64,000 nt of DNA, from NCBI GenBank assembly GCA_040005235.1, contig JBDTZG010000004.1, positions 150,392 through 214,391 of the forward strand, read 5' to 3'. This DNA comes from Acidobacteriota bacterium (lineage in GTDB: Bacteria > Acidobacteriota > Thermoanaerobaculia > Multivoradales > UBA5704). The position numbers and the translations under genes were made by a program. Below, piece after piece: positions 1-64,000 of this stretch. Numbering within the stretch: the first letter of the stretch is position 1; each line of letters starts with the position of its first letter. Below the pieces are notes generated by a model, which saw nothing but the letters and a program-made list of their open reading frames with translations, was not told where the DNA came from and did no database searches.

Positions 1-1
1 A

Positions 2-424
2 GCCGGGCAGCAGAAAGATAGCGCGCCCCCGGGTCATCCCGGCGGCGGCCCGGGAAAGCATCGCGGCCGGTCCCACATCGGTAAACGAAAGCATTCGGAA
101 CAGCTCGCCGAATCCCTCGATCGGCCGTTCGAACAGCGGGGTCGCCGCCTCGATCGTCACGTCGCGGGGAGAAAAGCCGGTGCCTCCCGAGACCGCAACG
201 ACATCGACCCCCTCCAGCCCAAGGGCGGCGAGGACAGCCTCGCGCACCTCCGGGACCTCGTCGGGCACGATTTGGGTCGAGGCGACCGTATGACCGGCCG
301 CCTCGACCCGCTCGCGCATCGTCCCGCCGGAGGTGTCGGTCTCCGGCGTCCGCGAATCGCTCACCGTAATCAGCGCGAAGCCGAGCCGGGTGGGCGAATA
401 CTGCCGATGCTGTTCAGCGCTCAA
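2..424 (-). CDS. moaB: Molybdenum cofactor biosynthesis protein MoaB/Mog (3' end outside window)
   Basis: Manual translation from TTG at 424: MSAEQHRQYSP...ALITVSDSRTPETDTSG...VAVSGGTGFSPRDVTIEA...IEGFGELFRMLS...AMLSRAAAG...IFLLPG, typical MoaB motifs; absent from the ORF track because it is truncated. Confidence 0.9.
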   Translation of the reverse strand, partial: MSAEQHRQYSPTRLGFALITVSDSRTPETDTSGGTMRERVEAAGHTVASTQIVPDEVPEVREAVLAALGLEGVDVVAVSGGTGFSPRDVTIEAATPLFERPIEGFGELFRMLSFTDVGPAAMLSRAAAGMTRGRAIFLLPG

Positions 425-436
425 AGCGTCCCTCGC

Positions 437-694
437 TCAGCGCTTGAACCTGTGGTAGATGAAAAGCACGATCAAAGCGCCGAGAACGGCGATGATGAAG
501 CTCCGGAAGTCGAAGCCGGAAATGCCGCCAAAGCCGAGGAGCGTCGCGATCCAGCCGCCGATCACCGCTCCGACGATGCCGATCAAGGGAGTCACCACAC
601 AGCCGCCCGGATCTTTGCCCGGCATAATCATCCGGCTGAGCCAGCCGGCCAGTGCACCGAATACCACCCACGAGATCAAGCCCATTGCTTGCAT
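437..694 (-). CDS. GlsB/YeaQ/YmgE family stress-response membrane protein
   Basis: 85 aa, three Gly-rich hydrophobic segments (WVVFGALAGWL, IGIVGAVIGG, AVLGALIVLFIY); AGGAGG RBS upstream. Confidence 0.9.
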   Translation of the reverse strand: MQAMGLISWVVFGALAGWLSRMIMPGKDPGGCVVTPLIGIVGAVIGGWIATLLGFGGISGFDFRSFIIAVLGALIVLFIYHRFKR

Positions 695-816
695 CGAAAA
701 ATCCTCCTAGGAAAGAGTCACCCGGCGGATGAAGCCGGAATTTGTCCTGCGGACGGCCCAGAGGGCCGAGTGCGAAGAGAACGCGGCATCGGCGCCACGA
801 CCCGATACAATGAGAT

Positions 817-3489
817 ATGCACGACCCGCGCCCCCGACTCTTCCTGATCGACGGCTACTCGAACATCTTCCGAGCTTACTACGCGATTCGCAACCTCTCG
901 AACTCGCGCGGGGAGCCGACCAACGCCGTCTACGGCTTCATCCAGATGCTCCGGAAGCTCCTGCGGGAGGAGCGGCCGGAGCTGATCGGCGTGGCGCTCG
1001 ATCTCTCCGGCCGCACCGTCCGGACCGAGAAATACGAGGCCTACAAGGCGAACCGTCCGCCGACTCCCCCGGATCTCAAAAGCCAGATTCCGCTCGTCCG
1101 CCGGGCGCTTGAAGCGTACCGAATCCCGGTGCTTGAGCTGTTGGGCTACGAGGCGGACGACGTGCTCGGCACCCTCGCCTTGAAGGCCTCGGGCGAGGGG
1201 TACGACGTGGTCCTGGTCTCCGCCGACAAGGACCTGATGCAGCTGATCGGGCCGCACGTTTCGATGTACCACACCGGCCGCAACAAGTTGTACGGCCCGG
1301 CCGAAGTGACCGAAGATTTCGGCCTGCCGCCCGAAAAGGTGGTCGACGTTCTCGCGCTGATGGGCGACGCGGTCGACAACGTTCCCGGGGTCCCGGGGAT
1401 CGGCGACAAGGGGGCGAAGGCGCTGATCCAGGAGTACGGCACGCTCGAAGCGCTGCTCGATCGGGCGGGCGAGATCACCCGGAAGAGCTACCGCGAAAGC
1501 CTGACCGCCAACCGCGAGCTGGCCCTGCTGTCGAAGGAACTGGTCACCATCCATACCGATCTACCGATCGTCCTCGATCCTCTGGCCCTGCGTCTCGACG
1601 CGCCGGACGAGGACGCCCTGCGCAGCCTGTTCGGCGACCTCGAGTTCTTTTCGTTGCTCGAAGAGCTGAAGGCTTCGGCGCGGCAGAGCCCGTCCGAGAT
1701 CGTCGCTGCCGAGGAGATCGTCGACCGGGCCGCTTTCGAGCAGGCCGCAGCGGCCGCCATGGCGAACACGGCGGCTCCGGCTGCCCCGGCTTCGAACGCC
1801 GAGCTGTGCGTCCTCCTGCTCGGCACCGAGCCGCCCATCGGCCTCGCCTGGCTCGCGGGGGATGGCGTGCCGCGCTATGTCGACTTGCGTCGGGAAGGTC
1901 TCGCCGATGCCGCCTGCGAGGCGATCGGCACCTGGCTCGGCAACCCGGAGCTGAAGCTGGTCGGCCACGACTTGAAAGAGCTGCTGCGGCGGATCTGCAA
2001 CGCGCCGATCCAGGCAGATCTGTTCGACGAGATGCTCATCTCTTACCTCTTGAAGCCGTCGATCCACGGCCACGCGCTCGACGAGGTGGCGGTCGAACGG
2101 CTGAACCGTACGCTGCTCACGGCGAAAGAGGTCGGCTGGGACAAGGGCCAAGAGCCGCCGCAGGGAGACTCGCGACTCGGCATGTATGCCGGCGAGAGGC
2201 TCGAAGTGGTCCGTTCCCTGGCCGGCCCGATGCGCGGCGAGTTGGCCGCGGCGGGGTCGCTCGGAAAGGTCTACACCGAGATCGAGCGCCCGCTGATGTC
2301 GGTCCTGGTGCGGATGGAAGAGACCGGGATCCTGCTCGACGTCGAATTCCTGCATGCCATGGCGAGGGAGCTGAACGGAGAGATCCTCAAGTTGGAGCAA
2401 GAGATCTTCGACCTCGCGGGAGAGAAGTTCAACCTCGGCTCGCCGCAGCAGCTGGGTGTTCTCTTGTTCGAAAAGCTCGGCTATCCGGTGCTCAAGCGGA
2501 CCCAGAAAACCAAAAGCTATTCGACCGGCGCGGAGATCCTCGAAGAGCTGGCCGCCCGCGGCTACCCGATCGCCGAGCGTATTCTGCGCTATCGCGAGCT
2601 GACCAAGCTGCAATCGACCTACGTCGAGGCGCTGCCCGGCATGGTCGCCGCCGACGGCCGAATCCACACCCGGTTCAACCAGGCGGTCGCGGCGACCGGC
2701 CGGCTATCTTCGACCAACCCGAACCTGCAGAACATCCCCGTCCGCACCGAGATCGGCCAGCGCATCCGCCGGGCGTTCGTCGCCCCTCCCGGCCACCTGC
2801 TGGTAATCGCGGACTACAGCCAGATCGAGCTGCGCATCCTTGCCCACATCGCCGAGGATCCAACTCTCGTGGCGGCGTTCGAGGCGGGGGAGGACATCCA
2901 CCGGGCGACCGCGGCGACCGTCCTTCACGTCGATCCCGACCTGGTGACCCCCGAGCAGCGCCGGGCGGCCAAGGTGATCAACTTCGGCATCCTCTACGGC
3001 ATGAGCGCGTTCGGTCTCGCCGCGAACCTCAAAATCCCGCAGAAAGAAGCCGACCGGTTCATCCGCGAGTACCTGGAACGTTTTCCCGGCGTCCGGCGTT
3101 ACATCGAGGAGACGGAAGCCTCGGCGGAGCGCGACGGCAAGGTCGAGACGCTCTACGGCCGTGTCCGTTGGCTGCCCGACATTCAAAGCAAGAACCGCAA
3201 CCTGCGAGAGAACGCCAAGCGAATGGCGATCAACGCCCGCATCCAGGGCACCGCGGCCGACTTGTTGAAGCTCGCGATGATCGAGGTCGACGCCCGGCTC
3301 GCCAGGGAGCACCCGGCGGTTCGCCTGTTGCTCACCGTGCACGACGAGCTGGTGTTCGAGGTCCCGGAGGCCGACGCCGAGCGCGTCGCCCAGGTGGTCA
3401 AGGAAGAGATGGAAGGGGTGGCCCGGTTGCGCGTCCCGCTGGTGGTCGACACCGGTCGCGGCGCCAGCTGGTATGAGGCGAAAGGCTAA
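817..3489 (+). CDS. polA: DNA polymerase I
   Basis: 5'-3' exonuclease (LIDGY, YKANR, EADDVLG, DNVPGVPGIGDKGA) plus family A polymerase motifs (ADYSQIELR, RRAAKVINFGILYG, LTVHDELVFE). Confidence 0.98.
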   Translation: MHDPRPRLFLIDGYSNIFRAYYAIRNLSNSRGEPTNAVYGFIQMLRKLLREERPELIGVALDLSGRTVRTEKYEAYKANRPPTPPDLKSQIPLVRRALEAYRIPVLELLGYEADDVLGTLALKASGEGYDVVLVSADKDLMQLIGPHVSMYHTGRNKLYGPAEVTEDFGLPPEKVVDVLALMGDAVDNVPGVPGIGDKGAKALIQEYGTLEALLDRAGEITRKSYRESLTANRELALLSKELVTIHTDLPIVLDPLALRLDAPDEDALRSLFGDLEFFSLLEELKASARQSPSEIVAAEEIVDRAAFEQAAAAAMANTAAPAAPASNAELCVLLLGTEPPIGLAWLAGDGVPRYVDLRREGLADAACEAIGTWLGNPELKLVGHDLKELLRRICNAPIQADLFDEMLISYLLKPSIHGHALDEVAVERLNRTLLTAKEVGWDKGQEPPQGDSRLGMYAGERLEVVRSLAGPMRGELAAAGSLGKVYTEIERPLMSVLVRMEETGILLDVEFLHAMARELNGEILKLEQEIFDLAGEKFNLGSPQQLGVLLFEKLGYPVLKRTQKTKSYSTGAEILEELAARGYPIAERILRYRELTKLQSTYVEALPGMVAADGRIHTRFNQAVAATGRLSSTNPNLQNIPVRTEIGQRIRRAFVAPPGHLLVIADYSQIELRILAHIAEDPTLVAAFEAGEDIHRATAATVLHVDPDLVTPEQRRAAKVINFGILYGMSAFGLAANLKIPQKEADRFIREYLERFPGVRRYIEETEASAERDGKVETLYGRVRWLPDIQSKNRNLRENAKRMAINARIQGTAADLLKLAMIEVDARLAREHPAVRLLLTVHDELVFEVPEADAERVAQVVKEEMEGVARLRVPLVVDTGRGASWYEAKG

Positions 3490-3516
3490 GAGTCGCTTTC
3501 GGAAAGGAGCAACACG

Positions 3517-4173
3517 ATGGCTTTCGGTTTTGGCAATTCCAAATCGGCGATTCCGCGTCCCGAGGACGCGCTGGTCGGTCGTTCGACAGCGCTTTCAGTC
3601 CCGGAACGTCATTTCGTACTCGGCACGCCGCTCGCTCCCCCGTACCCGGAGGGGATGGAGCTGGCGCTGTTCGGTCTCGGCTGTTTCTGGGGCGCCGAGC
3701 GCCTGTTCTGGCAGGTGCCGGGGGTCTATTCGACTTCGGTCGGCTACGCCGGTGGCTACACCGCGAATCCGACCTACCGTGAGGTCTGCAGCGGCCAGAC
3801 CGGCCACACGGAGGTGGTGCGGGTGGTGTTCGATCCCGCCCAGGTGAGCTATGCCGCGTTGCTCCAGCTGTTCTGGGAGAACCACGATCCGACCCAAGGC
3901 ATGCGCCAGGGGGGCGATGCCGGAACCCAATATCGCTCCGCGATCTACACCTACGGCGCCGAGCAGGCCGCGGCGGCGACCGCCAGCGGCGCCGCCTACC
4001 AAGAGCGCCTCAACGCCGCGGGCTACGGAGCGATTACCACCGAGATCGTCGCTGCCCCCGAGTACTACTTCGCCGAGGACTACCACCAGCAATACCTGGC
4101 GAAAAAGCCGGACGGCTACTGCGGTATCGGCGGGACCGGGGTGTCCTGCCCGATCGGGTTGGCTGCGGTATAA
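3517..4173 (+). CDS. msrA: Peptide-methionine (S)-S-oxide reductase
   Basis: GCFWGAE active site, [24 protein letters not shown]-terminal GYC...SC. Confidence 0.97.
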
Positions 4174-4183
4174 TTTCCAAGCG

Positions 4184-4783
4184 ATGCCTATCGCTCTGCT
4201 GGAAGAACCGCCGCTCGCGTTGCCTGGGTCTTTGGGTCCCTATCGGGCCAAGGATTACGCGAACCTTCCCGATTCGCCGCGCTGCGAGCTGATCCAGGGG
4301 AACTTCTACGTGCCGCCGAGCCCCGCGATTCCCCACCAGTTCCTCGCCTTCGAGCTGGCCAAGCGGCTCGATGTCCCTGCCCGGGAAGCCGGGGGGTACG
4401 TGTTCATGGCTCCCCTGGACGTCCGCCTCGCCGATCATTCGATCGTCCAGCCAGACGTGATCTACGTCTCGGCAGCGCGGCGCGGAATCCTCGGCGATCG
4501 CCAAGGCTGGATCGAGGGCGCGCCCGACCTGCTGATCGAGATCCTTTCGCCAGGAACCGCCCGGCGCGATCGGGTGCAGAAGCTCGATCTCTACGCCCGT
4601 TCAGGGATCGCCGAGTACTGGATCGTCGAGCCGGCCGAGCGCCAGATCCAATTCCTGGTGAACGAAAACGGCCGTTTCGTCGTCGCCCTGCCGGACGGCT
4701 CCGTCTATCGCTCCGCCGTCCTCGCCGAGATCAACCTCGACCTCGAAGCCTTCTGGGCCGAAGCGTCCCGCCGGCTCGGCTAA
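4184..4783 (+). CDS. Uma2 family (PD-(D/E)XK) endonuclease
   Basis: Start reassigned to ATG 4184; ELIQG, PSP..PHQ, VQPDVIYV, PDLLIEILSPGT, KLDLY..GIAEYWIV. Confidence 0.88.
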   Translation: MPIALLEEPPLALPGSLGPYRAKDYANLPDSPRCELIQGNFYVPPSPAIPHQFLAFELAKRLDVPAREAGGYVFMAPLDVRLADHSIVQPDVIYVSAARRGILGDRQGWIEGAPDLLIEILSPGTARRDRVQKLDLYARSGIAEYWIVEPAERQIQFLVNENGRFVVALPDGSVYRSAVLAEINLDLEAFWAEASRRLG

Positions 4784-6033
4784 GAGCGAAGTAGTCGGGC
4801 CAACCCCCCGTCGATCGCTTTCTTGATGTCCCGCATGCTCCGCGTGCCCACCCCTGCCCGGCGGGCGTGAGCCCGCCACTCGGCCGCAGCCGCAGCGACC
4901 TGATCGAGGATCGATTCGGCGTCTGCGGCCTCGATGCCCGCCGGGGCAGCGAGTTTGAGCAGGTGCCGGCGGGCCGGCGCTCGGCCCTCGCCCGCGACAG
5001 TCATCGTGTGTTCCCCGCCGGGTCCCTCGGCAAACACGAGGTCGTAGGCCGGTGCCAGCTCCCAGACGCCTTCGTCGGTCATGCGGAAGGCGAAGTTCTT
5101 CACATGGTCGTCCCGATTGTGGGTCAGCACGTTGAACGCCATCCTGCGGTAGCACTCCAAGACGTCCCGGTGACTTCGAGTCAAGATCCGCGTCACTTCA
5201 AGCAACTGCCGGTAGTCGCAGCTCGGAATGCGGAAATTGGCATGGATGAGGTTGCCGAAGGTATGCACGTGGTACCGGCGGTTGCCCTTCCGGTCGAAGC
5301 GTTCCACGCCGAAAAACCGCTCTCCCTCCGCCGTCTCGAATAGGCGAGTCGGCGGCATCGTGAGGCCCGCTTCCTTCGCCATCAAGGAATAGGCAAGCTC
5401 GGTCGGGCCTGCGTCGGCCGATTCCGCATGGGCGGGGAACTTGACGATCCAATGGGAATACCCAGCGGGCAGGTCGTCTTCCCCCGAGAGGATCGAATCG
5501 CCGCGGACGCCCACCAGTACTTTGGGCCGAGCCCCGCCGGGACTTCCCCCCGCGCGCAGCAAGAGAGGCAACACCTCGCCTGCCTCACCCTCGATGACCT
5601 GCCGGGAGGCGAGAGCCATGCGATGGAGGTCGAGAATTCGATCCGTAGAATCCGAGGGCTCGATCGGCGGGTGATAGGTGAGCGCTCCCATGGTTCGGCT
5701 GCCCAGGTAGGCCAATCGATCCAAGACCGAGATTTCGGCCAGAGCCGAGCCTTGCTGGCGAAAGAATCGATCCATCAGCAGAAGGCCCCAACCATCCGGC
5801 AACGAATCGTCGAACAAACCGAAGATCGGGCCGAAGTCGTGGTCGCGGTGCTCGATGAGCCCGGCCTGCGGCGGCAGCTTGAAAGGCGAAAGCCAAAGCG
5901 GATCGGCAAGGAAGGCGGAATCGTATTCGAACACCGGTTGCCGTCCCGCCGGCCGGGCTCCGTTCTCCGCCAGCCGGCCGACGAGGCGTTCCTCGCCCGG
6001 TTCGCGGTGGAGGCGCACTTCCAGCCTCTTCAT
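4780..6033 (-). CDS. hipA: HipA family Ser/Thr kinase toxin
   Basis: N-terminal DSLPDGWG, P-loop SPGGARPK, catalytic NRDDHVKNF, LAPAYDL. Confidence 0.93.
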   Translation of the reverse strand: MKRLEVRLHREPGEERLVGRLAENGARPAGRQPVFEYDSAFLADPLWLSPFKLPPQAGLIEHRDHDFGPIFGLFDDSLPDGWGLLLMDRFFRQQGSALAEISVLDRLAYLGSRTMGALTYHPPIEPSDSTDRILDLHRMALASRQVIEGEAGEVLPLLLRAGGSPGGARPKVLVGVRGDSILSGEDDLPAGYSHWIVKFPAHAESADAGPTELAYSLMAKEAGLTMPPTRLFETAEGERFFGVERFDRKGNRRYHVHTFGNLIHANFRIPSCDYRQLLEVTRILTRSHRDVLECYRRMAFNVLTHNRDDHVKNFAFRMTDEGVWELAPAYDLVFAEGPGGEHTMTVAGEGRAPARRHLLKLAAPAGIEAADAESILDQVAAAAAEWRAHARRAGVGTRSMRDIKKAIDGGLARLLRS

Positions 6034-6335
6034 AGGCGGCCTCTCTTGCGCTCAGGCCGCTTCTCCGCTTTCTCCATTTCGGCGATCGAAGACGCGGGAG
6101 GGAGCTTCAGCAACGAGGCGAAGTCGTCCAACCGGTAGAGCGCAAAGGCCAGGGCGAGCAGGCTTTCGAGCGAAATTCGACCCGACTCCTCGAATCGCCG
6201 CAGGGAGGCGAGGCTGACTCCGGAACGTTCCGCCAGCGTGATCTGCTTCCATCCTTGCGTCAGCCGCAGAGCCCTGGCGCGGCCCGCAAGGTCCTTCGCG
6301 ACCTGCTCGGGGGTGGTGAGTGAGAATCGGTCCAT
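6030..6335 (-). CDS. XRE-type HTH antitoxin (HipB-like)
   Basis: RLTQGWKQITLAERSGVSLASLRRFEESG HTH; ATGA overlap with hipA. Confidence 0.9.
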   Translation of the reverse strand: MDRFSLTTPEQVAKDLAGRARALRLTQGWKQITLAERSGVSLASLRRFEESGRISLESLLALAFALYRLDDFASLLKLPPASSIAEMEKAEKRPERKRGRL

Positions 6336-6369
6336 CGGCTTAAGCCTCCCGATCGGTAGCCATGTTAGA

Positions 6370-6383
6370 GCTATTATAGTAGC
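6370..6383 (-). promoter_or_regulatory. Putative -10 box (TATAAT on minus strand) inside an imperfect palindrome; candidate autoregulatory operator of hipBA
   Basis: GCTATTATAGTAGC vs its reverse complement GCTACTATAATAGC, in an AT-rich patch upstream of the antitoxin. Confidence 0.45.
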
Positions 6384-6553
6384 GGTAGATGCCGAAAGGA
6401 CGGGTTAAACGTTCGCAGAAGGGCGCTTCGAAGAGGCTGCCTGCTTCTGCGGCCGGGAGACGCCCCGACGGGCTAGCACCCGGCAGGGTCGTGGTTGGGT
6501 GCCGGGGCGTCGCTACGGTCGCCCTACCCGGGCGGGCTCGCTATACTGCCGCG

Positions 6554-7996
6554 GTGCGTCGCTTCGCCCTTCTGATCGTTCTCTTCGCCCTCCCGCTCTG
6601 CCTGGTTCCGGGGCGGGGGACGGGGGGTGTCCCTTCGCCGCTGGTCACCGCGCTCTCGGTAGAGGTTTCGGCGACCTTGCGCAATGCCGCTGCGCCCGGG
6701 GTGTTCGTCGCCCGCATCGACGACGGCGAGACGGTTTTCGATTTCGACGGCGACACGCCGCGCATCCTCGCTTCGAATACCAAGCTGCTGACTACGGCCG
6801 CCGCGCTGGACGCCTTCGGTCCGGGGTACTTCTTCGAGACCCGCTTTCTCTCCCGGGGCGACGTGCGCGACGGGGTACTGCGGGGCGATCTGGGGGTGGT
6901 GGGCGGCGGCGATCCCAGCATTTCCGGCCGCGATTGGGCGGGCGACTCCTATGCCGTGTTCCGCCAATGGGCGGCGGCTCTGCGGGCGCGCGGAGTACGG
7001 CGAGTGGCAGGTGACCTTTATCTCGCTCATGGGCTGTTCGAGGCGCGGCGCATTCATCCCGATTGGCCGACCGAGCAGCTCGACGCCTGGTACGAGGCGC
7101 CGATCGACGCGCTGTCGTTCAACGACAACTGCATCCTGATCCGCGTTCGCCCCGGGGCGGCCGGCCAGGCGCCGCAGATCGAGACGATCCCGCCGGTCCA
7201 ACTCCTGCGGGTGGACAATCGCGCGAAGACGGTCGCCGGCCGGTCGAACAATCCGGTGGTGCGCCGCGAAGGGGATTTGCTGATCGTCTCCGGCAAGATC
7301 GGTACCGCGAACGGTCCGTTCGACACCTGGATTTCGGTGCCCGATCCGACCCTCTATTTCGGCCTATCGTTGATCGATGCCCTGCGCGAGGAGGGTATCC
7401 AGGTCGTGGGCAAGGCGCTGCCGGTCGAGGGCCTGCCCGGCGAGGTTTGGGAGCGGCTCGCGGCCTACAAGAGCGGATTGCTTTCGGCAGTCGAAGTGGC
7501 GAACAAACGGAGCCAGAACTTCTACGCCGAAAGCCTGGTCAAGCTGCTCGGCGCACGGCGTTGCGGCCACGGCGGTTGGCACGAGGGCACCGAGGCGGTT
7601 GCTGAGTTCCTCCTCTCCTTCGGCGTGCCGGCCAGCTCGTTTCGGCTCGCCGACGGCTCCGGCATGTCGCGCGGCAACCAACTCTCGCCGCACCAGATGA
7701 CGCGCCTGCTGCGGCACATGTGGTTCCACCCTTCCGGGGCCGAATTCGTTCATTCGCTGCCGTTCGGCGGCGAGGACAACGGCGGCTGGAAGTCGCGCCT
7801 CGCGAGTCCCCCCTACCAGGGCAACGTCTTCGCCAAGACCGGTACCCTCGCCGACGTATCGAGCCTGTCGGGTTATGCCCGCGCTGTGTCGGGTCGGGTC
7901 TACGCGTTCTCGATCCTCCTGAACCAGACGCGCAGCAACGAGGAAGCCCACCGCGAGCAGGATCGGATCGTCAAAGCGATCATCGATCAGGGCTGA
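6554..7996 (+). CDS. dacB: D-Ala-D-Ala carboxypeptidase/endopeptidase (PBP4, peptidase S13)
   Basis: SxxK (ASNTK), GGGDP, SxN (SQN), DGSG, KTG; signal peptide from GTG 6554, which follows TATACT. Confidence 0.92.
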   Translation: MRRFALLIVLFALPLCLVPGRGTGGVPSPLVTALSVEVSATLRNAAAPGVFVARIDDGETVFDFDGDTPRILASNTKLLTTAAALDAFGPGYFFETRFLSRGDVRDGVLRGDLGVVGGGDPSISGRDWAGDSYAVFRQWAAALRARGVRRVAGDLYLAHGLFEARRIHPDWPTEQLDAWYEAPIDALSFNDNCILIRVRPGAAGQAPQIETIPPVQLLRVDNRAKTVAGRSNNPVVRREGDLLIVSGKIGTANGPFDTWISVPDPTLYFGLSLIDALREEGIQVVGKALPVEGLPGEVWERLAAYKSGLLSAVEVANKRSQNFYAESLVKLLGARRCGHGGWHEGTEAVAEFLLSFGVPASSFRLADGSGMSRGNQLSPHQMTRLLRHMWFHPSGAEFVHSLPFGGEDNGGWKSRLASPPYQGNVFAKTGTLADVSSLSGYARAVSGRVYAFSILLNQTRSNEEAHREQDRIVKAIIDQG

Positions 7997-8014
7997 AAAG
8001 CCGACCTGGGGAGA

Positions 8015-9292
8015 ATGCCGGAGATGTCCATAGAAGTCCGCGCGGTCAACTACCGCGAGTTGATGAAGAAAGTCGAGCAGGTCGTTTCCGCGATCGACCG
8101 CTCGGACGACGTGTCGAGCACCATCCAGACGGTGATCGAGACGATCATTCAGAAGTTCCGCGACGAGCTGGGCATCTACGGTGGCCGGCTCTATCGCCTA
8201 GAGGGTAACCAGTACGTGCTCGAAGGTCTGTTCGGCGACGCCGCCCCGGTCGAGCTCGGCCTCAAGATCCCCTGGTCGTACCCGCCGTTCGAGAGGCTGG
8301 CAGAGGACGGCGTGGTCTATATGGCGGCGGACGATCCGGGGGTCGATCCCGAGCTCGAAGCGAAACTCGGCGTGCAGCGCTTCGCCGCGGTCGAGGTGGG
8401 CGACGAGGATTTCGTGCTTGCCTTCGATATCGCACCGGGAGTCTCAGCCGACGACGTCCGTTTCTCGCTCGGCATCCTGCGCCACAGCATCAACGAGAAA
8501 ATCCGCCGCGAGCGGATGCGCACGCTGTTTGAAGAGGCGCGGAAGATCCAGGCGTCGATCCTGCCGCGCCGGGTGCCCAGCTACGGCCAGTTCGATCTGT
8601 TCGGCCGGTTCGAGCCGATGGAGAGCGTCGGCGGCGACTTCTTCGACTACATCCCGCTCACCGAAAAGATCCTGGGGCTCGCGATCGCCGACGTCTCGGG
8701 CCACGGCCTGACCGCCGCGCTCCAGGTCCGCGACATCTACATGGGCCTGCGCATGGGGCTCGCCCGCGACCTGAAGATCGTCCGCACGGTGGAACGCCTG
8801 AATTCGATCATCCATCGCAGCACGCTCACCAGCCGTTTCGTCTCCATGTTCTACGGCGAGCTGGAGCTGAACGGCACGTTCATCTATGTGAACGCCGGGC
8901 ACCCGCCGCCGTTTCACCTGGCGGCCGACGGCACTTGCCGTTTGCTGGAAGAAGGAGGCCCGGTGCTCGGCCCGCTCGCCTCGGTCTCTTACGAGCGCGG
9001 CTTCGTGATCATGAGGCCGGGCGACATGCTGGTGTTCTACACCGACGGCATCGTCGAGGCACTGGGCAAAGGAGAGGGCGCCGAGCGCGAAGAGTACGGC
9101 CTCCGCCGCCTGATCCAGGTCGCAAGCGCGAACCGCGGTCCGTCGGCCCAGGCGGTGGTGGAAGCCGTCTTCAAGGACGTCGAACGTTTCTCGGATGGCG
9201 AGCCGCCCCAGGACGATCGAACCGTCATGGTGGTCTGCCAACCGCCAGGGGATATCCCCACCCAGGCGTTTCCGCGGCCACGGTTCGTGTAG
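8015..9292 (+). CDS. PP2C/SpoIIE (RsbU-like) Ser phosphatase with GAF-like N-terminus
   Basis: GGDFFD, IADVSGHG, NAGHPPP, YTDGIVE, QDDRT. Confidence 0.92.
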   Translation: MPEMSIEVRAVNYRELMKKVEQVVSAIDRSDDVSSTIQTVIETIIQKFRDELGIYGGRLYRLEGNQYVLEGLFGDAAPVELGLKIPWSYPPFERLAEDGVVYMAADDPGVDPELEAKLGVQRFAAVEVGDEDFVLAFDIAPGVSADDVRFSLGILRHSINEKIRRERMRTLFEEARKIQASILPRRVPSYGQFDLFGRFEPMESVGGDFFDYIPLTEKILGLAIADVSGHGLTAALQVRDIYMGLRMGLARDLKIVRTVERLNSIIHRSTLTSRFVSMFYGELELNGTFIYVNAGHPPPFHLAADGTCRLLEEGGPVLGPLASVSYERGFVIMRPGDMLVFYTDGIVEALGKGEGAEREEYGLRRLIQVASANRGPSAQAVVEAVFKDVERFSDGEPPQDDRTVMVVCQPPGDIPTQAFPRPRFV

Positions 9293-9304
9293 TTGGGCGC
9301 CGCC

Positions 9305-9970
9305 TCACCCCAGCGGCACCATCTCCAACTCCTGCCGTAGCTTGATCAGCAGCTTCTCGGAGTACACCCCCGATCGCAGCTGCACCCCGGGGTAGATCTG
9401 CGTCTCCCGCCCGACCACCACGCCCGGGTGAATCACACAGTTGCACCCGGTCTGCACGTGGTCCCCGAGCACCGCGCCGAGCTTCCGCCGCCCGCTGGGC
9501 CGATCCTTCCCGACGTAAATCTCCCGTCCGTCGTGGCGGAAGTTCGACAGGATCGTCCCGGCGCCCAGGTTGACCTCGGCCCCGAGGATCGAATCGCCCA
9601 CGTAGTTCAGATGCGGAGCCCGGGCGCCGGGCAGGAAGATCGCCCGCTTCACTTCGGTATTGGCCCCGATCACCGCCCCGTCGCCGATCCAGACCCCGCC
9701 GCGCAAATACGCTCCGGGCCGGATCTCCACGTCTTCGCCGATCCACGCCGGCCCCTCGATCACCACACCAGGAGCCAGCCGAGTCCCCCGGCCGATCGCG
9801 ATCCGATCCCCGCCAAGCGAAACCTCCGGCGGCACCCCGATCTCGATCGCCGAAGAGGGGAGGGCGTCGAGAATCTCGTCGAGCGCTTCCCCGAGCAGCG
9901 CCCACGGCGCATCTGGATCGAAGCGAGCGCGGAAGGGCTCAGGCAGGTCGGCGAAGAGAGGGGGCAGCAT
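9305..9970 (-). CDS. Left-handed beta-helix (hexapeptide) acetyltransferase, GlmU C-terminal-like
   Basis: Hexapeptide repeats, HLNYVGDSILG, LGAGT, RRKLGAVLGD. Confidence 0.88.
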   Translation of the reverse strand: MLPPLFADLPEPFRARFDPDAPWALLGEALDEILDALPSSAIEIGVPPEVSLGGDRIAIGRGTRLAPGVVIEGPAWIGEDVEIRPGAYLRGGVWIGDGAVIGANTEVKRAIFLPGARAPHLNYVGDSILGAEVNLGAGTILSNFRHDGREIYVGKDRPSGRRKLGAVLGDHVQTGCNCVIHPGVVVGRETQIYPGVQLRSGVYSEKLLIKLRQELEMVPLG

Positions 9971-10071
9971 GGGGGCGGGGGGATTATAGGCGGGTTCCGG
10001 GACCTCAGAGGGGATCTCTAAGGTGGGGCACCCTCCGCAAGGTCCGCAACCTGCGCTAGTATCTGACTACT

Positions 10072-10365
10072 ATGAAGACCATCCGCGCCGTAGCCTTCCG
10101 AAGTGGTGATTGGTGGGTCGCGCAGTGCCTTGAATATCGCATCGCCACGCAATCAAGGCGACTGGAAGATCTTCCCTACGAGCTCGATCGCCTGCTCAAA
10201 GTACAGATCGCCGCGAGTCTGGAGATGGGTATCGAACCCTTCTACGGTTTTTCTCCCGCTCCCAGGAAATACTGGGAGATGTACGAGAAAGCCACCTCCC
10301 GAGTGGAGCCGGTTCGCAAGCGGGAGCAAGAAGGCCCTCAGTTTGAAACACGGATCGCCGCTTAG
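10072..10365 (+). CDS. HicB-like protein (N-terminal HicB-type fold, no obvious DNA-binding domain)
   Basis: WWVAQCLEYRIATQSRRLEDL resembles the HicB beta-beta-beta-alpha 'xtqG.t.eea' pattern. Confidence 0.6.
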   Translation: MKTIRAVAFRSGDWWVAQCLEYRIATQSRRLEDLPYELDRLLKVQIAASLEMGIEPFYGFSPAPRKYWEMYEKATSRVEPVRKREQEGPQFETRIAA

Positions 10366-10613
10366 TCTTCCGGCTCGGGGTCGAGGCCGAAATCCAGAGG
10401 CGGAATGCCGAAATAGGCGCAAAGACCCTCGAGAACTGCCGGTGTAAGGATGTCGTCTTCCTCGACTGCCGGGATGGCCATCGAACGCTCTCCCTCAGCG
10501 AGAAAGAGGCCGTATACACCCACCTGTAAGGCCGCTCGGGCCTCTACGCCGTACTCACGTTTGGCCCGCGCCATGAACTGCCTCAAAGTAATTTCCCAGG
10601 GACCTCCAGCCAT
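10362..10613 (-). CDS. Small protein, HicA-like fold suspected
   Basis: Strong GGAGG/GAGG RBS; alpha-beta3-alpha pattern ending IPAVEEDDILTPAVLEGLCAYFGIPPLDF; no His. Confidence 0.55.
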   Translation of the reverse strand: MAGGPWEITLRQFMARAKREYGVEARAALQVGVYGLFLAEGERSMAIPAVEEDDILTPAVLEGLCAYFGIPPLDFGLDPEPED

Positions 10614-10627
10614 TCGCCTCTCCCTCC

Positions 10628-10662
10628 CTCTTGAGGCTTGAACTTAGTAGGAACCTCAAGAG
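10628..10662. promoter_or_regulatory. Perfect 9-bp inverted repeat between divergent genes
   Basis: CTCTTGAGG-N17-CCTCAAGAG. Confidence 0.45.
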
Positions 10663-10711
10663 TCGCGCAAGGGATTGGCCCGAATCCGGAACACTTTTTT
10701 CGGCCTGCACC

Positions 10712-11323
10712 TTGAGCCAGCGCAAACCCCTCCCGCTCCGCTTCTACCGCCGCCCGACCGAGCTCGTCGCCCGTGAGCTGCTCGGTCGGTACATCGTCCG
10801 TGACCTCGAAGGCGACCGCTTGGTCCTCCGCATCGTCGAGACCGAGGCGTATCTCGGGGCTCCCGATCGGGCGAGCCATGCGTGGGGCGGTCGGCGGACG
10901 GCGCGGAAGGAGAGTTTGTACCTGCCCGGCGGGTACGCCTATGTCTATTTCATCTACGGCATGCACTTCTGTCTGAACGTGGTGACCGAAGGGGCGGATC
11001 TCGGCAGTGCGGTTCTGATCCGGGCGGGGGAGCCGGTGGCGGGGGAGGAGCGGATGCTTGCCCTGCGCGGTCTTTCGCGCGCCCGGCCGGGGGATGTTGC
11101 GGGCGGTCCTGGTCGGTTGTGCAAGGCTCTCGGGATCGACCGCGACGACGACGGCGTGCGGTTCGACCGCGGGGCGTTGAAGATCGTCGAGGGCGAGCCG
11201 GTGGGTGAGGCTGAGATCGCCAGCGGGCCGCGCGTGGGGATCGACTATGCCGCGGATGCCGTCTCGTGGCCACTGAGGTTCGCGATACGCGGCAACCCGC
11301 ATGTCTCGCGCCCGCGGCTTTAG
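10712..11323 (+). CDS. mpg: DNA-3-methyladenine glycosylase (MPG/AAG family)
   Basis: RIVETEAY, YVYFIYGMHFCLNVV, SAVLIRA, GPGRLC, GPRVGI; start uncertain (TTG 10712 chosen). Confidence 0.93.
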   Translation: MSQRKPLPLRFYRRPTELVARELLGRYIVRDLEGDRLVLRIVETEAYLGAPDRASHAWGGRRTARKESLYLPGGYAYVYFIYGMHFCLNVVTEGADLGSAVLIRAGEPVAGEERMLALRGLSRARPGDVAGGPGRLCKALGIDRDDDGVRFDRGALKIVEGEPVGEAEIASGPRVGIDYAADAVSWPLRFAIRGNPHVSRPRL

Positions 11324-11327
11324 GAGC

Positions 11328-12494
11328 TTACTTCCCCTTCCCTGCCGACAGCGTGATGTGACCCGCGTTGGCGAGCTTCCAGAACACGAGCAGGGCGTCG
11401 AGCTGGGGCATTGGCGTAATCTTGACGATCGCCTGGATGTCGTAACCGCCGGTGATGCGGGTGAGCATGAAGCCTTCCTGCGGCGAGATCTTCAGGGTCT
11501 GCAGCTCTTCCATCTTGCGCGCCAGTTTGGGCACCGAGGTGAGGCTTACGCCCGCGAGCTCGACGGCGTCTCGGACTTTTCGTTCTCCGTCGCGCAACGC
11601 GATCTCGGTGTCTCGCTTGTCCGGCTCCAGGCTCCGGGCCGCGCGCAGGTGGCGGAGCGCCAGCTCGTACTCCTTGTCTTCGAGGTAGCGCTGAGCGGCG
11701 GCCAGGAGCTGCGAGAAATCGATCGTGCCGTTGGCGCTCGGCGCCGACAGGGCCGGGAAGCGTCCCGTCATGGCGCTGTTGGGCCCTCCTACCCAGCGCG
11801 GCTTGACCACCTTGAGCCGCCCTTCGCGGTACTGGTCGAACAGGACGCGGTAGATGAAGAACTCGGTCGAGTGGGTCTCGCGCTGGATCTCGGCGACCGT
11901 CCGCTCGTCGTCGACGTGTTCGAGAATTTTGCGCTTGCCCGGATCGAGGTCGGTCTCGTCCCACATCGCGATCTGCACCGGGATCACATCCGAGGAGGGG
12001 ATCACCGAGCGCAGCCGGTTCCACTCGTCCACCCGCTGTACCCCTTCGAGGATGATCGCTGTGACATCCAGGTTCATTGGGATCATCGGGTGCTCGGGCA
12101 GCACGTCGTCCAGGAACTTGAAGTCCGCCTCCAGCCAGGTGAAAACGTCGTAGATGCTCTCTTCGGCTTTCACCCGAAGCAGGCGATGGAGGTCCGGCTC
12201 GCCGATCACCCCGGAGTCGACCAGGATGCGGCCGAGCAGGTTGCCGGTCTTGCCCTGCTGCTGGACCGCCTGGGTCAGATCCACCTCGCTGATGAACCCC
12301 TGACCGACCAGGAAATGCCCCAGATACTCCTCCGGCTTGGTCGAAGAGGAGGAGATGACCCGCCCCTCGCGAAAGTAGATCTTCTTCTCGATCTTCTCGC
12401 GCTGGATGTGCAGCGTCCCGGTCTTTTGACTCTGGGAGAGCCACTGCAGCAGCTCGGCGAGCTGCATGGTCTTGAGATTTCCGACGATGCCCAT
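11328..12494 (-). CDS. DUF4388 (PatA N-terminal-like) domain protein with C-terminal TPR-like helices
   Basis: GNLKTMQLAELLQWL..KTGTL, IYFREGRV, LGHFLV/LGRILV, FTWLEADFKF, LEGVQRVDEW. Confidence 0.85.
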   Translation of the reverse strand: MGIVGNLKTMQLAELLQWLSQSQKTGTLHIQREKIEKKIYFREGRVISSSSTKPEEYLGHFLVGQGFISEVDLTQAVQQQGKTGNLLGRILVDSGVIGEPDLHRLLRVKAEESIYDVFTWLEADFKFLDDVLPEHPMIPMNLDVTAIILEGVQRVDEWNRLRSVIPSSDVIPVQIAMWDETDLDPGKRKILEHVDDERTVAEIQRETHSTEFFIYRVLFDQYREGRLKVVKPRWVGGPNSAMTGRFPALSAPSANGTIDFSQLLAAAQRYLEDKEYELALRHLRAARSLEPDKRDTEIALRDGERKVRDAVELAGVSLTSVPKLARKMEELQTLKISPQEGFMLTRITGGYDIQAIVKITPMPQLDALLVFWKLANAGHITLSAGKGK

Positions 12495-12791
12495 GGCGGT
12501 TGGCTTGCGGCTGATTATAGTTCTGGGGTTCCTGGAAACTCCCGCCGTTTCACCCTAGCGGGAACGGTGCGCGCACTTCGGATCGTTCCCGGAGCCTGCG
12601 AACCCTATAGGAAACCCGGCCGTTCGGTCATCTTCCAGGCCGCGGCGCCAGGGATTCATAGCATCTCCGTAACTTCTCGACGCGGTCGCTCGCCCAGAAC
12701 CCTAGAGAACTTTCCGGACAAGGCGGCGATCCCGGCGCGGTCGCCGATCGCAGGATTGACTGCGGACGGCGCCACCGCTCGGGGGTTCGTC

Positions 12792-15700
12792 ATGCTTTGT
12801 CAGCGACCGCTCATCCGGCTTCGGATCGCCCTGTTCGCGCTCGTCTTCGCCACGTTCGGGTTCGGACCGACGTTGCCGGGAACGGCTCAGACCTGCTGGG
12901 TGTACACCGACACCGAGATCGCCAAGGCGCCGATCATCTGTGTCGACAAGAGCGATCTGTCGACCCCCTGCGCTTGGCCGACCGACTGTACGACCATTCC
13001 CGCGGCGGCGCCGCAGACCATCCGCCGGATGCACGAGATCTGGCATCAATGTTTTGGCAACGTCGGAGGCTCGACCCCTCCGGCCGGTCGGAGCCAGCGC
13101 TGGTACGCCTTCCATCGCCAGTTCGAGACGGATTTCAACGTCTGGCGCAGGGACATCGGGATCTCGCCGATCGAGCAGCTGGAGTGGTGCCCGAACATGA
13201 ATCTGCCGATCGGCACCGGGCCGGCGAATCCGGCCGGGTCCTCCTGCGGCGTCGGCACGCCGCGACCCGCCAATCGCCCTTGCCCCGGGTGCGTCGCCTT
13301 TCCTCAATGTTTGTTTCATGCGGGGGGCGGGCCGATCGCCTGCCCCGGGGCGCCGAGCGCCAGTTGCACCACGCCGGACGGCATGGTCACCTTCCCCTAC
13401 ACTTCGCTCGAACAGTTCCCCAACGTCGACGAGGTGGCAAAGATCCTGGACGGCCAGTTTCACGGCATCATGCACGGCGCGGTGGCGGTCGCGAATCGCA
13501 CGTCCGCCGACGGGTGCGATCCGCCGCTCCACAACTCGGGGTGCTTCAATCTCGATTCCTTGGGCAGCGCCTGCTCGCCGCGCGATCCGATGTTCTGGCG
13601 CCTTCACCATGCCCTCGACGACGTGGTCCGCGCCTGGCAGGATCGCAAGGCGGTCGACGTAGTCGTGGTGGTCGACCGGTCGGGCAGCATGAGCGATCCC
13701 GATTCGTCGGGCTCGACCAAGCTTCAGGCCGCGCTCGCGGCGCTCGACAATTTCGGCGATCTTCTCGAAGATTCGCGCTCCGACGGCCAGACCAACCGGA
13801 TCGGCGTCGTCTCCTACTCGGACAGTGCCTCCACCAACTTGAACCTGACGGTCGCGGGATCCGGCCTGCGCGGGCCGGGCGGGCCGCTGCCGATGGCCAT
13901 CTCCGCCATTTCGGGGGGAGGTCCCGGCGGCTGCACGGGCATCGGCTCCGCGCTCCAGAGAGCGGTCGAGATGCTCTGCCCGCCCGGCGACTGCCGCGGC
14001 TTCTCGGCTTCCGGCGACAACGACCGCAAGGCGATCCTCCTGCTCACCGACGGGGTGGAAAACATCGCCCCGTGCTTGAAGCCGGCGGGGGCTTCGGGCT
14101 CGTCCTGCGGCACCCAGTGTTTCGGCGCCCCGTTCGATCTCGAAAAGCTCGAATTCACCCAGCTGGTCGCCGTCGGCTTCGGCAACACCTCGAATTTGAA
14201 CGGCCCGCTGCTCACCCTGGTCGCCGAGCGCCAAGGAGGCATCTACCTCCAGAACCCCAACGGCCCGGCCGACGATCTCAAGGACTTCTTCGCCAAGGCG
14301 TTCGGCAACCTGTCGGACGAGTTCCTGCTGCTCGATCCCAAGGGCACCCTGGCCACGGGCGACGCGGCCTCGCCGCCGGTCGAATATACGGGGTGCGCCG
14401 ACTCGAAGCTCACCTTTACCTCCGGCTGGAACGAAGCCCTGCCTCCCGGCGCTCTGCGCCTGCTGGTGACCAGCCCGACCGGCGATCTGGTGCGCGCGAG
14501 CGACCCGGGGGTCGAAGCCTCGCGCCAGGCGCTGTGGGATTTCTCTCGTCTCCGCCTGCCGTATCGCGGCGCGGTCTCCGGCACCTGGCGGGCGCAGCTG
14601 GTCCGGCCGCACAGCGCCTACGTGAACGGCTTCGCGCCCGATGCATTTGCCGATCCCGACGCCGGCGCGCAGTTGGTCCGGCGCGAGATCCAGCGGCTTT
14701 GCCCGGACGGTTGCGCCCGCACGCTGCTCTTCGAGGCGGGCCTTCGGGGTTTCCGTTCGACCTACCGCGAAGCAGTGCGCGCCGAAAAGCTGGCCGGCCT
14801 GCTCGGGACGGTGACGGTGGTGCGCGACGATCACGATCTTGCGACGCGCGTCGCCCACGGCGGCGTCGACCTGGTGGTCTACGCCCAGATGGGGAAGGAT
14901 CAGGTGCGCGCCTACGATCGGTATCTTGCCCGGTTCGTCTGCGCCGGGGGGAGGGCGATTCTGTCCGACGTCCGGGCCAGGAACCGCATGCCGCTGTTTA
15001 AATGCGCCGGGGCCGAGGCGGTCGGACCGCGGAATTGGCAACAGATCCACGACGGCGACCTGATCGCGGCGCCGCTCAAGCTGGTCAACCCGGGCTACCC
15101 GGTCTTCTCCTATGCGGTGGCCGGGGCGAGCCTTCAGGCCTTCGTCGACCGGCCGGTGGCCGCGGTCGCCGCGCGGGTCGTCCAAGGCAAAGCCGTCCGC
15201 TGGTTCGTCGACGTGCTCGGAACGACGCTCGCGAAACTCTCCCCCCATCGCCGCGAAACCGATTGGCGGACCGGTTCCACCCCCATCGTCTCGGCGCGCG
15301 TGCTGCCGTCCTACATTCGATCCGGAGGCTGGGACCGGGTGGACGCACGGGTCGAGGTCGAATACCCGAAGGTCGGCGAAGGCACGCTCCTCGCGCAGAC
15401 CGGCCTGCGCGGTCCGCGAAAAGTGAAAGGCGAGACGATCGATCCGCGCGCCGTGGCGCTTTCGACGATCCAGGTACCGACCGGCTTCCAGACCTTTCCG
15501 TTGTTCGACGACGGCGCGAACGCGGATCTCAATCCGGGCAACGGCGTCTGGAGCGGCGAGCTGACCGGGCTCGGCCGTACCGACGGGATCTACAAGCTGC
15601 GCTATCTGTTCGACTTCACCGCCGGGGGTTGCACCACCCACCGCGAGCTGACCGAATCGATGTATGTCGAGCTGGGGGTCGATCCGCGCGGGACCAACGT

Positions 15701-16355
15701 GCGCAACGAGCCGCAACGCCAGCCCGACGGCTCGATCGTCAACCGGATCTCGATCACGCCGGCCGACCTGGGAGGACACCTGCTCGGCCCGGGTCGAACC
15801 GGTGCGGTCTCCTGCCGGCCTGCCGCGACCTGCAAGATCTCCCGGGATCTCCAGGATGACGGCAAGGGGACCTACGCACTCGAAGTGGTCACCGCGCCGG
15901 GCGCTGCCGGAGTGCGGCTCGCCGCGTTCGGCGCCGACCTGGACGTGGCGGTCCCTTGCGACGGTTGCCCGCGTCTCGCCGAGATCGCGATCGAACCGGG
16001 CCAGGTGGTCAATCAACAGCCGGCGCGCGGGAGGGTGAAGCTCTCGGGGAAAGCGCCCGCCAACCGGGCGGGTGGCGCCGTGATCTATCTGTCGAGCGAT
16101 TTACGCCGCGTAGCCGCAGTGCCGGAAAGCGTCTTGGTGCCGGCGGGGCAGACGGAGGCGACCTTTCCGGTAACCGTCTTCCACGTGCATGAGGAGCCCG
16201 AGACGGTGACCGTCGAGGCGGTCTACGGCGCGGATCGAAAGAAGGCGAAGATCACGGTGTCCGAGCCCGCCGTCGATCCGAACGCGCCGTGGCAGCCCGC
16301 GACGATCCCGGGCGGGTACGACCCTCACGACCATCATCACGGGCACGACGAGTAA
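12792..16355 (+). CDS. Secreted Cys-rich tyrosinase-like (type-3 copper) + vWA multidomain protein, ~1187 aa
   Basis: Start ATG 12792 with signal peptide; HEIWH...WYAFHRQF (CuA-like), HGIMH...SPRDPMFWRLHH (CuB-like), MIDAS DRSGS..T..LLTDG, LFDDG..DLNPGNGVWSG, tail PHDHHHGHDE. Confidence 0.8.
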   Translation: MLCQRPLIRLRIALFALVFATFGFGPTLPGTAQTCWVYTDTEIAKAPIICVDKSDLSTPCAWPTDCTTIPAAAPQTIRRMHEIWHQCFGNVGGSTPPAGRSQRWYAFHRQFETDFNVWRRDIGISPIEQLEWCPNMNLPIGTGPANPAGSSCGVGTPRPANRPCPGCVAFPQCLFHAGGGPIACPGAPSASCTTPDGMVTFPYTSLEQFPNVDEVAKILDGQFHGIMHGAVAVANRTSADGCDPPLHNSGCFNLDSLGSACSPRDPMFWRLHHALDDVVRAWQDRKAVDVVVVVDRSGSMSDPDSSGSTKLQAALAALDNFGDLLEDSRSDGQTNRIGVVSYSDSASTNLNLTVAGSGLRGPGGPLPMAISAISGGGPGGCTGIGSALQRAVEMLCPPGDCRGFSASGDNDRKAILLLTDGVENIAPCLKPAGASGSSCGTQCFGAPFDLEKLEFTQLVAVGFGNTSNLNGPLLTLVAERQGGIYLQNPNGPADDLKDFFAKAFGNLSDEFLLLDPKGTLATGDAASPPVEYTGCADSKLTFTSGWNEALPPGALRLLVTSPTGDLVRASDPGVEASRQALWDFSRLRLPYRGAVSGTWRAQLVRPHSAYVNGFAPDAFADPDAGAQLVRREIQRLCPDGCARTLLFEAGLRGFRSTYREAVRAEKLAGLLGTVTVVRDDHDLATRVAHGGVDLVVYAQMGKDQVRAYDRYLARFVCAGGRAILSDVRARNRMPLFKCAGAEAVGPRNWQQIHDGDLIAAPLKLVNPGYPVFSYAVAGASLQAFVDRPVAAVAARVVQGKAVRWFVDVLGTTLAKLSPHRRETDWRTGSTPIVSARVLPSYIRSGGWDRVDARVEVEYPKVGEGTLLAQTGLRGPRKVKGETIDPRAVALSTIQVPTGFQTFPLFDDGANADLNPGNGVWSGELTGLGRTDGIYKLRYLFDFTAGGCTTHRELTESMYVELGVDPRGTNVRNEPQRQPDGSIVNRISITPADLGGHLLGPGRTGAVSCRPAATCKISRDLQDDGKGTYALEVVTAPGAAGVRLAAFGADLDVAVPCDGCPRLAEIAIEPGQVVNQQPARGRVKLSGKAPANRAGGAVIYLSSDLRRVAAVPESVLVPAGQTEATFPVTVFHVHEEPETVTVEAVYGADRKKAKITVSEPAVDPNAPWQPATIPGGYDPHDHHHGHDE

Positions 16356-16394
16356 GGGAGCGAAACTCGCGCGGGCGGAGCGGGATGTCCGCTC

Positions 16395-16880
16395 CTACCG
16401 CGCGGGGGTGGTTCCGGTCTGGCCCTGATAGTGAGACGACGAGCCGGGCTCACCGTAAGCCACTTCGGGCTCGGATTCCATAGCGATGAAGATCAGCTGC
16501 GCGATCCGCCGGCCGGCTTCGAGCACGAACGGCGCCGGCCCCAAGTTTTGCAGCTCCAGGGTGATGTTGCCTTCGAACCCAGGGTCGCACCAGCCGGCGA
16601 GCGAGTGGTTGATCCACAAGCGGCCGAGGGTGGACTTGAGCTTCAAATCGCACGCGACCGTGCGCGGTATGCGCACGTATTCGAGCGTCGAAGCGAGGAT
16701 CACCTCGCCCGGGAACAGCTTGACCGCGGAGGAGGTGAACTCCTCCGGGTCGCGCGTCGGGCAGATCCAATGGTCGGAGAGCCGGACGTCGTAGCTCGCC
16801 GAGTTGACCTGGGACGGCTCGAACGGACGGACGCCGTCCGCCATTCCCCATTCGCGAATCCATCGGTCGGGCTTGATCAT
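16395..16880 (-). CDS. dcd: dCTP deaminase
   Basis: SASYDVRL, KSTLGR, DPGFEGNITLEL, RIAQLIF, YQGQ. Confidence 0.92.
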   Translation of the reverse strand: MIKPDRWIREWGMADGVRPFEPSQVNSASYDVRLSDHWICPTRDPEEFTSSAVKLFPGEVILASTLEYVRIPRTVACDLKLKSTLGRLWINHSLAGWCDPGFEGNITLELQNLGPAPFVLEAGRRIAQLIFIAMESEPEVAYGEPGSSSHYQGQTGTTPAR

Positions 16881-16888
16881 CTTCGGTC

Positions 16889-17872
16889 TTAGGTGAAGCT
16901 GACCGGGGTGGTGACCTGCTCGCGGTGAATCGTGTCGACGAAGCGGATGATCCGGCGCTGAAGCGACATGAACAGCGTCGAGGTGCGCGCGCCGCCGCCG
17001 AAGAAACGGACTCCTTTGAGCAGCTCGCCGTCGGTGACGCCGGTCGAGGAGAAGAGGATCTCTTCGCCGGGGGCGAGTTCCTCGGTGCTGTAGATCTTGT
17101 CCGCGTCCATGATGTCCAAGTCCTTCAAACGCTGCTCCTGCGCGGGGTCGAGCGCCTTCAATCGCGCCTGGATCTCGCCGCCCAGGCAGCGCATGGCCGC
17201 CGCGGTGATCACCCCTTCGGGCGCGCCGCCGATTCCCATCACGGCATGGACTCCCGTGCCGCGAACGGCAGCGGCGATCCCGGCCGAAAGGTCGCCGTCG
17301 CCGATCAGGCGAATCCGCGCTCCGGCGCTGCGGATGTCGGAGATCAGCTGCTGGTGGCGCTCGCGATCGAGCACCACGACCGTCAGGTCGCTCACCTTGC
17401 GATTGAACGCGGCGGCGATGTTGCGCAGATTTTCGGCGGGCGGCGCGTCGATGTGGATCGTGCCGCGGGCGGTCTGGCCGACCACGATCTTTTCCATGTA
17501 GACGTCGGGCGCGTGGAGCAGACCGCCGCGCTCCGCCGCCGCGAGCACGGCCACCGCGTCCGGGGCGCCGGTGGCGCAGAGGTTCGTTCCTTCCAGAGGA
17601 TCGACCGCGATGTCGACCTGCGGCGCGCCGGCCTTGCCGCGCGCGGCGCCCAGCTCTTCGCCGACGTAGAGCATCGGCGCCTTGTCGCGCTCGCCCTCGC
17701 CGATCACGATCCGGCCGTCCATTTCGAGCAGATCCATCTCGCGGCGCATCGCTTCGACCGCCACGTGGTCGGAGTGGCTCCGCTCGCCGAAGCCCATGGT
17801 CTTGGCCGCCGCGAGAGCCGCCTGCTCCGTGACGCGGATGAAATCCTGTTCCAGCCGGTGGTCGATGGCCAT
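16889..17872 (-). CDS. glpX: Class II fructose-1,6-bisphosphatase
   Basis: Start ATG 17872 (TGATG coupling); [36 protein letters not shown]. Confidence 0.96.
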
Positions 17873-19110
17873 CAGTCTGCGCTCCCGACTTCGACCGGCA
17901 TCGCCACCAAGGGGCGGGGAACTTTTTTCTCCACCAGCGGCGGATTGAACGCCGGAATGCCGGTGATCGACTCGCCGATAATCAGGGCGTGGATGTCGTG
18001 GGTTCCCTCGTAGGTGAAGACCGATTCGATGTTCAACATGTGGCGGATGACCGGATAGTCGTCCACGATGCCGTTGGCGCCCAGGATCTCGCGGGCGATC
18101 CGGGCGCATTCGCGCGCCACCCAGACGTTGTTCCGCTTGCCCAGCGAGATGTGCTGGTGCTTGAGCTTGCCGGAGTCCTTGAGCTTGCCGAGCTGGTAGG
18201 CGAGCAGTTGCCCCTTGGTGATTTCGGAGACCATCCAGACCAGCTTTTCCTGCACCATCTGGTGGCACGCGATCGGCTGCCCGGCGAACTGAATCCGTTC
18301 TTTGGCGTACTCAAGCGCCGTGTAGTAGCACTCCATGGCGGCCCCCAATCCCCCCCAGGCGATGCCGTAGCGCGCCTGGTTCAAGCACATCAACGGGCTC
18401 TTCAAGCCGGTCGAGCCGGGGAGCAGGTTTTCGGCCGGAATCCGGCAATCGTGAAAACCCAGCTCGGAGGTGGTCGAAGCCCGGAGCGAAAACTTGCCGT
18501 GCTGATCGGACGAGGTGAACCCCGGAGTGCCCTTCTCGACCAGAAAGCCGCGCACGCCGTCCTCGGTCTTCGCCCAGACGACCGCGACGTCGGCGAGCGT
18601 GCCGTTGGTGATCCACTGCTTCGAGCCGTTCAGCACCCACTCGTTGCCGACCTTTTTGGCGGTGGTCCGCATGCCGCCCGGGTTCGAGCCGAAATCGGGC
18701 TCGGTCAGGCCAAAGCAGCCGATCGCCTCGCCGGTCGACATCGGCGGAATCCAGCGGTCCTTCTGCTCTTTCGAGCCGAAGGTGTAGATCGGGTACATCA
18801 CCAGCGAGCTTTGGACCGAGACGAAGCTGCGCAACCCCGAGTCGCCGCGCTCCAGCTCCTGCATGATCAGCCCATAGGCGATGTTGTTCAGGCCCGGAAG
18901 GCCATATTCGGAGATCGTCGAGCCGAACAGGTTCATCCGCCCCATCTCGGGCACCAGCTCCAGGGGTGTGCGCCCCTCGCGATGGCACTCTTCGATGATC
19001 GGCTTGACCTTGTCATCCACGAACTCGCGCACGGTATCGCGCGCCATCCGCTCTTCTTCGGATAGGAGGGGATCGAACTCCAGGAAATCGACACCAGGGA
19101 AGCGGGCCAA
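17872..19110 (-). CDS. gcdH: Acyl-CoA dehydrogenase, glutaryl-CoA dehydrogenase-like
   Basis: TTG start 19110 after GAAGGAG; [52 protein letters not shown]. Confidence 0.88.
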
Positions 19111-19283
19111 GGGGATTCTCCTTCGCGGGGCGGCGGATCTCGGAAACCCGGGGAGGGCACCTCCCGCGCCGCGATCGTCGGTAATAAGGATAAGGACGCT
19201 TGAGCGTCCGCGGCCCAATGATACCACTCCGGGTGGGCGGGGCCGGCGGGCCCAGCCTGGTTTTCCGGGCCGCCCGCCAGCTC

Positions 19284-19387
19284 GCTTGTCCCGGGACCGC
19301 CGAGCACCAGCTCGGCACCGACGAGGAGCCAAACGTCCGGCGCTTCGAACGCCGCCGAGACGGCAGTGGTCCCGGACAAGCACACCC
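19284..19387. repeat. REP/MITE-like ~100-bp cassette, copy 1
   Basis: Terminal inverted repeats GCTTGTCC...GGACAAGC, internal hairpin GCCGAGC-acca-GCTCGGC; near-identical to 19525-19629. Confidence 0.85.
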
Positions 19388-19524
19388 GAGAGGCATCGCT
19401 GAGTGTCCTGATTCGCCGCGAGCGAAGTCATTCACTCGCGGCGTTCGCTGCTCGTTGCGCCTCTCGAAGCGGCGCTTGGAGGAGGTTGCGGATGCGGAGG
19501 CGGCAACCCAGCCCGCATGCTGAG

Positions 19525-19629
19525 GCTTGTCCTGGGACCGCCGAGCACCAGCTCGGCACCGACGAGGTGCCAAACGTCCGGCGCTTCGAAAGCCGCCGAG
19601 ACGGCGGTGGTCCAAGGACAAGCACACCC
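19525..19629. repeat. REP/MITE-like ~100-bp cassette, copy 2
   Basis: Same terminal repeats and hairpins as copy 1, with a handful of substitutions and one extra base. Confidence 0.85.
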
Positions 19630-19832
19630 ATGGCGAACCGGTTGCCCGTTGCGCCGCATCGCCCTGTTGCGACGCTTTTCTTGGAACGTCGGCGCCCGCG
19701 ATCTCGCGCAAGATCGTTTTCTCGGCCGTGCGCGGCGAATTCGGCCACCGCGCAACCCTTTTTCCCGTTCCCGAAAACACACCTTGGCCTCCGGCGAGCG
19801 CTCCACCGGTCGCCGAGATCGAATGCGTGAAG

Positions 19833-20126
19833 AAAAAGCCCCCTCCGTCCGACACGCGGAACGGTCTTCTGGCAGAAAAGATCCCTGCGCCGGACGCTCG
19901 GAATGGTCTTCCTTCAAAAAAGACCCCTACGCTGGGCCAGCGTAAGGGTCTTTTTCTTCATTTAACCCCTCCGCCGGGCTGGCGGAATGGTCTGTTTGCC
20001 CATTAGATCTTGGCGCCGGACCCGCGCAACGGTCTTTTCTCTGAGAAGACTCTTCCGTCAGGTGAGCGGAACGGTCTTTTCTCTGCGGAAACCTGTCCGC
20101 CGGGCGCGCGGAACAGTCTTTTGGGC
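19833..20126. repeat. Tandem array of 7 imperfectly palindromic 42-bp units
   Basis: CGGAACGGTCTT-like core at 19857, 19899, 19941, 19983, 20025, 20067, 20109 (exact 42-bp period); unit 3 is AAAAAGACCCCTACGCTGGGCCAGCGTAAGGGTCTTTTT. Confidence 0.85.
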
Positions 20127-20177
20127 TGGCGTGACGCTCTTGGGGTTGAGGGAGACGGCTCGGCGGACTCGGAGGGG

Positions 20178-22982
20178 CTATTCCAGGCGCGCGCGGATGT
20201 CGGCGGCTTCCTCCGAACGGCCTGCGGCTTCGAGCATTTCGGCGAGCTGGTCCATCCTAGATTTGACGATGGCTTCTCCTCGCTGCTCTCCCACCCGGCG
20301 GAATAATTCCAGGGCGGTTCGGTAGTGTTCGCGCGCAGCGTCGAAGTCAAGGGAGTCAAGAGCGATATTGCCCAAGGTTGTTCGGCTATGAGCTTCTCCA
20401 AGCGGCTCGACGAGTTGATGGGAAATGGCGACCTGGCTCGTGAGAAGCTCAACTGCCCGGCGGTTCTCGCCGAGTTCGTACGAGGCGCCGCCGAGGATGG
20501 CGAGCGCCAACGCTTCGCCTTGCCGGTCGCCGACGGCCCGGAAATATTGGAGTGCATGCTCTGAAGTCTCGGTTGCGCCTTTTCCATCGCCTGAGAGTGC
20601 ATAGATGGCACCAAGGAAATTGAGGGTACCTGCCTCTCCGCGCCGGTCGCCGACCTCTCGGAACAGTTCGAGTGCTTCGCGCAGTAAATCGACCGAGCGC
20701 TCCGTCTCGCCGAGTTGGTGGTAGAATTTGGCGAGGTGGGTGAGTGCGACTGCTTCGCCCCGTCGGTCGTTAGCGTCGCGGGTGAGGGCGAGCAGCTGCT
20801 CGGATAGTTCGATCGCCTTCTCAGGTGCCCCGATGGCCGAGTAAGCCATTCCGAGGTGACTGATGGCGTCGCTTTCTCTGCGGTGATCGCCGATTTCTCG
20901 GGCGATGCTGAGGTATTGCTCGTAGTGTTCGATCGCGCGCCGGGTTTCGCCGAGGTCTTCGTAGGCCCGGCCCATATTCCGTTGGGCGTCTCCCTCACCC
21001 TGTCGATCATCCGTCTCGCGAGAGATTCGCAATGCTTTTTCATAGAGCTCAATCGCTTGCTGGACCTCGCCCGTCGCCGTAAGGGCAAGTCCCAGATTCC
21101 GGAGGAAATATCCCTCCAGGCCTGGCCTGTGTACCCGACGAGTACCCGCCAGGCCTTGCTCAAGCCACCGGATCAACTCGCGAGGCAAAAGTCGAAGTGG
21201 AAGAAGCTGCCGTCCCGCGACCGGGTATTCGCTCGCCAGGCGCGAAGCTTCCTCCCGCACTTCGAAGTTTGCTGCCGCCCACGCTTGCCCTGCGCGGATC
21301 TGGTGGGCCTCAAGGTCGAACAGTGCGAGGCCCTCTTTGATGTCTTTCTGATGGAGGTAACTCGCCTGTCGGAGCACCTCACAAAAATACGCCGCGTGTC
21401 GAAGTCCGACGAGCGATCTTTCTTCGCTGGCCAAGGGTGACCAAACGGCCGAACACAATGAAGGATGTAGCTCAAATCTCCCCTTTCGCTCTTCGAGAAG
21501 GCCGCTGCGAACGAGAGAACCCAGGTCATTTCCTACCTCCTCCAGTTCTTCGTGAGTTAGCCCCCAAATCGCCGCAGCCGCAGGGGCGTCGAAATTTCCC
21601 GCGAAAACGCCGAGCTGTCGAAAGCGCTTCTGTAGCTCGACAGGGAGAGCCTTGAGGCTGAAAGTGACAAAGAAGAGGGTGTTTTCATACTTTGTGGGGG
21701 CCGGCTTTCTACCTTCATTCAGACCACGGATGAGCTCTTTTGGAGTGAGGTCAGGTCGTGAAGCCAGGGCGCCTGCGGCTAAGCGGAGCGTAAGGGGTAG
21801 GTGGCCGCAAAGGCGCGCGACCTCCGCTGCTTGGTCGCCGATCATTGGGGCGATTTGGCGTAATAGGGCAATAGCCTCGACTTCGCTCAGCGCGCCCAGT
21901 TGCAGTACCTGGATTGGTACCCGCCTCGGTCGTGATGATCTCGAGATCACGACGACAGAAGCACTCGGGCCGGGAATGAGCCAGTCGATGGATTCTCCAT
22001 CTTCGACATCGTCGAATATGAAAAGCCTCGGTGAACGTTCAGTTGCAGAGCGGAACAGCTTCGCGAGATCTTCCAGATTTGGTGGAGCGGCCCAAAATGG
22101 CAGGAGGTCGCTGAGAATTCCTGTTAATGCCGCCGCCACTCGGTCCTTTGGGTCGCCTGGAAGGTTGGCAAAGGGAACCCACCACACACCCTCAGAGTAG
22201 CGGGAGGCCACGGTCGGCAACACTGCCCGCATTAGGGAAGTCTTGCCGATTCCTCCCGGCCCTCTAATGAGGAGACGAGCACCGCGTTCCAAGAGGACAG
22301 CCGTCAGCTGTCGGATCTCGCTCGTACGCCCGACGAGCTTGCCTGCAAGGGACTCGCTGGCGGTTCCTGGATCCATTCGCCAAATGGAACCCCGATGTGA
22401 TTTTTCGAGGTCCTGCCCAAGGCGTAGATCCAGCGGAATGTCTCGCCGCGAACTTTCCGGCCTTGCCCCCGGCCCGAACCGGAAGACCGCATGGTGAATG
22501 CTCCAGAAATCCGGCGCTTGCCTACGGAAGACCTTCCAATCGAAAGGGTGCAGGCCGAGAAGGAACGGGGCATCCGCGCGCTTGGCGATCACATCGCGTT
22601 TCTGGTTGAGCAGAAGGAAGAGATGTCCGAGTTCGGATTCTTCGGCTTTCGTCCGTTTTCCGCCCGGGAACCAGAACCAACACGGCCTCGGGGCCTGCTC
22701 CACCTCGTCGAGGATCGCCGTGACCAGATGCTTTCCGGCGGGAGGGTTCGACAGGTCGAACCCTCGCAGATTCACGCCGTTCTCTTTGGCAAACTGCTCG
22801 AGGAGGCTTCCCAGCAGTTCCTCCGCCGCCACGTCCTCCGTCGCAACCGCCAAGAACTCGAAGCCATCTGCCAGGTCCAACACGGCCCGAAGGCGATCCC
22901 ACTCGGGTTGGTTTCGGGCTTCCCTGGCCCACGCCTCGCCGTGATCCGCAGCGCGCCCGTTTGCGGGTTGTGTCAGGGGCAC
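20178..22982 (-). CDS. NLR-like STAND protein: degenerate P-loop-like N-terminal domain + NB-ARC + TPR repeats
   Basis: Walker A GPGGIGKT, Walker B LFIFDDVE, HLPL (GLPL), ELHP (MHD-like), ~7 TPRs with GDRRGEA-type motifs; N-terminal LNQKRD...APDFWS; GTG 22982 overlaps the upstream stop. Confidence 0.85.
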   Translation of the reverse strand: MPLTQPANGRAADHGEAWAREARNQPEWDRLRAVLDLADGFEFLAVATEDVAAEELLGSLLEQFAKENGVNLRGFDLSNPPAGKHLVTAILDEVEQAPRPCWFWFPGGKRTKAEESELGHLFLLLNQKRDVIAKRADAPFLLGLHPFDWKVFRRQAPDFWSIHHAVFRFGPGARPESSRRDIPLDLRLGQDLEKSHRGSIWRMDPGTASESLAGKLVGRTSEIRQLTAVLLERGARLLIRGPGGIGKTSLMRAVLPTVASRYSEGVWWVPFANLPGDPKDRVAAALTGILSDLLPFWAAPPNLEDLAKLFRSATERSPRLFIFDDVEDGESIDWLIPGPSASVVVISRSSRPRRVPIQVLQLGALSEVEAIALLRQIAPMIGDQAAEVARLCGHLPLTLRLAAGALASRPDLTPKELIRGLNEGRKPAPTKYENTLFFVTFSLKALPVELQKRFRQLGVFAGNFDAPAAAAIWGLTHEELEEVGNDLGSLVRSGLLEERKGRFELHPSLCSAVWSPLASEERSLVGLRHAAYFCEVLRQASYLHQKDIKEGLALFDLEAHQIRAGQAWAAANFEVREEASRLASEYPVAGRQLLPLRLLPRELIRWLEQGLAGTRRVHRPGLEGYFLRNLGLALTATGEVQQAIELYEKALRISRETDDRQGEGDAQRNMGRAYEDLGETRRAIEHYEQYLSIAREIGDHRRESDAISHLGMAYSAIGAPEKAIELSEQLLALTRDANDRRGEAVALTHLAKFYHQLGETERSVDLLREALELFREVGDRRGEAGTLNFLGAIYALSGDGKGATETSEHALQYFRAVGDRQGEALALAILGGASYELGENRRAVELLTSQVAISHQLVEPLGEAHSRTTLGNIALDSLDFDAAREHYRTALELFRRVGEQRGEAIVKSRMDQLAEMLEAAGRSEEAADIRARLE

Positions 22983-24331
22983 GCCTCGGCCACCTCGTCC
23001 CAGGTTGGGCCTTGGATGCCCAGACGCAGCCAGAGAAGCGGGTGGGCGTCGTACCAATGGATCGCGTTGTGATAGCGAAGCATGAGGTAACCCTGAAGGA
23101 GGGAATCCATCCTCGCCTTGTTGCTTTCGTCGAGAGGAAACGTCCGCGCCTGATGGACCAATTTGAGCAGGCTCTCGTCCGCGGCCTCAATTCCTTCGAG
23201 ATACGTCTGGCGAACCTGGACGATGGACTGGTCGGCCACGTCGCGCGTGATCACGTCCCCATCGACCCGATAGATGCAGTCGATCACCAAGCGGAGCAGG
23301 TCGCGGATGTAGCCGCCGCTATGGACGACGAGCCACGCGGCGACGGCGGGGTCGGAGAAGTATTTGGCGCCGACCCGCTTGAACAGGGCGTCTCGCATCG
23401 CCACGACGCCTTCCACCTGGAGAGTCGGACGACCGTCTTGGCCGTCCTTCCGCTGGAAGATTCGAACCATCGGCAGGAACTGGAGTTCCTGCCCAAACTG
23501 AGCGCCCAGTTCCGGAGCCCTGCGAACCATGAAAGGCGGAACCGTATAGACCACGTGAACGGGAGGGCGAAGCTCCCGGGCATGGGTGAGAAAAGCGCCG
23601 AACCAATGATTCCGGTACTTCTCGCGCTCCTCGGGGCCGGCGAGGTCGCCCGTCGCCCGCTTTTCGATCCCGTCCAGAATGATGACGAGGGGCCTGCCGG
23701 TCTGTTCCGCCCGCTTCGCGGCTTTCCCCAACAGCTCGAAAACCTTCTTTCGAAGACCCTGGACATCGCCCAGTCGCTTGGCGACCTGCTGGAAGAGGGT
23801 AGTGTCGGTCGTCAGATTGGCTTTGACCTTCGCTGTGCCCAAGCCCACCTCGACCCCGGAAGCTTCGATTTCGGAGCCGAGGAGAAGGTTCACTTGCTTG
23901 GCGTACTCCAGTGCCCACTCAGAGAATCCTTGGGGCTGACCCTCGGGGTAGAGGGCGAGGACCAGCGCCAGAAGGATGTCGTGGTGGGTGATGGGCTCGT
24001 CGTCCTGAATCCAGGCACCGGCATCGGCAAGCTCGACCCGGTAGTTCATCCCCTCGAGATCCTTCTTGAGTTGCTTGAGCTCCGTGCTTTTGCCGCTCCC
24101 CGGCAGGCCCGTCACGATCTGCGTGGTGGGCTTGCTCGCCAGGTCAATGACCTCGGCGACCCGCTGGCGCCAGGGTTGGCCTCGGAACTCGACGGGGGAG
24201 TCGAAGTCGTAATGCCTGAGGTCGCCGGGTGGAATCGGTTCGTCGAGCTGGCAACTCTTGAGAAGCTTTCTCTTCGTGTCGTTGTCCAAGATTCCCCCGG
24301 TTTCGAGGCTACGGCGCAGCGCCTCAAACAT
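22973..24331 (-). CDS. P-loop NTPase (AAA+/STAND-like)
   Basis: Walker A GLPGSGKSTEL, Walker B VIILDGIEK, SGGYIRDLLRL, C-terminal WYDAHPLL. Confidence 0.85.
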   Translation of the reverse strand: MFEALRRSLETGGILDNDTKRKLLKSCQLDEPIPPGDLRHYDFDSPVEFRGQPWRQRVAEVIDLASKPTTQIVTGLPGSGKSTELKQLKKDLEGMNYRVELADAGAWIQDDEPITHHDILLALVLALYPEGQPQGFSEWALEYAKQVNLLLGSEIEASGVEVGLGTAKVKANLTTDTTLFQQVAKRLGDVQGLRKKVFELLGKAAKRAEQTGRPLVIILDGIEKRATGDLAGPEEREKYRNHWFGAFLTHARELRPPVHVVYTVPPFMVRRAPELGAQFGQELQFLPMVRIFQRKDGQDGRPTLQVEGVVAMRDALFKRVGAKYFSDPAVAAWLVVHSGGYIRDLLRLVIDCIYRVDGDVITRDVADQSIVQVRQTYLEGIEAADESLLKLVHQARTFPLDESNKARMDSLLQGYLMLRYHNAIHWYDAHPLLWLRLGIQGPTWDEVAEACP

Positions 24332-24421
24332 CCCTATAGGTCAACGCTGATCGTAGCTTAGGTTTCCCCGGGGCGAAAGATTCGAGTGATTCGAGGTCTC
24401 CCGCATATAAGATGCCCCCCT

Positions 24422-24688
24422 ATGGCCTTTCCTGGTGGCAGTGCCTGGTCGCTCGCTCGCGATATTGGGGAGGGCGTGCAGCTGGTCACCGAGCGTACTT
24501 TCAAGAACCTGACGCGGGCGGACCTGGATCAGCTGAATTTCGAGATCGACCGGGCGCTCAGGGATCTGCGCTCGATTGCGATTCCGCTTGAAGACATCCC
24601 GGCCATTCAACAGAAAAACCGCAAGCTCCAACGACTGAACGGCAGCGTGATCCTGCTCCGCGCGTTTCGCCAGAGGCATAAGACCTGA
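24422..24688 (+). CDS. Hypothetical helical protein, 88 aa
   Basis: Codon usage typical of the window; TAAGAT 7 nt before ATG 24422; first gene of a + strand run. Confidence 0.7.
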   Translation: MAFPGGSAWSLARDIGEGVQLVTERTFKNLTRADLDQLNFEIDRALRDLRSIAIPLEDIPAIQQKNRKLQRLNGSVILLRAFRQRHKT

Positions 24689-24691
24689 CCC

Positions 24692-25744
24692 ATGCCGGCC
24701 CGAATCTTTGAAGTCCTCGACACCATCCGACCGGCTCTCACGATCGCTTCGGGCGTTCTCGCCGCGGCCGCTTCTTACTATGTCGAACGCACGTGCGCCC
24801 GGCGGGGGCTGCTGCCGCCCGGATTTCGCGTGTTCTGGCGCCGCTCGCTCGCGTTCATGCTGCTGGCCGCTCTGTTTTGGGTGGCGGTCTTCGGGCCGCT
24901 TGCGCTGATTGGCACCGCTTCGAAGGCGGAGGTCGATTTCAAGCAGGTCAGCACCCTCGATCTGTTCGGGCTGCAGATGCTGCTCGCGTTCACCACGCTC
25001 TCCTGGTTCGGGCTCGGATTTGCGGTGCGCCCGCGCTCCCGGCCGGTTCCTCAGGTCGCCGAAATCTCTGAGATCGCCGAGGTTCCTGAGCTAGCGGAAG
25101 ACATCCTGCCCCAGATTCCGACGGACATCTCGGACGGCCAAGACGAGATCCTGTTCGAAACTCAAAACTTGGAACCCGAACCGGTTCCGGCTTCCGTTCC
25201 GGCCGAAGCGGGGCCGGCGCTCGATCCTCCCGTGCGCCTTTCCCTCGGCCGGCAGTTCGCGGCGCAGCTCGGGTTTCGGGCGCCAAAGCCGTTCGCCGAG
25301 GTCGGCTTCGGGCTGGTGGCCGGGTTTGCGATCTGGTTCGCGGTGCTCGCGGCGATGTTCCTGGTCGCGGTGGTCGTGGCGAGCCTCGGGGGCGAACGCT
25401 TCCTGCCGACGCAGGCTCCGGCGATGATCCCTTGGATGGCCGGCCTGCCGCTCATCATCCGTCTCCTGCTCAGCCTTTCGGCCGGGTTCGTCGAAGAGAC
25501 CTTCTTCCGCGGCCTGCTCCAGCCGCGGGTGGGAATCGCGTTCTCCACCGCCTGCTTCGTGCTCGCCCACGCCGCCTACGGCTCGCCGTTCCTGCTGGTC
25601 GGGGTGACGCTCCTGTCGCTGATCTATGCGTTCCTCGTCCGCTGGCGCCAGAACCTCTGGCCGGCGATCGCCGCCCATGCCCTGTTCGACGGGATTCAGC
25701 TGCTGGTGGTGATCCCCGCCGCCTTGCGGTTCATGAAGCCCTGA
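24692..25744 (+). CDS. CPBP family (CAAX/Abi) intramembrane metalloprotease
   Basis: EETFFRG, FVLAH, AIAAHALFD; multiple TM helices with an acidic low-complexity loop. Confidence 0.9.
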   Translation: MPARIFEVLDTIRPALTIASGVLAAAASYYVERTCARRGLLPPGFRVFWRRSLAFMLLAALFWVAVFGPLALIGTASKAEVDFKQVSTLDLFGLQMLLAFTTLSWFGLGFAVRPRSRPVPQVAEISEIAEVPELAEDILPQIPTDISDGQDEILFETQNLEPEPVPASVPAEAGPALDPPVRLSLGRQFAAQLGFRAPKPFAEVGFGLVAGFAIWFAVLAAMFLVAVVVASLGGERFLPTQAPAMIPWMAGLPLIIRLLLSLSAGFVEETFFRGLLQPRVGIAFSTACFVLAHAAYGSPFLLVGVTLLSLIYAFLVRWRQNLWPAIAAHALFDGIQLLVVIPAALRFMKP

Positions 25745-25750
25745 GGCCGG

Positions 25751-25779
25751 GGAACCGAAACGCACGTCCCTCAGTCCTA
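25751..25779 (+). promoter_or_regulatory. Putative ECF (RpoE-type) promoter
   Basis: GGAACCG-N16-GTCCTA matches the GGAAC-N-GTCnnA pattern, just upstream of the anti-sigma gene. Confidence 0.4.
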
Positions 25780-25818
25780 GGAATGAATATGGGTTCTGCT
25801 AGACTGGTCGGCGAAACG

Positions 25819-26295
25819 ATGCCCCTGGAACACCGCTTTCACCTCGGGATCGGCAGCCGGTTCGAGAACATCGAGCTGGTTCAGGTTGTGCTGAAAGATT
25901 CGCTGGAGCGTCTCGGCCTCGACGAGGACGCCCGCCACTGGGTGGACATCGCCGTACGCGAGGCGGTCGCCAATGCGATCAAGCACGGCAACCGCCAGGA
26001 TCCGACGAAACGAGTCGAGGTCGACCTCGGGCTCGACGGCGAGAGTCTGGTCATTCGGGTGGAAGACGAGGGGGAGGGGTTCGAGCCCGGCGAGGTGTCG
26101 AATCCGCTCGCGCCGGAGAATCTGCTCAAGCCTAGCGGCCGCGGCATCTTTTACATGCGCAGCTTCATGGACGAAGTGCAATACGGTCTCCGCCCCGACG
26201 GCGGCACCGTGGTCACCTTAAGAAAACGGCTCCCTGCCGAAGGAGCCGATCGTGAACCGGCGGGATTGGCAGAACAAGGAGAGAAAAGCGAATGA
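25819..26295 (+). CDS. RsbW-like anti-sigma factor / Ser kinase (HATPase_c)
   Basis: EAVANAIKHGN, DEGEGF, LLKPSGRGIFYMRSFMDEV; alternative ATGs at 25783 and 25789. Confidence 0.9.
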   Translation: MPLEHRFHLGIGSRFENIELVQVVLKDSLERLGLDEDARHWVDIAVREAVANAIKHGNRQDPTKRVEVDLGLDGESLVIRVEDEGEGFEPGEVSNPLAPENLLKPSGRGIFYMRSFMDEVQYGLRPDGGTVVTLRKRLPAEGADREPAGLAEQGEKSE

Positions 26296-26630
26296 ACGTT
26301 TCAGCGCGCCAACGCGATGGCGTCACGATTCTGGATCTCAGGGGCAAGCTGACCCTCGGCTCGGGGGAAGCGGCCCTACGCAGCACTCTGCAGGATGCGC
26401 TCAACGCCGGAGCCACGAAAGTGGTGATCAACCTGAAAGAGGTCTCGACCATCGACTCCACCGGAGTCGGCGAGCTGGTGGGTACCTACACCACGGTGAC
26501 CAACCGGGGCGCGAAGCTGAAGCTGGCGACACTGCCGCCGAAGCTTCAGGACATCCTGACCATCACGCAGTTGATCACCGTCTTCGATGTCTACGACACC
26601 GAGGACCTGGCGATCGCTTCGTTCGGGTGA
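26292..26630 (+). CDS. STAS anti-sigma factor antagonist (RsbV/SpoIIAA-like)
   Basis: IDSTGVGELV phosphoacceptor motif, ITQLITVF. Confidence 0.92.
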   Translation: MNVSARQRDGVTILDLRGKLTLGSGEAALRSTLQDALNAGATKVVINLKEVSTIDSTGVGELVGTYTTVTNRGAKLKLATLPPKLQDILTITQLITVFDVYDTEDLAIASFG

Positions 26631-26637
26631 CGTTCCG

Positions 26638-26672
26638 GCCGGCGTCGCGGGAAGCGGCGCCGGCAGATTTCT
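26638..26672 (+). terminator. Possible intrinsic terminator hairpin
   Basis: GCCGGCGTCGC-gggaa-GCGGCGCCGGC followed by a weak T-run. Confidence 0.45.
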
Positions 26673-26709
26673 CCTTCCTTTCGCGGTCTTACCCTTCGAG
26701 CCGCCGAAC

Positions 26710-27648
26710 ATGACACCCGTTCCCGATCGCGGACCGGTGCCTCCCTCGCCGTCGCTTTCCGCCGCCCTGCTCGACCTCGGCCGCCGCGTCGAGCTGCGCC
26801 TGCCGGAGCTGCTGCCGCCCGCCGATCAGCGGCCCGAAGCGGTGCATCAGGCGATGCGCTACGCCCTCACCAGCCCGGGCAAGCGGCTGCGGCCGATCTT
26901 GACTCTCGCGGTCGCCGATCTGTTCGGCGTCGGACTGCGCTCCGACCGCTCGACGCGGGTGCTCGACATCGCCTGCGGCATCGAGATGGTCCACGCCTGC
27001 TCGCTGATCCTGGACGACCTGCCGGCGATGGACGACGCGGCCCTGCGCCGGGGCCGGCCGACGGTCCATCGGGCATTCGGCGAGGCGGTCGCCCTGCTCG
27101 CCGCACTCGCGCTGCTCAACCGCGCCTATGCCCTGGTGGCGGAGGCCGCGCACCACCTGCCGGGGAAGCGCTATACGTCCGAGGACATGATCCACCACCT
27201 GGCGGCGGCGATCGGCAGCGCCGGCCTGATCGGCGGCCAGGCGCTCGACCTGTCGAGCCAGCCTGAGGAGCTGGACCTCGAACGGCTGGAATTCATCCAC
27301 AGCCACAAGACCGGCGCGCTGTTCATGGCGGCCGGAGAGCTGGGCGCCATGGCCGCGGACGCCAAGCGCAACGAGCTGGAGCTGATCGCCCGCTACGCCA
27401 AGAACCTGGGGTTGGCGTTCCAGATCTCGGACGATCTGCTCGACGTCCTCTCCACCGCGGAAGAAGCGGGCAAAGACGTCGGCCAGGACGCGGGCAAGGT
27501 GACCTTCGTCAAGCGGTTGGGAGTGGCTGGCGCGCAGACGCTCGAAGCCGAGCTGCTGGGATTCGCGGTCGCGTCGCTCGAACCGCTGGGGAAGAAGGCG
27601 GAGCCGCTGCGGGAGATCGCGCGGTTCGTACAGCACCGGCGGCGGTAG
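26710..27648 (+). CDS. Polyprenyl (geranyl/farnesyl/geranylgeranyl) diphosphate synthase
   Basis: GKRLRP, LILDDLPAMDDAALRRG, GGQALD, KTGAL, FQISDDLLD. Confidence 0.93.
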   Translation: MTPVPDRGPVPPSPSLSAALLDLGRRVELRLPELLPPADQRPEAVHQAMRYALTSPGKRLRPILTLAVADLFGVGLRSDRSTRVLDIACGIEMVHACSLILDDLPAMDDAALRRGRPTVHRAFGEAVALLAALALLNRAYALVAEAAHHLPGKRYTSEDMIHHLAAAIGSAGLIGGQALDLSSQPEELDLERLEFIHSHKTGALFMAAGELGAMAADAKRNELELIARYAKNLGLAFQISDDLLDVLSTAEEAGKDVGQDAGKVTFVKRLGVAGAQTLEAELLGFAVASLEPLGKKAEPLREIARFVQHRRR

Positions 27649-27666
27649 GCGGTTAAACTCCGCCGG

Positions 27667-29493
27667 ATGGCGGAAATCCCCGCGGGCGAGACGGACGATC
27701 TGGAGCGGGTCCGTGAGGAGCTGCGGCAACGCGGCTATCTCTCCCATGGGTTCGAGCGGTTCCTGCTCCAGGACGCCTTGCGCCCGCGCCGTCCTTTGCG
27801 GGCGTTGGCGATCCTCGCGGGGAAAGTCGGCCTGCGAACCGGGCTGGTCCTTTCGCCGCCTTTGGCGTTTTGGCTCGCGGCGGCGAACGGCGCTCTCACC
27901 ACCCATCCCTTCGATGCCGCGGTCCTCTTCCTTCATCTGTTCGCGCCGATCGCGCTCGCCGCGGCGTTCGCGTTCCTGCTGGTCGGCGCGGCGACGGCCT
28001 GGCTGGTTCGGGTCTCCCACGTCCGACGGATCGAGGCGTTCACGTTCGGCGCCGCGGCGGCGGTGGGGGTGGCGACCCTGGCGCTCGCGCTCTGGCGCGC
28101 CGAAGAACTGGTCGCCGCGAGCGGCGCCTGGCAGATCGCGGTGCTGGCGATCGCGGCGCCGTTCGTTCTCTATGCCCTGGTCAAGACCGTCCATCACGGC
28201 CTGTTGACCCTGGCGATCCGGCTGGCCGACGAACCGTCGGAGGCCTGGTCGCTTTCGCGCGGCTGGCTCGCGTTCGTCCTCGCCGCCGCCGCGCTCGTGG
28301 TGCTGCTTCCCGCCCTGCTCGCCGCGCGGCAACCGGCGGCGGATGCTCCCGGATCGCTTCCGATGGCGCCGGGCGGCCGGGTGCTCGCGATCGGCATCGA
28401 TGGAGTGCTGGGTCCCGAGCTCGACTACCTGCTCGCCCGCGGCGAGCTGCCCGCGCTCGGCGCGCTCGCGAAGTCCGGCGCGGTGTTCTCGTACCCCCGG
28501 GGGGCGGAACCGCCCGCCTCGTTCTGGACCCGGGTCGCCACCGGCCGGCCCTCTCCCGAGCACGGCGTGGCCGCGCTCGACGGGTTTCGCCCGCTGGGAT
28601 GCAAGACGACCCTCATGCGCAGCGGGCCGCTACGGCCCTATTGGCGCTCGATCGAGGTTCCGCTCGGCCTCTCCGAGCACCGGCCGCTGCTCGCCGGGCG
28701 CCGCTCGGCGTTCGCGTTTTGGGAGCTGGCGGCGCGCGGCGGCGAGCCGGCCCTGGCGGTCGATTGGTGGGCGACGTTTCCGGCGGCGGCGGTTCCCGGC
28801 CGCATCCTCGCCCATGGCGGCTACCAGCTGCTCGGCGAGCGGGCGAAAGGCGCCGTGGCGCCCGCGGCCGATGCGCCCGGTCTTGGCCAACTCGCCCGCG
28901 CCGCGGCATTAGAGGGTCCGCCGCCGGAGCTGGCGAAAATTCTTTCGCGCCCGGCGCTCGCCCGGCTGGATGCCCGCGCGCTCGCGCCCGATCGGTTCTA
29001 TCGCGTGGCGTTCCTCGCCGGTCTTGCGCTCCGGCCCAAAGCCGCGGCGCTCTATCTCGCCGCGCTCGACATCGCGGCCGACGGCTGGCCGGCCGGGTCG
29101 CTCGCGTTCGGCGACCGGGTGCGCGCCGAGCTGTTCGCGGCGGATCGCTTGATCGAGAGCGCGCGGCCCGGGTTCGACACCGTCGCGATCGTCGTCGATC
29201 CCGGCCGCCGGGGAGGCACCGAGGGGCGCATCGTCCTCTGGCGCGCGGCCGGTTGCCGCGGCAATGGGACGGGACGCCCCCTCGAATCTCTCGCCCCCGA
29301 AGCCCTCGCCTCCGGCCTGATGCGCGCGCTCGGCCTGCCCCAAAGCGCCGAGCTGCCCGCGCCTCCCGCGGTCTGCACCTGGCCCGCGCCGCCGGGCCGG
29401 GTCGCCACCTACGGCGTGCCCTCCACGTCCGCCGCCGCGGCGCGCGAGAGCGTTGAATATCTCGAAAACCTCCGTTCGTTGGGTTACTTGTGA
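27667..29493 (+). CDS. Multi-TM membrane protein with alkaline-phosphatase-superfamily (phosphodiesterase-like) domain
   Basis: About 6 TM helices, then IGIDG, FWTRVATG..PEHGV, VDWWATFPA, C-terminal ENLRSLGYL. Confidence 0.72.
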   Translation: MAEIPAGETDDLERVREELRQRGYLSHGFERFLLQDALRPRRPLRALAILAGKVGLRTGLVLSPPLAFWLAAANGALTTHPFDAAVLFLHLFAPIALAAAFAFLLVGAATAWLVRVSHVRRIEAFTFGAAAAVGVATLALALWRAEELVAASGAWQIAVLAIAAPFVLYALVKTVHHGLLTLAIRLADEPSEAWSLSRGWLAFVLAAAALVVLLPALLAARQPAADAPGSLPMAPGGRVLAIGIDGVLGPELDYLLARGELPALGALAKSGAVFSYPRGAEPPASFWTRVATGRPSPEHGVAALDGFRPLGCKTTLMRSGPLRPYWRSIEVPLGLSEHRPLLAGRRSAFAFWELAARGGEPALAVDWWATFPAAAVPGRILAHGGYQLLGERAKGAVAPAADAPGLGQLARAAALEGPPPELAKILSRPALARLDARALAPDRFYRVAFLAGLALRPKAAALYLAALDIAADGWPAGSLAFGDRVRAELFAADRLIESARPGFDTVAIVVDPGRRGGTEGRIVLWRAAGCRGNGTGRPLESLAPEALASGLMRALGLPQSAELPAPPAVCTWPAPPGRVATYGVPSTSAAAARESVEYLENLRSLGYL

Positions 29494-29511
29494 CGTCTAT
29501 AGGAGATTCTG

Positions 29512-31719
29512 ATGATCCCGTCCAGATTTCTCACCCGTAGCGCTCTCGCCTTCGCCTTGCTGGTCGGCGGCTGCGCGGGCGGTCCGCAGGCGACCTCCGC
29601 TCCGACGGCTGCGCGGACGATCTCCCACGCTCCCGCAGCTGCTCCAGCCGCCGCGGCCTCCCGCTTCGTCGGTCCGGAATCCCGGCGCGAAGACAGAGTA
29701 GAGGTGCAGCATGGCGTGCCGGTGGCCGACCCGTACCGCTGGCTCGAAGATCCCGACTCGGCGGAGACGGCCGCCTGGGTCGCGGCCGAGAACAAGGTTA
29801 CGTACTCCTATTTGGAGAAGATCCCGGCGCGGGCCGAAATCAAGAGTCGTCTCACCGAGCTGTGGAACTACGCCAAGTTCGGCATCCCGGAAAAGCAGGG
29901 CGGGCGCTACTTCTTCACCGAGAACGACGGGCTCCGGAACCAGGCTCCCGTCTACGTGCTCGATTCGCTGGCCGGCGAGCCGCGACTGCTGCTCGATCCG
30001 AACACGCTGTCGGCCGACGGCACGGTGGCGCTGGCCGATGCGGCCTACAGCCGCGACGGCAAGCGGATGGCCTACGGCCTCTCGGCGGCCGGCTCGGATT
30101 GGGAAAACTGGAAAGTGCGCGACGTCGACACCGGCGCCGACCTGTCGGACGAGCTGCACTGGGTGAAGTTTTCCGGCGCGGCCTGGACCGCCGACAGCGC
30201 GGGTTTCTACTATTGCCGTTACGACGAGCCGAAAGCTGGGGGAGAGCTCGAAGACGCGAACTACTTCCAAAAGGTTTTCTATCACCGGATCGGCACGCCG
30301 CAGTCCGCGGATCGGCTGGCGTTCGACCGGCCGGACCAGAAGGATCTCGGCTTCTATCCCCTGGTCACCGATGACGGGCGCTATCTCGTCCTCGGGATTT
30401 CGCGCGGCACGGAGGTCAAGAACGGTTTCTATTACCAGGACCTTTCGGATCCCGCTTCGCCGGTCGTCCGGCTGCTCGACACGTTCGATGCGCAATACAG
30501 CTTCCTGGGCAACGACGGCCCCGTCTTCTGGTTCGCGACCACTCTCGACGCGCCGCGATCCCGGGTGATCGCGATCGACATTCGTCATCCGGAGCGGGGG
30601 AGCTGGAAAGAGCTGATCCCCGAACGGGCCGACACGCTCCAAACCGCCCACGCGATCGGCAACGGTTTCGTCGGCACCTATCTGCACGACGCCGCCTCGC
30701 GCGTCGAGGTGTTCGATCGCGAGGGCAAATCGGTGCGCACCGTGGCGCTGCCGGGCCTCGCGACGGTCGACGGTTTCAGAGGCCAGGTCGGCGATCTCGA
30801 GACGTTCTACTCGATGGTCAGCTACAACCGCCCTTCGACCGTCTTCCGCTACGACATTTCGACGGGGGCGAGCACCACCTTCCGCCAGCCGAAGCTCGGA
30901 TTCGATCCGGAAGCCTACGAAACCCGGCAGGTCTTCTACACCAGCAAGGACGGCACCCGGGTGCCGATGTTCCTTACCGGCAAGAAGGGGTGGAGCGAAC
31001 GGGGCAAGCTGCCGGTCCTGCTCTACGCCTACGGCGGGTTCGACATTTCGCTCACCCCCGGATTCAACGTCCGCAACCTGGTCTGGATGGAGCGCGGCGG
31101 GCTGCTGGCGATCCCGAGCCTTCGCGGCGGCGGCGAATACGGCGAGGAGTGGCATCTGGCCGGCGCGAAGCTCAAGAAGCAGAACGTCTTCGACGATTTC
31201 ATCGCCGCCGCCGAGTACCTGGTCAAAGAAGGCATTACGACCTCGTCCCAGCTGGTGATCAACGGGCGCAGCAACGGCGGCCTGCTGGTCGGTGCCGTCC
31301 TCACCCAACGCCCCGACCTGTTCGGCGCGGCGCTTCCAGGCGTCGGAGTGATGGACATGCTCCGCTTCCACAAATTCACGATCGGCTGGGGCTGGGTCTC
31401 CGACTACGGCTCGCCGGACGATCCGGAAGAATTCAAAGCGCTCTACGCCTATTCGCCCTACCACAACACGAAACCGGCCACCTATCCGCCGACCCTGATC
31501 ACCACCGCCGATCACGACGACCGGGTGGTCCCGGCCCACAGCTTCAAATTCGCCGCGGCGCTCCAAAACGCCCAAGGCGGCCCCGCGCCGATCCTGATCC
31601 GAATCGAAACCAAAGCCGGCCACGGCGGCGGCAAACCGACCGCCAAGCAGATCGAAGAAGCGACCGACGAGCTGGCGTTCACGATCCAGGCGCTGGGACT
31701 GCCCGGATCGGGGAAATAG
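29512..31719 (+). CDS. Prolyl oligopeptidase (S9A), probable lipoprotein
   Basis: DPYRWLE, YGGF, RGGGEYGEEWH, GRSNGG nucleophile, DHDDRV, GHG; lipobox VGGC. Confidence 0.96.
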   Translation: MIPSRFLTRSALAFALLVGGCAGGPQATSAPTAARTISHAPAAAPAAAASRFVGPESRREDRVEVQHGVPVADPYRWLEDPDSAETAAWVAAENKVTYSYLEKIPARAEIKSRLTELWNYAKFGIPEKQGGRYFFTENDGLRNQAPVYVLDSLAGEPRLLLDPNTLSADGTVALADAAYSRDGKRMAYGLSAAGSDWENWKVRDVDTGADLSDELHWVKFSGAAWTADSAGFYYCRYDEPKAGGELEDANYFQKVFYHRIGTPQSADRLAFDRPDQKDLGFYPLVTDDGRYLVLGISRGTEVKNGFYYQDLSDPASPVVRLLDTFDAQYSFLGNDGPVFWFATTLDAPRSRVIAIDIRHPERGSWKELIPERADTLQTAHAIGNGFVGTYLHDAASRVEVFDREGKSVRTVALPGLATVDGFRGQVGDLETFYSMVSYNRPSTVFRYDISTGASTTFRQPKLGFDPEAYETRQVFYTSKDGTRVPMFLTGKKGWSERGKLPVLLYAYGGFDISLTPGFNVRNLVWMERGGLLAIPSLRGGGEYGEEWHLAGAKLKKQNVFDDFIAAAEYLVKEGITTSSQLVINGRSNGGLLVGAVLTQRPDLFGAALPGVGVMDMLRFHKFTIGWGWVSDYGSPDDPEEFKALYAYSPYHNTKPATYPPTLITTADHDDRVVPAHSFKFAAALQNAQGGPAPILIRIETKAGHGGGKPTAKQIEEATDELAFTIQALGLPGSGK

Positions 31720-31739
31720 CGCGGTGCGGCCGGAGCGGC

Positions 31740-32126
31740 TTACCCCTCCCCGAGGTCCGTCTGGGAAAAATCTTGGCCTACGAACAGGAGAGGTGCCTCG
31801 GCGAGGCGAGCCGTCGCGTAGCTGATGCAGTCACCGAAGTTGAGGGCGGCAGGGTGGCGCCCCTTACCGAAGCGCAAGAAGGCCTGCGTGGCGAGCCTCC
31901 AATGCTCCTCCGAAAAAGGCAGCACCGCCACATCAAATTCTTCGAGGAATTGATCGAGAAGCGCCTGGCTGGGCTTCTTGAACCGCGCAGTCAGAACGAT
32001 GCCCGTCTCAAGGAGGGTAACGGCCGAGACACCTACCGACCTAGCAGCGAGAACGGCATCGACAAGGACATCGCACTCGGGCTCTCGCCCGAGAATCGCA
32101 ATGATCGCCGACGAATCGAGGATCAT
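31740..32126 (-). CDS. vapC: VapC PIN-domain toxin
   Basis: MILDSSAIIAIL, GKGRHPAALNFGDCISYA, LLFVGQDFSQTD. Confidence 0.93.
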   Translation of the reverse strand: MILDSSAIIAILGREPECDVLVDAVLAARSVGVSAVTLLETGIVLTARFKKPSQALLDQFLEEFDVAVLPFSEEHWRLATQAFLRFGKGRHPAALNFGDCISYATARLAEAPLLFVGQDFSQTDLGEG

Positions 32127-32395
32127 GCCCCGGTCGGCCCGTAGCCCAAGATCTCGTCTTCCTCCGCCCGACTGAGACGCCGTCCGATAGTCTCTACAGG
32201 AATTTGGGGCCAGACTTCCGTCTCCAGCCAGCGCCGGATCTGAGCCTTGCGGTCGCCCCCACGAATGACCCGCAGGGAGAGCCTCTCCTTGCGCTCTTCG
32301 AGCGCTCGGCGCACGGCGTCGGAGGGGCTTTCTCCAGTAAGCTTGGCAACCTCTTCGGCCAAACTCTCAATCTCGGGGAGTAGGTTTAGGGCCAT
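32123..32395 (-). CDS. vapB: VapB antitoxin (Rv0623/PSK-like)
   Basis: ATG 32395 after GGAGG; MALNL..EIESLAEEVAKLTGES..DAVRRALEER...EEDEILGYG; ATGA overlap with vapC. Confidence 0.88.
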   Translation of the reverse strand: MALNLLPEIESLAEEVAKLTGESPSDAVRRALEERKERLSLRVIRGGDRKAQIRRWLETEVWPQIPVETIGRRLSRAEEDEILGYGPTGA

Positions 32396-32488
32396 CGTTT
32401 GACCTCCAATCTGCGATGGTAGGAACATCGACGCCGGAGCGCAAGCCTGGGCGCGCGCGGCTCTAGCCTGGCGTTTCTCGGCGAGTAG

Positions 32489-32707
32489 GCTCAGGTGTAT
32501 GGAGGTGCCGTGAGAACCAGCATCCATATAGACGACGATTTGCTGGCCGAGGCAGCTCGCTTGAGTGGCATCAAGACCAAGAAGGATCTCGTCCATGAGG
32601 CGCTCCGGGTGTTCGTCGCCAGCAAGAAGCGCAAGAGCCTGCTCGACCTGAAAGGCAGGATTCGGTTCGCGCCCGGCTACGATCACAAGGCGCTCCGCAG
32701 CTGACCG
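32489..32707 (+). repeat. ~219-bp direct repeat, copy 1 (copy 2 at 33539-33757)
   Basis: Manual alignment at 1050-bp offset, about 13 substitutions, no gaps. Confidence 0.9.
32510..32704 (+). CDS. vapB: Orphan VapB antitoxin (RHH, DUF2191-like), copy 1
   Basis: GTG after GGAGG; MRTSIHIDDDLLAEAARLSGIKTKKDLVHEALR; 60/64 aa identical to 33560-33754; no toxin follows. Confidence 0.85.
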   Translation: MRTSIHIDDDLLAEAARLSGIKTKKDLVHEALRVFVASKKRKSLLDLKGRIRFAPGYDHKALRS

Positions 32708-32730
32708 CTTTTCTTTGAGGAAACACCGAA

Positions 32731-32762
32731 AGAGGCTCGCCGGGCCGAATCGGCGAGCCTCT
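32731..32762 (-). terminator. Intrinsic terminator hairpin between convergent genes
   Basis: AGAGGCTCGCCG-N8-CGGCGAGCCTCT, T-rich tail on the minus strand. Confidence 0.7.
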
Positions 32763-32817
32763 CGTTCTCAGGGGAACTTCAGGGGCGGGTTTGAGGCCTG
32801 CGGATTCGAGGCGGGAT

Positions 32818-33366
32818 CTAGAACTCGGCCTTGAGGGTCTGGGCGGTGATCGCACCACTGGCCTGGCGGGTGCCGCGGCCTTCGATTCGGGGGTGCTGGT
32901 TGCGATTGAAGGAGGTCCGTAGGGCGGCGATGTTGAGCAGATCGCCGCGGGCGCTCCAGACGGTCGCGGCGTTCACCGCAACCTTCGCACCGGTAGCGAG
33001 AGTGATCGTGTTGCCGCTGATCGCCGAGACCGCGCCGCGGAACTGGCTGCCGGCCTGGGGGGTGTCGTCGGTGCCATTGTGGTGACCGCCGCCGTTTCCA
33101 CCGCCATTCCCGCCCCCGTTGCCGCCGCCATGATCGTCGCCGGGCTCCGCTTCGCGGTTGCCGGTGAGCGCGCCGGCCGCCGGCTGGCTGGTCGATTCAC
33201 CCGTCGCGAGTGAGGACGAGGAGGAGGAGGTCGCCGAGACCGAAGAGGTATCGGAAAGGGACACCGGCTCGGTCGGGCTCGCTCCGGACTTGGAGCAGCC
33301 GACGGCGGACAGGGTGGCGAGCGAGAGCAGAAGGGCGGGAGCGAGGGTAAGGGTCTTGGGCGTCAT
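32818..33366 (-). CDS. Lipoprotein with low-complexity linker and C-terminal DUF5666-like OB domain
   Basis: ATG 33366 after AAGGAG; lipobox AVGC; Ser-rich, EPGDDHGG(GNGG)n; FRGAVSAISGNTITL...IEGRG...ITAQTLKAE. Confidence 0.75.
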   Translation of the reverse strand: MTPKTLTLAPALLLSLATLSAVGCSKSGASPTEPVSLSDTSSVSATSSSSSSLATGESTSQPAAGALTGNREAEPGDDHGGGNGGGNGGGNGGGHHNGTDDTPQAGSQFRGAVSAISGNTITLATGAKVAVNAATVWSARGDLLNIAALRTSFNRNQHPRIEGRGTRQASGAITAQTLKAEF

Positions 33367-33538
33367 GGTCGGTCTCCTTGAAGTGGCTCGAATTCGTAGG
33401 GTCGGGGGGCGATCTCGCCCGTTCCGGTTGCCGTTCATGGAGTTAAGACAGCGGCCGAGGCCTAGTGGAACAAACTCAGTGAGAAATCCAGATGGCTCGG
33501 ACCGAGTCGGCAGGCGCCTCGGTGGAGTTGAGGTGTAT

Positions 33539-33757
33539 GCTCAGGTGTATGGGGGTACCATGAGAACCAACATCCACCTAGACGACGATTTGCTGGCCGA
33601 GGCAGCTCGCTTGAGTGGCATCAAGACCAAGAAGGATCTCGTTCATGAGGCGCTCCGGGTGTTTGTCGCCAGCAAGAAGCGCAAGAGCCTGCTCGACCTG
33701 AAGGGCAGGATCCAGTTCGCGCCCGGCTACGATCACAAAGCGCTCCGCGGCTGACCG
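33539..33757 (+). repeat. ~219-bp direct repeat, copy 2
   Basis: Matches 32489-32707. Confidence 0.9.
33560..33754 (+). CDS. vapB: VapB antitoxin (RHH, DUF2191-like), copy 2
   Basis: MRTNIHLDDDLLAEAARLSG...; 2 nt upstream of vapC. Confidence 0.9.
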   Translation: MRTNIHLDDDLLAEAARLSGIKTKKDLVHEALRVFVASKKRKSLLDLKGRIQFAPGYDHKALRG

Positions 33758-34158
33758 TGATCCTCGTCGATACTTCCGTCCTGATCGGATTCTTGCGCGG
33801 ACACCGTACGCCGGCAATCGACCTGTTCGAGCAGCTCGAGCGAGAATCGATCCCCTTCTCGATTCCCTACGTGTGTCTTCAAGAGGTACTTCAAGGTGCG
33901 CGGGATCTGCGTGAATGGCGCCTCCTGGAAGAATACTTCCGCGGGTTGGATTTGGTGTCTTCGAACGATCACGGCGTTACTCACCTTGAGGCGGCACGGA
34001 TCTATTTCGACTGCCGACGAAAGGGCATCACCCTGCGAAGCACGATCGACTGTCTCATCGCCCAACTCGCGATCGAAAACCAGGCGACGCTGCTTCATGA
34101 CGACGGCGACTTTGACGAGATCTGCAAGGTGCGCCCACTCCAGGCGCTGCGGGCTTAG
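33757..34158 (+). CDS. vapC: VapC PIN-domain toxin
   Basis: MILVDTSVLIGFLRG, QEVLQG, RSTIDCLIA, LLHDDGDF. Confidence 0.93.
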   Translation: MILVDTSVLIGFLRGHRTPAIDLFEQLERESIPFSIPYVCLQEVLQGARDLREWRLLEEYFRGLDLVSSNDHGVTHLEAARIYFDCRRKGITLRSTIDCLIAQLAIENQATLLHDDGDFDEICKVRPLQALRA

Positions 34159-34236
34159 GGCGTGCCAACCAGCCTCCCGGACCGGTCGGGTATACTCCGC
34201 GCTCCGAAAAACGCGCTCCCCCGAGGCTTACCCCCC

Positions 34237-36411
34237 ATGCGATATACGAATCATCCTCTCCGCCGCTCCACCCTCGCGATCCTGGCGTTCGCCGGGTTTG
34301 CCCTGGCGTTTTCCGCCTCGGCGGCCCATGCCAAGGACCCGAAGCTGGTCATCCTCGGTTTCGACGGCGCGGATGCCGAGCTGACCCGGCAGTGGATCGC
34401 TGAGGGGAAGCTGCCGAACCTGGCGAAACTGGCGCAGCAGGGGACGTTCGCTCCGCTGCGCTCGACTATTCCCTCCCAGACCCCCGTTTCGTGGTCGACC
34501 TTCGCGACCGGGCTAAACCCGGGGCGGCACACCATCTTCGACTTTCTGAAGCGCGACGTGGCGACCTACCGGCCGAGCTTCGCGATGTACGACCAGAGGC
34601 GCGTCCCCTTCCTTTGGGGGACCAAGAACGCCCTGGGTGTCGGCTCGATCGCGGCGCTCGCGCTGTTCCTGATCACCTTCCTGCTGCTCAAACTGGTTCG
34701 CCTGCGCACTCGCGCGGCAGTGATCGTTGCCGTCGTGCTCGGCGTCCTGGCGGGCGGCGGCGGGGCTTGGGCGGCGAAGAAATACCTGCCGGTCGATCGG
34801 CCGATCGCGATCAATCGCCAGCAGGGCGAGACCTTCTGGACCACGCTCGGCAAAGCAGGGAAACGGGTACGAGTCAACCGCGTGCCCGTGACCTTCCCGC
34901 CGAAGGCGTTCGAGCATGGCGAGCTGCTGACCGGCCTGGGCACGCCCGACCTTTCGGGCCGGATCGGCAAGCCGTTCTTCTTCACCTCCGAGCTGTTCTT
35001 CACCCCCAAGGGGGGCGGCGACTTCTCGATCGACGTGGTCGAGCTGGTGGACAACAAGGGGACGATCGAGACCGAGATTCAGGGGCCGCCGAACGAGCTG
35101 TTCCCGGGCGACGGGCGCGACTACATCAAGATTCCGATGAAGCTCACCGTCGCCGATGACCGCTCGAAGCTCGACATCGAGGTTTCCGGCCAGAAACTGA
35201 GCTTGAAGCCGGGCGAGTGGAGCGACTGGGCGCGCTTCGTCTTCCCGTTCAATCCGTTGATCAAGCTGCACGGCATCGGCAAGTTCCGGCTGGTCTCGCT
35301 CGATCCGGAGGTCCGGCTCTACCTCTCGCCGATCCAGTGGGATCCCACCAACCTGCCGCCCGTCCTCGACATCACGACCCCGCGCTCCTACGCCGGCAAG
35401 CTCGCCGACCGGTTCGGGCTATTCAAGACGATCGGCTGGACGATCGACACCTGGTCGATGAACGACGGCACGATCGACGAGGGGATCTTCTTGGAGGACG
35501 TCCACAAGACCGTGGACAAGGACAAGGAGATGCTCGCCGGCATGCTCGCCGACGACGAGTGGGACGTGCTGGTCGACTATTTCGAGTTCACCGACCGGGT
35601 GCAGCACATCATGTACCGCTTCCTCGATCCCAAGCATCCGCTTTACACCGAAGAGGGCGCGAAGAAGTGGGGCGGGTCGATCCTCATGGCCTACCAGATG
35701 ATGGACGGGATCGTCGGCGACACGATGAAGAAACTCCCGCCGGACGCGAAGCTGATCGTCGTCTCCGACCACGGCTTCGCCTCGTTCCGCCGCGGCATGA
35801 ACTACAACACTTGGCTGGTGACCAACGGCTACATGGTGTTGAACGGCCAGGAGGCGGGCCGGAAGAATCTCGAAGAGCTGTTCTCCGGCCAGGGCAAGTT
35901 CTTCACCAACGTCGATTGGAGCAAGACCCGCGCGTATTACTTGGGGTTGGGCGGTATCTACATCAATCTCAAGGGACGCGAGGCGAAGGGGATCGTCGAT
36001 CCGAAAGACTCCGCCGCGCTGGTCGCCGAGATCAAGGCGAAGCTCGAAGCCTTCGTCGACGACAAGACCGGCGAAAAACCGGTCGCCCACGTCTTCACCC
36101 GTGACGAGGCGTACGGCACCTACGACCCGCTGCTGATCCCCGAGATGATTCCCTCCAACAACCGGGGCTACCGCGTCGGCTGGCAGGACAGCCTGGGTGG
36201 CATCGGCACCTCGATCGTCGAAGACAACACCCAGGTTTGGAGCGGCGACCACTGCTCGGTCTACCCGCCGCTGGTCAACGGCATCCTATTCAGCAACTTC
36301 AAGCTGAACCCGACCGACGCCTACATGGGCGACATCATGCCGACCGTGTTGGAACTGTATAAGGTGGCGCCGCCGGAGAAGCTGGACGGGAAGAGCTTGC
36401 TGCTGAAGTAG
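34237..36411 (+). CDS. Type I phosphodiesterase / nucleotide pyrophosphatase (alkaline phosphatase superfamily)
   Basis: Signal peptide; LGFDGAD, TPVSWSTFATG.NPGRH, TDRVQH, VSDHGF, SGDH. Confidence 0.9.
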   Translation: MRYTNHPLRRSTLAILAFAGFALAFSASAAHAKDPKLVILGFDGADAELTRQWIAEGKLPNLAKLAQQGTFAPLRSTIPSQTPVSWSTFATGLNPGRHTIFDFLKRDVATYRPSFAMYDQRRVPFLWGTKNALGVGSIAALALFLITFLLLKLVRLRTRAAVIVAVVLGVLAGGGGAWAAKKYLPVDRPIAINRQQGETFWTTLGKAGKRVRVNRVPVTFPPKAFEHGELLTGLGTPDLSGRIGKPFFFTSELFFTPKGGGDFSIDVVELVDNKGTIETEIQGPPNELFPGDGRDYIKIPMKLTVADDRSKLDIEVSGQKLSLKPGEWSDWARFVFPFNPLIKLHGIGKFRLVSLDPEVRLYLSPIQWDPTNLPPVLDITTPRSYAGKLADRFGLFKTIGWTIDTWSMNDGTIDEGIFLEDVHKTVDKDKEMLAGMLADDEWDVLVDYFEFTDRVQHIMYRFLDPKHPLYTEEGAKKWGGSILMAYQMMDGIVGDTMKKLPPDAKLIVVSDHGFASFRRGMNYNTWLVTNGYMVLNGQEAGRKNLEELFSGQGKFFTNVDWSKTRAYYLGLGGIYINLKGREAKGIVDPKDSAALVAEIKAKLEAFVDDKTGEKPVAHVFTRDEAYGTYDPLLIPEMIPSNNRGYRVGWQDSLGGIGTSIVEDNTQVWSGDHCSVYPPLVNGILFSNFKLNPTDAYMGDIMPTVLELYKVAPPEKLDGKSLLLK

Positions 36412-36421
36412 CATCCCCTCG

Positions 36422-37582
36422 ATGCGCCGCGCCGTCTCCTGGATTCTGCTGCTGGTCTTGGCGCTGTTCGCCTTGCCCACGCCGGGCCAGGAGCCGGCGG
36501 CTGCACCTTCGGCGGTCAAACTGCGGGAGCGCGAGCTGCAAGAGATTCGCGCGCGGATCACATCCCTTCGCGGCCGTTTGGGCGAGGTGAAGAAGCAGCA
36601 GACCGGCTTCGAAGGGGAGCTGGCGGCGACGGATCTTTCCTTGGAGCTGCAACGCGAGCGATTGGCCGAGGCGGTCGCGGCGCGCGATCTGGCCGCCCGG
36701 CGCGAGGCCGAGATCTTGGTTGAGGTGACCCGCCTGGAGGGCGAATTGGTGGCCGCCAAGCTCGCGCTCGAACGGCGGCTCGCGGGGCTTTATCGGTTCG
36801 GCCGCCAGGGCTATTTGCGCCTGATCCTCACGCTCCATCCCGATGGCCGGCTGCTCCCTTCGGTCCGCCTGCTGCGATTCTTGGCCCGGCGCGATGCCCA
36901 GGCGATCGAGCGCTACGGTGCGAGCAAAGTGGCCCTCGGGGCGGAGCGCGACCGGTTGGCGGCGGAGCGGAAAGCGAGTGAAATCTGGGTCGGGCGCGAG
37001 CAGGAGCGGCGTCGCGAGCTGATTTCTCTACGCAACCGGCGCGCCGATTTGCTCGCGCGTTCCGAGCGGGAGGGCAAAAACCTCGCAGCCGAGGCGGGGG
37101 TGCTCACCGAGAAGGGCAAGAAGCTCGCGAACCTGATCGACCTCTTGTACGGCCGCAACCAGGGGAGCGGCTCGCCCCTCGGGGCTCCCATCCAGCAGGT
37201 GCGCGGGCTGCTCGATTGGCCGGTGCGCGGCCAGGTGAAAGAGGGGTTCGGGCCGCGGCTCGACCCGCGCTACCGCACCCAGGTGCCGCACAACGGGCTC
37301 GACCTCGCGACCGAGCCCGGCAGCGAGGTGCGGGCGATCTATCCGGGCAAGGTGCTGTATGCCGCGCCGTTTCAAGGGTATGGCTGGACGGTGGTGGTGC
37401 AGCATCCCGGCCAGGTGCTGTCGCTAGCGGCGGGGATGTCGAGCCTCCGGGTGGGGCCCGGCGATATGGTATCTTTGGGCCAAGTGGTCGGCCTGTCGAC
37501 CGATGCCCTGTACTTCGAAATCCGCGCGGAAAATCACCCCGAAGATCCCATGTCCTGGCTCCGTTCCACGAGGTCCCCATGA
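36422..37582 (+). CDS. envC: Murein hydrolase activator EnvC-like (coiled coil + degenerate M23)
   Basis: Signal peptide, long coiled coil, LDWPVRG, HNGLD, HxH missing, LYFEIR..PEDP. Confidence 0.85.
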   Translation: MRRAVSWILLLVLALFALPTPGQEPAAAPSAVKLRERELQEIRARITSLRGRLGEVKKQQTGFEGELAATDLSLELQRERLAEAVAARDLAARREAEILVEVTRLEGELVAAKLALERRLAGLYRFGRQGYLRLILTLHPDGRLLPSVRLLRFLARRDAQAIERYGASKVALGAERDRLAAERKASEIWVGREQERRRELISLRNRRADLLARSEREGKNLAAEAGVLTEKGKKLANLIDLLYGRNQGSGSPLGAPIQQVRGLLDWPVRGQVKEGFGPRLDPRYRTQVPHNGLDLATEPGSEVRAIYPGKVLYAAPFQGYGWTVVVQHPGQVLSLAAGMSSLRVGPGDMVSLGQVVGLSTDALYFEIRAENHPEDPMSWLRSTRSP

Positions 37583-38760
37583 GTCGAAGCCGGATCGCTT
37601 TCGTAATCGTTTCTCTCTGCCTGGTCGTGCCGATGATGGCCGCCACGTTCCTCTATGCCGCCGACCGCGGCAAGCCGGACGAAAAGGGGGACTCCCTGTT
37701 CAAGTACATCGGCGTGTTCACCGAGGTGCTGAACCTGGTCCGCCAGACCTACGTCGACGAGACCGACATGAATACCCTGATGGCGAGCGCCCTCGATGGC
37801 ACGACCGAAGCGCTCGACGCGTTCTCCCAATACATTCCGGCGCCCGCGGTCTCCCGCTACCTGGACGTGCAGAAGGTGGGCTCCAGCCGGAGCGGCCTCC
37901 ACCTGGTCAAGGACAACGGCATCGTCTACGTCGTGGCGATCGACGCCGATGGGCCGGCGAAAAAGGCCGGCGTGCAGATCGGCGACATCGTGGTCGAAGC
38001 GGGCGGCAAGGACGCGCACCGCGCGCCGTTCTGGGAGATCGAAGAGACGCTCGCGGGGGAGCCCGGGACGAAGATCCCGCTGCGCCTGCTTCGCCTCGGG
38101 GAGACGAGGGTCGTGACCTGCGAGCTGGCGGACTTTTCGCCGCTCGCCCCGAGCCTGGAGCGGATCGAGGGTCTTCCGGTGCTGCATCTGCCGAGCTTCG
38201 GCGAGCGCACCGCCTGGGCGACCCGCGGCCTGTTGATCAAAACGAAGTCGGAAGATCGCCTGATCGTCGACCTGCGCGGTATCGCGGGCGGCGATCCGGA
38301 AGCGGCCTACGCGGTCGCGCGGCTGTTCACCCAGGGCGACCTGGGGGCTCTGGTCGGACGCAAAGGGCAGATCTCGACCTTCACCGGCAGCGAAGCGCCG
38401 GTCTGGAAGGGGAGCCGGCTGGTCGTTCTGGTCGACCGCGGCACGCTCGGCGCGGCCGAGCTGCTCACCACGGTGCTCGTCCAGAAGCTCCATGCGGAGG
38501 TGGTGGGCGAGCGGACGTTCGGCTACGCCGGCCGGCTCGCCTCGGCCGATCTGTCGAGCGGCGGCCGGTTGATCTATACCGACGCGTTTTACGCCGGCCC
38601 CGACCGCAAACCGCTCGACGCGGCGCTCCAGCCCGATGTCCAGGTGGACGAGCGGTCGCGGACGTTCGAGGACAAGGACACGCCGATCGACGACCTGATC
38701 CTGAAGCAGGGCTTGCGCCGCCTGGTGGCCGAGCCGGAAGCGGCGAAGAAAGCCGCGTAA
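37579..38760 (+). CDS. S41 (CtpA-like) carboxy-terminal protease homologue with PDZ; catalytic residues appear altered
   Basis: ATG 37579; LVRQTYVD, PDZ GPAKKAGVQIGD, IVDLRG..GG, VDRGTLGAAE, GERTFGYAG, LQPDV. Confidence 0.82.
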   Translation: MSRSRIAFVIVSLCLVVPMMAATFLYAADRGKPDEKGDSLFKYIGVFTEVLNLVRQTYVDETDMNTLMASALDGTTEALDAFSQYIPAPAVSRYLDVQKVGSSRSGLHLVKDNGIVYVVAIDADGPAKKAGVQIGDIVVEAGGKDAHRAPFWEIEETLAGEPGTKIPLRLLRLGETRVVTCELADFSPLAPSLERIEGLPVLHLPSFGERTAWATRGLLIKTKSEDRLIVDLRGIAGGDPEAAYAVARLFTQGDLGALVGRKGQISTFTGSEAPVWKGSRLVVLVDRGTLGAAELLTTVLVQKLHAEVVGERTFGYAGRLASADLSSGGRLIYTDAFYAGPDRKPLDAALQPDVQVDERSRTFEDKDTPIDDLILKQGLRRLVAEPEAAKKAA

Positions 38761-38829
38761 CGCCTCCTTGAGGAAATGGGGTCGCCTCTGAAAGGGGCCG
38801 GCCCCGGCCTCGCGATTCTGCCGGCCTCA

Positions 38830-38868
38830 TCCATCTGCGCCAACCTGCGCCAATCTGCTCCAATCTGA
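38830..38868. repeat. Four tandem ~10-bp repeats (CCAATCTGCG consensus)
   Basis: tccatctgcg ccaacctgcg ccaatctgct ccaatctga, ending at ATG 38869. Confidence 0.7.
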
Positions 38869-39900
38869 ATGCCGCCCTACAAACGTCGCGTCAGCCCTAA
38901 GTCGCCCCCCCGCGGAGCCGGCGGTACAAGGGGTGCTCGCAGTACTCGCGACATTCGCGACGGTCGCGCCTCGGGCGGCTCTCGCGGACCGGGAGGGCGC
39001 CGGGTCGCCGTAATCCTGCTCGGCCTTTTCGCCGCTCTGGCCGCCGTCTATCTTTCGTGCCAGACGCGGGGAGGAGAAGAGCGCGACAAACACGCGCAAG
39101 GCTCGCCGGGCAAACCGGTCGCGCCGCATCGGTCGTCCTCGTCGTCATCGTCTGGGACGCACCGGCCGGCGCATTCAGGTTCGACCGCGCAGGGAGGGGT
39201 CACCTCGGCGCCCGCCCCCGGAGGTGCGCGGATCGCGATCGTGATCGATGACCTCGGCCGGAGCGAGACCGAGGTCGAGGAGATCGAGGCGTTCGGCGTG
39301 CCGATCACCTACTCCGTGCTGCCTTACGAGGAGGAGACCGGCGCCGTGGTCGCCGAGCTGACCGCCCGCGGCGAGGAAATGCTCTGCCACCTGCCGATGG
39401 AACCCGAGGGAGCGGGCGATCCGGGTCCCGGCGCGCTCCTGGAGTCGATGTCCGAAGCGGAGCTGGTCGATGCGACCGACCGCGCGCTCGCGGCTGTGCC
39501 GGGGGCAGTGGGAGTGAATAACCACATGGGCTCCGGCCTCTCCTCCGATCCCCGGGCCATGCGGCCGGTGCTTCTGCGGCTAGCGAAGAAACATCTGTTC
39601 TTCCTCGACTCCCGAACGAGCGCCAAGAGCGTCGGCTACCGGCTCGCGATCGAGCTGGGGGTGCCTTCGGCGGAGCGCCAGGTGTTTCTGGACGACGTCG
39701 AAGACCCGGCGGCGATCCGCGCCCAATTCGCCCGCCTGCTCGCCCTGGCGAAGAAAAAAGGCGCCGCGATCGCGATCGGTCACCCGCATCCGAACACCCT
39801 CGCCGTCCTGGCAGAGGAGATCCCGAAAGCGGTCGCCGAAGGCTTCGAGATCGTGCCGGTCAGCTACCTGCTCGACCGCGCGGGGGATTTGCCCGAGTAG
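38869..39900 (+). CDS. Divergent polysaccharide deacetylase (YibQ family)
   Basis: IVIDDLG, HLPMEP, NNHMGS, FLDSRT, RQVFLD, AIGHP; envC-S41-yibQ synteny. Confidence 0.92.
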   Translation: MPPYKRRVSPKSPPRGAGGTRGARSTRDIRDGRASGGSRGPGGRRVAVILLGLFAALAAVYLSCQTRGGEERDKHAQGSPGKPVAPHRSSSSSSSGTHRPAHSGSTAQGGVTSAPAPGGARIAIVIDDLGRSETEVEEIEAFGVPITYSVLPYEEETGAVVAELTARGEEMLCHLPMEPEGAGDPGPGALLESMSEAELVDATDRALAAVPGAVGVNNHMGSGLSSDPRAMRPVLLRLAKKHLFFLDSRTSAKSVGYRLAIELGVPSAERQVFLDDVEDPAAIRAQFARLLALAKKKGAAIAIGHPHPNTLAVLAEEIPKAVAEGFEIVPVSYLLDRAGDLPE

Positions 39901-39960
39901 GGGTGGCGGCCGTGGCGGAAACAACCGCCCTTGGGAAACCACCGCCCGCAGGAAGCAGCG

Positions 39961-42545
39961 TCACTCCGTCCGCAGCACCTCGATCGGCCGGCGTTCGAGC
40001 GCGGGGACGCTGGCGGCGAGACCGGCGATCACCGAGAGGCCGATCGACAGAACGACCGCGAGCGCGAGGCGCGCGAAATCGGGTTCCCACGGCAGCTCGA
40101 AGCCTCGGGTGATCACCCCCCAGGAGAGCGCGGCGCCGGTGCCCGCTCCCAGGAGTCCCGCCACCCCGCCGAGAAGGGCGTATTCGACCGCGAACGCGGT
40201 CGCCACCTGGCGGCGGGTCATGCCGAGGGTTTTCAAGAGGGCCACTTCGCGCCCGCGGCGGACGGAACCGGCGGAGATCGCCCCGGCGAGGATCGCGATG
40301 CCGGAGAGCACGGTAAAGCCGCCGAGGAAACGGACGCCGAGGCCGATTCGCTGGAGCACGCCGAGGATCTTGCCCAGGATCTCGCGGATGCGCAGGAACG
40401 TGACGTTCGGGTACGCCGCGGCGAGGAGGTCTTGGACGTGCTGCTCGCTGCCGGGGGCGAGATGGGCGGTTGCCACCCGCTGCTGCGGCGCCTGTTCGAG
40501 GATCCCGGGCTCGACCACCAGATAGAAGTTGATCCCGAACGTGCCCCAGTCGACCGTCCGCAGGCTGGTCACCACGAGCGTGAGCGGTACCCCTTGGATA
40601 TCGAACCCGAGCTTGCTGCCCAAGCCGACGCCAAGATCCTCGGCGAACGACTTTTCCAAGGAAACCTCGCCGTGGGCGGGGTCGCTCCAGAGCTTGCCTG
40701 CGACGACCACGTTGTCGGCGGGGAGTTTTTCCAGGTAGGTAAGGCGCTGCTCGCGAGTGAGCGCCCAGCGCCGACCGCGCTCTTCACGGTTTTCGTTCCC
40801 TTCTTTTTCCGGGTCCTGCCGTTCTTTCCGCTCGGCGGCGATCCGATCGATCGGCCGGCCGTCAATCGAGCTGATCCGGGCCATCACCACCGGAACCGAG
40901 TCGATCTTGTCGGCCCGGGCGCGGGTGAGCAGCGCGCGCACCCCCGGCCATTGCTCGGGCTGAATGTCGACCAGGAACGCGCTGGGCGCATTGCTCGGCA
41001 ATTCGCGGGAGAGCTCGCCCGAGATTCGCCGCTCGACCAACGACATGGTGAGCACCGTGATCACGCCGAGGCCGAGGGCGACGATCGCGCCGACGGTGGC
41101 CGCGCCCGGCCTGGCGAGAGCGCCGAGACCATGGCGCAGCGCGATGCTCGAAAACCGCGGCAGGCGGCCGATCGACTTGGCGAGCAGCGTCGCCGCGACC
41201 GCGAGAATCGCGGTGGCGAGCGACAACGCCCCGACGAACTGCGCGGAGAGGAGGAGCGACTGGGTTTGGGCGAAGGTCAGGCCCAGCAGGCCCGCAGCGA
41301 GTGCCACGAACGCAAAAGCCGACGTTGCGCGATGGACCGGCAACGGCTCGGCGTCGCGGCGCAATACCCGGGACGGAGGGACGCGCAGCAGCCCCGCGAG
41401 CGGCGGCAGGCTGAACAGCAGGGCGACGCCTACCCCGAGCCCGAGCCCGCGCAGGAGCGCACCGGGCTGCCAGGGCCGGATCAGCGCGGCGGGGATCAGA
41501 TCGCCGAACAGATGGGGGATTGCGGCCTGAATGGCGGCGCCGAGCAGGATGCCGATTGAGCTTCCGACCAAGCCGAGCAACGCGGTCTGGCCGAGATAGA
41601 GCGTGAGCACCTCGCGCGGACGCAGGCCCAGGCATTTGAGGATGGCAATCGCGTCGAGCCGGCCGGCGAGCCAGGCGCGGACGCTCTGCGCCACGCCGAT
41701 GCCGCCGACGAACAGCGACAGCAGGGCGACCAGGCCAAGGAAACGCCCGACTTGGGCGAAGCTCCGGCGCAACTGCGGCTGCGCTTGGCGGAAGGTCTCG
41801 ACGCGATACGCCTCGGTGGCCGGAAGGGCGGCCCGCAGCTGCGCCGCGATCTTGTCCAAGCGATCGGCGGGGACGCCGGCCGGCAGGGCGATCAGCGTCT
41901 TGTACGAGACCCGGCTCCCCTTGGCGATCAGCCCGGCCCGTTCGAGGCCGGCCATCGACACGAAGACCCGCGGCCCGAACGCGGTTCCGATCCCCACCCG
42001 GTCGGGTTCGGCGGAGACCAGGCCTGCGACGTGGAAATCGGCGGTGCCGATGCGGAAATCGAGCGCCCGTTCGTGCGGATTGCGCCGCAGTCCCAAGGCG
42101 CCGATCAGCTCGGGTGCCACGACCGCGGCGTCGGGGGCGAGCAGCGCGGAGAGGGGTAGGGCCGGGAGGACCGCGAGCTTGCCGTAGAACGGGTAACCGC
42201 GTTCGACCGCCTTGAGCTCGACCAGTTGGCTCCGGCCGGGCTTGCCCTCTTTCGGTAGGGCGGCGACCACCGTGACCATCTCGCGAATCGCAGCGGTCCG
42301 CGAGCCTGCCGGCAGCAGGCGGACGAGGTCGAACGTCTCAGGCAGCGCGCGGCGGCTTTCGATCGCCAGGTCCGCGGCCAACAGTTGCCGCGCTTCGGAG
42401 CGGATGCCGGAATCGAGCCCGGCGGCCAGGCCCGCGATCGCGACCACTGCGGCCACGCCCACGGCGAGACAGGCGACGAAGAAGGCGAATCGCCCGAACG
42501 CGCCGCGCGACTCGCGCAGCATCCAGGAAAAGAGGGTGCGCGGCT

Positions 42546-42549
<4 letters not shown>
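39961..42549 (-). CDS. ybbP: ABC transporter permease, YbbP/FtsX-like
   Basis: CLAVGVAAV, GYPFYG, AILKCLG, FLVDIQP, REVALLKTLG; two FtsX modules. Confidence 0.9.
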
Positions 42550-43256
<707 letters not shown>

Positions 43257-43370
43257 AGGGGCCTTGTCATGGGATCCATCGACAAATGGGATCGATCTCC
43301 AAATGAGATCAATACAACCGGCTTGGCGGGGTGGGCATTTCCGGAGGCGCGGGGCCGTTAAGATGAGGCG

Positions 43371-44159
43371 ATGAACGGCCTTCGACCCAACCTGAAAAGA
43401 CTCTACGCCACGAACCACCCTTTCCTTACCCCTCTCGCGCTGGTTGCGGTCCTCGCGCTCGGCGCCTGCGATCGAAATCCCGAACCGGCGGCGAAACCCG
43501 CCGCGGCACCGGATTCCAAGACCACAGCCGCAGCTCCGGCATCTCCTTCGCCTATCCCTCCACCGCTTGCCGCGCCGAGCGCCGAGCCGCCGAAAGTGAT
43601 CTTCCTCGGCGACAGCCTGACCGCCGGCCTGGGCGTCTCGGTCGAGGAAGCCTTTCCCGCCCGGGTGGGCGAGATCCTCGCCGCCGAAGGTCATCCGATC
43701 CAGGTGATCAACGCCGGGGTGAGCGGCGACATCAGCGCCGGGGGAGCGAGCCGACTCGCCTGGCTGCTGCGCCAGAAACCCGCGGTCGTCGTAGTCGAGC
43801 TGGGCGCCAACGACGGCATGCGCGGCCAACCGCTCGCCGATCTGGAGAAGAACCTTCTGGATGTCGTCCGTCGCTCCCAAGCTGCTGGAGCCAAAGTGCT
43901 GATCCTGGGCATGAAGATCCCGCCCAACTACGGCAAGGACTACTCGGATGGCTTCGACGCGATCTATCCCCGCGTCGCCAAAGAGACGGGAGCCGCTCTC
44001 ATGCCGTTCCTCCTCGAAGGCGTCGGCGGCGATCCCGAGCTGAACCAGGCCGACGGGATTCACCCGACTGTCGCGGGGCACAAGATCGTGGCGAAGAACG
44101 TCGCGCCTTATTTGGCGCGGCTGGTCGTTGAAGTCGGGAGCGCGACGAACGCGAAGTGA
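43371..44159 (+). CDS. tesA: SGNH arylesterase / acyl-CoA thioesterase I (lipoprotein)
   Basis: GDSL, NAGVSGD, GANDG, DGIHP; divergent from ybbA as commonly seen; lipobox LGAC. Confidence 0.92.
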   Translation: MNGLRPNLKRLYATNHPFLTPLALVAVLALGACDRNPEPAAKPAAAPDSKTTAAAPASPSPIPPPLAAPSAEPPKVIFLGDSLTAGLGVSVEEAFPARVGEILAAEGHPIQVINAGVSGDISAGGASRLAWLLRQKPAVVVVELGANDGMRGQPLADLEKNLLDVVRRSQAAGAKVLILGMKIPPNYGKDYSDGFDAIYPRVAKETGAALMPFLLEGVGGDPELNQADGIHPTVAGHKIVAKNVAPYLARLVVEVGSATNAK

Positions 44160-44203
44160 TTGGACGGCTTGCGGCTCGTCTTGATCACGGTTATCATTTG
44201 CAG

Positions 44204-44812
44204 GTGAAAAATCGAGCCTATCCGACCGGCCCCTTGCCCAAGAGCGAAATCGCTGAATCGGCGGCCCTGGCCTACGGCGAGAGCTCTTGGCCCGAGGCCG
44301 ATGTCACCGCTTTCGTTCATTCCTTGCTGCGTGCTGAGGCGAAAAGCCGAATGAGCACCTCGGCATTGATCGAAGCGATGCTACCGCGTCGTGACGAAGT
44401 TCCGAGTCCGGCCGCCGTGCTCCAAGCCAGGCGTAATGCCGAGGCTCGAATTCAACTGGTGGGCGAATTCGGCGGGCTTTCGAGCGCCGAGGTCGCCGAG
44501 AGGGCAGGTTCTCGGGCGAAGAACCGCGCGGCCCTTGCCCATCGTTGGAAACAAGAAGGTCGAATCTTGTCCGTGATCCACCAAGGAGCAGAGATCTTTC
44601 CGGGTTTCCAGTTCGACGAGAACGGACAACCGAGGGAGGCGATTCGAACGATCATCTCGACACTCGCCGGGCGCTCTCAATGGGGGATTGCGCTCTGGTT
44701 CATCGTCGCCAATGGCTGGCTTGACGGCCGACGTCCGGTCGACCTCTTGGAATCCGATGTAGAGGCGGTAGAGAACGCAGCTCGGCGCGCAGCGGCCGGG
44801 GTCATCTTCTGA
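44204..44812 (+). CDS. Xre/MbcA/ParS-like antitoxin
   Basis: LSSAEVAE HTH, FPGFQF, WFIVANGWLDGRRPVDLL; GTG 44204 follows TATCAT. Confidence 0.82.
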   Translation: MKNRAYPTGPLPKSEIAESAALAYGESSWPEADVTAFVHSLLRAEAKSRMSTSALIEAMLPRRDEVPSPAAVLQARRNAEARIQLVGEFGGLSSAEVAERAGSRAKNRAALAHRWKQEGRILSVIHQGAEIFPGFQFDENGQPREAIRTIISTLAGRSQWGIALWFIVANGWLDGRRPVDLLESDVEAVENAARRAAAGVIF

Positions 44813-45444
44813 CCCATCGTGGCCTTCCATCCCCTCCTGAGGAGCTTGATCCGCTCACGGAAGTCTGGACGGTGGGCGAGCCGATCGTTCGCTGCCACGA
44901 TGGACGGTACGGTGCGACCGAGTTCAATCCCGGTCTGGGCGCTGGCCGTTTTCACCCATTCACAGTAAAGGGTCGGTATATCCCGACGATCTACGGCTCT
45001 TCGGACCTCGACGGCGCGCTCTCGGAAACGCTGTTCCACGACGTGCCCGTTGAAACCGGCCTCCGGGCAATCGACCGTTTGGTTCTCCGCCCGCTCTTGG
45101 TTTCGGTGATCGCGGCGCGTAGGCCGCTTCGATTTGCTCAGCTCCACAGCTCCGGACTCGGTCGGCTTGGGCTGCGCAGGGCCGAGCTGATCGACAGCGA
45201 AGCGTCGTCCTACTCCGCGACCGCGAGCTGGGCCAAAGCGCTCCACGCTTGCCCGGAGCGTTTCGATGGCCTGGTTTGGATCTCCCGCCTCCACGACACA
45301 TCGCGGGCGGTCGTCCTGTTCGGCGATCGGGTCGAACGGCGGGATCTTGAGTTGATCGATTCGCCGTTGCCGCTGTACCTCGGCCCCGGATACTCGAAGG
45401 TGCTCGAAGCGGCAGAAGTCGCCGGTATTGGCGTCTTGGATTGA
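44809..45444 (+). CDS. RES domain toxin (NAD+ phosphorylase / ADP-ribosyltransferase family)
   Basis: FNPG..GRF, TIYG, ALSETLFHD, DGLVWISR, VVLFGDR; start either CTG 44809 or GTG 44872. Confidence 0.85.
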   Translation: MTHRGLPSPPEELDPLTEVWTVGEPIVRCHDGRYGATEFNPGLGAGRFHPFTVKGRYIPTIYGSSDLDGALSETLFHDVPVETGLRAIDRLVLRPLLVSVIAARRPLRFAQLHSSGLGRLGLRRAELIDSEASSYSATASWAKALHACPERFDGLVWISRLHDTSRAVVLFGDRVERRDLELIDSPLPLYLGPGYSKVLEAAEVAGIGVLD

Positions 45445-45462
45445 ACGGGCTTTGAGGTAATC

Positions 45463-46260
45463 CTAGAGCCCCGACCGTTTCGCCTCGCCCCACAGCGCGT
45501 CCATCTCGTCGAGCGTCGCATCGGCCGGGCTTTTGCCTGCGGCCGCGAGGCCGGCTTCGATCGATTCGAAGCGGCGGCGGAATTTGAGGTTCGCTTGGGC
45601 GAGCGCGGCTTCGGGGTCGAGGTCGAGCTTTCGGCCGAGGTTGGCGAGGGTGAAAAGCAGATCGCCCAGCTCTTCGGCTACCGCCTGGCGGTCGGGCGGG
45701 TTGGCTCCGTTCCCAAGGGCGTTGCGCAGCTCGGCGAGCTCTTCGTCGATCTTGTCGAGCACCGAAGCCGCGTCCGGCCAATCGAAGCCGACGCCCGCGG
45801 CCTTTTGGGTCAGCCGGTAGGAGGAAAGCAGGGCGGGCAGCGAGGCCGAGACCCCGGCGAGGACCGAGCGCCCCGGGTCTTTCTTTACCTTGCGCCGCTC
45901 CCAGGCTTCGCGGACGGCTTGAGCGTCGGAGAGGCTGTTGCGATCCTCTTCGGTGCCGAAGACGTGCGGGTGGCGGGCGACCATCTTGGCGTGGACTCCT
46001 TCGATCGCCTGGGCGAGGTCGAACGCGCCCGCTTCTTCCGCCAGCCGGCCGATGAAGGCGACCTGAAACAGAAGGTCGCCCAGCTCGGCGGCGACTTCGT
46101 CCCAATCTCCGGAATCGATCGCCCCTGCTGCCTCATGGGCCTCTTCGAGGAGATAAGCGCGGACGTCGCCGAGCGACTGCTCGCGATCCCAGGGGCAGCC
46201 GTCCGGCGCGCGTAGCCGCGCCACGAGATCGAGAAGTTTCTGGAGATCGGGGGCGGGCAT
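45463..46260 (-). CDS. mazG: Nucleoside triphosphate pyrophosphohydrolase
   Basis: GCPWDREQ, EEAHE, ELGDLLFQ, RHPHVF, VGFDW, EELGDLLF. Confidence 0.96.
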   Translation of the reverse strand: MPAPDLQKLLDLVARLRAPDGCPWDREQSLGDVRAYLLEEAHEAAGAIDSGDWDEVAAELGDLLFQVAFIGRLAEEAGAFDLAQAIEGVHAKMVARHPHVFGTEEDRNSLSDAQAVREAWERRKVKKDPGRSVLAGVSASLPALLSSYRLTQKAAGVGFDWPDAASVLDKIDEELAELRNALGNGANPPDRQAVAEELGDLLFTLANLGRKLDLDPEAALAQANLKFRRRFESIEAGLAAAGKSPADATLDEMDALWGEAKRSGL

Positions 46261-46392
46261 GGGCGGGAGGACGCGGGTCGGGACTATGATGCACTTTCGA
46301 CTTGCCGGGGGAGATTTGCGCTTGCTACGCTTTTTGTCAACGTCCGTTCGTTTTTTCCCGGCTCTTGCAGCCGCCGAAGGCCAGGTCCCATC

Positions 46393-46890
46393 GTGAGCGA
46401 CGAGAAACTCAAGGTCACCGACAAGCGGATGTTCACGGCGGACGGCCGGCTCAAGGAAGAGTTCAGCTTCCTCGCCGAGCCCCGGGTGCTTTCGGCGCCA
46501 GAGACCGAAGCCGAGGCACCCCCTCGTCCGGAACCTTCAGCCCCTGCACCGCCGGAGCAGGCCAAGGCGGCCCCCGAGGCGAGGTTGCCGCCCGGCTATC
46601 CGGACGACTCCGACGCCCTTCTGGAGCTGCCGGGAAATCCTCCCGGCCTCGGCCGGCCGACGTTTTACGACCTGGTGAGCCTGCTCGCCGAGCCGATCGC
46701 GATCTATTTGGGTGACCTCGAACTGCCGACGGGCGAGTCCGCCGAGAACCTGGAGATGGCGCGGCTGCACATCGACCTGCTCGACGTTTTGCGCCAGAAG
46801 ACGGCGGGACACCTAAGCGCCCAGGAGGCGGGTTTTCTCGAAGATCTGCTCTATCGCTCACGAGTGCGCTATGTCCAAAAGCGGGGCTGA
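46393..46890 (+). CDS. DUF1844 family protein
   Basis: KVTDKRMF N-terminus; LEMARLHIDLLDVLRQKTAGHLS..E..L..LLY..RVRYV. Confidence 0.82.
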   Translation: MSDEKLKVTDKRMFTADGRLKEEFSFLAEPRVLSAPETEAEAPPRPEPSAPAPPEQAKAAPEARLPPGYPDDSDALLELPGNPPGLGRPTFYDLVSLLAEPIAIYLGDLELPTGESAENLEMARLHIDLLDVLRQKTAGHLSAQEAGFLEDLLYRSRVRYVQKRG

Positions 46891-48631
46891 GACCGGAGCC
46901 CGCCGCGCGTCGCGCGTTGCCCTGGGGGTGACGCTCGCGGCTTGGGTCCTCGGTCTCTGCGGAGTGCGCCCCGCATCGGCCGCGGCCGAGAGCTCCGTTT
47001 TCGAGCTGGGCGATCCGGTGTCGCGCACGCTTCATCAGCTGCAGGATCAGGCGGTGCAGTGGCTGGTCCAGTCCGACCCGGAACGCTCCGGAGAGCAGGT
47101 GACCGAACTGCTCGAAATCGCGCGCGGCCTCGGCTTTGCCCGATTTCCCGATCTTGCGCGCGGCGCGCTCTTCCGCGCGGTCGAAGGAGCGCATCGCGGC
47201 GACTTCGACCTTTCCCGCCAGGCTCTCGCCGCCGCCGAGCGGTTCGATCCCGGCCGGCCGGAAACCTCGTTTGCGGTCGCCACAGTGGCGCGCATCGAGG
47301 GGCACTACGGGACCGCGTTCGGCCAGCTGGTCGTCGGGGTCGGGCGTACTTTGACCTGGGCGTTCGAGCGCCGGCTGCTGCTCGAAGGGACTCTCCTCTG
47401 GACCCTCTGGCTGCTTCTCGCCTCGGCCGGCCTGTTCGTGGCGATCCAAATTGCGGCCAAGGGAGGGGCGCTGCTGGCCGACATCGGCCACATGTTTTCC
47501 AATCGCGGGAGCCGGTTCTCCCTGCCGTTTTCGATCGCGGTCCTGGTCTGGCCGCTGGTGCTGCCGGCGGGCCTGATCTGGCTGCTGCTCTGGTGGTCGG
47601 TCCTGCTTTGGGGTTACGCCTCGGCGAGCGAGCGGACGGTGCTGGTCGGAGCCTGGCTTCTTCTTGCTCTGGCGCCGCCACTGCTAGCGGAGCAGCGGCA
47701 ACGGCTGGCGATCGCCCTTTCGCCTCCGGCTCTCGCGCTCGACAGCCTGGAACGACACGAGCTCTCGGGCGACCTGTTCAACGATCTCGGGACCCTGCGC
47801 ACCCTGGTTCCAGACAGCTACGCCGTCCGCCAATTGGTGGCCGACATCCATCGGCATCTCCGGCAAGGGGAGCGCGCCCGCGAGCTGTACCAAGAGGTGA
47901 TTCAGAAGGACCCCGGCAACTCGGCGGCCCTGGTCGACGTCGGCGCCTATTACCTGGAGCGCCACGAATACGCCCAGGCGATCGAACAGTTCAAGCGCGC
48001 CGGAGAGGTCGATCTGGCGAGCGCCGCGGCGCAGTACAACCTGTCATGGGCCTACCGCGGGTCTTACCGGTTCCAAGAGGCCGAGCGCGCCGACGCCGAA
48101 GCGCGGGTGCGCGATCGATCGAGCGTCGAAGGGTGGGTACAGCGATCGCAGCGGGTGGTGCAGGTGGACGGCGGTTTCGATCGCATCCCCGAGATCCGCC
48201 GCCAGCTCGAAGCGCGGATCGCCGGCCCCGTCGCGGGGCACGGCCGGACGGACCTGCTGCGGCGTTACGGCACCGCGGGGCTTGGGTTCGGTCTGCTGCT
48301 CGCGGCGCTCGGGCTCGACGTGCTGCGGCGCAACCGGACGGGGTACAGCGAGGCGCCGCTCGACCTGAAGCTCGGTTCGCGGCCTTGGCAGCGCTGGTTC
48401 CGGGTACTGCTGCCGGGCTTGCCGTCGGCGGAGGTCGGCGACGGGCTTCGCGGCTACTTTGCGCTGCTGGCGGTCGTGGCGCTCGCATCGCTGCCGTTCC
48501 TGCCCCGGCTGGGTTTCCGGCTGCCTTCGGGTTTCGGACCCGGGCAGGGGACGGCCTGGTTGATCACGATCGTCGGCCTGCTGGCCTATTTCTTCGCCCG
48601 CTATCGCTTCGACCTGGCGAACGAGATCTGA
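46871..48631 (+). CDS. Membrane protein with TPR repeats
   Basis: Signal-like N-terminus, several TM helices, TPR-like segments (ARELYQEVIQKDPGN, YAQAIEQFKRA, AAQYNL). Confidence 0.75.
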   Translation: MSKSGAETGARRASRVALGVTLAAWVLGLCGVRPASAAAESSVFELGDPVSRTLHQLQDQAVQWLVQSDPERSGEQVTELLEIARGLGFARFPDLARGALFRAVEGAHRGDFDLSRQALAAAERFDPGRPETSFAVATVARIEGHYGTAFGQLVVGVGRTLTWAFERRLLLEGTLLWTLWLLLASAGLFVAIQIAAKGGALLADIGHMFSNRGSRFSLPFSIAVLVWPLVLPAGLIWLLLWWSVLLWGYASASERTVLVGAWLLLALAPPLLAEQRQRLAIALSPPALALDSLERHELSGDLFNDLGTLRTLVPDSYAVRQLVADIHRHLRQGERARELYQEVIQKDPGNSAALVDVGAYYLERHEYAQAIEQFKRAGEVDLASAAAQYNLSWAYRGSYRFQEAERADAEARVRDRSSVEGWVQRSQRVVQVDGGFDRIPEIRRQLEARIAGPVAGHGRTDLLRRYGTAGLGFGLLLAALGLDVLRRNRTGYSEAPLDLKLGSRPWQRWFRVLLPGLPSAEVGDGLRGYFALLAVVALASLPFLPRLGFRLPSGFGPGQGTAWLITIVGLLAYFFARYRFDLANEI

Positions 48632-49863
48632 TGAGCGTCGAAGGCAATCTCGACCTGTTTCAGCTGCCCGAGATCCTGCAGCTGGTCGCGCAGCAGCAGA
48701 AGACGGGGATTCTCACCGTCCAGGGCAACGAGGACATCGTGGCGATCTCGTTCCTGCACGGCAAGATCGTCGCGGCGGATTCCCTCAACCAGGCGGTCGA
48801 GGAGGGGCTGAGGCTGGTGCTGGTGGAAACCGGCGTGCTCTCGGGAGCCGATTTCGCCCGGGCTTCGACCGAGCAGGCCGCCACCGGCCAGCGGCTGATC
48901 GACTTTCTGGTCGAACGCCGATTCGTCTCCCGGCCCCGCCTGCTCGAAGCACTGCGAATCCATACCCGCCAGCTGCTGGAAAAGCTGCTCGATTGGCGGG
49001 AAGGGGATTTCAAGTTCTACTCCGGCGAGGAGGTGGCGTACGAGGAGGGCTTCGTCCCGATCCGGGTGGACGAGCTGCTGCTCCACGCGGCGGGCGCCAA
49101 GTCCGCACTCGCCTCATCCTCCTCGACACCGGCTCGGCGGGTTGCTCCTTCGGCGACCGCAGCGGCCGCAGCGACTGCAGCCATCGAGCCGCCGAGTCCC
49201 CCCTCGACCTTCGAGTCGTCCTGGCCGGGCAGCGGGTCGATCCTGGGCTTCCCGACTCCTCCCGCTTCGTCATCGTCCTCGTCCGCCTCGTCACGGTCGT
49301 CCGAAATTCTGCCGGCGATCGTCGTGCCGTTCCCGGGGGTCGAATCGGTTCCCGCTCCCAAGCCGGCCGGCAGTCCCGGCATCCGTCAGATGACTCTGGA
49401 TCCCGCACCGGTACCGCGGCCGCTCCGTCACGCCGGTCGGGTTCTCGCCGGCCTGGCCGCCGTCGGCCTGGCCTGCCTGCTGATCTACCGGCCCGGCCAG
49501 GCGGTACTTCCCTTCTCTTGGCAGGCCGGCTCGCTCGAAGCGCTCGACGAGACCCAGCGCTCCGCCCAATTCCTCAAGATCGACCGGGCGGCCGAGACGT
49601 TCTTTCTGCTCGAAGGGCGATTCCCGGAGCACCTGAGCGAGCTGCGCGACCGGGGCCTCTTAGGCCCCCACGACCTGTTCGACGTCGAAGGGCGGCCGCT
49701 CCAGTTGGACGCCCGGGAGAAGGCCTACGTGCTTCATGCCGAAGGGCGAAGCGGAGCCGAGGGAGCGACGAGCCGAAGCATCTCAGGCAATTTCCTGCTG
49801 GACCCGGAGTTCCTCTCGCTTCGCCCCGGCACCCAGGCCGCGCCGCTCGTCCTGCTCGATTGA
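48631..49863 (+). CDS. DUF4388 domain membrane protein
   Basis: ATG 48631 (TGATG); EGNLDLFQLPEILQLV..QKTGIL, WREGDFKF; Pro/Ser linker, one TM helix, C-terminal domain. Confidence 0.82.
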   Translation: MSVEGNLDLFQLPEILQLVAQQQKTGILTVQGNEDIVAISFLHGKIVAADSLNQAVEEGLRLVLVETGVLSGADFARASTEQAATGQRLIDFLVERRFVSRPRLLEALRIHTRQLLEKLLDWREGDFKFYSGEEVAYEEGFVPIRVDELLLHAAGAKSALASSSSTPARRVAPSATAAAAATAAIEPPSPPSTFESSWPGSGSILGFPTPPASSSSSSASSRSSEILPAIVVPFPGVESVPAPKPAGSPGIRQMTLDPAPVPRPLRHAGRVLAGLAAVGLACLLIYRPGQAVLPFSWQAGSLEALDETQRSAQFLKIDRAAETFFLLEGRFPEHLSELRDRGLLGPHDLFDVEGRPLQLDAREKAYVLHAEGRSGAEGATSRSISGNFLLDPEFLSLRPGTQAAPLVLLD

Positions 49864-49983
49864 ACCCGTTCCGCCGCTTCTGAGGGCTCCCGTCCCAGCC
49901 GCCCGAGTCTCTGCCTCTCCCTGCGCGAACCACCATCGGTCGCCGGATATGAGCGCTTTGCTGTAGATCTTGGGAAATCGGGA

Positions 49984-50013
49984 ATTGACATCCCTCGACT
50001 GAGGTTTTACCCT
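49984..50013 (+). promoter_or_regulatory. Sigma70-type dnaK promoter with overlapping degenerate HAIR-like operator
   Basis: TTGACA (49985)-N17-TACCCT (50008); ATTGACA-N7-ACTGAGG vs HAIR CTTGAGT-N7-ACTCAAG (9/14). Confidence 0.6.
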
Positions 50014-50083
50014 TCGCAGTCGACGGAAAGCCCGGCGGGACCGGTGGCGCCCCGCGGCCATCTCGCGAATCCAGGAGGAGAGC

Positions 50084-51976
<1,893 letters not shown>

Positions 51977-52024
51977 GCTAAGGCTGGACCAAGTCGACAG
52001 GAACCTCAAGAAGGGAGCGCAGCG

Positions 52025-52471
52025 ATGTCTCCGCGTAAGAACTACCTGGATGAGCTGGCCCGTATTCAGCAGCGCATCAACGCTCTCTTCGAGCAGGCTC
52101 TCCTGTCGACCGAGTTGGAGGACGGCCGCGAGCTTTCGCCTCCGGGATGCTGGTCGCCCGCGGTCGACGTTCTCGAAACCGAAGACGGCTATTCGGTCCA
52201 CGCCGAGCTGGCCGGGGTCCGGCGGGAAGACATCGATCTACAAGCCGAAGAGCGGCGGCTGGAAATCTCCGGCCGCCGCCAGCCCTCCGAAGAGCACCGC
52301 AGCTTCCTTCGCATGGAGCGCAGCTACGGCCGCTTCCGGCGGGTATTCGAGCTGGCCGAGCCGATTGATGTCGACGGGGTCTCCTCCCAGTTCGAACGCG
52401 GCGTGCTCCGCGTCACAGTGCCCAAGCGCCGTCCCGAGGGCAGCAAAATCACCCCTCGCCAGGAGGTCTGA
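52025..52471 (+). CDS. Hsp20/alpha-crystallin small heat-shock protein
   Basis: WSPAVDVLE, ELAGV, ERSYGRFRR, GVLRVTVPK. Confidence 0.93.
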   Translation: MSPRKNYLDELARIQQRINALFEQALLSTELEDGRELSPPGCWSPAVDVLETEDGYSVHAELAGVRREDIDLQAEERRLEISGRRQPSEEHRSFLRMERSYGRFRRVFELAEPIDVDGVSSQFERGVLRVTVPKRRPEGSKITPRQEV

Positions 52472-52472
52472 C

Positions 52473-52856
52473 GTGGCACGTCGGCGCAAGGCGGACGAAA
52501 CCCCCTTCGTGATGATCAGCGTGGTCTCCGAGCGTTTCGGAATCCACCCCCAGACCCTCCGGCTGTATGAACGGGAAGGGCTGATCAAACCGGTTCGCAG
52601 CGCCGGCAACACCCGGCTCTACGACGAGATTGCCATCCGCCGCCTGAAGATGATCCTCGCCCTCACCCGCGACATGGGAGTCAACCTCGCCGGGGTCGAA
52701 GTCATCCTCAACCTCCAAGAACGCCTCGACGAAGTCCAAGGCGAGCTCGACAAAGTCATGGAGTTCGTCCGCCAGGAGATCTCCGACCGAAGGGCCGGGG
52801 TGGACCGCCAGCATGCTTTGGTGAAGGTGGAGCGGGGGGCGTTGGTTAAGCGGTAG
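52473..52856 (+). CDS. hspR: HspR-like MerR family heat-shock repressor
   Basis: GTG 52473 after AGGAGG; ISVVSE..IHPQTLRLYEREGLIKP.RS.GNTRLY, LTRDMGVNLAGV. Confidence 0.9.
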   Translation: MARRRKADETPFVMISVVSERFGIHPQTLRLYEREGLIKPVRSAGNTRLYDEIAIRRLKMILALTRDMGVNLAGVEVILNLQERLDEVQGELDKVMEFVRQEISDRRAGVDRQHALVKVERGALVKR

Positions 52857-52869
52857 AGGGGCCTGCCGT

Positions 52870-54150
52870 TCATGCCTCCGCGAGCAACACTTCGATCAGC
52901 CCCTCGAACTCCTTCTTGAGCTCCGCGAAGTGCTCGCCGGTTCCCGGTCCGTCGAAGCCGGAGTGGATCTTTCGCGCCTTGCCGTCGCGGCCGAGGAAGA
53001 CGGTGGTGGGGAAGGAAGCCACGCGGGTGAGATCGGGGAGCGCCGCTCCGGCTTCTTTCTTGTCGTTGGTTCCCGCGAGCAGCAGCGGGTACGAGATGCC
53101 GTACCGTACTCCAAAGCGGCGGACGAATTCGCGATCGCGGTTGGCGTCGCCGGTGACTTCGAAGGCCAGTCCGACGATCTCCAGGCCGCGGTCGCCGTAG
53201 CGCTTGTGCAGGGAGGCTAAATACGGCCCCTCGTCGTTGCAGTTCGGGCACCAGGAGCCGAACAGGTTGACGATCACGACTTTGCCGGCGAAGCGGGGAT
53301 CGTCGAGCGTCACGGGCTTGCCCGCGAGATCCGGGAAGCTGAATCGGAGCTTCCCCTCGGGGTTGGTCAGGCCGACTTCCTGCCAGGCATCCGGTAGCAC
53401 CGCTTCGTGCTCGGAGGCCCGTCGGGCGGTCCAGGTCGCGTGGTAGCTGTCGCGCGACCAGAAATCGCCGCGTAGCGTGCCGCCCGGTTCGGCGTGGGCC
53501 TGGTAGAGGAATGCATGGGCGCCGTCGAAAGCCGAAAGGCGCAAGATTCCGCCCTCGTAGCTCCCTTCGAGATAGCGATGGTCGCCGGTCGGCGTGCGAA
53601 ACGTCCCCGTGACCCGCGAGCTTTCCTGCTTCAGCTCGGCCTCGGCCGGGGAGGTTCCCTCCTCGTCGACGAATTCGACCGCCCAAGGGCCGGAGACGCT
53701 CGGAATCGCGCTCGCATCGTTCGCCGCCAGGGCCGGAATCCCGGCCTCGGAAGCGGGGCGAAACCGGGGTGGCGGTGCGGAACCGATCCGGTGGGCGACC
53801 ATCGGCATCGAAGCGTAGCCGACCTTCGCGCGCTTCTCCCATTTCCCGGTGAGCGCGTCGCCCTCGATCGTGGCGACGATTCGGGAGTCGTAGCCGTCGA
53901 AGCGGAGGGTCAGCTCAGAGCCTTTCAGCTCGACAGCCGAGACCGGGGCCTCTTCCGAGCCGTTCTGCACCACCGCCCGGAGCCCCTGGGGACCCGAATC
54001 GATCCGTAATCCGAACGGCAACTCGCCGCCCGGAGAGGTGAACACGCCGCGCCATTGGCCGGCCGGGGAAGGTGCCGGGCGGCAGGAGAGGAGCGCGAGA
54101 GCGAAGAGCGAAAAAAGGGCGAGCGAAACGGTCGATCGATGGGAGCGCAT
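52870..54150 (-). CDS. TlpA-family thiol-disulfide oxidoreductase lipoprotein with N-terminal beta domains
   Basis: Lipobox LLSC; GSWCPNC, SFPT cis-Pro. Confidence 0.9.
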   Translation of the reverse strand: MRSHRSTVSLALFSLFALALLSCRPAPSPAGQWRGVFTSPGGELPFGLRIDSGPQGLRAVVQNGSEEAPVSAVELKGSELTLRFDGYDSRIVATIEGDALTGKWEKRAKVGYASMPMVAHRIGSAPPPRFRPASEAGIPALAANDASAIPSVSGPWAVEFVDEEGTSPAEAELKQESSRVTGTFRTPTGDHRYLEGSYEGGILRLSAFDGAHAFLYQAHAEPGGTLRGDFWSRDSYHATWTARRASEHEAVLPDAWQEVGLTNPEGKLRFSFPDLAGKPVTLDDPRFAGKVVIVNLFGSWCPNCNDEGPYLASLHKRYGDRGLEIVGLAFEVTGDANRDREFVRRFGVRYGISYPLLLAGTNDKKEAGAALPDLTRVASFPTTVFLGRDGKARKIHSGFDGPGTGEHFAELKKEFEGLIEVLLAEA

Positions 54151-54211
54151 GCCGGGATTCTAAGCGCTCCGGCGGCCGGTTCGCCCGGAGCCCGCGTGCT
54201 ACCATCGATCG

Positions 54212-55051
54212 GTGGTCGAAAACGGGGTATCGAGTGCCTGTCCGGAGTGCGGCGGGCGGGGGTGGGTCGTCGCGGCGGACGGTGGCAACGGCACCGCCCG
54301 GGCCTGCGTTTGCCGGGAGCGCGATCGCGTGCCGCGGCTGTTTGGGGCGGCGGGAATCCCTGAGCGCTACCGGCGCTGCCGCCTGGGGACGTTCGACCGC
54401 AGCCACAACAACCCGCGGGTCAAGGACCAGTTGTTGCGGGCGTTTCGCGAGAGCGAGCGCTACGTCGACGAGTTCATGAACGCGGAGGGGGAGTTCCGCG
54501 AGTCGGGGTTGATCTTCTTCGGCCCGCCCGGTACGGGGAAGACCCATCTGGCGGTCGCCGTGCTCTCCGAGCTGATCGAGCGCTACGGCGCCCACGGCCG
54601 GTTCGTCAATTTCAACGAGCTGGTCCAGCAGATCAAGGCAACGTTCGATCCCAGCTCGGAAGAATCTTCGGCGGAGATTTTCGAGCCGCTCTCCCGAGCC
54701 GAGCTGCTCGTGTTCGACGAGCTGGGCGCGCAGAAGCAGACGCCCTGGGTGAACGACCTGTTGTACCTGATCTTGAACCAGCGCTACGTCCAGCGGCTGC
54801 CGACGATCTTCACCACCAACTATCTGCTGCAGCCCGGGCGGGCCGAGGCACCGGCTCCCGCCATGGGGCCTCGTTCGCTCGATCGCGGCGCCGACGCTCC
54901 GGCCGCTCCGGCCGTAGAAATCACCAAGATGCTTTCCTCCCGCCTACCCGCGCCCCTGGTGTCGCGAATTTTCGAGATGGCCAAGCCGATCGACATGACG
55001 TCGGCGACCGATTTTCGGCGCGAAGTGCTGATGCATGGCAAACACTCCTGA
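54212..55051 (+). CDS. DnaC/DnaI/IstB-like AAA+ helicase loader with Zn-finger
   Basis: CPECGG...CVC, GIPERY, GPPGTGKTHLA, LLVFDELG, TIFTTN, SRIFEM. Confidence 0.88.
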   Translation: MVENGVSSACPECGGRGWVVAADGGNGTARACVCRERDRVPRLFGAAGIPERYRRCRLGTFDRSHNNPRVKDQLLRAFRESERYVDEFMNAEGEFRESGLIFFGPPGTGKTHLAVAVLSELIERYGAHGRFVNFNELVQQIKATFDPSSEESSAEIFEPLSRAELLVFDELGAQKQTPWVNDLLYLILNQRYVQRLPTIFTTNYLLQPGRAEAPAPAMGPRSLDRGADAPAAPAVEITKMLSSRLPAPLVSRIFEMAKPIDMTSATDFRREVLMHGKHS

Positions 55052-55997
55052 CGCGGCGGTTCGCCTGACGGCGATCGACTGCGTGTCCCGGGGTGTGGCG
55101 AGCTTGCGGGCCAGCTGGCGGCTGTTGATCGGGGTTCGGCTGGTCCGGAATCTGATCCTCTTCGCACTCCTGGCCACCAGCCTGATCTTACCGGCCTTGG
55201 CGCTCGGGCTCGATCTCTTCCTCGATCTGCCGACAAAACTCGCCAGTCTCAACGATCTCGACAATTTCGACAGCGGCCTCGAAGGGTTCTCCGATCTGAC
55301 CGACCGGTTGGTCTGGACGCCGAAGCTGATCGCGGCGCTCCTCGCGATGGCCGCCCTCTGGTTGATCGCGGGCTACGTCTACTGCTTCTTCCAGGCAGGC
55401 ACCTACGGAGTGCTCGCCGCAGCGGACCGTGAAACCACCAAAGCGCGGGCGTTCCGCTGGGCGGACTTCATCGCACGGGGTACTGCCGGGCTCAGCCGCT
55501 ACTTCGCTCTCGCCAACCTTTATGGCGTCTTTCTGGGAGCGGCGTTGGCCTTCGCCTTGGTCGGAACGGCCGCGGTCGCGAGCGCCGCGGCGACCTGGGG
55601 CACTCTCGCTGCCCTAGGAATCGGCTGCGTCGGCCTCTTTCCGATCTTTCTGCTGTTTCTCGTGAGCGGGATCTGGTACGAGATCGCCTGCGCCGATCTC
55701 GCCCGCGAGGAGTCGAGCGTCAAAGTCGCGAGCCGCCGCGCGTTCCAAATCATGCGCCGCAGGCTGGGAGCGGTCGCCCTTCTCCTGGTATTGTTCGGCG
55801 CGGCATCGATGGCTATCTGGCTCGCGCTGTTCCCGCTTTCCGCCATGGTCGCGTTCCTCGCGAACGGACGGTCGCCCGTGGCCTACGCGGGCCAAGGCCT
55901 CCTTCAGCTCGTGGGTTCCCTGCCGGGCGCCGCCCTGGAAACGATTTTGGCCGGCACCTGGATCGCTCTTGCCCGCTCGGAGGCGCTCGGAGCGTGA
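55035..55997 (+). CDS. Multi-pass membrane protein, unknown function
   Basis: About 6 hydrophobic helices; overlaps both neighbouring genes. Confidence 0.7.
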   Translation: MANTPDAAVRLTAIDCVSRGVASLRASWRLLIGVRLVRNLILFALLATSLILPALALGLDLFLDLPTKLASLNDLDNFDSGLEGFSDLTDRLVWTPKLIAALLAMAALWLIAGYVYCFFQAGTYGVLAAADRETTKARAFRWADFIARGTAGLSRYFALANLYGVFLGAALAFALVGTAAVASAAATWGTLAALGIGCVGLFPIFLLFLVSGIWYEIACADLAREESSVKVASRRAFQIMRRRLGAVALLLVLFGAASMAIWLALFPLSAMVAFLANGRSPVAYAGQGLLQLVGSLPGAALETILAGTWIALARSEALGA

Positions 55998-58348
55998 GGC
56001 GCGCCGTCTTGCAGGTGCTTGCGACACTGCTCGCGACACTGCTCGCAACCGCCTGTTCCAGTAGCCCGCACCCGCGGTCGCGCCCCTCGGCACCCGGCAA
56101 GCCGGCGCCCAAGGCGGCTCCGAAAACTCCTCCGAAGACGGTGGCGCCGGTGGCGCCGAAACCTGCGCCGGTCACACCCGCGCCAAAACCCGCCGCCCCC
56201 AGATCCGAGCCGAACGTGGCGCCGCCTGCTCCGACGCCGATCGTGCTGAGCGCGCCACCCGTCCCACCCGTCCAACGATCGCGCAAGTTGCCGACGGGCA
56301 ATCCGCTGATCAAGATCGGTCTCGCGAGCGACATGCCGACCGTCCTCCTGCCCTGCTGCGAGAGCGACGTCCGAGTTCAGGTCGGCAACGATCCGCGGCC
56401 GGTCGCGATCGTTTCGCCGATCCGGGTCGAACCTGCCGCGGGGCCTGCCGAGCTTGGGGTCTATCGCATTCAGGTGGCGGCGTTGCGCGACGAGGGGCAG
56501 GCGAGCGGATTGGCCGCGAGCCTTGCCGATCGGCTGGGCCAGCCGGCGGATTCCCATTTCGACGCTGGAGGCGATCTCTACCGGGTGCGGGTCGGCCGCT
56601 ACGCAACGAAAGAGGCGGCCGATGCCGATCTGAAGCGCCTGTCGAGCCTGGGCGTCACCGATGCCTGGGTCGTCTCGGAGGGGGCGCACATCTCCGCTCC
56701 GGCGCTGCGGATCACCCAGAATGGCGAGTCCAAGGTGTATCCCGGGCGCTGGCTCGCGGTCTACACCTCGGGCGACCGCGGGATCGCCGCCGAGGGGAAG
56801 CGCTACCGCGGGCGCCTGCTGGTCTTTCTGAACGATCGCGGCTCGCTCAACCTGATCGACGAGCTGCCTTTGGAAGAGTACCTGCGCGGCGTGGTGCCGA
56901 GCGAGATGGGGCCGGAACAGTATCCGCGGATCGAGGCGATCAAGGCGCAGACGGTGGCCGCCCGGACCTACGCTCTGCGCAACCTCGGCGAATTCTCTCG
57001 CGAGGGCTACGACATCTGTGCCACGCCGCGCTGCCAGGTCTACGGCGGCATGGGGGTCGAGCATCCCGTGTCCGATCGCGCGATCGCGGAGACCGCGGGC
57101 CAGGTCCTGCTCTACAACGGCGATCTGATCGACGCGCTCTACAGCTCGACTTGCGGCGGGCACACCGAGGACGTGAGCATCATGTTCCCGTTCAAGCACG
57201 ATCCCTACCTAAAAGCCGTGCCCTGCGTCGAAGCGGGAAGCGACAGGCTCGAAGGGACCTATCCCCCCGGCGAGGCGTTTCCGGCCGGGCTCGCGCGCAG
57301 GCTGTTTCCGCCCTCGCCGGGCGCCGCTCCCGAGACGAACCTGGAGGCGCGGCTGGAGCATCTGGGATTGCTCGCGGGACTCGCCATGCCGGAGCAGCGG
57401 CTCGCCTCGCTCGATCGGCGCGAGGTCCAGCGCTTCCTGTTCTCGGCGTTCGACTTGAACCTGGACGCCCGGCTGCTGATGGCGAAGGAAGACATCGCCT
57501 ATCTGCTCCAGGATGCTCCCGCCGATTGGCTCGACGACGACCGCATGCGCGCCGCCTACCTACGGAAGAACGGCTTGTTGGGCGGCGCCCTGGGCAACTC
57601 CGTCGCCGACGCCGAGCAGGACGCGCTGCTGATCGCCCTCGCCGAGCGCCTCCAGGTGATGCGGCGCGAGCCGGTCTCGTACCTCTCGGTCGCCGACGGC
57701 AGGATGGTGGTCCGGGCGGATAAAGAGGATCGAATACAGGTGTTGCCCACTTCGTTCGGGACGTTTCGCCGGACCGGCGACCTGGTCTCTTCCGGACCTC
57801 TCCGATTGGTCGCGGGCGACCGGTTGACCTTCTACTGGCTGGGCGGCTCGCTCGCCGCGATCCTTCAGGACGTCGATCTCGCGGGGGTCGCGTTCGATCG
57901 CAGCAGCACCTACTCCTCGTGGACCCGGTTCCGGAGCGACGCCCAGATCGCCAAGCAGATGCAGGCACGTTTCCCCGGTGTCGGGTTCTCGGGCCAGATG
58001 GACATTCTCACCCGCGGCGTCTCCGGCCGGGTGGGGCAGATCCGGATCTACGGCGACGGCACCAACGGCGGCCCGCCGAGCGTGGTGGTCGCGGGCCTGC
58101 CGATCCGCTGGACGCTCGACATTCCCGACACCCTGTTCACCATGAAGCGCTTGGAGCCGCCGCAGGGTGAAAAAGGCTGGCTGTTCGTCGGCCGCGGCTG
58201 GGGGCATGGCGTCGGCATGTGCCAGGTGGGCGCCTACGGCATGGCCCAGCGGGGGCATACCTACCGGGAAATCCTGCTCCACTACTACAGCGGCGCCGAT
58301 CTCGCCAGGTTGAAACCGGCGGTCGCTGTGCCCCCACCGTCGCCTTAA
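55994..58348 (+). CDS. SpoIID/LytB lytic transglycosylase lipoprotein with SPOR domain
   Basis: Lipobox ATAC, Pro-rich linker, SPOR (YRIQVAAL, YRVRVG), EEYLRGVVPSEM, KAQTVAARTY, GWGHGVGMCQ.GA. Confidence 0.9.
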   Translation: MRRAVLQVLATLLATLLATACSSSPHPRSRPSAPGKPAPKAAPKTPPKTVAPVAPKPAPVTPAPKPAAPRSEPNVAPPAPTPIVLSAPPVPPVQRSRKLPTGNPLIKIGLASDMPTVLLPCCESDVRVQVGNDPRPVAIVSPIRVEPAAGPAELGVYRIQVAALRDEGQASGLAASLADRLGQPADSHFDAGGDLYRVRVGRYATKEAADADLKRLSSLGVTDAWVVSEGAHISAPALRITQNGESKVYPGRWLAVYTSGDRGIAAEGKRYRGRLLVFLNDRGSLNLIDELPLEEYLRGVVPSEMGPEQYPRIEAIKAQTVAARTYALRNLGEFSREGYDICATPRCQVYGGMGVEHPVSDRAIAETAGQVLLYNGDLIDALYSSTCGGHTEDVSIMFPFKHDPYLKAVPCVEAGSDRLEGTYPPGEAFPAGLARRLFPPSPGAAPETNLEARLEHLGLLAGLAMPEQRLASLDRREVQRFLFSAFDLNLDARLLMAKEDIAYLLQDAPADWLDDDRMRAAYLRKNGLLGGALGNSVADAEQDALLIALAERLQVMRREPVSYLSVADGRMVVRADKEDRIQVLPTSFGTFRRTGDLVSSGPLRLVAGDRLTFYWLGGSLAAILQDVDLAGVAFDRSSTYSSWTRFRSDAQIAKQMQARFPGVGFSGQMDILTRGVSGRVGQIRIYGDGTNGGPPSVVVAGLPIRWTLDIPDTLFTMKRLEPPQGEKGWLFVGRGWGHGVGMCQVGAYGMAQRGHTYREILLHYYSGADLARLKPAVAVPPPSP

Positions 58349-58374
58349 AGCCAACCAGGCCGTTCGCGTCTCCC

Positions 58375-58491
58375 CCCAGGCCTTCAGCCTTGGCTAACGT
58401 GACGCGACCCTTCAGGCCGCGAAAACAGCCCAGCGCCTAGCTTTTACGGCCTGAAGGGCCGTGTCACCTTAGCCCAGGCTGAAGGCCTGGG
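58375..58491. repeat. REPIN-like long inverted repeat between convergent genes
   Basis: 45-bp arms 58375-58419 and 58447-58491 (CCCAGGCCTTCAGCC...CCCTTCAGGCCG and its near reverse complement). Confidence 0.85.
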
Positions 58492-58529
58492 TCGCCTGGC
58501 TCGGGACGCATGCGTCGCCCTCGGGCCCC

Positions 58530-59621
58530 CTACGCCCCCCACACCCGATCCCGCGATCGGCCTTCCTGTTTGCTGCGGTAGAGCGCCTGATCGGCTTTTT
58601 CGGTCAGCTCGGAGAGTGAGCGCCCGTCTTTGGGATAGGCGGCGACGCCGGTCGAGATCGAGACCGGGATTTGGGTCTCGCCCACGGTGAGCGGATGGCG
58701 TTCGAGGTAGGTCCGGACCCTGCGGCAATAGGCGAGGGCACCATCGCTCGAGGTGCCCGCCAAGCGGACGATGAACTCGTCGCCGCCGATCCGCGAGCAG
58801 AGGTCGTCGCCGCTTCGGGCCGCGCTGCGGATGCCGTCGGCGACGATCCGGATCAGCTCCGACCCTTGGCCGTGGCCATAGGTGTCGTTGACCTGTTTCA
58901 ATCCGTCGATGTCGACCATCACGATCGAATACGCCGAGGCGAGCGAGCCGCGCAGGTCGGCCGAGGTGGTGAAGAACCGCAGATTCGGCAGGCCGGTCAG
59001 CTCGTCCGTGTGCGCCGCGACGTAGAGCGACCGGTGCAGGCTCACGCCGAGCGGGCCGGCCTCGGCGCAGAAATAAGCGACCAGCCAGAGCCCGATCAAC
59101 GGCCAAACCAGGTGCCCGATCAACGCCGGCCATTCTTCTCTCGGTCCGACCGGGCCGAACCTGCCGTCGAGCGGCAGCAGCACCGCCAGCATCAACAGCG
59201 AGGCGAGCCCCGCCTTGGCGTAAGTCTGGCGGCGGGCGGCGGCGGGCGCGCTCTCGTAAAGCACGATGTAGTAGAGGAAGAAGAGCGGGCTTTCGGTAGC
59301 GCCGGAAAACAGCACGACGGCGGTGATCCAGAGCAGGTCGATCCACCCTTCGATCCAGACCCGCCGGTCGACCGAAAATCGCGCGAGCAGCCGCGAGTGG
59401 AGGGTGAGCGTATAGAGCATCATCACGCTCGCGAGGCTCCAAAGGATCAGCCGATCGGCCTGCGGCTGAATCAGCGGATAGAGCACCACCAACGCCGAGG
59501 CCAGGTAATGGAGGTTGCGGACCAGCAGCGAGTACGAACGGAATCGCTCCCGTTCGATCGCGGCGAGCGCGTTCGAGGGTTCGAGCGTTCGGTCGGGAGG
59601 GCTCGTGGGCGTGGCGGCCAT
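58530..59621 (-). CDS. Membrane-bound diguanylate cyclase (GGDEF)
   Basis: ATG 59621; ~5-6 TM helices, DELTGLPN, DIDGLKQVNDTYGH, RIGGDEF, ADQALYRSK.GR. Confidence 0.92.
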   Translation of the reverse strand: MAATPTSPPDRTLEPSNALAAIERERFRSYSLLVRNLHYLASALVVLYPLIQPQADRLILWSLASVMMLYTLTLHSRLLARFSVDRRVWIEGWIDLLWITAVVLFSGATESPLFFLYYIVLYESAPAAARRQTYAKAGLASLLMLAVLLPLDGRFGPVGPREEWPALIGHLVWPLIGLWLVAYFCAEAGPLGVSLHRSLYVAAHTDELTGLPNLRFFTTSADLRGSLASAYSIVMVDIDGLKQVNDTYGHGQGSELIRIVADGIRSAARSGDDLCSRIGGDEFIVRLAGTSSDGALAYCRRVRTYLERHPLTVGETQIPVSISTGVAAYPKDGRSLSELTEKADQALYRSKQEGRSRDRVWGA

Positions 59622-61633
59622 CAGCGGGTGGTCCGAGCGTCGCAATCCGGGACGGTCCGCACGCGCAGCGACGAGATCTCGCCGAAAACCGGGTGCAGAT
59701 TGGCTTCGAGGCCGAGCGCCAAGCGAGTCTTGACGAGATCCATGGGCGATTCTCCCCCGGTTCCGAGCGGAGGCCAAGAGAGGATCAGACGACCCAGGCC
59801 GGGCGTGATCAGCCGGCGCGGGATCAAGAGAGTGGTACGCCCCCACGACTTGCCGACCGCCATTTCGCCCCCGGTGGTCTGCCCGCCGCTCGGGTCCCGA
59901 TAGCCGACCTGAACTACGGCGCCCGGGACGGTGCAGCCGGGGGAGCGCAGGACCGCACGGATCTCCAGATCCGCATCGCCCGAGGCGATCAAGGCGAAAG
60001 AGGTTGCCGGCCAGGGCGAACGAAGGAAGGCGCGCCGCGCCAGATCCTCGTAGTCGAGCAGATCGGCGAAGAACTGTTCGAGCGGCTCCCAGATCCAAGG
60101 CGCGCGAGCCAGCTCGGTCCACTTAGGCCCGACCGCTCGGGCGAGCAGGTGCTGCTCCAGGTCGTTGGCCAAGGCAGGGCTCCGTTCACCGAGGACGATT
60201 TGCGCGGCCGAGAGCACTTCGGCGTCGAGATAATCCCAGCGCCAGCCATGGGGGAGCCCTAGGCGGCAGGGAGAGAGCAGATTCCTCCGTTGCGCTACGG
60301 TCGCGACCGCCGGGAGCGGCGCGGTGCGCGCCTCGATCAGATCGCGAAGGGCGCCTTCGGCATGCGGCGAGAGCGCAAGCGCCTCGGCGAGAAACGGTTC
60401 GAGAAATCCGGACTTCTCCTGCAAGGCCAGGAGCCGATGCGCGCCATGAATCGCCGCGCCGAGCCGCGCGGTCGCTTCGACCTCTGGAGGGATCTCGATC
60501 CCGCTCGCGAGGTCCAGAATCTGCCGCCAACCCGACAGGGGAACGACCGACTCGCCGAGGAACGGCAGCACCTCGTGAGCGACCGCCGCGGCCGCGATAC
60601 GCATTCCTTCGCTGGTCAGATGGCAGTAGTCGAGAAAGAACCGCCGCCCAGGCAGGAGTGAGCCGGAGGCCTCCGCGAACAGCGCCCGAAGATCGATCCG
60701 CAGCCAGCGATGGCGATCGGCGGCGGCGTTCAGAATTTCGGTGGCTTGGCTCGTCGCCTGCGGCGCGCCGAGGTTCGCGAGCAGCGGGTAGGCGGCGGCA
60801 TCGATCTCGGCCCGGAAGGCGCTCGCCGCTTCGTCGATCCGGCCGAGCGCCTGGAGCGCGCGGCCGAGCAGCCGGTATCCCGTGGGGCAGAGGCCGCCGT
60901 CGAGCCGGAGCAGAGAGCGGGCCGACTGCGCGGCGATCCGCGCATCGCCCCGAAGGAGCGCCTCCTTCCCCTCCCCGAGCAGACGGTGCCATCGGTTCGT
61001 GGCTTCGGCGTCGAGCCCTGCCGCCGGCTGGAGATTTTCCCAATCGTCCAGGTTCACCTCGGGGATCACGACCACGACCGGGATGCCGATCGCTTGGGCC
61101 AGCGCCGCGATCCGGTCGAGCGCCGCGTTCGCCCGCTCGGCGAGGCGGCGGCGCGCTTCGGCCACCGGCTCACCCAGCCCCTTCGCCAACAGCTCGCCAA
61201 ACCGGACGCGGGCGGCGGCTGAGGGTGCTGCGGCCGACAACTCCGGCGTTTCGAGCAGGTTCCAGTTGTTTCCCGTGTAAAGGACCAGCAGGTCGGGCTG
61301 AATCTGAATAGACGCCTCGACCGTTTCGGCCATTCCGAGCAGCGTCTCGTTGGTCCGGGCGAGATCGATCACCTCGGTGAGATTCGGCACCGCGGCGTCC
61401 AGGGTGGCGCCCAAGATCTTTGCGAGCGTCACGGCCGGGGCGTAGAGATATCCGGCCGCCGCCGATTCGCCGAACAGGACCACCCGCAGCGGCAGCTCGG
61501 AACGCTTCGGCCGTAGAACCGGGGCGTCGGCGAAGTGGTCGCCCAACGGCGAGGGCTCCGGGCGAACGAAGGCGAGCCCGCCGTCTGCCCCGCGGACGGG
61601 TGCCCAGATCGAAATCGGTCGCGGCTCAGACAA
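59621..61633 (-). CDS. SGNH-like hydrolase with TPR-like insertion
   Basis: VLFGESAAAG, YTGNN, FLDYCHLTSEG blocks; helical TPR-like insert. Confidence 0.65.
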   Translation of the reverse strand: MSEPRPISIWAPVRGADGGLAFVRPEPSPLGDHFADAPVLRPKRSELPLRVVLFGESAAAGYLYAPAVTLAKILGATLDAAVPNLTEVIDLARTNETLLGMAETVEASIQIQPDLLVLYTGNNWNLLETPELSAAAPSAAARVRFGELLAKGLGEPVAEARRRLAERANAALDRIAALAQAIGIPVVVVIPEVNLDDWENLQPAAGLDAEATNRWHRLLGEGKEALLRGDARIAAQSARSLLRLDGGLCPTGYRLLGRALQALGRIDEAASAFRAEIDAAAYPLLANLGAPQATSQATEILNAAADRHRWLRIDLRALFAEASGSLLPGRRFFLDYCHLTSEGMRIAAAAVAHEVLPFLGESVVPLSGWRQILDLASGIEIPPEVEATARLGAAIHGAHRLLALQEKSGFLEPFLAEALALSPHAEGALRDLIEARTAPLPAVATVAQRRNLLSPCRLGLPHGWRWDYLDAEVLSAAQIVLGERSPALANDLEQHLLARAVGPKWTELARAPWIWEPLEQFFADLLDYEDLARRAFLRSPWPATSFALIASGDADLEIRAVLRSPGCTVPGAVVQVGYRDPSGGQTTGGEMAVGKSWGRTTLLIPRRLITPGLGRLILSWPPLGTGGESPMDLVKTRLALGLEANLHPVFGEISSLRVRTVPDCDARTTR

Positions 61634-63392
61634 ACGTGTACAGCTCCTCGGAGATCGCGCTGGTGGAACCGGAAGAATCGGTGGCGAAACCGCTCCGCCT
61701 CCGCTCGCGCCAGGCGGGCAGGAGGGTGCGCCAGACCTCGGGCAGGTCGCGGCCGTCGATCAGAAAATCACCGAGCACCAGGGCGTCGAGCGTGGCATCC
61801 GCCGCGGAGAGCAGCGCATCGACCGGGGTGGCTACGATCGGCTCACCCGCGACGTTGAACGAGGTGTTGACCAGGATCGGGCAGCCGGTCCGGCGGAAGA
61901 ACGCTTCGAGCAGCGCCGCGAACCGGGGATGATCTTGCGGGTCGACCGTCTGCGGCCGAGCCGAGCCATCGACGTGGGTGATCCCGGGCAGCGCCAGGGG
62001 CGAACGGACGGCGCAGGTTTCGAGCATAAACGGTGAGGGGTGATCGAGCTCGAAATGCTCCGCGGCTTGCCCCGCGAGGACCGCCGGGGCAAACGGCCGA
62101 AACGCCTCCCGCTTCTTGACCCGCCGGTTCAGCCGCTCGCGGACTCCTAAGTCGAGCGGGTTGGCGAGAATCGACCGGTTTCCGAGCGCGCGCGGCCCAT
62201 GCTCCATCCGGCCATCGAACCAGCCGACGATCTGGTGCTGCGCCAACCGCTCGGCGACCGCGTCGAGCAACTCCGCCTCGCGGCCGGAATAATCGGTCGC
62301 GGCAAGGCCGGCCCCGGTAATGATCGCCGCGATCTCTGAATGGGAAAACGAGGGGCCGAGATCGACGCGGTGGAGCGCTCGGCGTCCGATCGGCGTTCCC
62401 CCGAGCTTGGCATGGGCGAGCGCCGCCGCCCCGAGACACCCGCCGGAGTCTCCCGCCGCGGGTTGGACGAACAGGCGTCGGAACGGTCCTTCCCTCAGGA
62501 TTCGTCCGTCCGCCACGCAGTTGAGCGCCACGCCGCCGGCCATGCAGAGATCGTCTTCTCCCGTCTCGTCGTGCAGCCAGCGGGCTTTCTCCAGCAGGAT
62601 CTCTTCGAGCAGCACCTGAGCGCTCCGCGCGAGGTCGCGATGGAACGGCAGGATCTCTTCCCCCCGGCGGCGCGGCGGACCGCCGAGCAACTGCTCGAAC
62701 GCGTCGGACCACATGCGGGTTCCTCCGACGAAGTCGAAGTACTTGAGGTCTAGGGTGAAACTCGCCCCCGGCTCGACCCGGATCGCCTTGGCCAGGCGAT
62801 CGACGAGCCGAGGTTCGCCATAAGGGGCCAAGCCCATCACCTTGTATTCGCCGTCGTTCACCGCGAAACCGAGATAGGCGGTGACGGTCGAATAGAACAG
62901 ACCGAGCGAGTGAGGAAACCGGACCTCGGCGAACAGAGAGAGATCGCCCGCTTCCCCCTGGCCGTACGTGGTGGTCGCCCATTCGCCGACCCCGTCGACG
63001 GTCAACGTCGCCGCCCGTTCGAAGCCGCTCCAGTAGAACGCGCTCGCGGCGTGGCAGAGGTGGTGGGGAAAGAACAAGATCTCCCCTTCCCAGCCGAGCC
63101 GCTCGCGGATCGCCCGCTCCGGGGCGTTCGGGCCGAGCGCGGAAGCCTGCATGCCGGACGCCAGCTGCCGTTCGTGTTTCAATTCGGGCAACTCGTAATA
63201 GGCGATGGCGTCGAGATCGAGCAGATCGAGCCCTTCGTGTTCGAGGCAGAACCGGAACGCCTCCACCGGCAGCCGCGGATCGTGCTTGACCCGGGTGAAC
63301 CGCTCTTCGGAGGCTGCGGCGACCAGCCGCCCATCGCGCAGCAGGCAGCAGGACGACTCGTGGTAGAAGGCCGAGATGCCTAGAATGTTCAT
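61626..63392 (-). CDS. Carbamoyltransferase (NodU/CmcH/TobZ family)
   Basis: ILGISAFYHES, EERFTR.KH, HHLCHA, DGVGE, EYKVMGLAPYG, GGVALNC, GPRALGNRS, FRPFAP, NTSFN. Confidence 0.95.
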   Translation of the reverse strand: MNILGISAFYHESSCCLLRDGRLVAAASEERFTRVKHDPRLPVEAFRFCLEHEGLDLLDLDAIAYYELPELKHERQLASGMQASALGPNAPERAIRERLGWEGEILFFPHHLCHAASAFYWSGFERAATLTVDGVGEWATTTYGQGEAGDLSLFAEVRFPHSLGLFYSTVTAYLGFAVNDGEYKVMGLAPYGEPRLVDRLAKAIRVEPGASFTLDLKYFDFVGGTRMWSDAFEQLLGGPPRRRGEEILPFHRDLARSAQVLLEEILLEKARWLHDETGEDDLCMAGGVALNCVADGRILREGPFRRLFVQPAAGDSGGCLGAAALAHAKLGGTPIGRRALHRVDLGPSFSHSEIAAIITGAGLAATDYSGREAELLDAVAERLAQHQIVGWFDGRMEHGPRALGNRSILANPLDLGVRERLNRRVKKREAFRPFAPAVLAGQAAEHFELDHPSPFMLETCAVRSPLALPGITHVDGSARPQTVDPQDHPRFAALLEAFFRRTGCPILVNTSFNVAGEPIVATPVDALLSAADATLDALVLGDFLIDGRDLPEVWRTLLPAWRERRRSGFATDSSGSTSAISEELYTFV

Positions 63393-63522
63393 GGGCTAAG
63401 GCATTCTACAGGAAGGGTTTAGCCAGTCATCGCGCGATTCTTCGTTCGCGGGGCGAAAAGGGCGGGCCTGGTTTGAAACGAAGGGAGCGGGTACGATCCC
63501 GCCGCCCTGGGAGGGCAACCTC

Positions 63523-64000
63523 ATGACGATCCGCCCGCTCGCGACCTATATCGACCACACCTTGCTCAAGCCGGACGCCACCCACGCCGGTTTTGAGCGG
63601 CTCGCGGCGGAAGCGGCGGAGCACGGTTTCGCCGCGGTCTGCGTGCCGCCTGCCTGGGTGAGCCTCATGGCGGAGCGGCTGGCGGGCACCGCCGTGCGGG
63701 TCGGCACGGTGATCGGATTTCCCTTCGGCTACGTCCATCCGGAAATCCGCCGGGTGGAATCGCTCCGGGCGCTCGCCGACGGTGCGGTGGAGCTGGATAC
63801 GGTGATCAACTTCTCCTGGCTCAAGAGCGAAGCGCCCTGGCCCGCGCGCGCGCTCGCCGATCTGGAAGATTGGGTGCTGGCCGTCCGCAACGTGCATCCG
63901 GAGGCGACGCTCAAAGTCATCCTGGAAACTGCCCTGCTTACAGAGCCGGAGAAGATTCACGGCGCGGCGTTGCGGGAATGGTTTGAGAGCGAGCGAACGA
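63523..64000 (+). CDS. deoC: Deoxyribose-phosphate aldolase (3' end outside window)
   Basis: MTIRPLATYIDHTLLKP, FAAVCV, VIGFPFG, GAVELDTVIN, KVILETALL. Confidence 0.9.
   Translation, partial: MTIRPLATYIDHTLLKPDATHAGFERLAAEAAEHGFAAVCVPPAWVSLMAERLAGTAVRVGTVIGFPFGYVHPEIRRVESLRALADGAVELDTVINFSWLKSEAPWPARALADLEDWVLAVRNVHPEATLKVILETALLTEPEKIHGAALREWFESERT

Follow-up and report, generated by a model that had tools for sequence, protein, structure and literature searches.

A two-gene NTPase pair joining an ATPase to an inactive AAA+ core and an NB-ARC-TPR protein, probably an immune-type switch

Two genes on the minus strand of a 64,000-nucleotide stretch of DNA from an Acidobacteriota bacterium, hereafter the window, encode a pair of NTPase-like proteins. 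The first-pass annotation had read them as overlapping and co-oriented, and both open reading frames indeed lie on one strand and share sequence. How far they overlap depends on the start of gene 2. Read from a TTG at 23057, the frame stays open as far as its stop at 20178, encodes 959 aa and would overlap gene 1 by 85 nt; a GTG at 22982 would give an overlap of 10 nt. The GTG start (934 aa) agrees with full-length homologues of 931-932 aa, and the start chosen by the database gene caller is later still (901 aa). The two genes are:

22973..24331, minus strand: gene 1, a 452-aa stand-alone ORC/Cdc6/STAND-like AAA+ ATPase (open reading frame, AF2 model and Foldseek)
20178..22982, minus strand: gene 2, 934 aa from GTG, an inactive or "dead" AAA+ core followed by NB-ARC and TPR (open reading frame list, Pfam and homologue lengths)

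Gene 1 was modelled by AF2 with a pLDDT of 91.1 and a pTM of 0.90 as a nucleotide-binding domain, a helical lid and a winged helix. Foldseek searches with the model returned Cdc6/Orc1 (2qby_A, 5.9e-8), followed by ORC, the BrxC N-terminus (9zll_A, 4e-6), CED-4 and 2qen. Matches to Pfam were weak. AAA_16 reached 27.1 bits, below its cut-off of 32.6, and the sole model passed was KAP_NTPase (PF07693; 24.0 bits against a cut-off of 20, E 2.8e-5), in which residues 58-224 aligned to positions 8-162 of 293, the first half of the profile only. In KAP NTPases, as reportedly described by Aravind and colleagues in 2004, the NTPase domain is interrupted by transmembrane helices, whereas gene 1 has none (top 19-residue Kyte-Doolittle mean, 1.0). 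We note that many look-alike Atlas clusters are also labelled KAP, weakly. Four motifs of gene 1 are conserved among 60 sequences:

24086..24109, minus strand: Walker A GLPGSGKS, residues 75-82; G75, G78, G80 and K81 invariant
23660..23686, minus strand: Walker B strand VIILDGIEK, residues 216-224; D220 and E223 invariant, K224 nearly so
23291..23320, minus strand: lid motif SGGYIRDLLR, residues 338-347; G340 invariant, G339, R343 and R347 nearly so
23036..23077, minus strand: winged-helix hairpin motif RYHNAIHWYDAHPL (RYHN..W.DAHPL), residues 419-432; W426, H430 and P431 invariant

Judged from its position, the lid motif may be sensor-2-like. The winged-helix motif sits in a modelled hairpin with strands at 417-421 and 425-429, and presumably it may match the STAND winged-helix histidine. 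No sensor or effector domain was found in gene 1 by Pfam. Thus, the initial description of gene 1, with intact Walker A/B and SGG..RD/HPL motifs and neither a sensor nor an effector, is sustained by the invariant residues and by the Pfam scan.

Gene 2 consists of the N-terminal core (N-domain), a STAND module and a repeat array:

22353..22982, minus strand: N-domain, a compact alpha/beta core of AAA+ type that lacks both P-loop and lid (AF2, fold matches and family profile)
22593..22610, minus strand: N-domain motif LNQKRD (consensus LNExRN), residues 150-155 in long-ORF numbering
22500..22517, minus strand: N-domain motif APDFWS (consensus APDxWSIRS), residues 181-186 in long-ORF numbering
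21738..22340, minus strand: NB-ARC/AAA_16 STAND module (Pfam and motifs)
22239-22262, minus strand: NB-ARC Walker A GPGGIGKT, intact, residues 266-273 in long-ORF numbering
21999-22025, minus strand: NB-ARC Walker B LFIFDDVED, intact, residues 345-353 in long-ORF numbering
21792-21806, minus strand: NB-ARC GHLPL motif, residues 418-422 in long-ORF numbering
20223..21125, minus strand: TPR array, residues about 645-945 (Pfam TPR_12, TPR_1, TPR_2, TPR_7, TPR_8 and TPR_10)

The dead core is about 170 aa long. Its AF2 model (pLDDT 86.0) matched AAA+ cores throughout (Foldseek E about 1e-4; VIA Z 9.3-11.5 with about 150 residues aligned), the first strand, FEFLAVATEDVAAE, is not followed by a glycine-rich P-loop, and no Pfam family matched the domain at E <= 10. 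N126 and R129 of LNQKRD are invariant in 70 sequences and in further sets of 148 and 99; in APDFWS, D158 and S161 are invariant, and A156 and P157 nearly so. In the window's clade the family's near-invariant aspartate at the Walker B position is replaced (CWFWFPGG), as is the R of WSIR (WSIHH), and we note that these replacements count against the reading of the pair favoured below. Further along gene 2, Pfam recognised NB-ARC (2.4e-6; 27.4 bits, cut-off 23.5) and AAA_16 (33.5 bits), and the NCBIfam AfsR model matched residues 241-531 (7e-36) at 123.6 bits, far under its cut-off of 1430. TPR_12 matched in five stretches (1.4e-33), and the array is presumed to be the sensor. Its repeats extend over residues of about 650-940 in long-ORF numbering, and the figure of about 7 TPRs given at first is plausible. 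We conclude that gene 2 joins an NTPase-like domain lacking a Walker A to a complete NB-ARC, much as first read from the letters. No enzymatic effector is visible in the window's copy.

The pairing of gene 1 with an N-domain protein is not chance. A one-round N-domain profile was applied to 80 loci recovered with gene 1, and at 75 of them an N-domain protein lay directly downstream of the gene 1 relative on the same strand. Four misses fell at contig ends (L025, L065, L068 and L079) and one, L003, is a real exception, so the count is 75 of the 76 loci with enough DNA. Homologues are thus co-encoded, a point checked as a possible refutation. Moreover, the two proteins diverge together: their pairwise identities correlate across 67 loci (Spearman 0.74; 0 of 500 permutations as high), and the nearest gene 1 neighbour was within the top three N-domain neighbours at 53 of these. 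Beyond the survey, the profile matched 4261 representatives at E <= 1e-3, always at the N-terminus, and pairs of an ATPase with an APDxW-TPR protein are indeed widespread. The family centres on Myxococcota and Thermoanaerobaculia and, by Atlas search, also on Cyanobacteriota. The window's genome has three such pairs, each gene 1 copy with a partner of its own and each partner with a different C-terminus.

How the N-domain might engage gene 1 was approached by complex prediction. Three runs gave ipSAE values of 0.73, 0.67 and 0.66 (median 0.67; best control 0.00). Of 80 solved complexes, 58 attained that mark, as did 2 of 110 mismatched pairs. The score derives from our own alignments, however, and since many solved complexes look like pairs of AAA+ protomers, the pass may in part reflect likeness to them. 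Runs shared at least 74% of contacts, and partner pLDDT was at least 75. The prediction places LNxxR and APDxWS against the gene 1 nucleotide cleft, with an interface that includes N126, R129, P157, D158 and S161 on the N-domain side and P-loop residues 77-78, D103, K224 (224-225), R343 and R347 on the other. Interface residues (31 of 210 in the N-domain) include all four invariant and three of the four nearly invariant ones (hypergeometric P = 4e-4, a rough value). R129 may act as an arginine finger toward the gene 1 P-loop. Co-encoding, co-divergence and the predicted complex together indicate that the N-domain probably docks the partner ATPase, and the adaptor role first proposed for it is probably correct.

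What lies behind the N-domain varies. In a Pfam scan of 72 downstream proteins, 28 carried TPR only and 28 had no match; nine carried AAA_16, NB-ARC or NACHT, three of these with TIR or SEFIR as well, and the remainder had TIR alone (one), EAD1 or EAD5 (three), Trypsin_2 (one), Metallophos (one) or Pkinase with FGE-sulfatase (one). The best 99 representatives held TPR_12 (48), TIR_2 (4), EAD1 (4), NACHT (2) and a sigma-70 region 4 helix-turn-helix (Sigma70_r4; 2). The extra NB-ARC tier of gene 2 had been thought unusual; only a minority of relatives have such a tier, yet it recurs, as AAA_16, NB-ARC or NACHT in the nine proteins above and also in one of the two other pairs of the window's genome. 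A distant cyanobacterial pair couples a P-loop NTPase to an 1830-aa WD40 protein, the N-terminus of which aligned with the N-domain profile (hhalign probability 94.9%, E 4.3e-8), and it resides on a conjugative plasmid amid HicAB and RelE/ParE modules, an integrase and a NACHT gene. TIR, SEFIR, EAD1/EAD5, trypsin and kinase-FGS are hallmarks of conflict systems in the accessible text of Kaur et al. (PMC7159879). Thus, the cargo repertoire of the family speaks for a role in conflict or immunity, and we infer that the pair is probably an immune-type switch.

All-against-all comparison of 3363 flanking frames found no conserved third gene, the largest cluster spanning 12 loci. Eight of the largest clusters were scanned through their representatives, which proved to be kinases, histidine kinases, other generic enzymes or proteins without a Pfam match. 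The flanks gave no defence-island signal: 6 of 90 flanking proteins from 18 loci matched a PADLOC model at E <= 1e-12, and all six were generic (Ser/Thr kinase, PLD-like, UvrA-like ABC ATPase and Csa3/mad2-like regulator). Judged by eye from translations, neighbours in the window appear housekeeping-like (acyl-CoA dehydrogenase-like, GlpX-like, dCTP deaminase-like and CPBP-like). No matching EAD was found in the neighbour genes of the EAD-cargo loci L008 and L075. The G+C content of the pair is 61.0%, versus 66.6% in the rest of the window.

Alternatively, the pair could be a non-immune signalling switch in which a MalT/AfsR-like NTPase module links a TPR-bound ligand to transcription, development or another response, with gene 1 as a co-ATPase or, through its winged helix, a DNA-binding subunit. 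The AfsR likeness of gene 2 and the Sigma70_r4 cargos fit a regulatory role, but the AfsR score is far from its cut-off and the window's copy has no DNA-binding output domain by Pfam. Many cargos are plain TPR without an enzyme, but others are the conflict hallmarks noted above, and several paralogous pairs with differing cargos occur per genome. The main groups of the family are rich in signalling proteins and the flanks lack defence islands; gene context is variable, however, and a plasmid carries one pair next to toxin-antitoxin modules. Overall, we regard a signalling switch as possible but rather unlikely. Still less credible is a mobile-element loader or remodeller, in which the ORC-like ATPase and the dead AAA+ subunit would serve an integrated element by loading or targeting a protein on DNA, as do DnaC, a clamp loader or MuB/TnsC. 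Structures of ORC, DnaC, clamp loaders, MuB and TnsC do figure among the many AAA+ matches of both modules, and the pair is lower in G+C than its surroundings, but no conserved transposase, integrase or replication gene accompanies it at the 80 loci, and the domains joined to the dead core are TPR, WD40, TIR and STAND cargos and not DNA-transaction domains, so we consider such a loader improbable. Finally, the two genes could be functionally independent, with gene 2 a typical single-chain NLR-like protein that carries a decayed extra domain and gene 1 an unrelated ATPase that lies upstream by chance. Taken alone, gene 2 does show the complete NB-ARC-TPR arrangement of a STAND receptor, but co-encoding holds across phyla regardless of cargo, the reading frames overlap, the invariant N-domain residues fall in the predicted interface and the two proteins co-diverge, and we regard independence as very unlikely.

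We lean towards the reading that the pair is a self-contained two-gene NTPase switch with a conflict or immune role, the dead core being docked on gene 1. Gene 2 would be translationally coupled to gene 1, and its lid-less core would, as modelled, bind gene 1 as an adjacent AAA+ protomer does. The core's invariant motifs, LNxxR and APDxWS, are predicted to face the open side of the gene 1 nucleotide cleft, and the predicted ATP site would therefore be composite and partner dependent. Everything past the dead core would be swappable cargo, in the window a complete NB-ARC and TPR receptor. We speculate that the TPR array recognises a trigger, for instance a protein from a phage or another invader, and that the NB-ARC module then switches and oligomerises, thereby clustering or reshaping the units of dead core and gene 1. 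The ATPase state of gene 1 may be either a thresholding step or the output itself. By way of output, the pair could turn over ATP, bind nucleic acid through the winged helix or recruit a factor encoded elsewhere.

PADLOC assigned gene 1 and gene 2 to no known system, and a literature search found no description or name for their family; thus, the claim that the pair matches no named system stands. The pair is a member of a large family that we found neither named nor described, of an organisational kind that is known, and the nearest parallels to it are nSTAND2, a two-gene system with one active and one inactive member, and BrxC-BrxB. In the available text of Kaur, Iyer, Burroughs and Aravind (2021, eLife, PMC8195603), nSTAND2 is a mobile two-gene operon in which one STAND/AAA+-type module is active and the other has eroded NTP-binding motifs, and a hetero-oligomer via an arginine finger is proposed. 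The pair likewise has two genes, a STAND/AAA+-type module in each, one active and one inactive. The nSTAND2 module of the printed alignment, however, is about 320 aa with GG..P-type lid motifs, as against the pair's lid-less core of about half that length; inspection of that alignment by eye shows neither LNExRN nor APDxWS, and the typical nSTAND2 cargos, GT4 and HEPN, are absent among the 72 and 99 proteins scanned. BrxC-BrxB of BREX, in the accessible part of its report (NAR 2026, PMC12839542; PDB 9zll, 9zdx), similarly combines an ORC/Cdc6-clade ATPase with a small lid-less AAA+/STAND core without Walker motifs. There BrxB is a compact inactive STAND that evolves fast with little conservation, whereas the N-domain has invariant motifs. 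BrxC is 1200-1300 aa, far longer than gene 1, no PglZ, PglX, BrxA or BrxL genes lie near the pair, and BrxB was not among the best 50 fold matches of the N-domain, although the two may nonetheless be related.

Two further comparisons concern the receptor and the cargo. Single-chain STAND defence proteins (Avs and bacterial NACHT) have, in the portions consulted of Lee et al. (2026, PMC13581612), the same receptor layout as the NB-ARC and TPR of gene 2, and relatives of gene 2 share TIR or NACHT modules with them. Their N-terminus is normally a nuclease, TIR, SIR2 or protease effector, whereas gene 2 instead has a dead AAA+ core tied to a separate ATPase, and PADLOC gave no Avs or NLR match for the pair. 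The NTPase-centred conflict systems of Kaur et al. (2020, eLife, PMC7159879), as far as the accessible text describes them, are built on a TRAFAC GTPase or MoxR and not on an ORC/STAND-like AAA+ ATPase, and their GAP1, GASH, FNIII and vWA components are absent from the pair and its loci. In the same text, however, they resemble the pair in having an NTPase gene followed by a partner with a constant N-terminus and a hypervariable C-terminus, in drawing on a common C-terminal pool (TIR, trypsin, calcineurin-type phosphoesterase, EAD1, FGS and TPR) and in occurring as several differing copies per genome.

The two genes under study form an active/inactive AAA+ duo with swappable cargo, an organization of a known kind, and they belong to a large unnamed family. 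The window's copy is a less common form, in which the cargo, the part of the second protein behind its inactive core, is a complete NLR-like receptor. The pair is encoded by two frames:

22973-24331, minus strand: gene 1 ORF, 452 aa, TGA stop at 22975-22973
TTG 23057 to stop 20178, minus strand: gene 2 ORF, open frame directly after gene 1

Gene 2 could start at TTG 23057, with an 85-nt overlap with gene 1, or at GTG 22982, with a 10-nt overlap and a product of 934 aa. We favor the GTG because full-length homologs of 931 to 932 aa align from residue 27 onward; the protein as called in the database has 901 aa. The genes are co-oriented and overlap whichever start is used, and translational coupling is therefore likely. 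The G+C content of the pair is 61.0%, versus 66.6% in the remaining window, and a promoter scan gave no convincing operon promoter. On the other side of gene 1, a divergent 100-aa ORF (24386-24688, plus strand) starts 55 bp from the gene 1 start and is abutted by a membrane protein (24692-25744, plus strand) that looks CPBP/CAAX-protease-like by eye.

Gene 1 has the build of the STAND/ORC-Cdc6 clade, a P-loop domain with Walker A and B motifs, behind which come a helical lid and a winged helix. The AF2 model (pLDDT 91.1, pTM 0.90) contained all three parts, and its best solved fold matches were archaeal Cdc6/Orc1 (2qby_A, 5.9e-8), ORC subunits, and the BrxC N terminus (9zll_A), with further matches to CED-4 and the ATPase_2 proteins 2qen and 2fna. 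The NTPase module fills the 452 aa, with no fused sensor or effector domain of the STAND type, and residues 105-215 form a polar, helical insert. Across 60 aligned sequences, invariant positions were G75, G78, G80, K81, T83, and E84 of Walker A, D220 and E223 of the Walker B strand, G340 of the lid, and the C-terminal W426..H430-P431; lid residues R343 and R347 were nearly invariant. The curated score of any Pfam STAND model (NACHT, NB-ARC, AAA_16, ATPase_2, nSTAND1/3/5) was not reached: AAA_16 gave a weak, partial P-loop match of 27.1 bits (cutoff 32.6), NACHT 17.4 (26.7), nSTAND5 17.6 (34), and ATPase_2 14.1 (33.2). KAP_NTPase (PF07693) did reach its cutoff of 20, at 24.0 bits, over profile positions 8-162 of 293 only. 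KAP NTPases, however, have transmembrane helices inserted within the NTPase domain, and gene 1 has no transmembrane segment (highest 19-residue hydropathy mean, 1.0). PADLOC and NCBIfam returned nothing meaningful for gene 1. The 151 relatives from a word-based search come mostly from Myxococcota and Acidobacteriota and are, with few exceptions, 427 to 455 aa long; the named ones are all labeled hypothetical protein. Moreover, an Atlas search returned many clusters of 427- to 484-aa look-alikes at a whole-length TM of ~0.8, commonest in Cyanobacteriota and found also in Pseudomonadota, Actinomycetota, Bacteroidota, and Campylobacterota.

Gene 2 opens with a domain, here called the N-domain, that is a dead AAA+ core. 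Residues ~26-200 had zero Pfam matches, even at an E value of ≤10. Modeled with AF2 from an alignment of 70 sequences, the domain folds as an AAA+ alpha/beta core (pLDDT 86.0; core, >90), and every Foldseek match was AAA+ (ORC2, RAD17-RFC, CbbX, ClpX, DnaC, and clamp-loader delta; E ~1e-4, TM 0.35-0.49). A fold search independent of Foldseek likewise returned only AAA+ proteins, Avs5 and BrxC included, with Z scores of 9.3 to 11.5 over ~130 to 164 residues. The N-domain lacks a glycine-rich P-loop after its first strand, has no lid domain behind it, and carries private invariant residues, the N and R of LNExRN and the D and S of APDxWS. Behind it stand an intact NB-ARC/AAA_16 module (GPGGIGKT, LFIFDDVED, GHLPL), in which both NB-ARC and AAA_16 exceed their Pfam cutoffs, and then a TPR array. 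Only generic TPR models from PADLOC matched gene 2 at significant E values, and neither protein of the pair matched a named system in PADLOC, NCBIfam, or Pfam. Thus, the first-pass annotation described both genes correctly. The architecture, the AAA+ folds, and the loss of the P-loop are established.

Gene 1 and the N-domain occur together. An alignment of gene 1 searched against one genome per species confirmed 109 loci, and the 80 best ones were analyzed. The window's N-domain, as a single query, was found directly downstream of the gene 1 homolog in 49 loci, and a profile built from 23 of those 49 raised the count to 75 of 80. In four of the five misses (L025, L065, L068, and L079), the contig stops at or just past gene 1. 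The single true exception among the 76 loci with enough DNA is that of Plesiocystis pacifica (L003, 7001-10166), where gene 1 is 66% identical and neither downstream frame tested contains an N-domain (hhalign probabilities, 0.3% and 0.06%). We conclude that the pairing is obligatory. The window's own genome has three pairs, in each of which gene 1 lies directly upstream of its own N-domain protein, and their cargoes differ: NB-ARC and TPRs in the window, AAA_16 in a 1,102-aa protein on contig C46, and TPRs only on contig C21. The two paralogous pairs are as follows:

3306-7951 of locus L088 (contig C46): pair with ~150 aa more between the N-domain and the AAA_16 module than the window's copy has
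5090-8171 of locus L089 (contig C21): pair with a 538-aa, TPR-only partner

Across 67 loci, the pairwise identities of the N-domain co-varied with those of gene 1 (Spearman 0.74; reached in 0 of 500 permutations), and in 53 of these loci the closest relative by gene 1 was one of the three closest by N-domain. Because the genes are inherited together, this co-variation shows that the partners have not been swapped and nothing beyond that. There is no conserved third gene among the 80 loci, the largest flanking cluster spanning 12 of them, and eight cluster representatives scanned were generic kinases, histidine kinases, dehydrogenases, ABC ATPases, peptidases, a GGDEF-EAL protein, or proteins without a Pfam match. 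Upstream of the C46 pair, in divergent orientation, is a UvrA-like ABC ATPase that also occurs upstream in two other loci (L018 and L019). In L028 (5678-6949), L032 (5860-7002), L078 (5660-6985), and L077 (2-496), the pair is immediately preceded on the same strand by another gene 1-like frame of greater divergence, which suggests tandem ATPase genes in some loci.

Repeats lie downstream of gene 2. Directly 3' of the gene, at 19838-20122, a 42-nt hairpin-forming unit is repeated seven times in tandem, and one copy forms a bidirectional terminator-like hairpin (19917-19955). The same array is found in a close relative (L001, 11201-11428). We considered the array as part of the system and rejected it, as the unit recurs on other contigs of the same genome, none of which is C46 or C21: it is on C18, C30, and C118, partly at 42-nt spacing, and as single one-mismatch matches on C8, C83, and C119, four to six other contigs in all. 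Because these contigs lack the other two pairs, the unit appears to be a dispersed REP-like element. Between the array and an acyl-CoA-dehydrogenase-like ORF are two ~105-nt copies of another repeat (19284-19387 and 19525-19629), 241 nt apart, with an 89-nt core at 96% identity and a 14-nt exact repeat. An Rfam scan of 19000-20400 matched neither kind of repeat at an E value of ≤0.1.

The N-domain family is large and its cargo is diverse. Queried with the N-domain region of gene 2, the word-based search found only nine close relatives, and the family becomes visible through profile search: against 1.84 billion representative proteins, the profile matched 4,261 at E ≤ 1e-3, 1,904 at E ≤ 1e-10, and 258 at E ≤ 1e-30, counted as representatives at the 50% identity level. 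The domain was N-terminal in all 150 of the matches listed. Cargo was scanned in 72 downstream proteins, leaving out three of 54 to 150 aa shortened by contig ends. TPRs alone were found in 28, and another 28 had no Pfam match; nine had an AAA_16, NB-ARC, or NACHT module (two of them with TIR and one with SEFIR/TIR), three had EAD1 or EAD5, and one each had TIR alone, a trypsin-like peptidase, a calcineurin-type phosphoesterase, or a protein kinase with FGE-sulfatase. Of the 150 listed representatives, 148 were aligned and the best 99 scanned, which gave TPR_12 in 48, TIR_2 in four, EAD1 in four, NACHT in two, and Sigma70_r4 in two. The extra NB-ARC tier, which had seemed unusual from the window alone, is therefore a minority form yet a recurrent one (9 of 72). 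In L014 (3161-7333) and L015 (1718-4984), the partner reads N-domain, AAA_16, TIR, NB-ARC, TPR, a layout of two STAND-type modules plus TIR behind the dead core in a 1,391-aa protein. A minimal form is seen in L010 (8290-8832), where the partner is a 181-aa open frame of N-domain without cargo. A distant cyanobacterial pair is carried by pREB2, a conjugative plasmid of Acaryochloris marina (L090, 5986-12785), where a "P-loop NTPase fold protein" overlaps an 1,830-aa WD40 protein; the N-domain profile aligns with the N terminus of the latter at an hhalign probability of 94.9% (E 4.3e-8). Around the pair are HicA/HicB and RelE/ParE modules, a tyrosine recombinase (integrase), and a NACHT gene.

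Computation supports the proposal of the first-pass annotation that the N-domain docks gene 1. With alignments given for both chains, the predicted complex had ipSAE values of 0.73, 0.67, and 0.66 (median, 0.67) versus 0.00 for the best control. In the tool's calibration, that mark was attained by 58 of 80 solved complexes but by just 2 of 110 mismatched pairs, counts that hold only roughly for self-made alignments. Pairs that resemble solved complexes, as AAA+ protomer pairs do, can also pass through that likeness. Runs shared at least 74% of contacts, with a partner pLDDT of at least 75. The 31 interface residues of the N-domain include all four invariant and three of the four nearly invariant positions (P = 4e-4, rough hypergeometric). 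On gene 1, the interface comprises P-loop residues 77-78, D103, K224 just after the Walker B strand, and R343 and R347 of the lid, and the predicted surface is the open face of the nucleotide cleft. In AAA+ assemblies, a neighboring protomer inserts an arginine finger at that face. As the modeled interface lies there, we infer that the N-domain and gene 1 may form an ATP site that is composite and depends on the partner. The best candidate for the residue acting in trans would be the invariant LNxxR arginine, and the complex tool lists no direct contact between that arginine and the P-loop.

What the pair does may be either defensive or regulatory. By analogy, we put the chance of an immune or conflict role at a little over one half, because the family shows the same layout as the NTPase-centered conflict systems of Kaur et al. 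(PMC7159879): a cargo pool of TIR, SEFIR, EADs, trypsin, phosphoesterase, kinase-FGS, NACHT, TPR, and WD40, more than one copy in a genome with differences between them, and a gene context that varies. That the pair is a regulatory switch rather than an immune system is a serious rival, because four points count against the immune reading. The flanks of 18 loci (90 of 361 selected proteins) contain no recognizable defense islands, their six matches all being generic domains; the window's neighbors look housekeeping-like when their translations are judged by eye; EAD-bearing partners (L008 and L075) have no matching EAD effector gene beside them; and some family members carry a sigma-70-type helix-turn-helix, while the NB-ARC-TPR part of gene 2 resembles AfsR-type regulators. 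The earlier suggestion of an immunity or conflict system is thus plausible with respect to cargo and copy diversity and finds no backing in the flanks. The window's copy encodes no enzymatic effector, and were the pair immune, the output would be gene 1 itself or a factor encoded elsewhere. Rather improbable, in our estimate, is a fuller scheme in which such pairs are a large class of split NLR-like machines whose dead AAA+ core lends a trans-acting arginine to a separate ORC/STAND-like ATPase. The window's form would then be a two-tier NTPase cascade, in which ligand-driven NB-ARC oligomerization would assemble a second ATPase complex from gene 1, the effector, acting through ATP consumption or nucleic-acid clamping by the winged helix. 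To our knowledge, such an ATPase-as-effector output has no precedent among bacterial or eukaryotic NLRs.

A full-text literature search found no paper on the pair, and its family may be an unnamed entry among the 589 STAND clades of PMC13581612; the N-domain, for all the size of its family, has no model in Pfam, NCBIfam, or PADLOC. The MoxR-vWA-iSTAND ternary system needs MoxR AAA+ and vWA genes, and the 80 loci have no conserved neighbor family, nor did the eight cluster representatives scanned include such genes. DO-GTPase systems need GAP1, which is not present beside the pair. Single-chain Avs and NLR-like STAND proteins resemble gene 2 in its central STAND NTPase and C-terminal repeat sensor, but the N terminus of gene 2 is an AAA+ core rather than a nuclease, TIR, SIR2, or protease effector, and no Avs or NLR model matched. 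BREX offers a structurally solved precedent in BrxC-BrxB, where an ORC-like ATPase works with a dead STAND core that lacks a lid (PMC12839542; 9zll). The pair had no PADLOC BREX match, however, and PglZ, PglX/BrxX, and BrxA have no conserved counterpart nearby; the absence of BrxB from the listed N-domain fold matches is uninformative for or against kinship. The closest concept is the two-gene nSTAND2 operon of Kaur et al. 2021 (PMC8195603), in which an active STAND adjoins an inactive one that carries variable effectors as fusions, most often GT4 or HEPN. The likeness is in organization only, adjacent active and inactive STAND-type genes with the inactive one fused to variable modules. The nSTAND2 rows printed there show a module of ~320 aa that, compared by eye, is unlike the N-domain in length and motifs, and no nSTAND2 model appeared in a Pfam scan of both proteins at E ≤ 0.1. 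Moreover, the GT4 and HEPN cargo typical of nSTAND2 was absent at E ≤ 1e-5 among the 72 downstream proteins and absent also among the 25 commonest of the 33 families matching the 99 representatives. If the composite ATP site is real, the family would join nSTAND2 and BrxC-BrxB as a third example, with an NLR-type receptor divided between a constant ATPase gene and an exchangeable sensor/effector gene and a dead ATPase fold as the joint, and whatever trails an LNExRN...APDxWS domain would offer a handle for new sensors and effectors. Finally, the window's copy has two active NTPase modules in series, which makes it a good test case for one NTPase switch controlling another.
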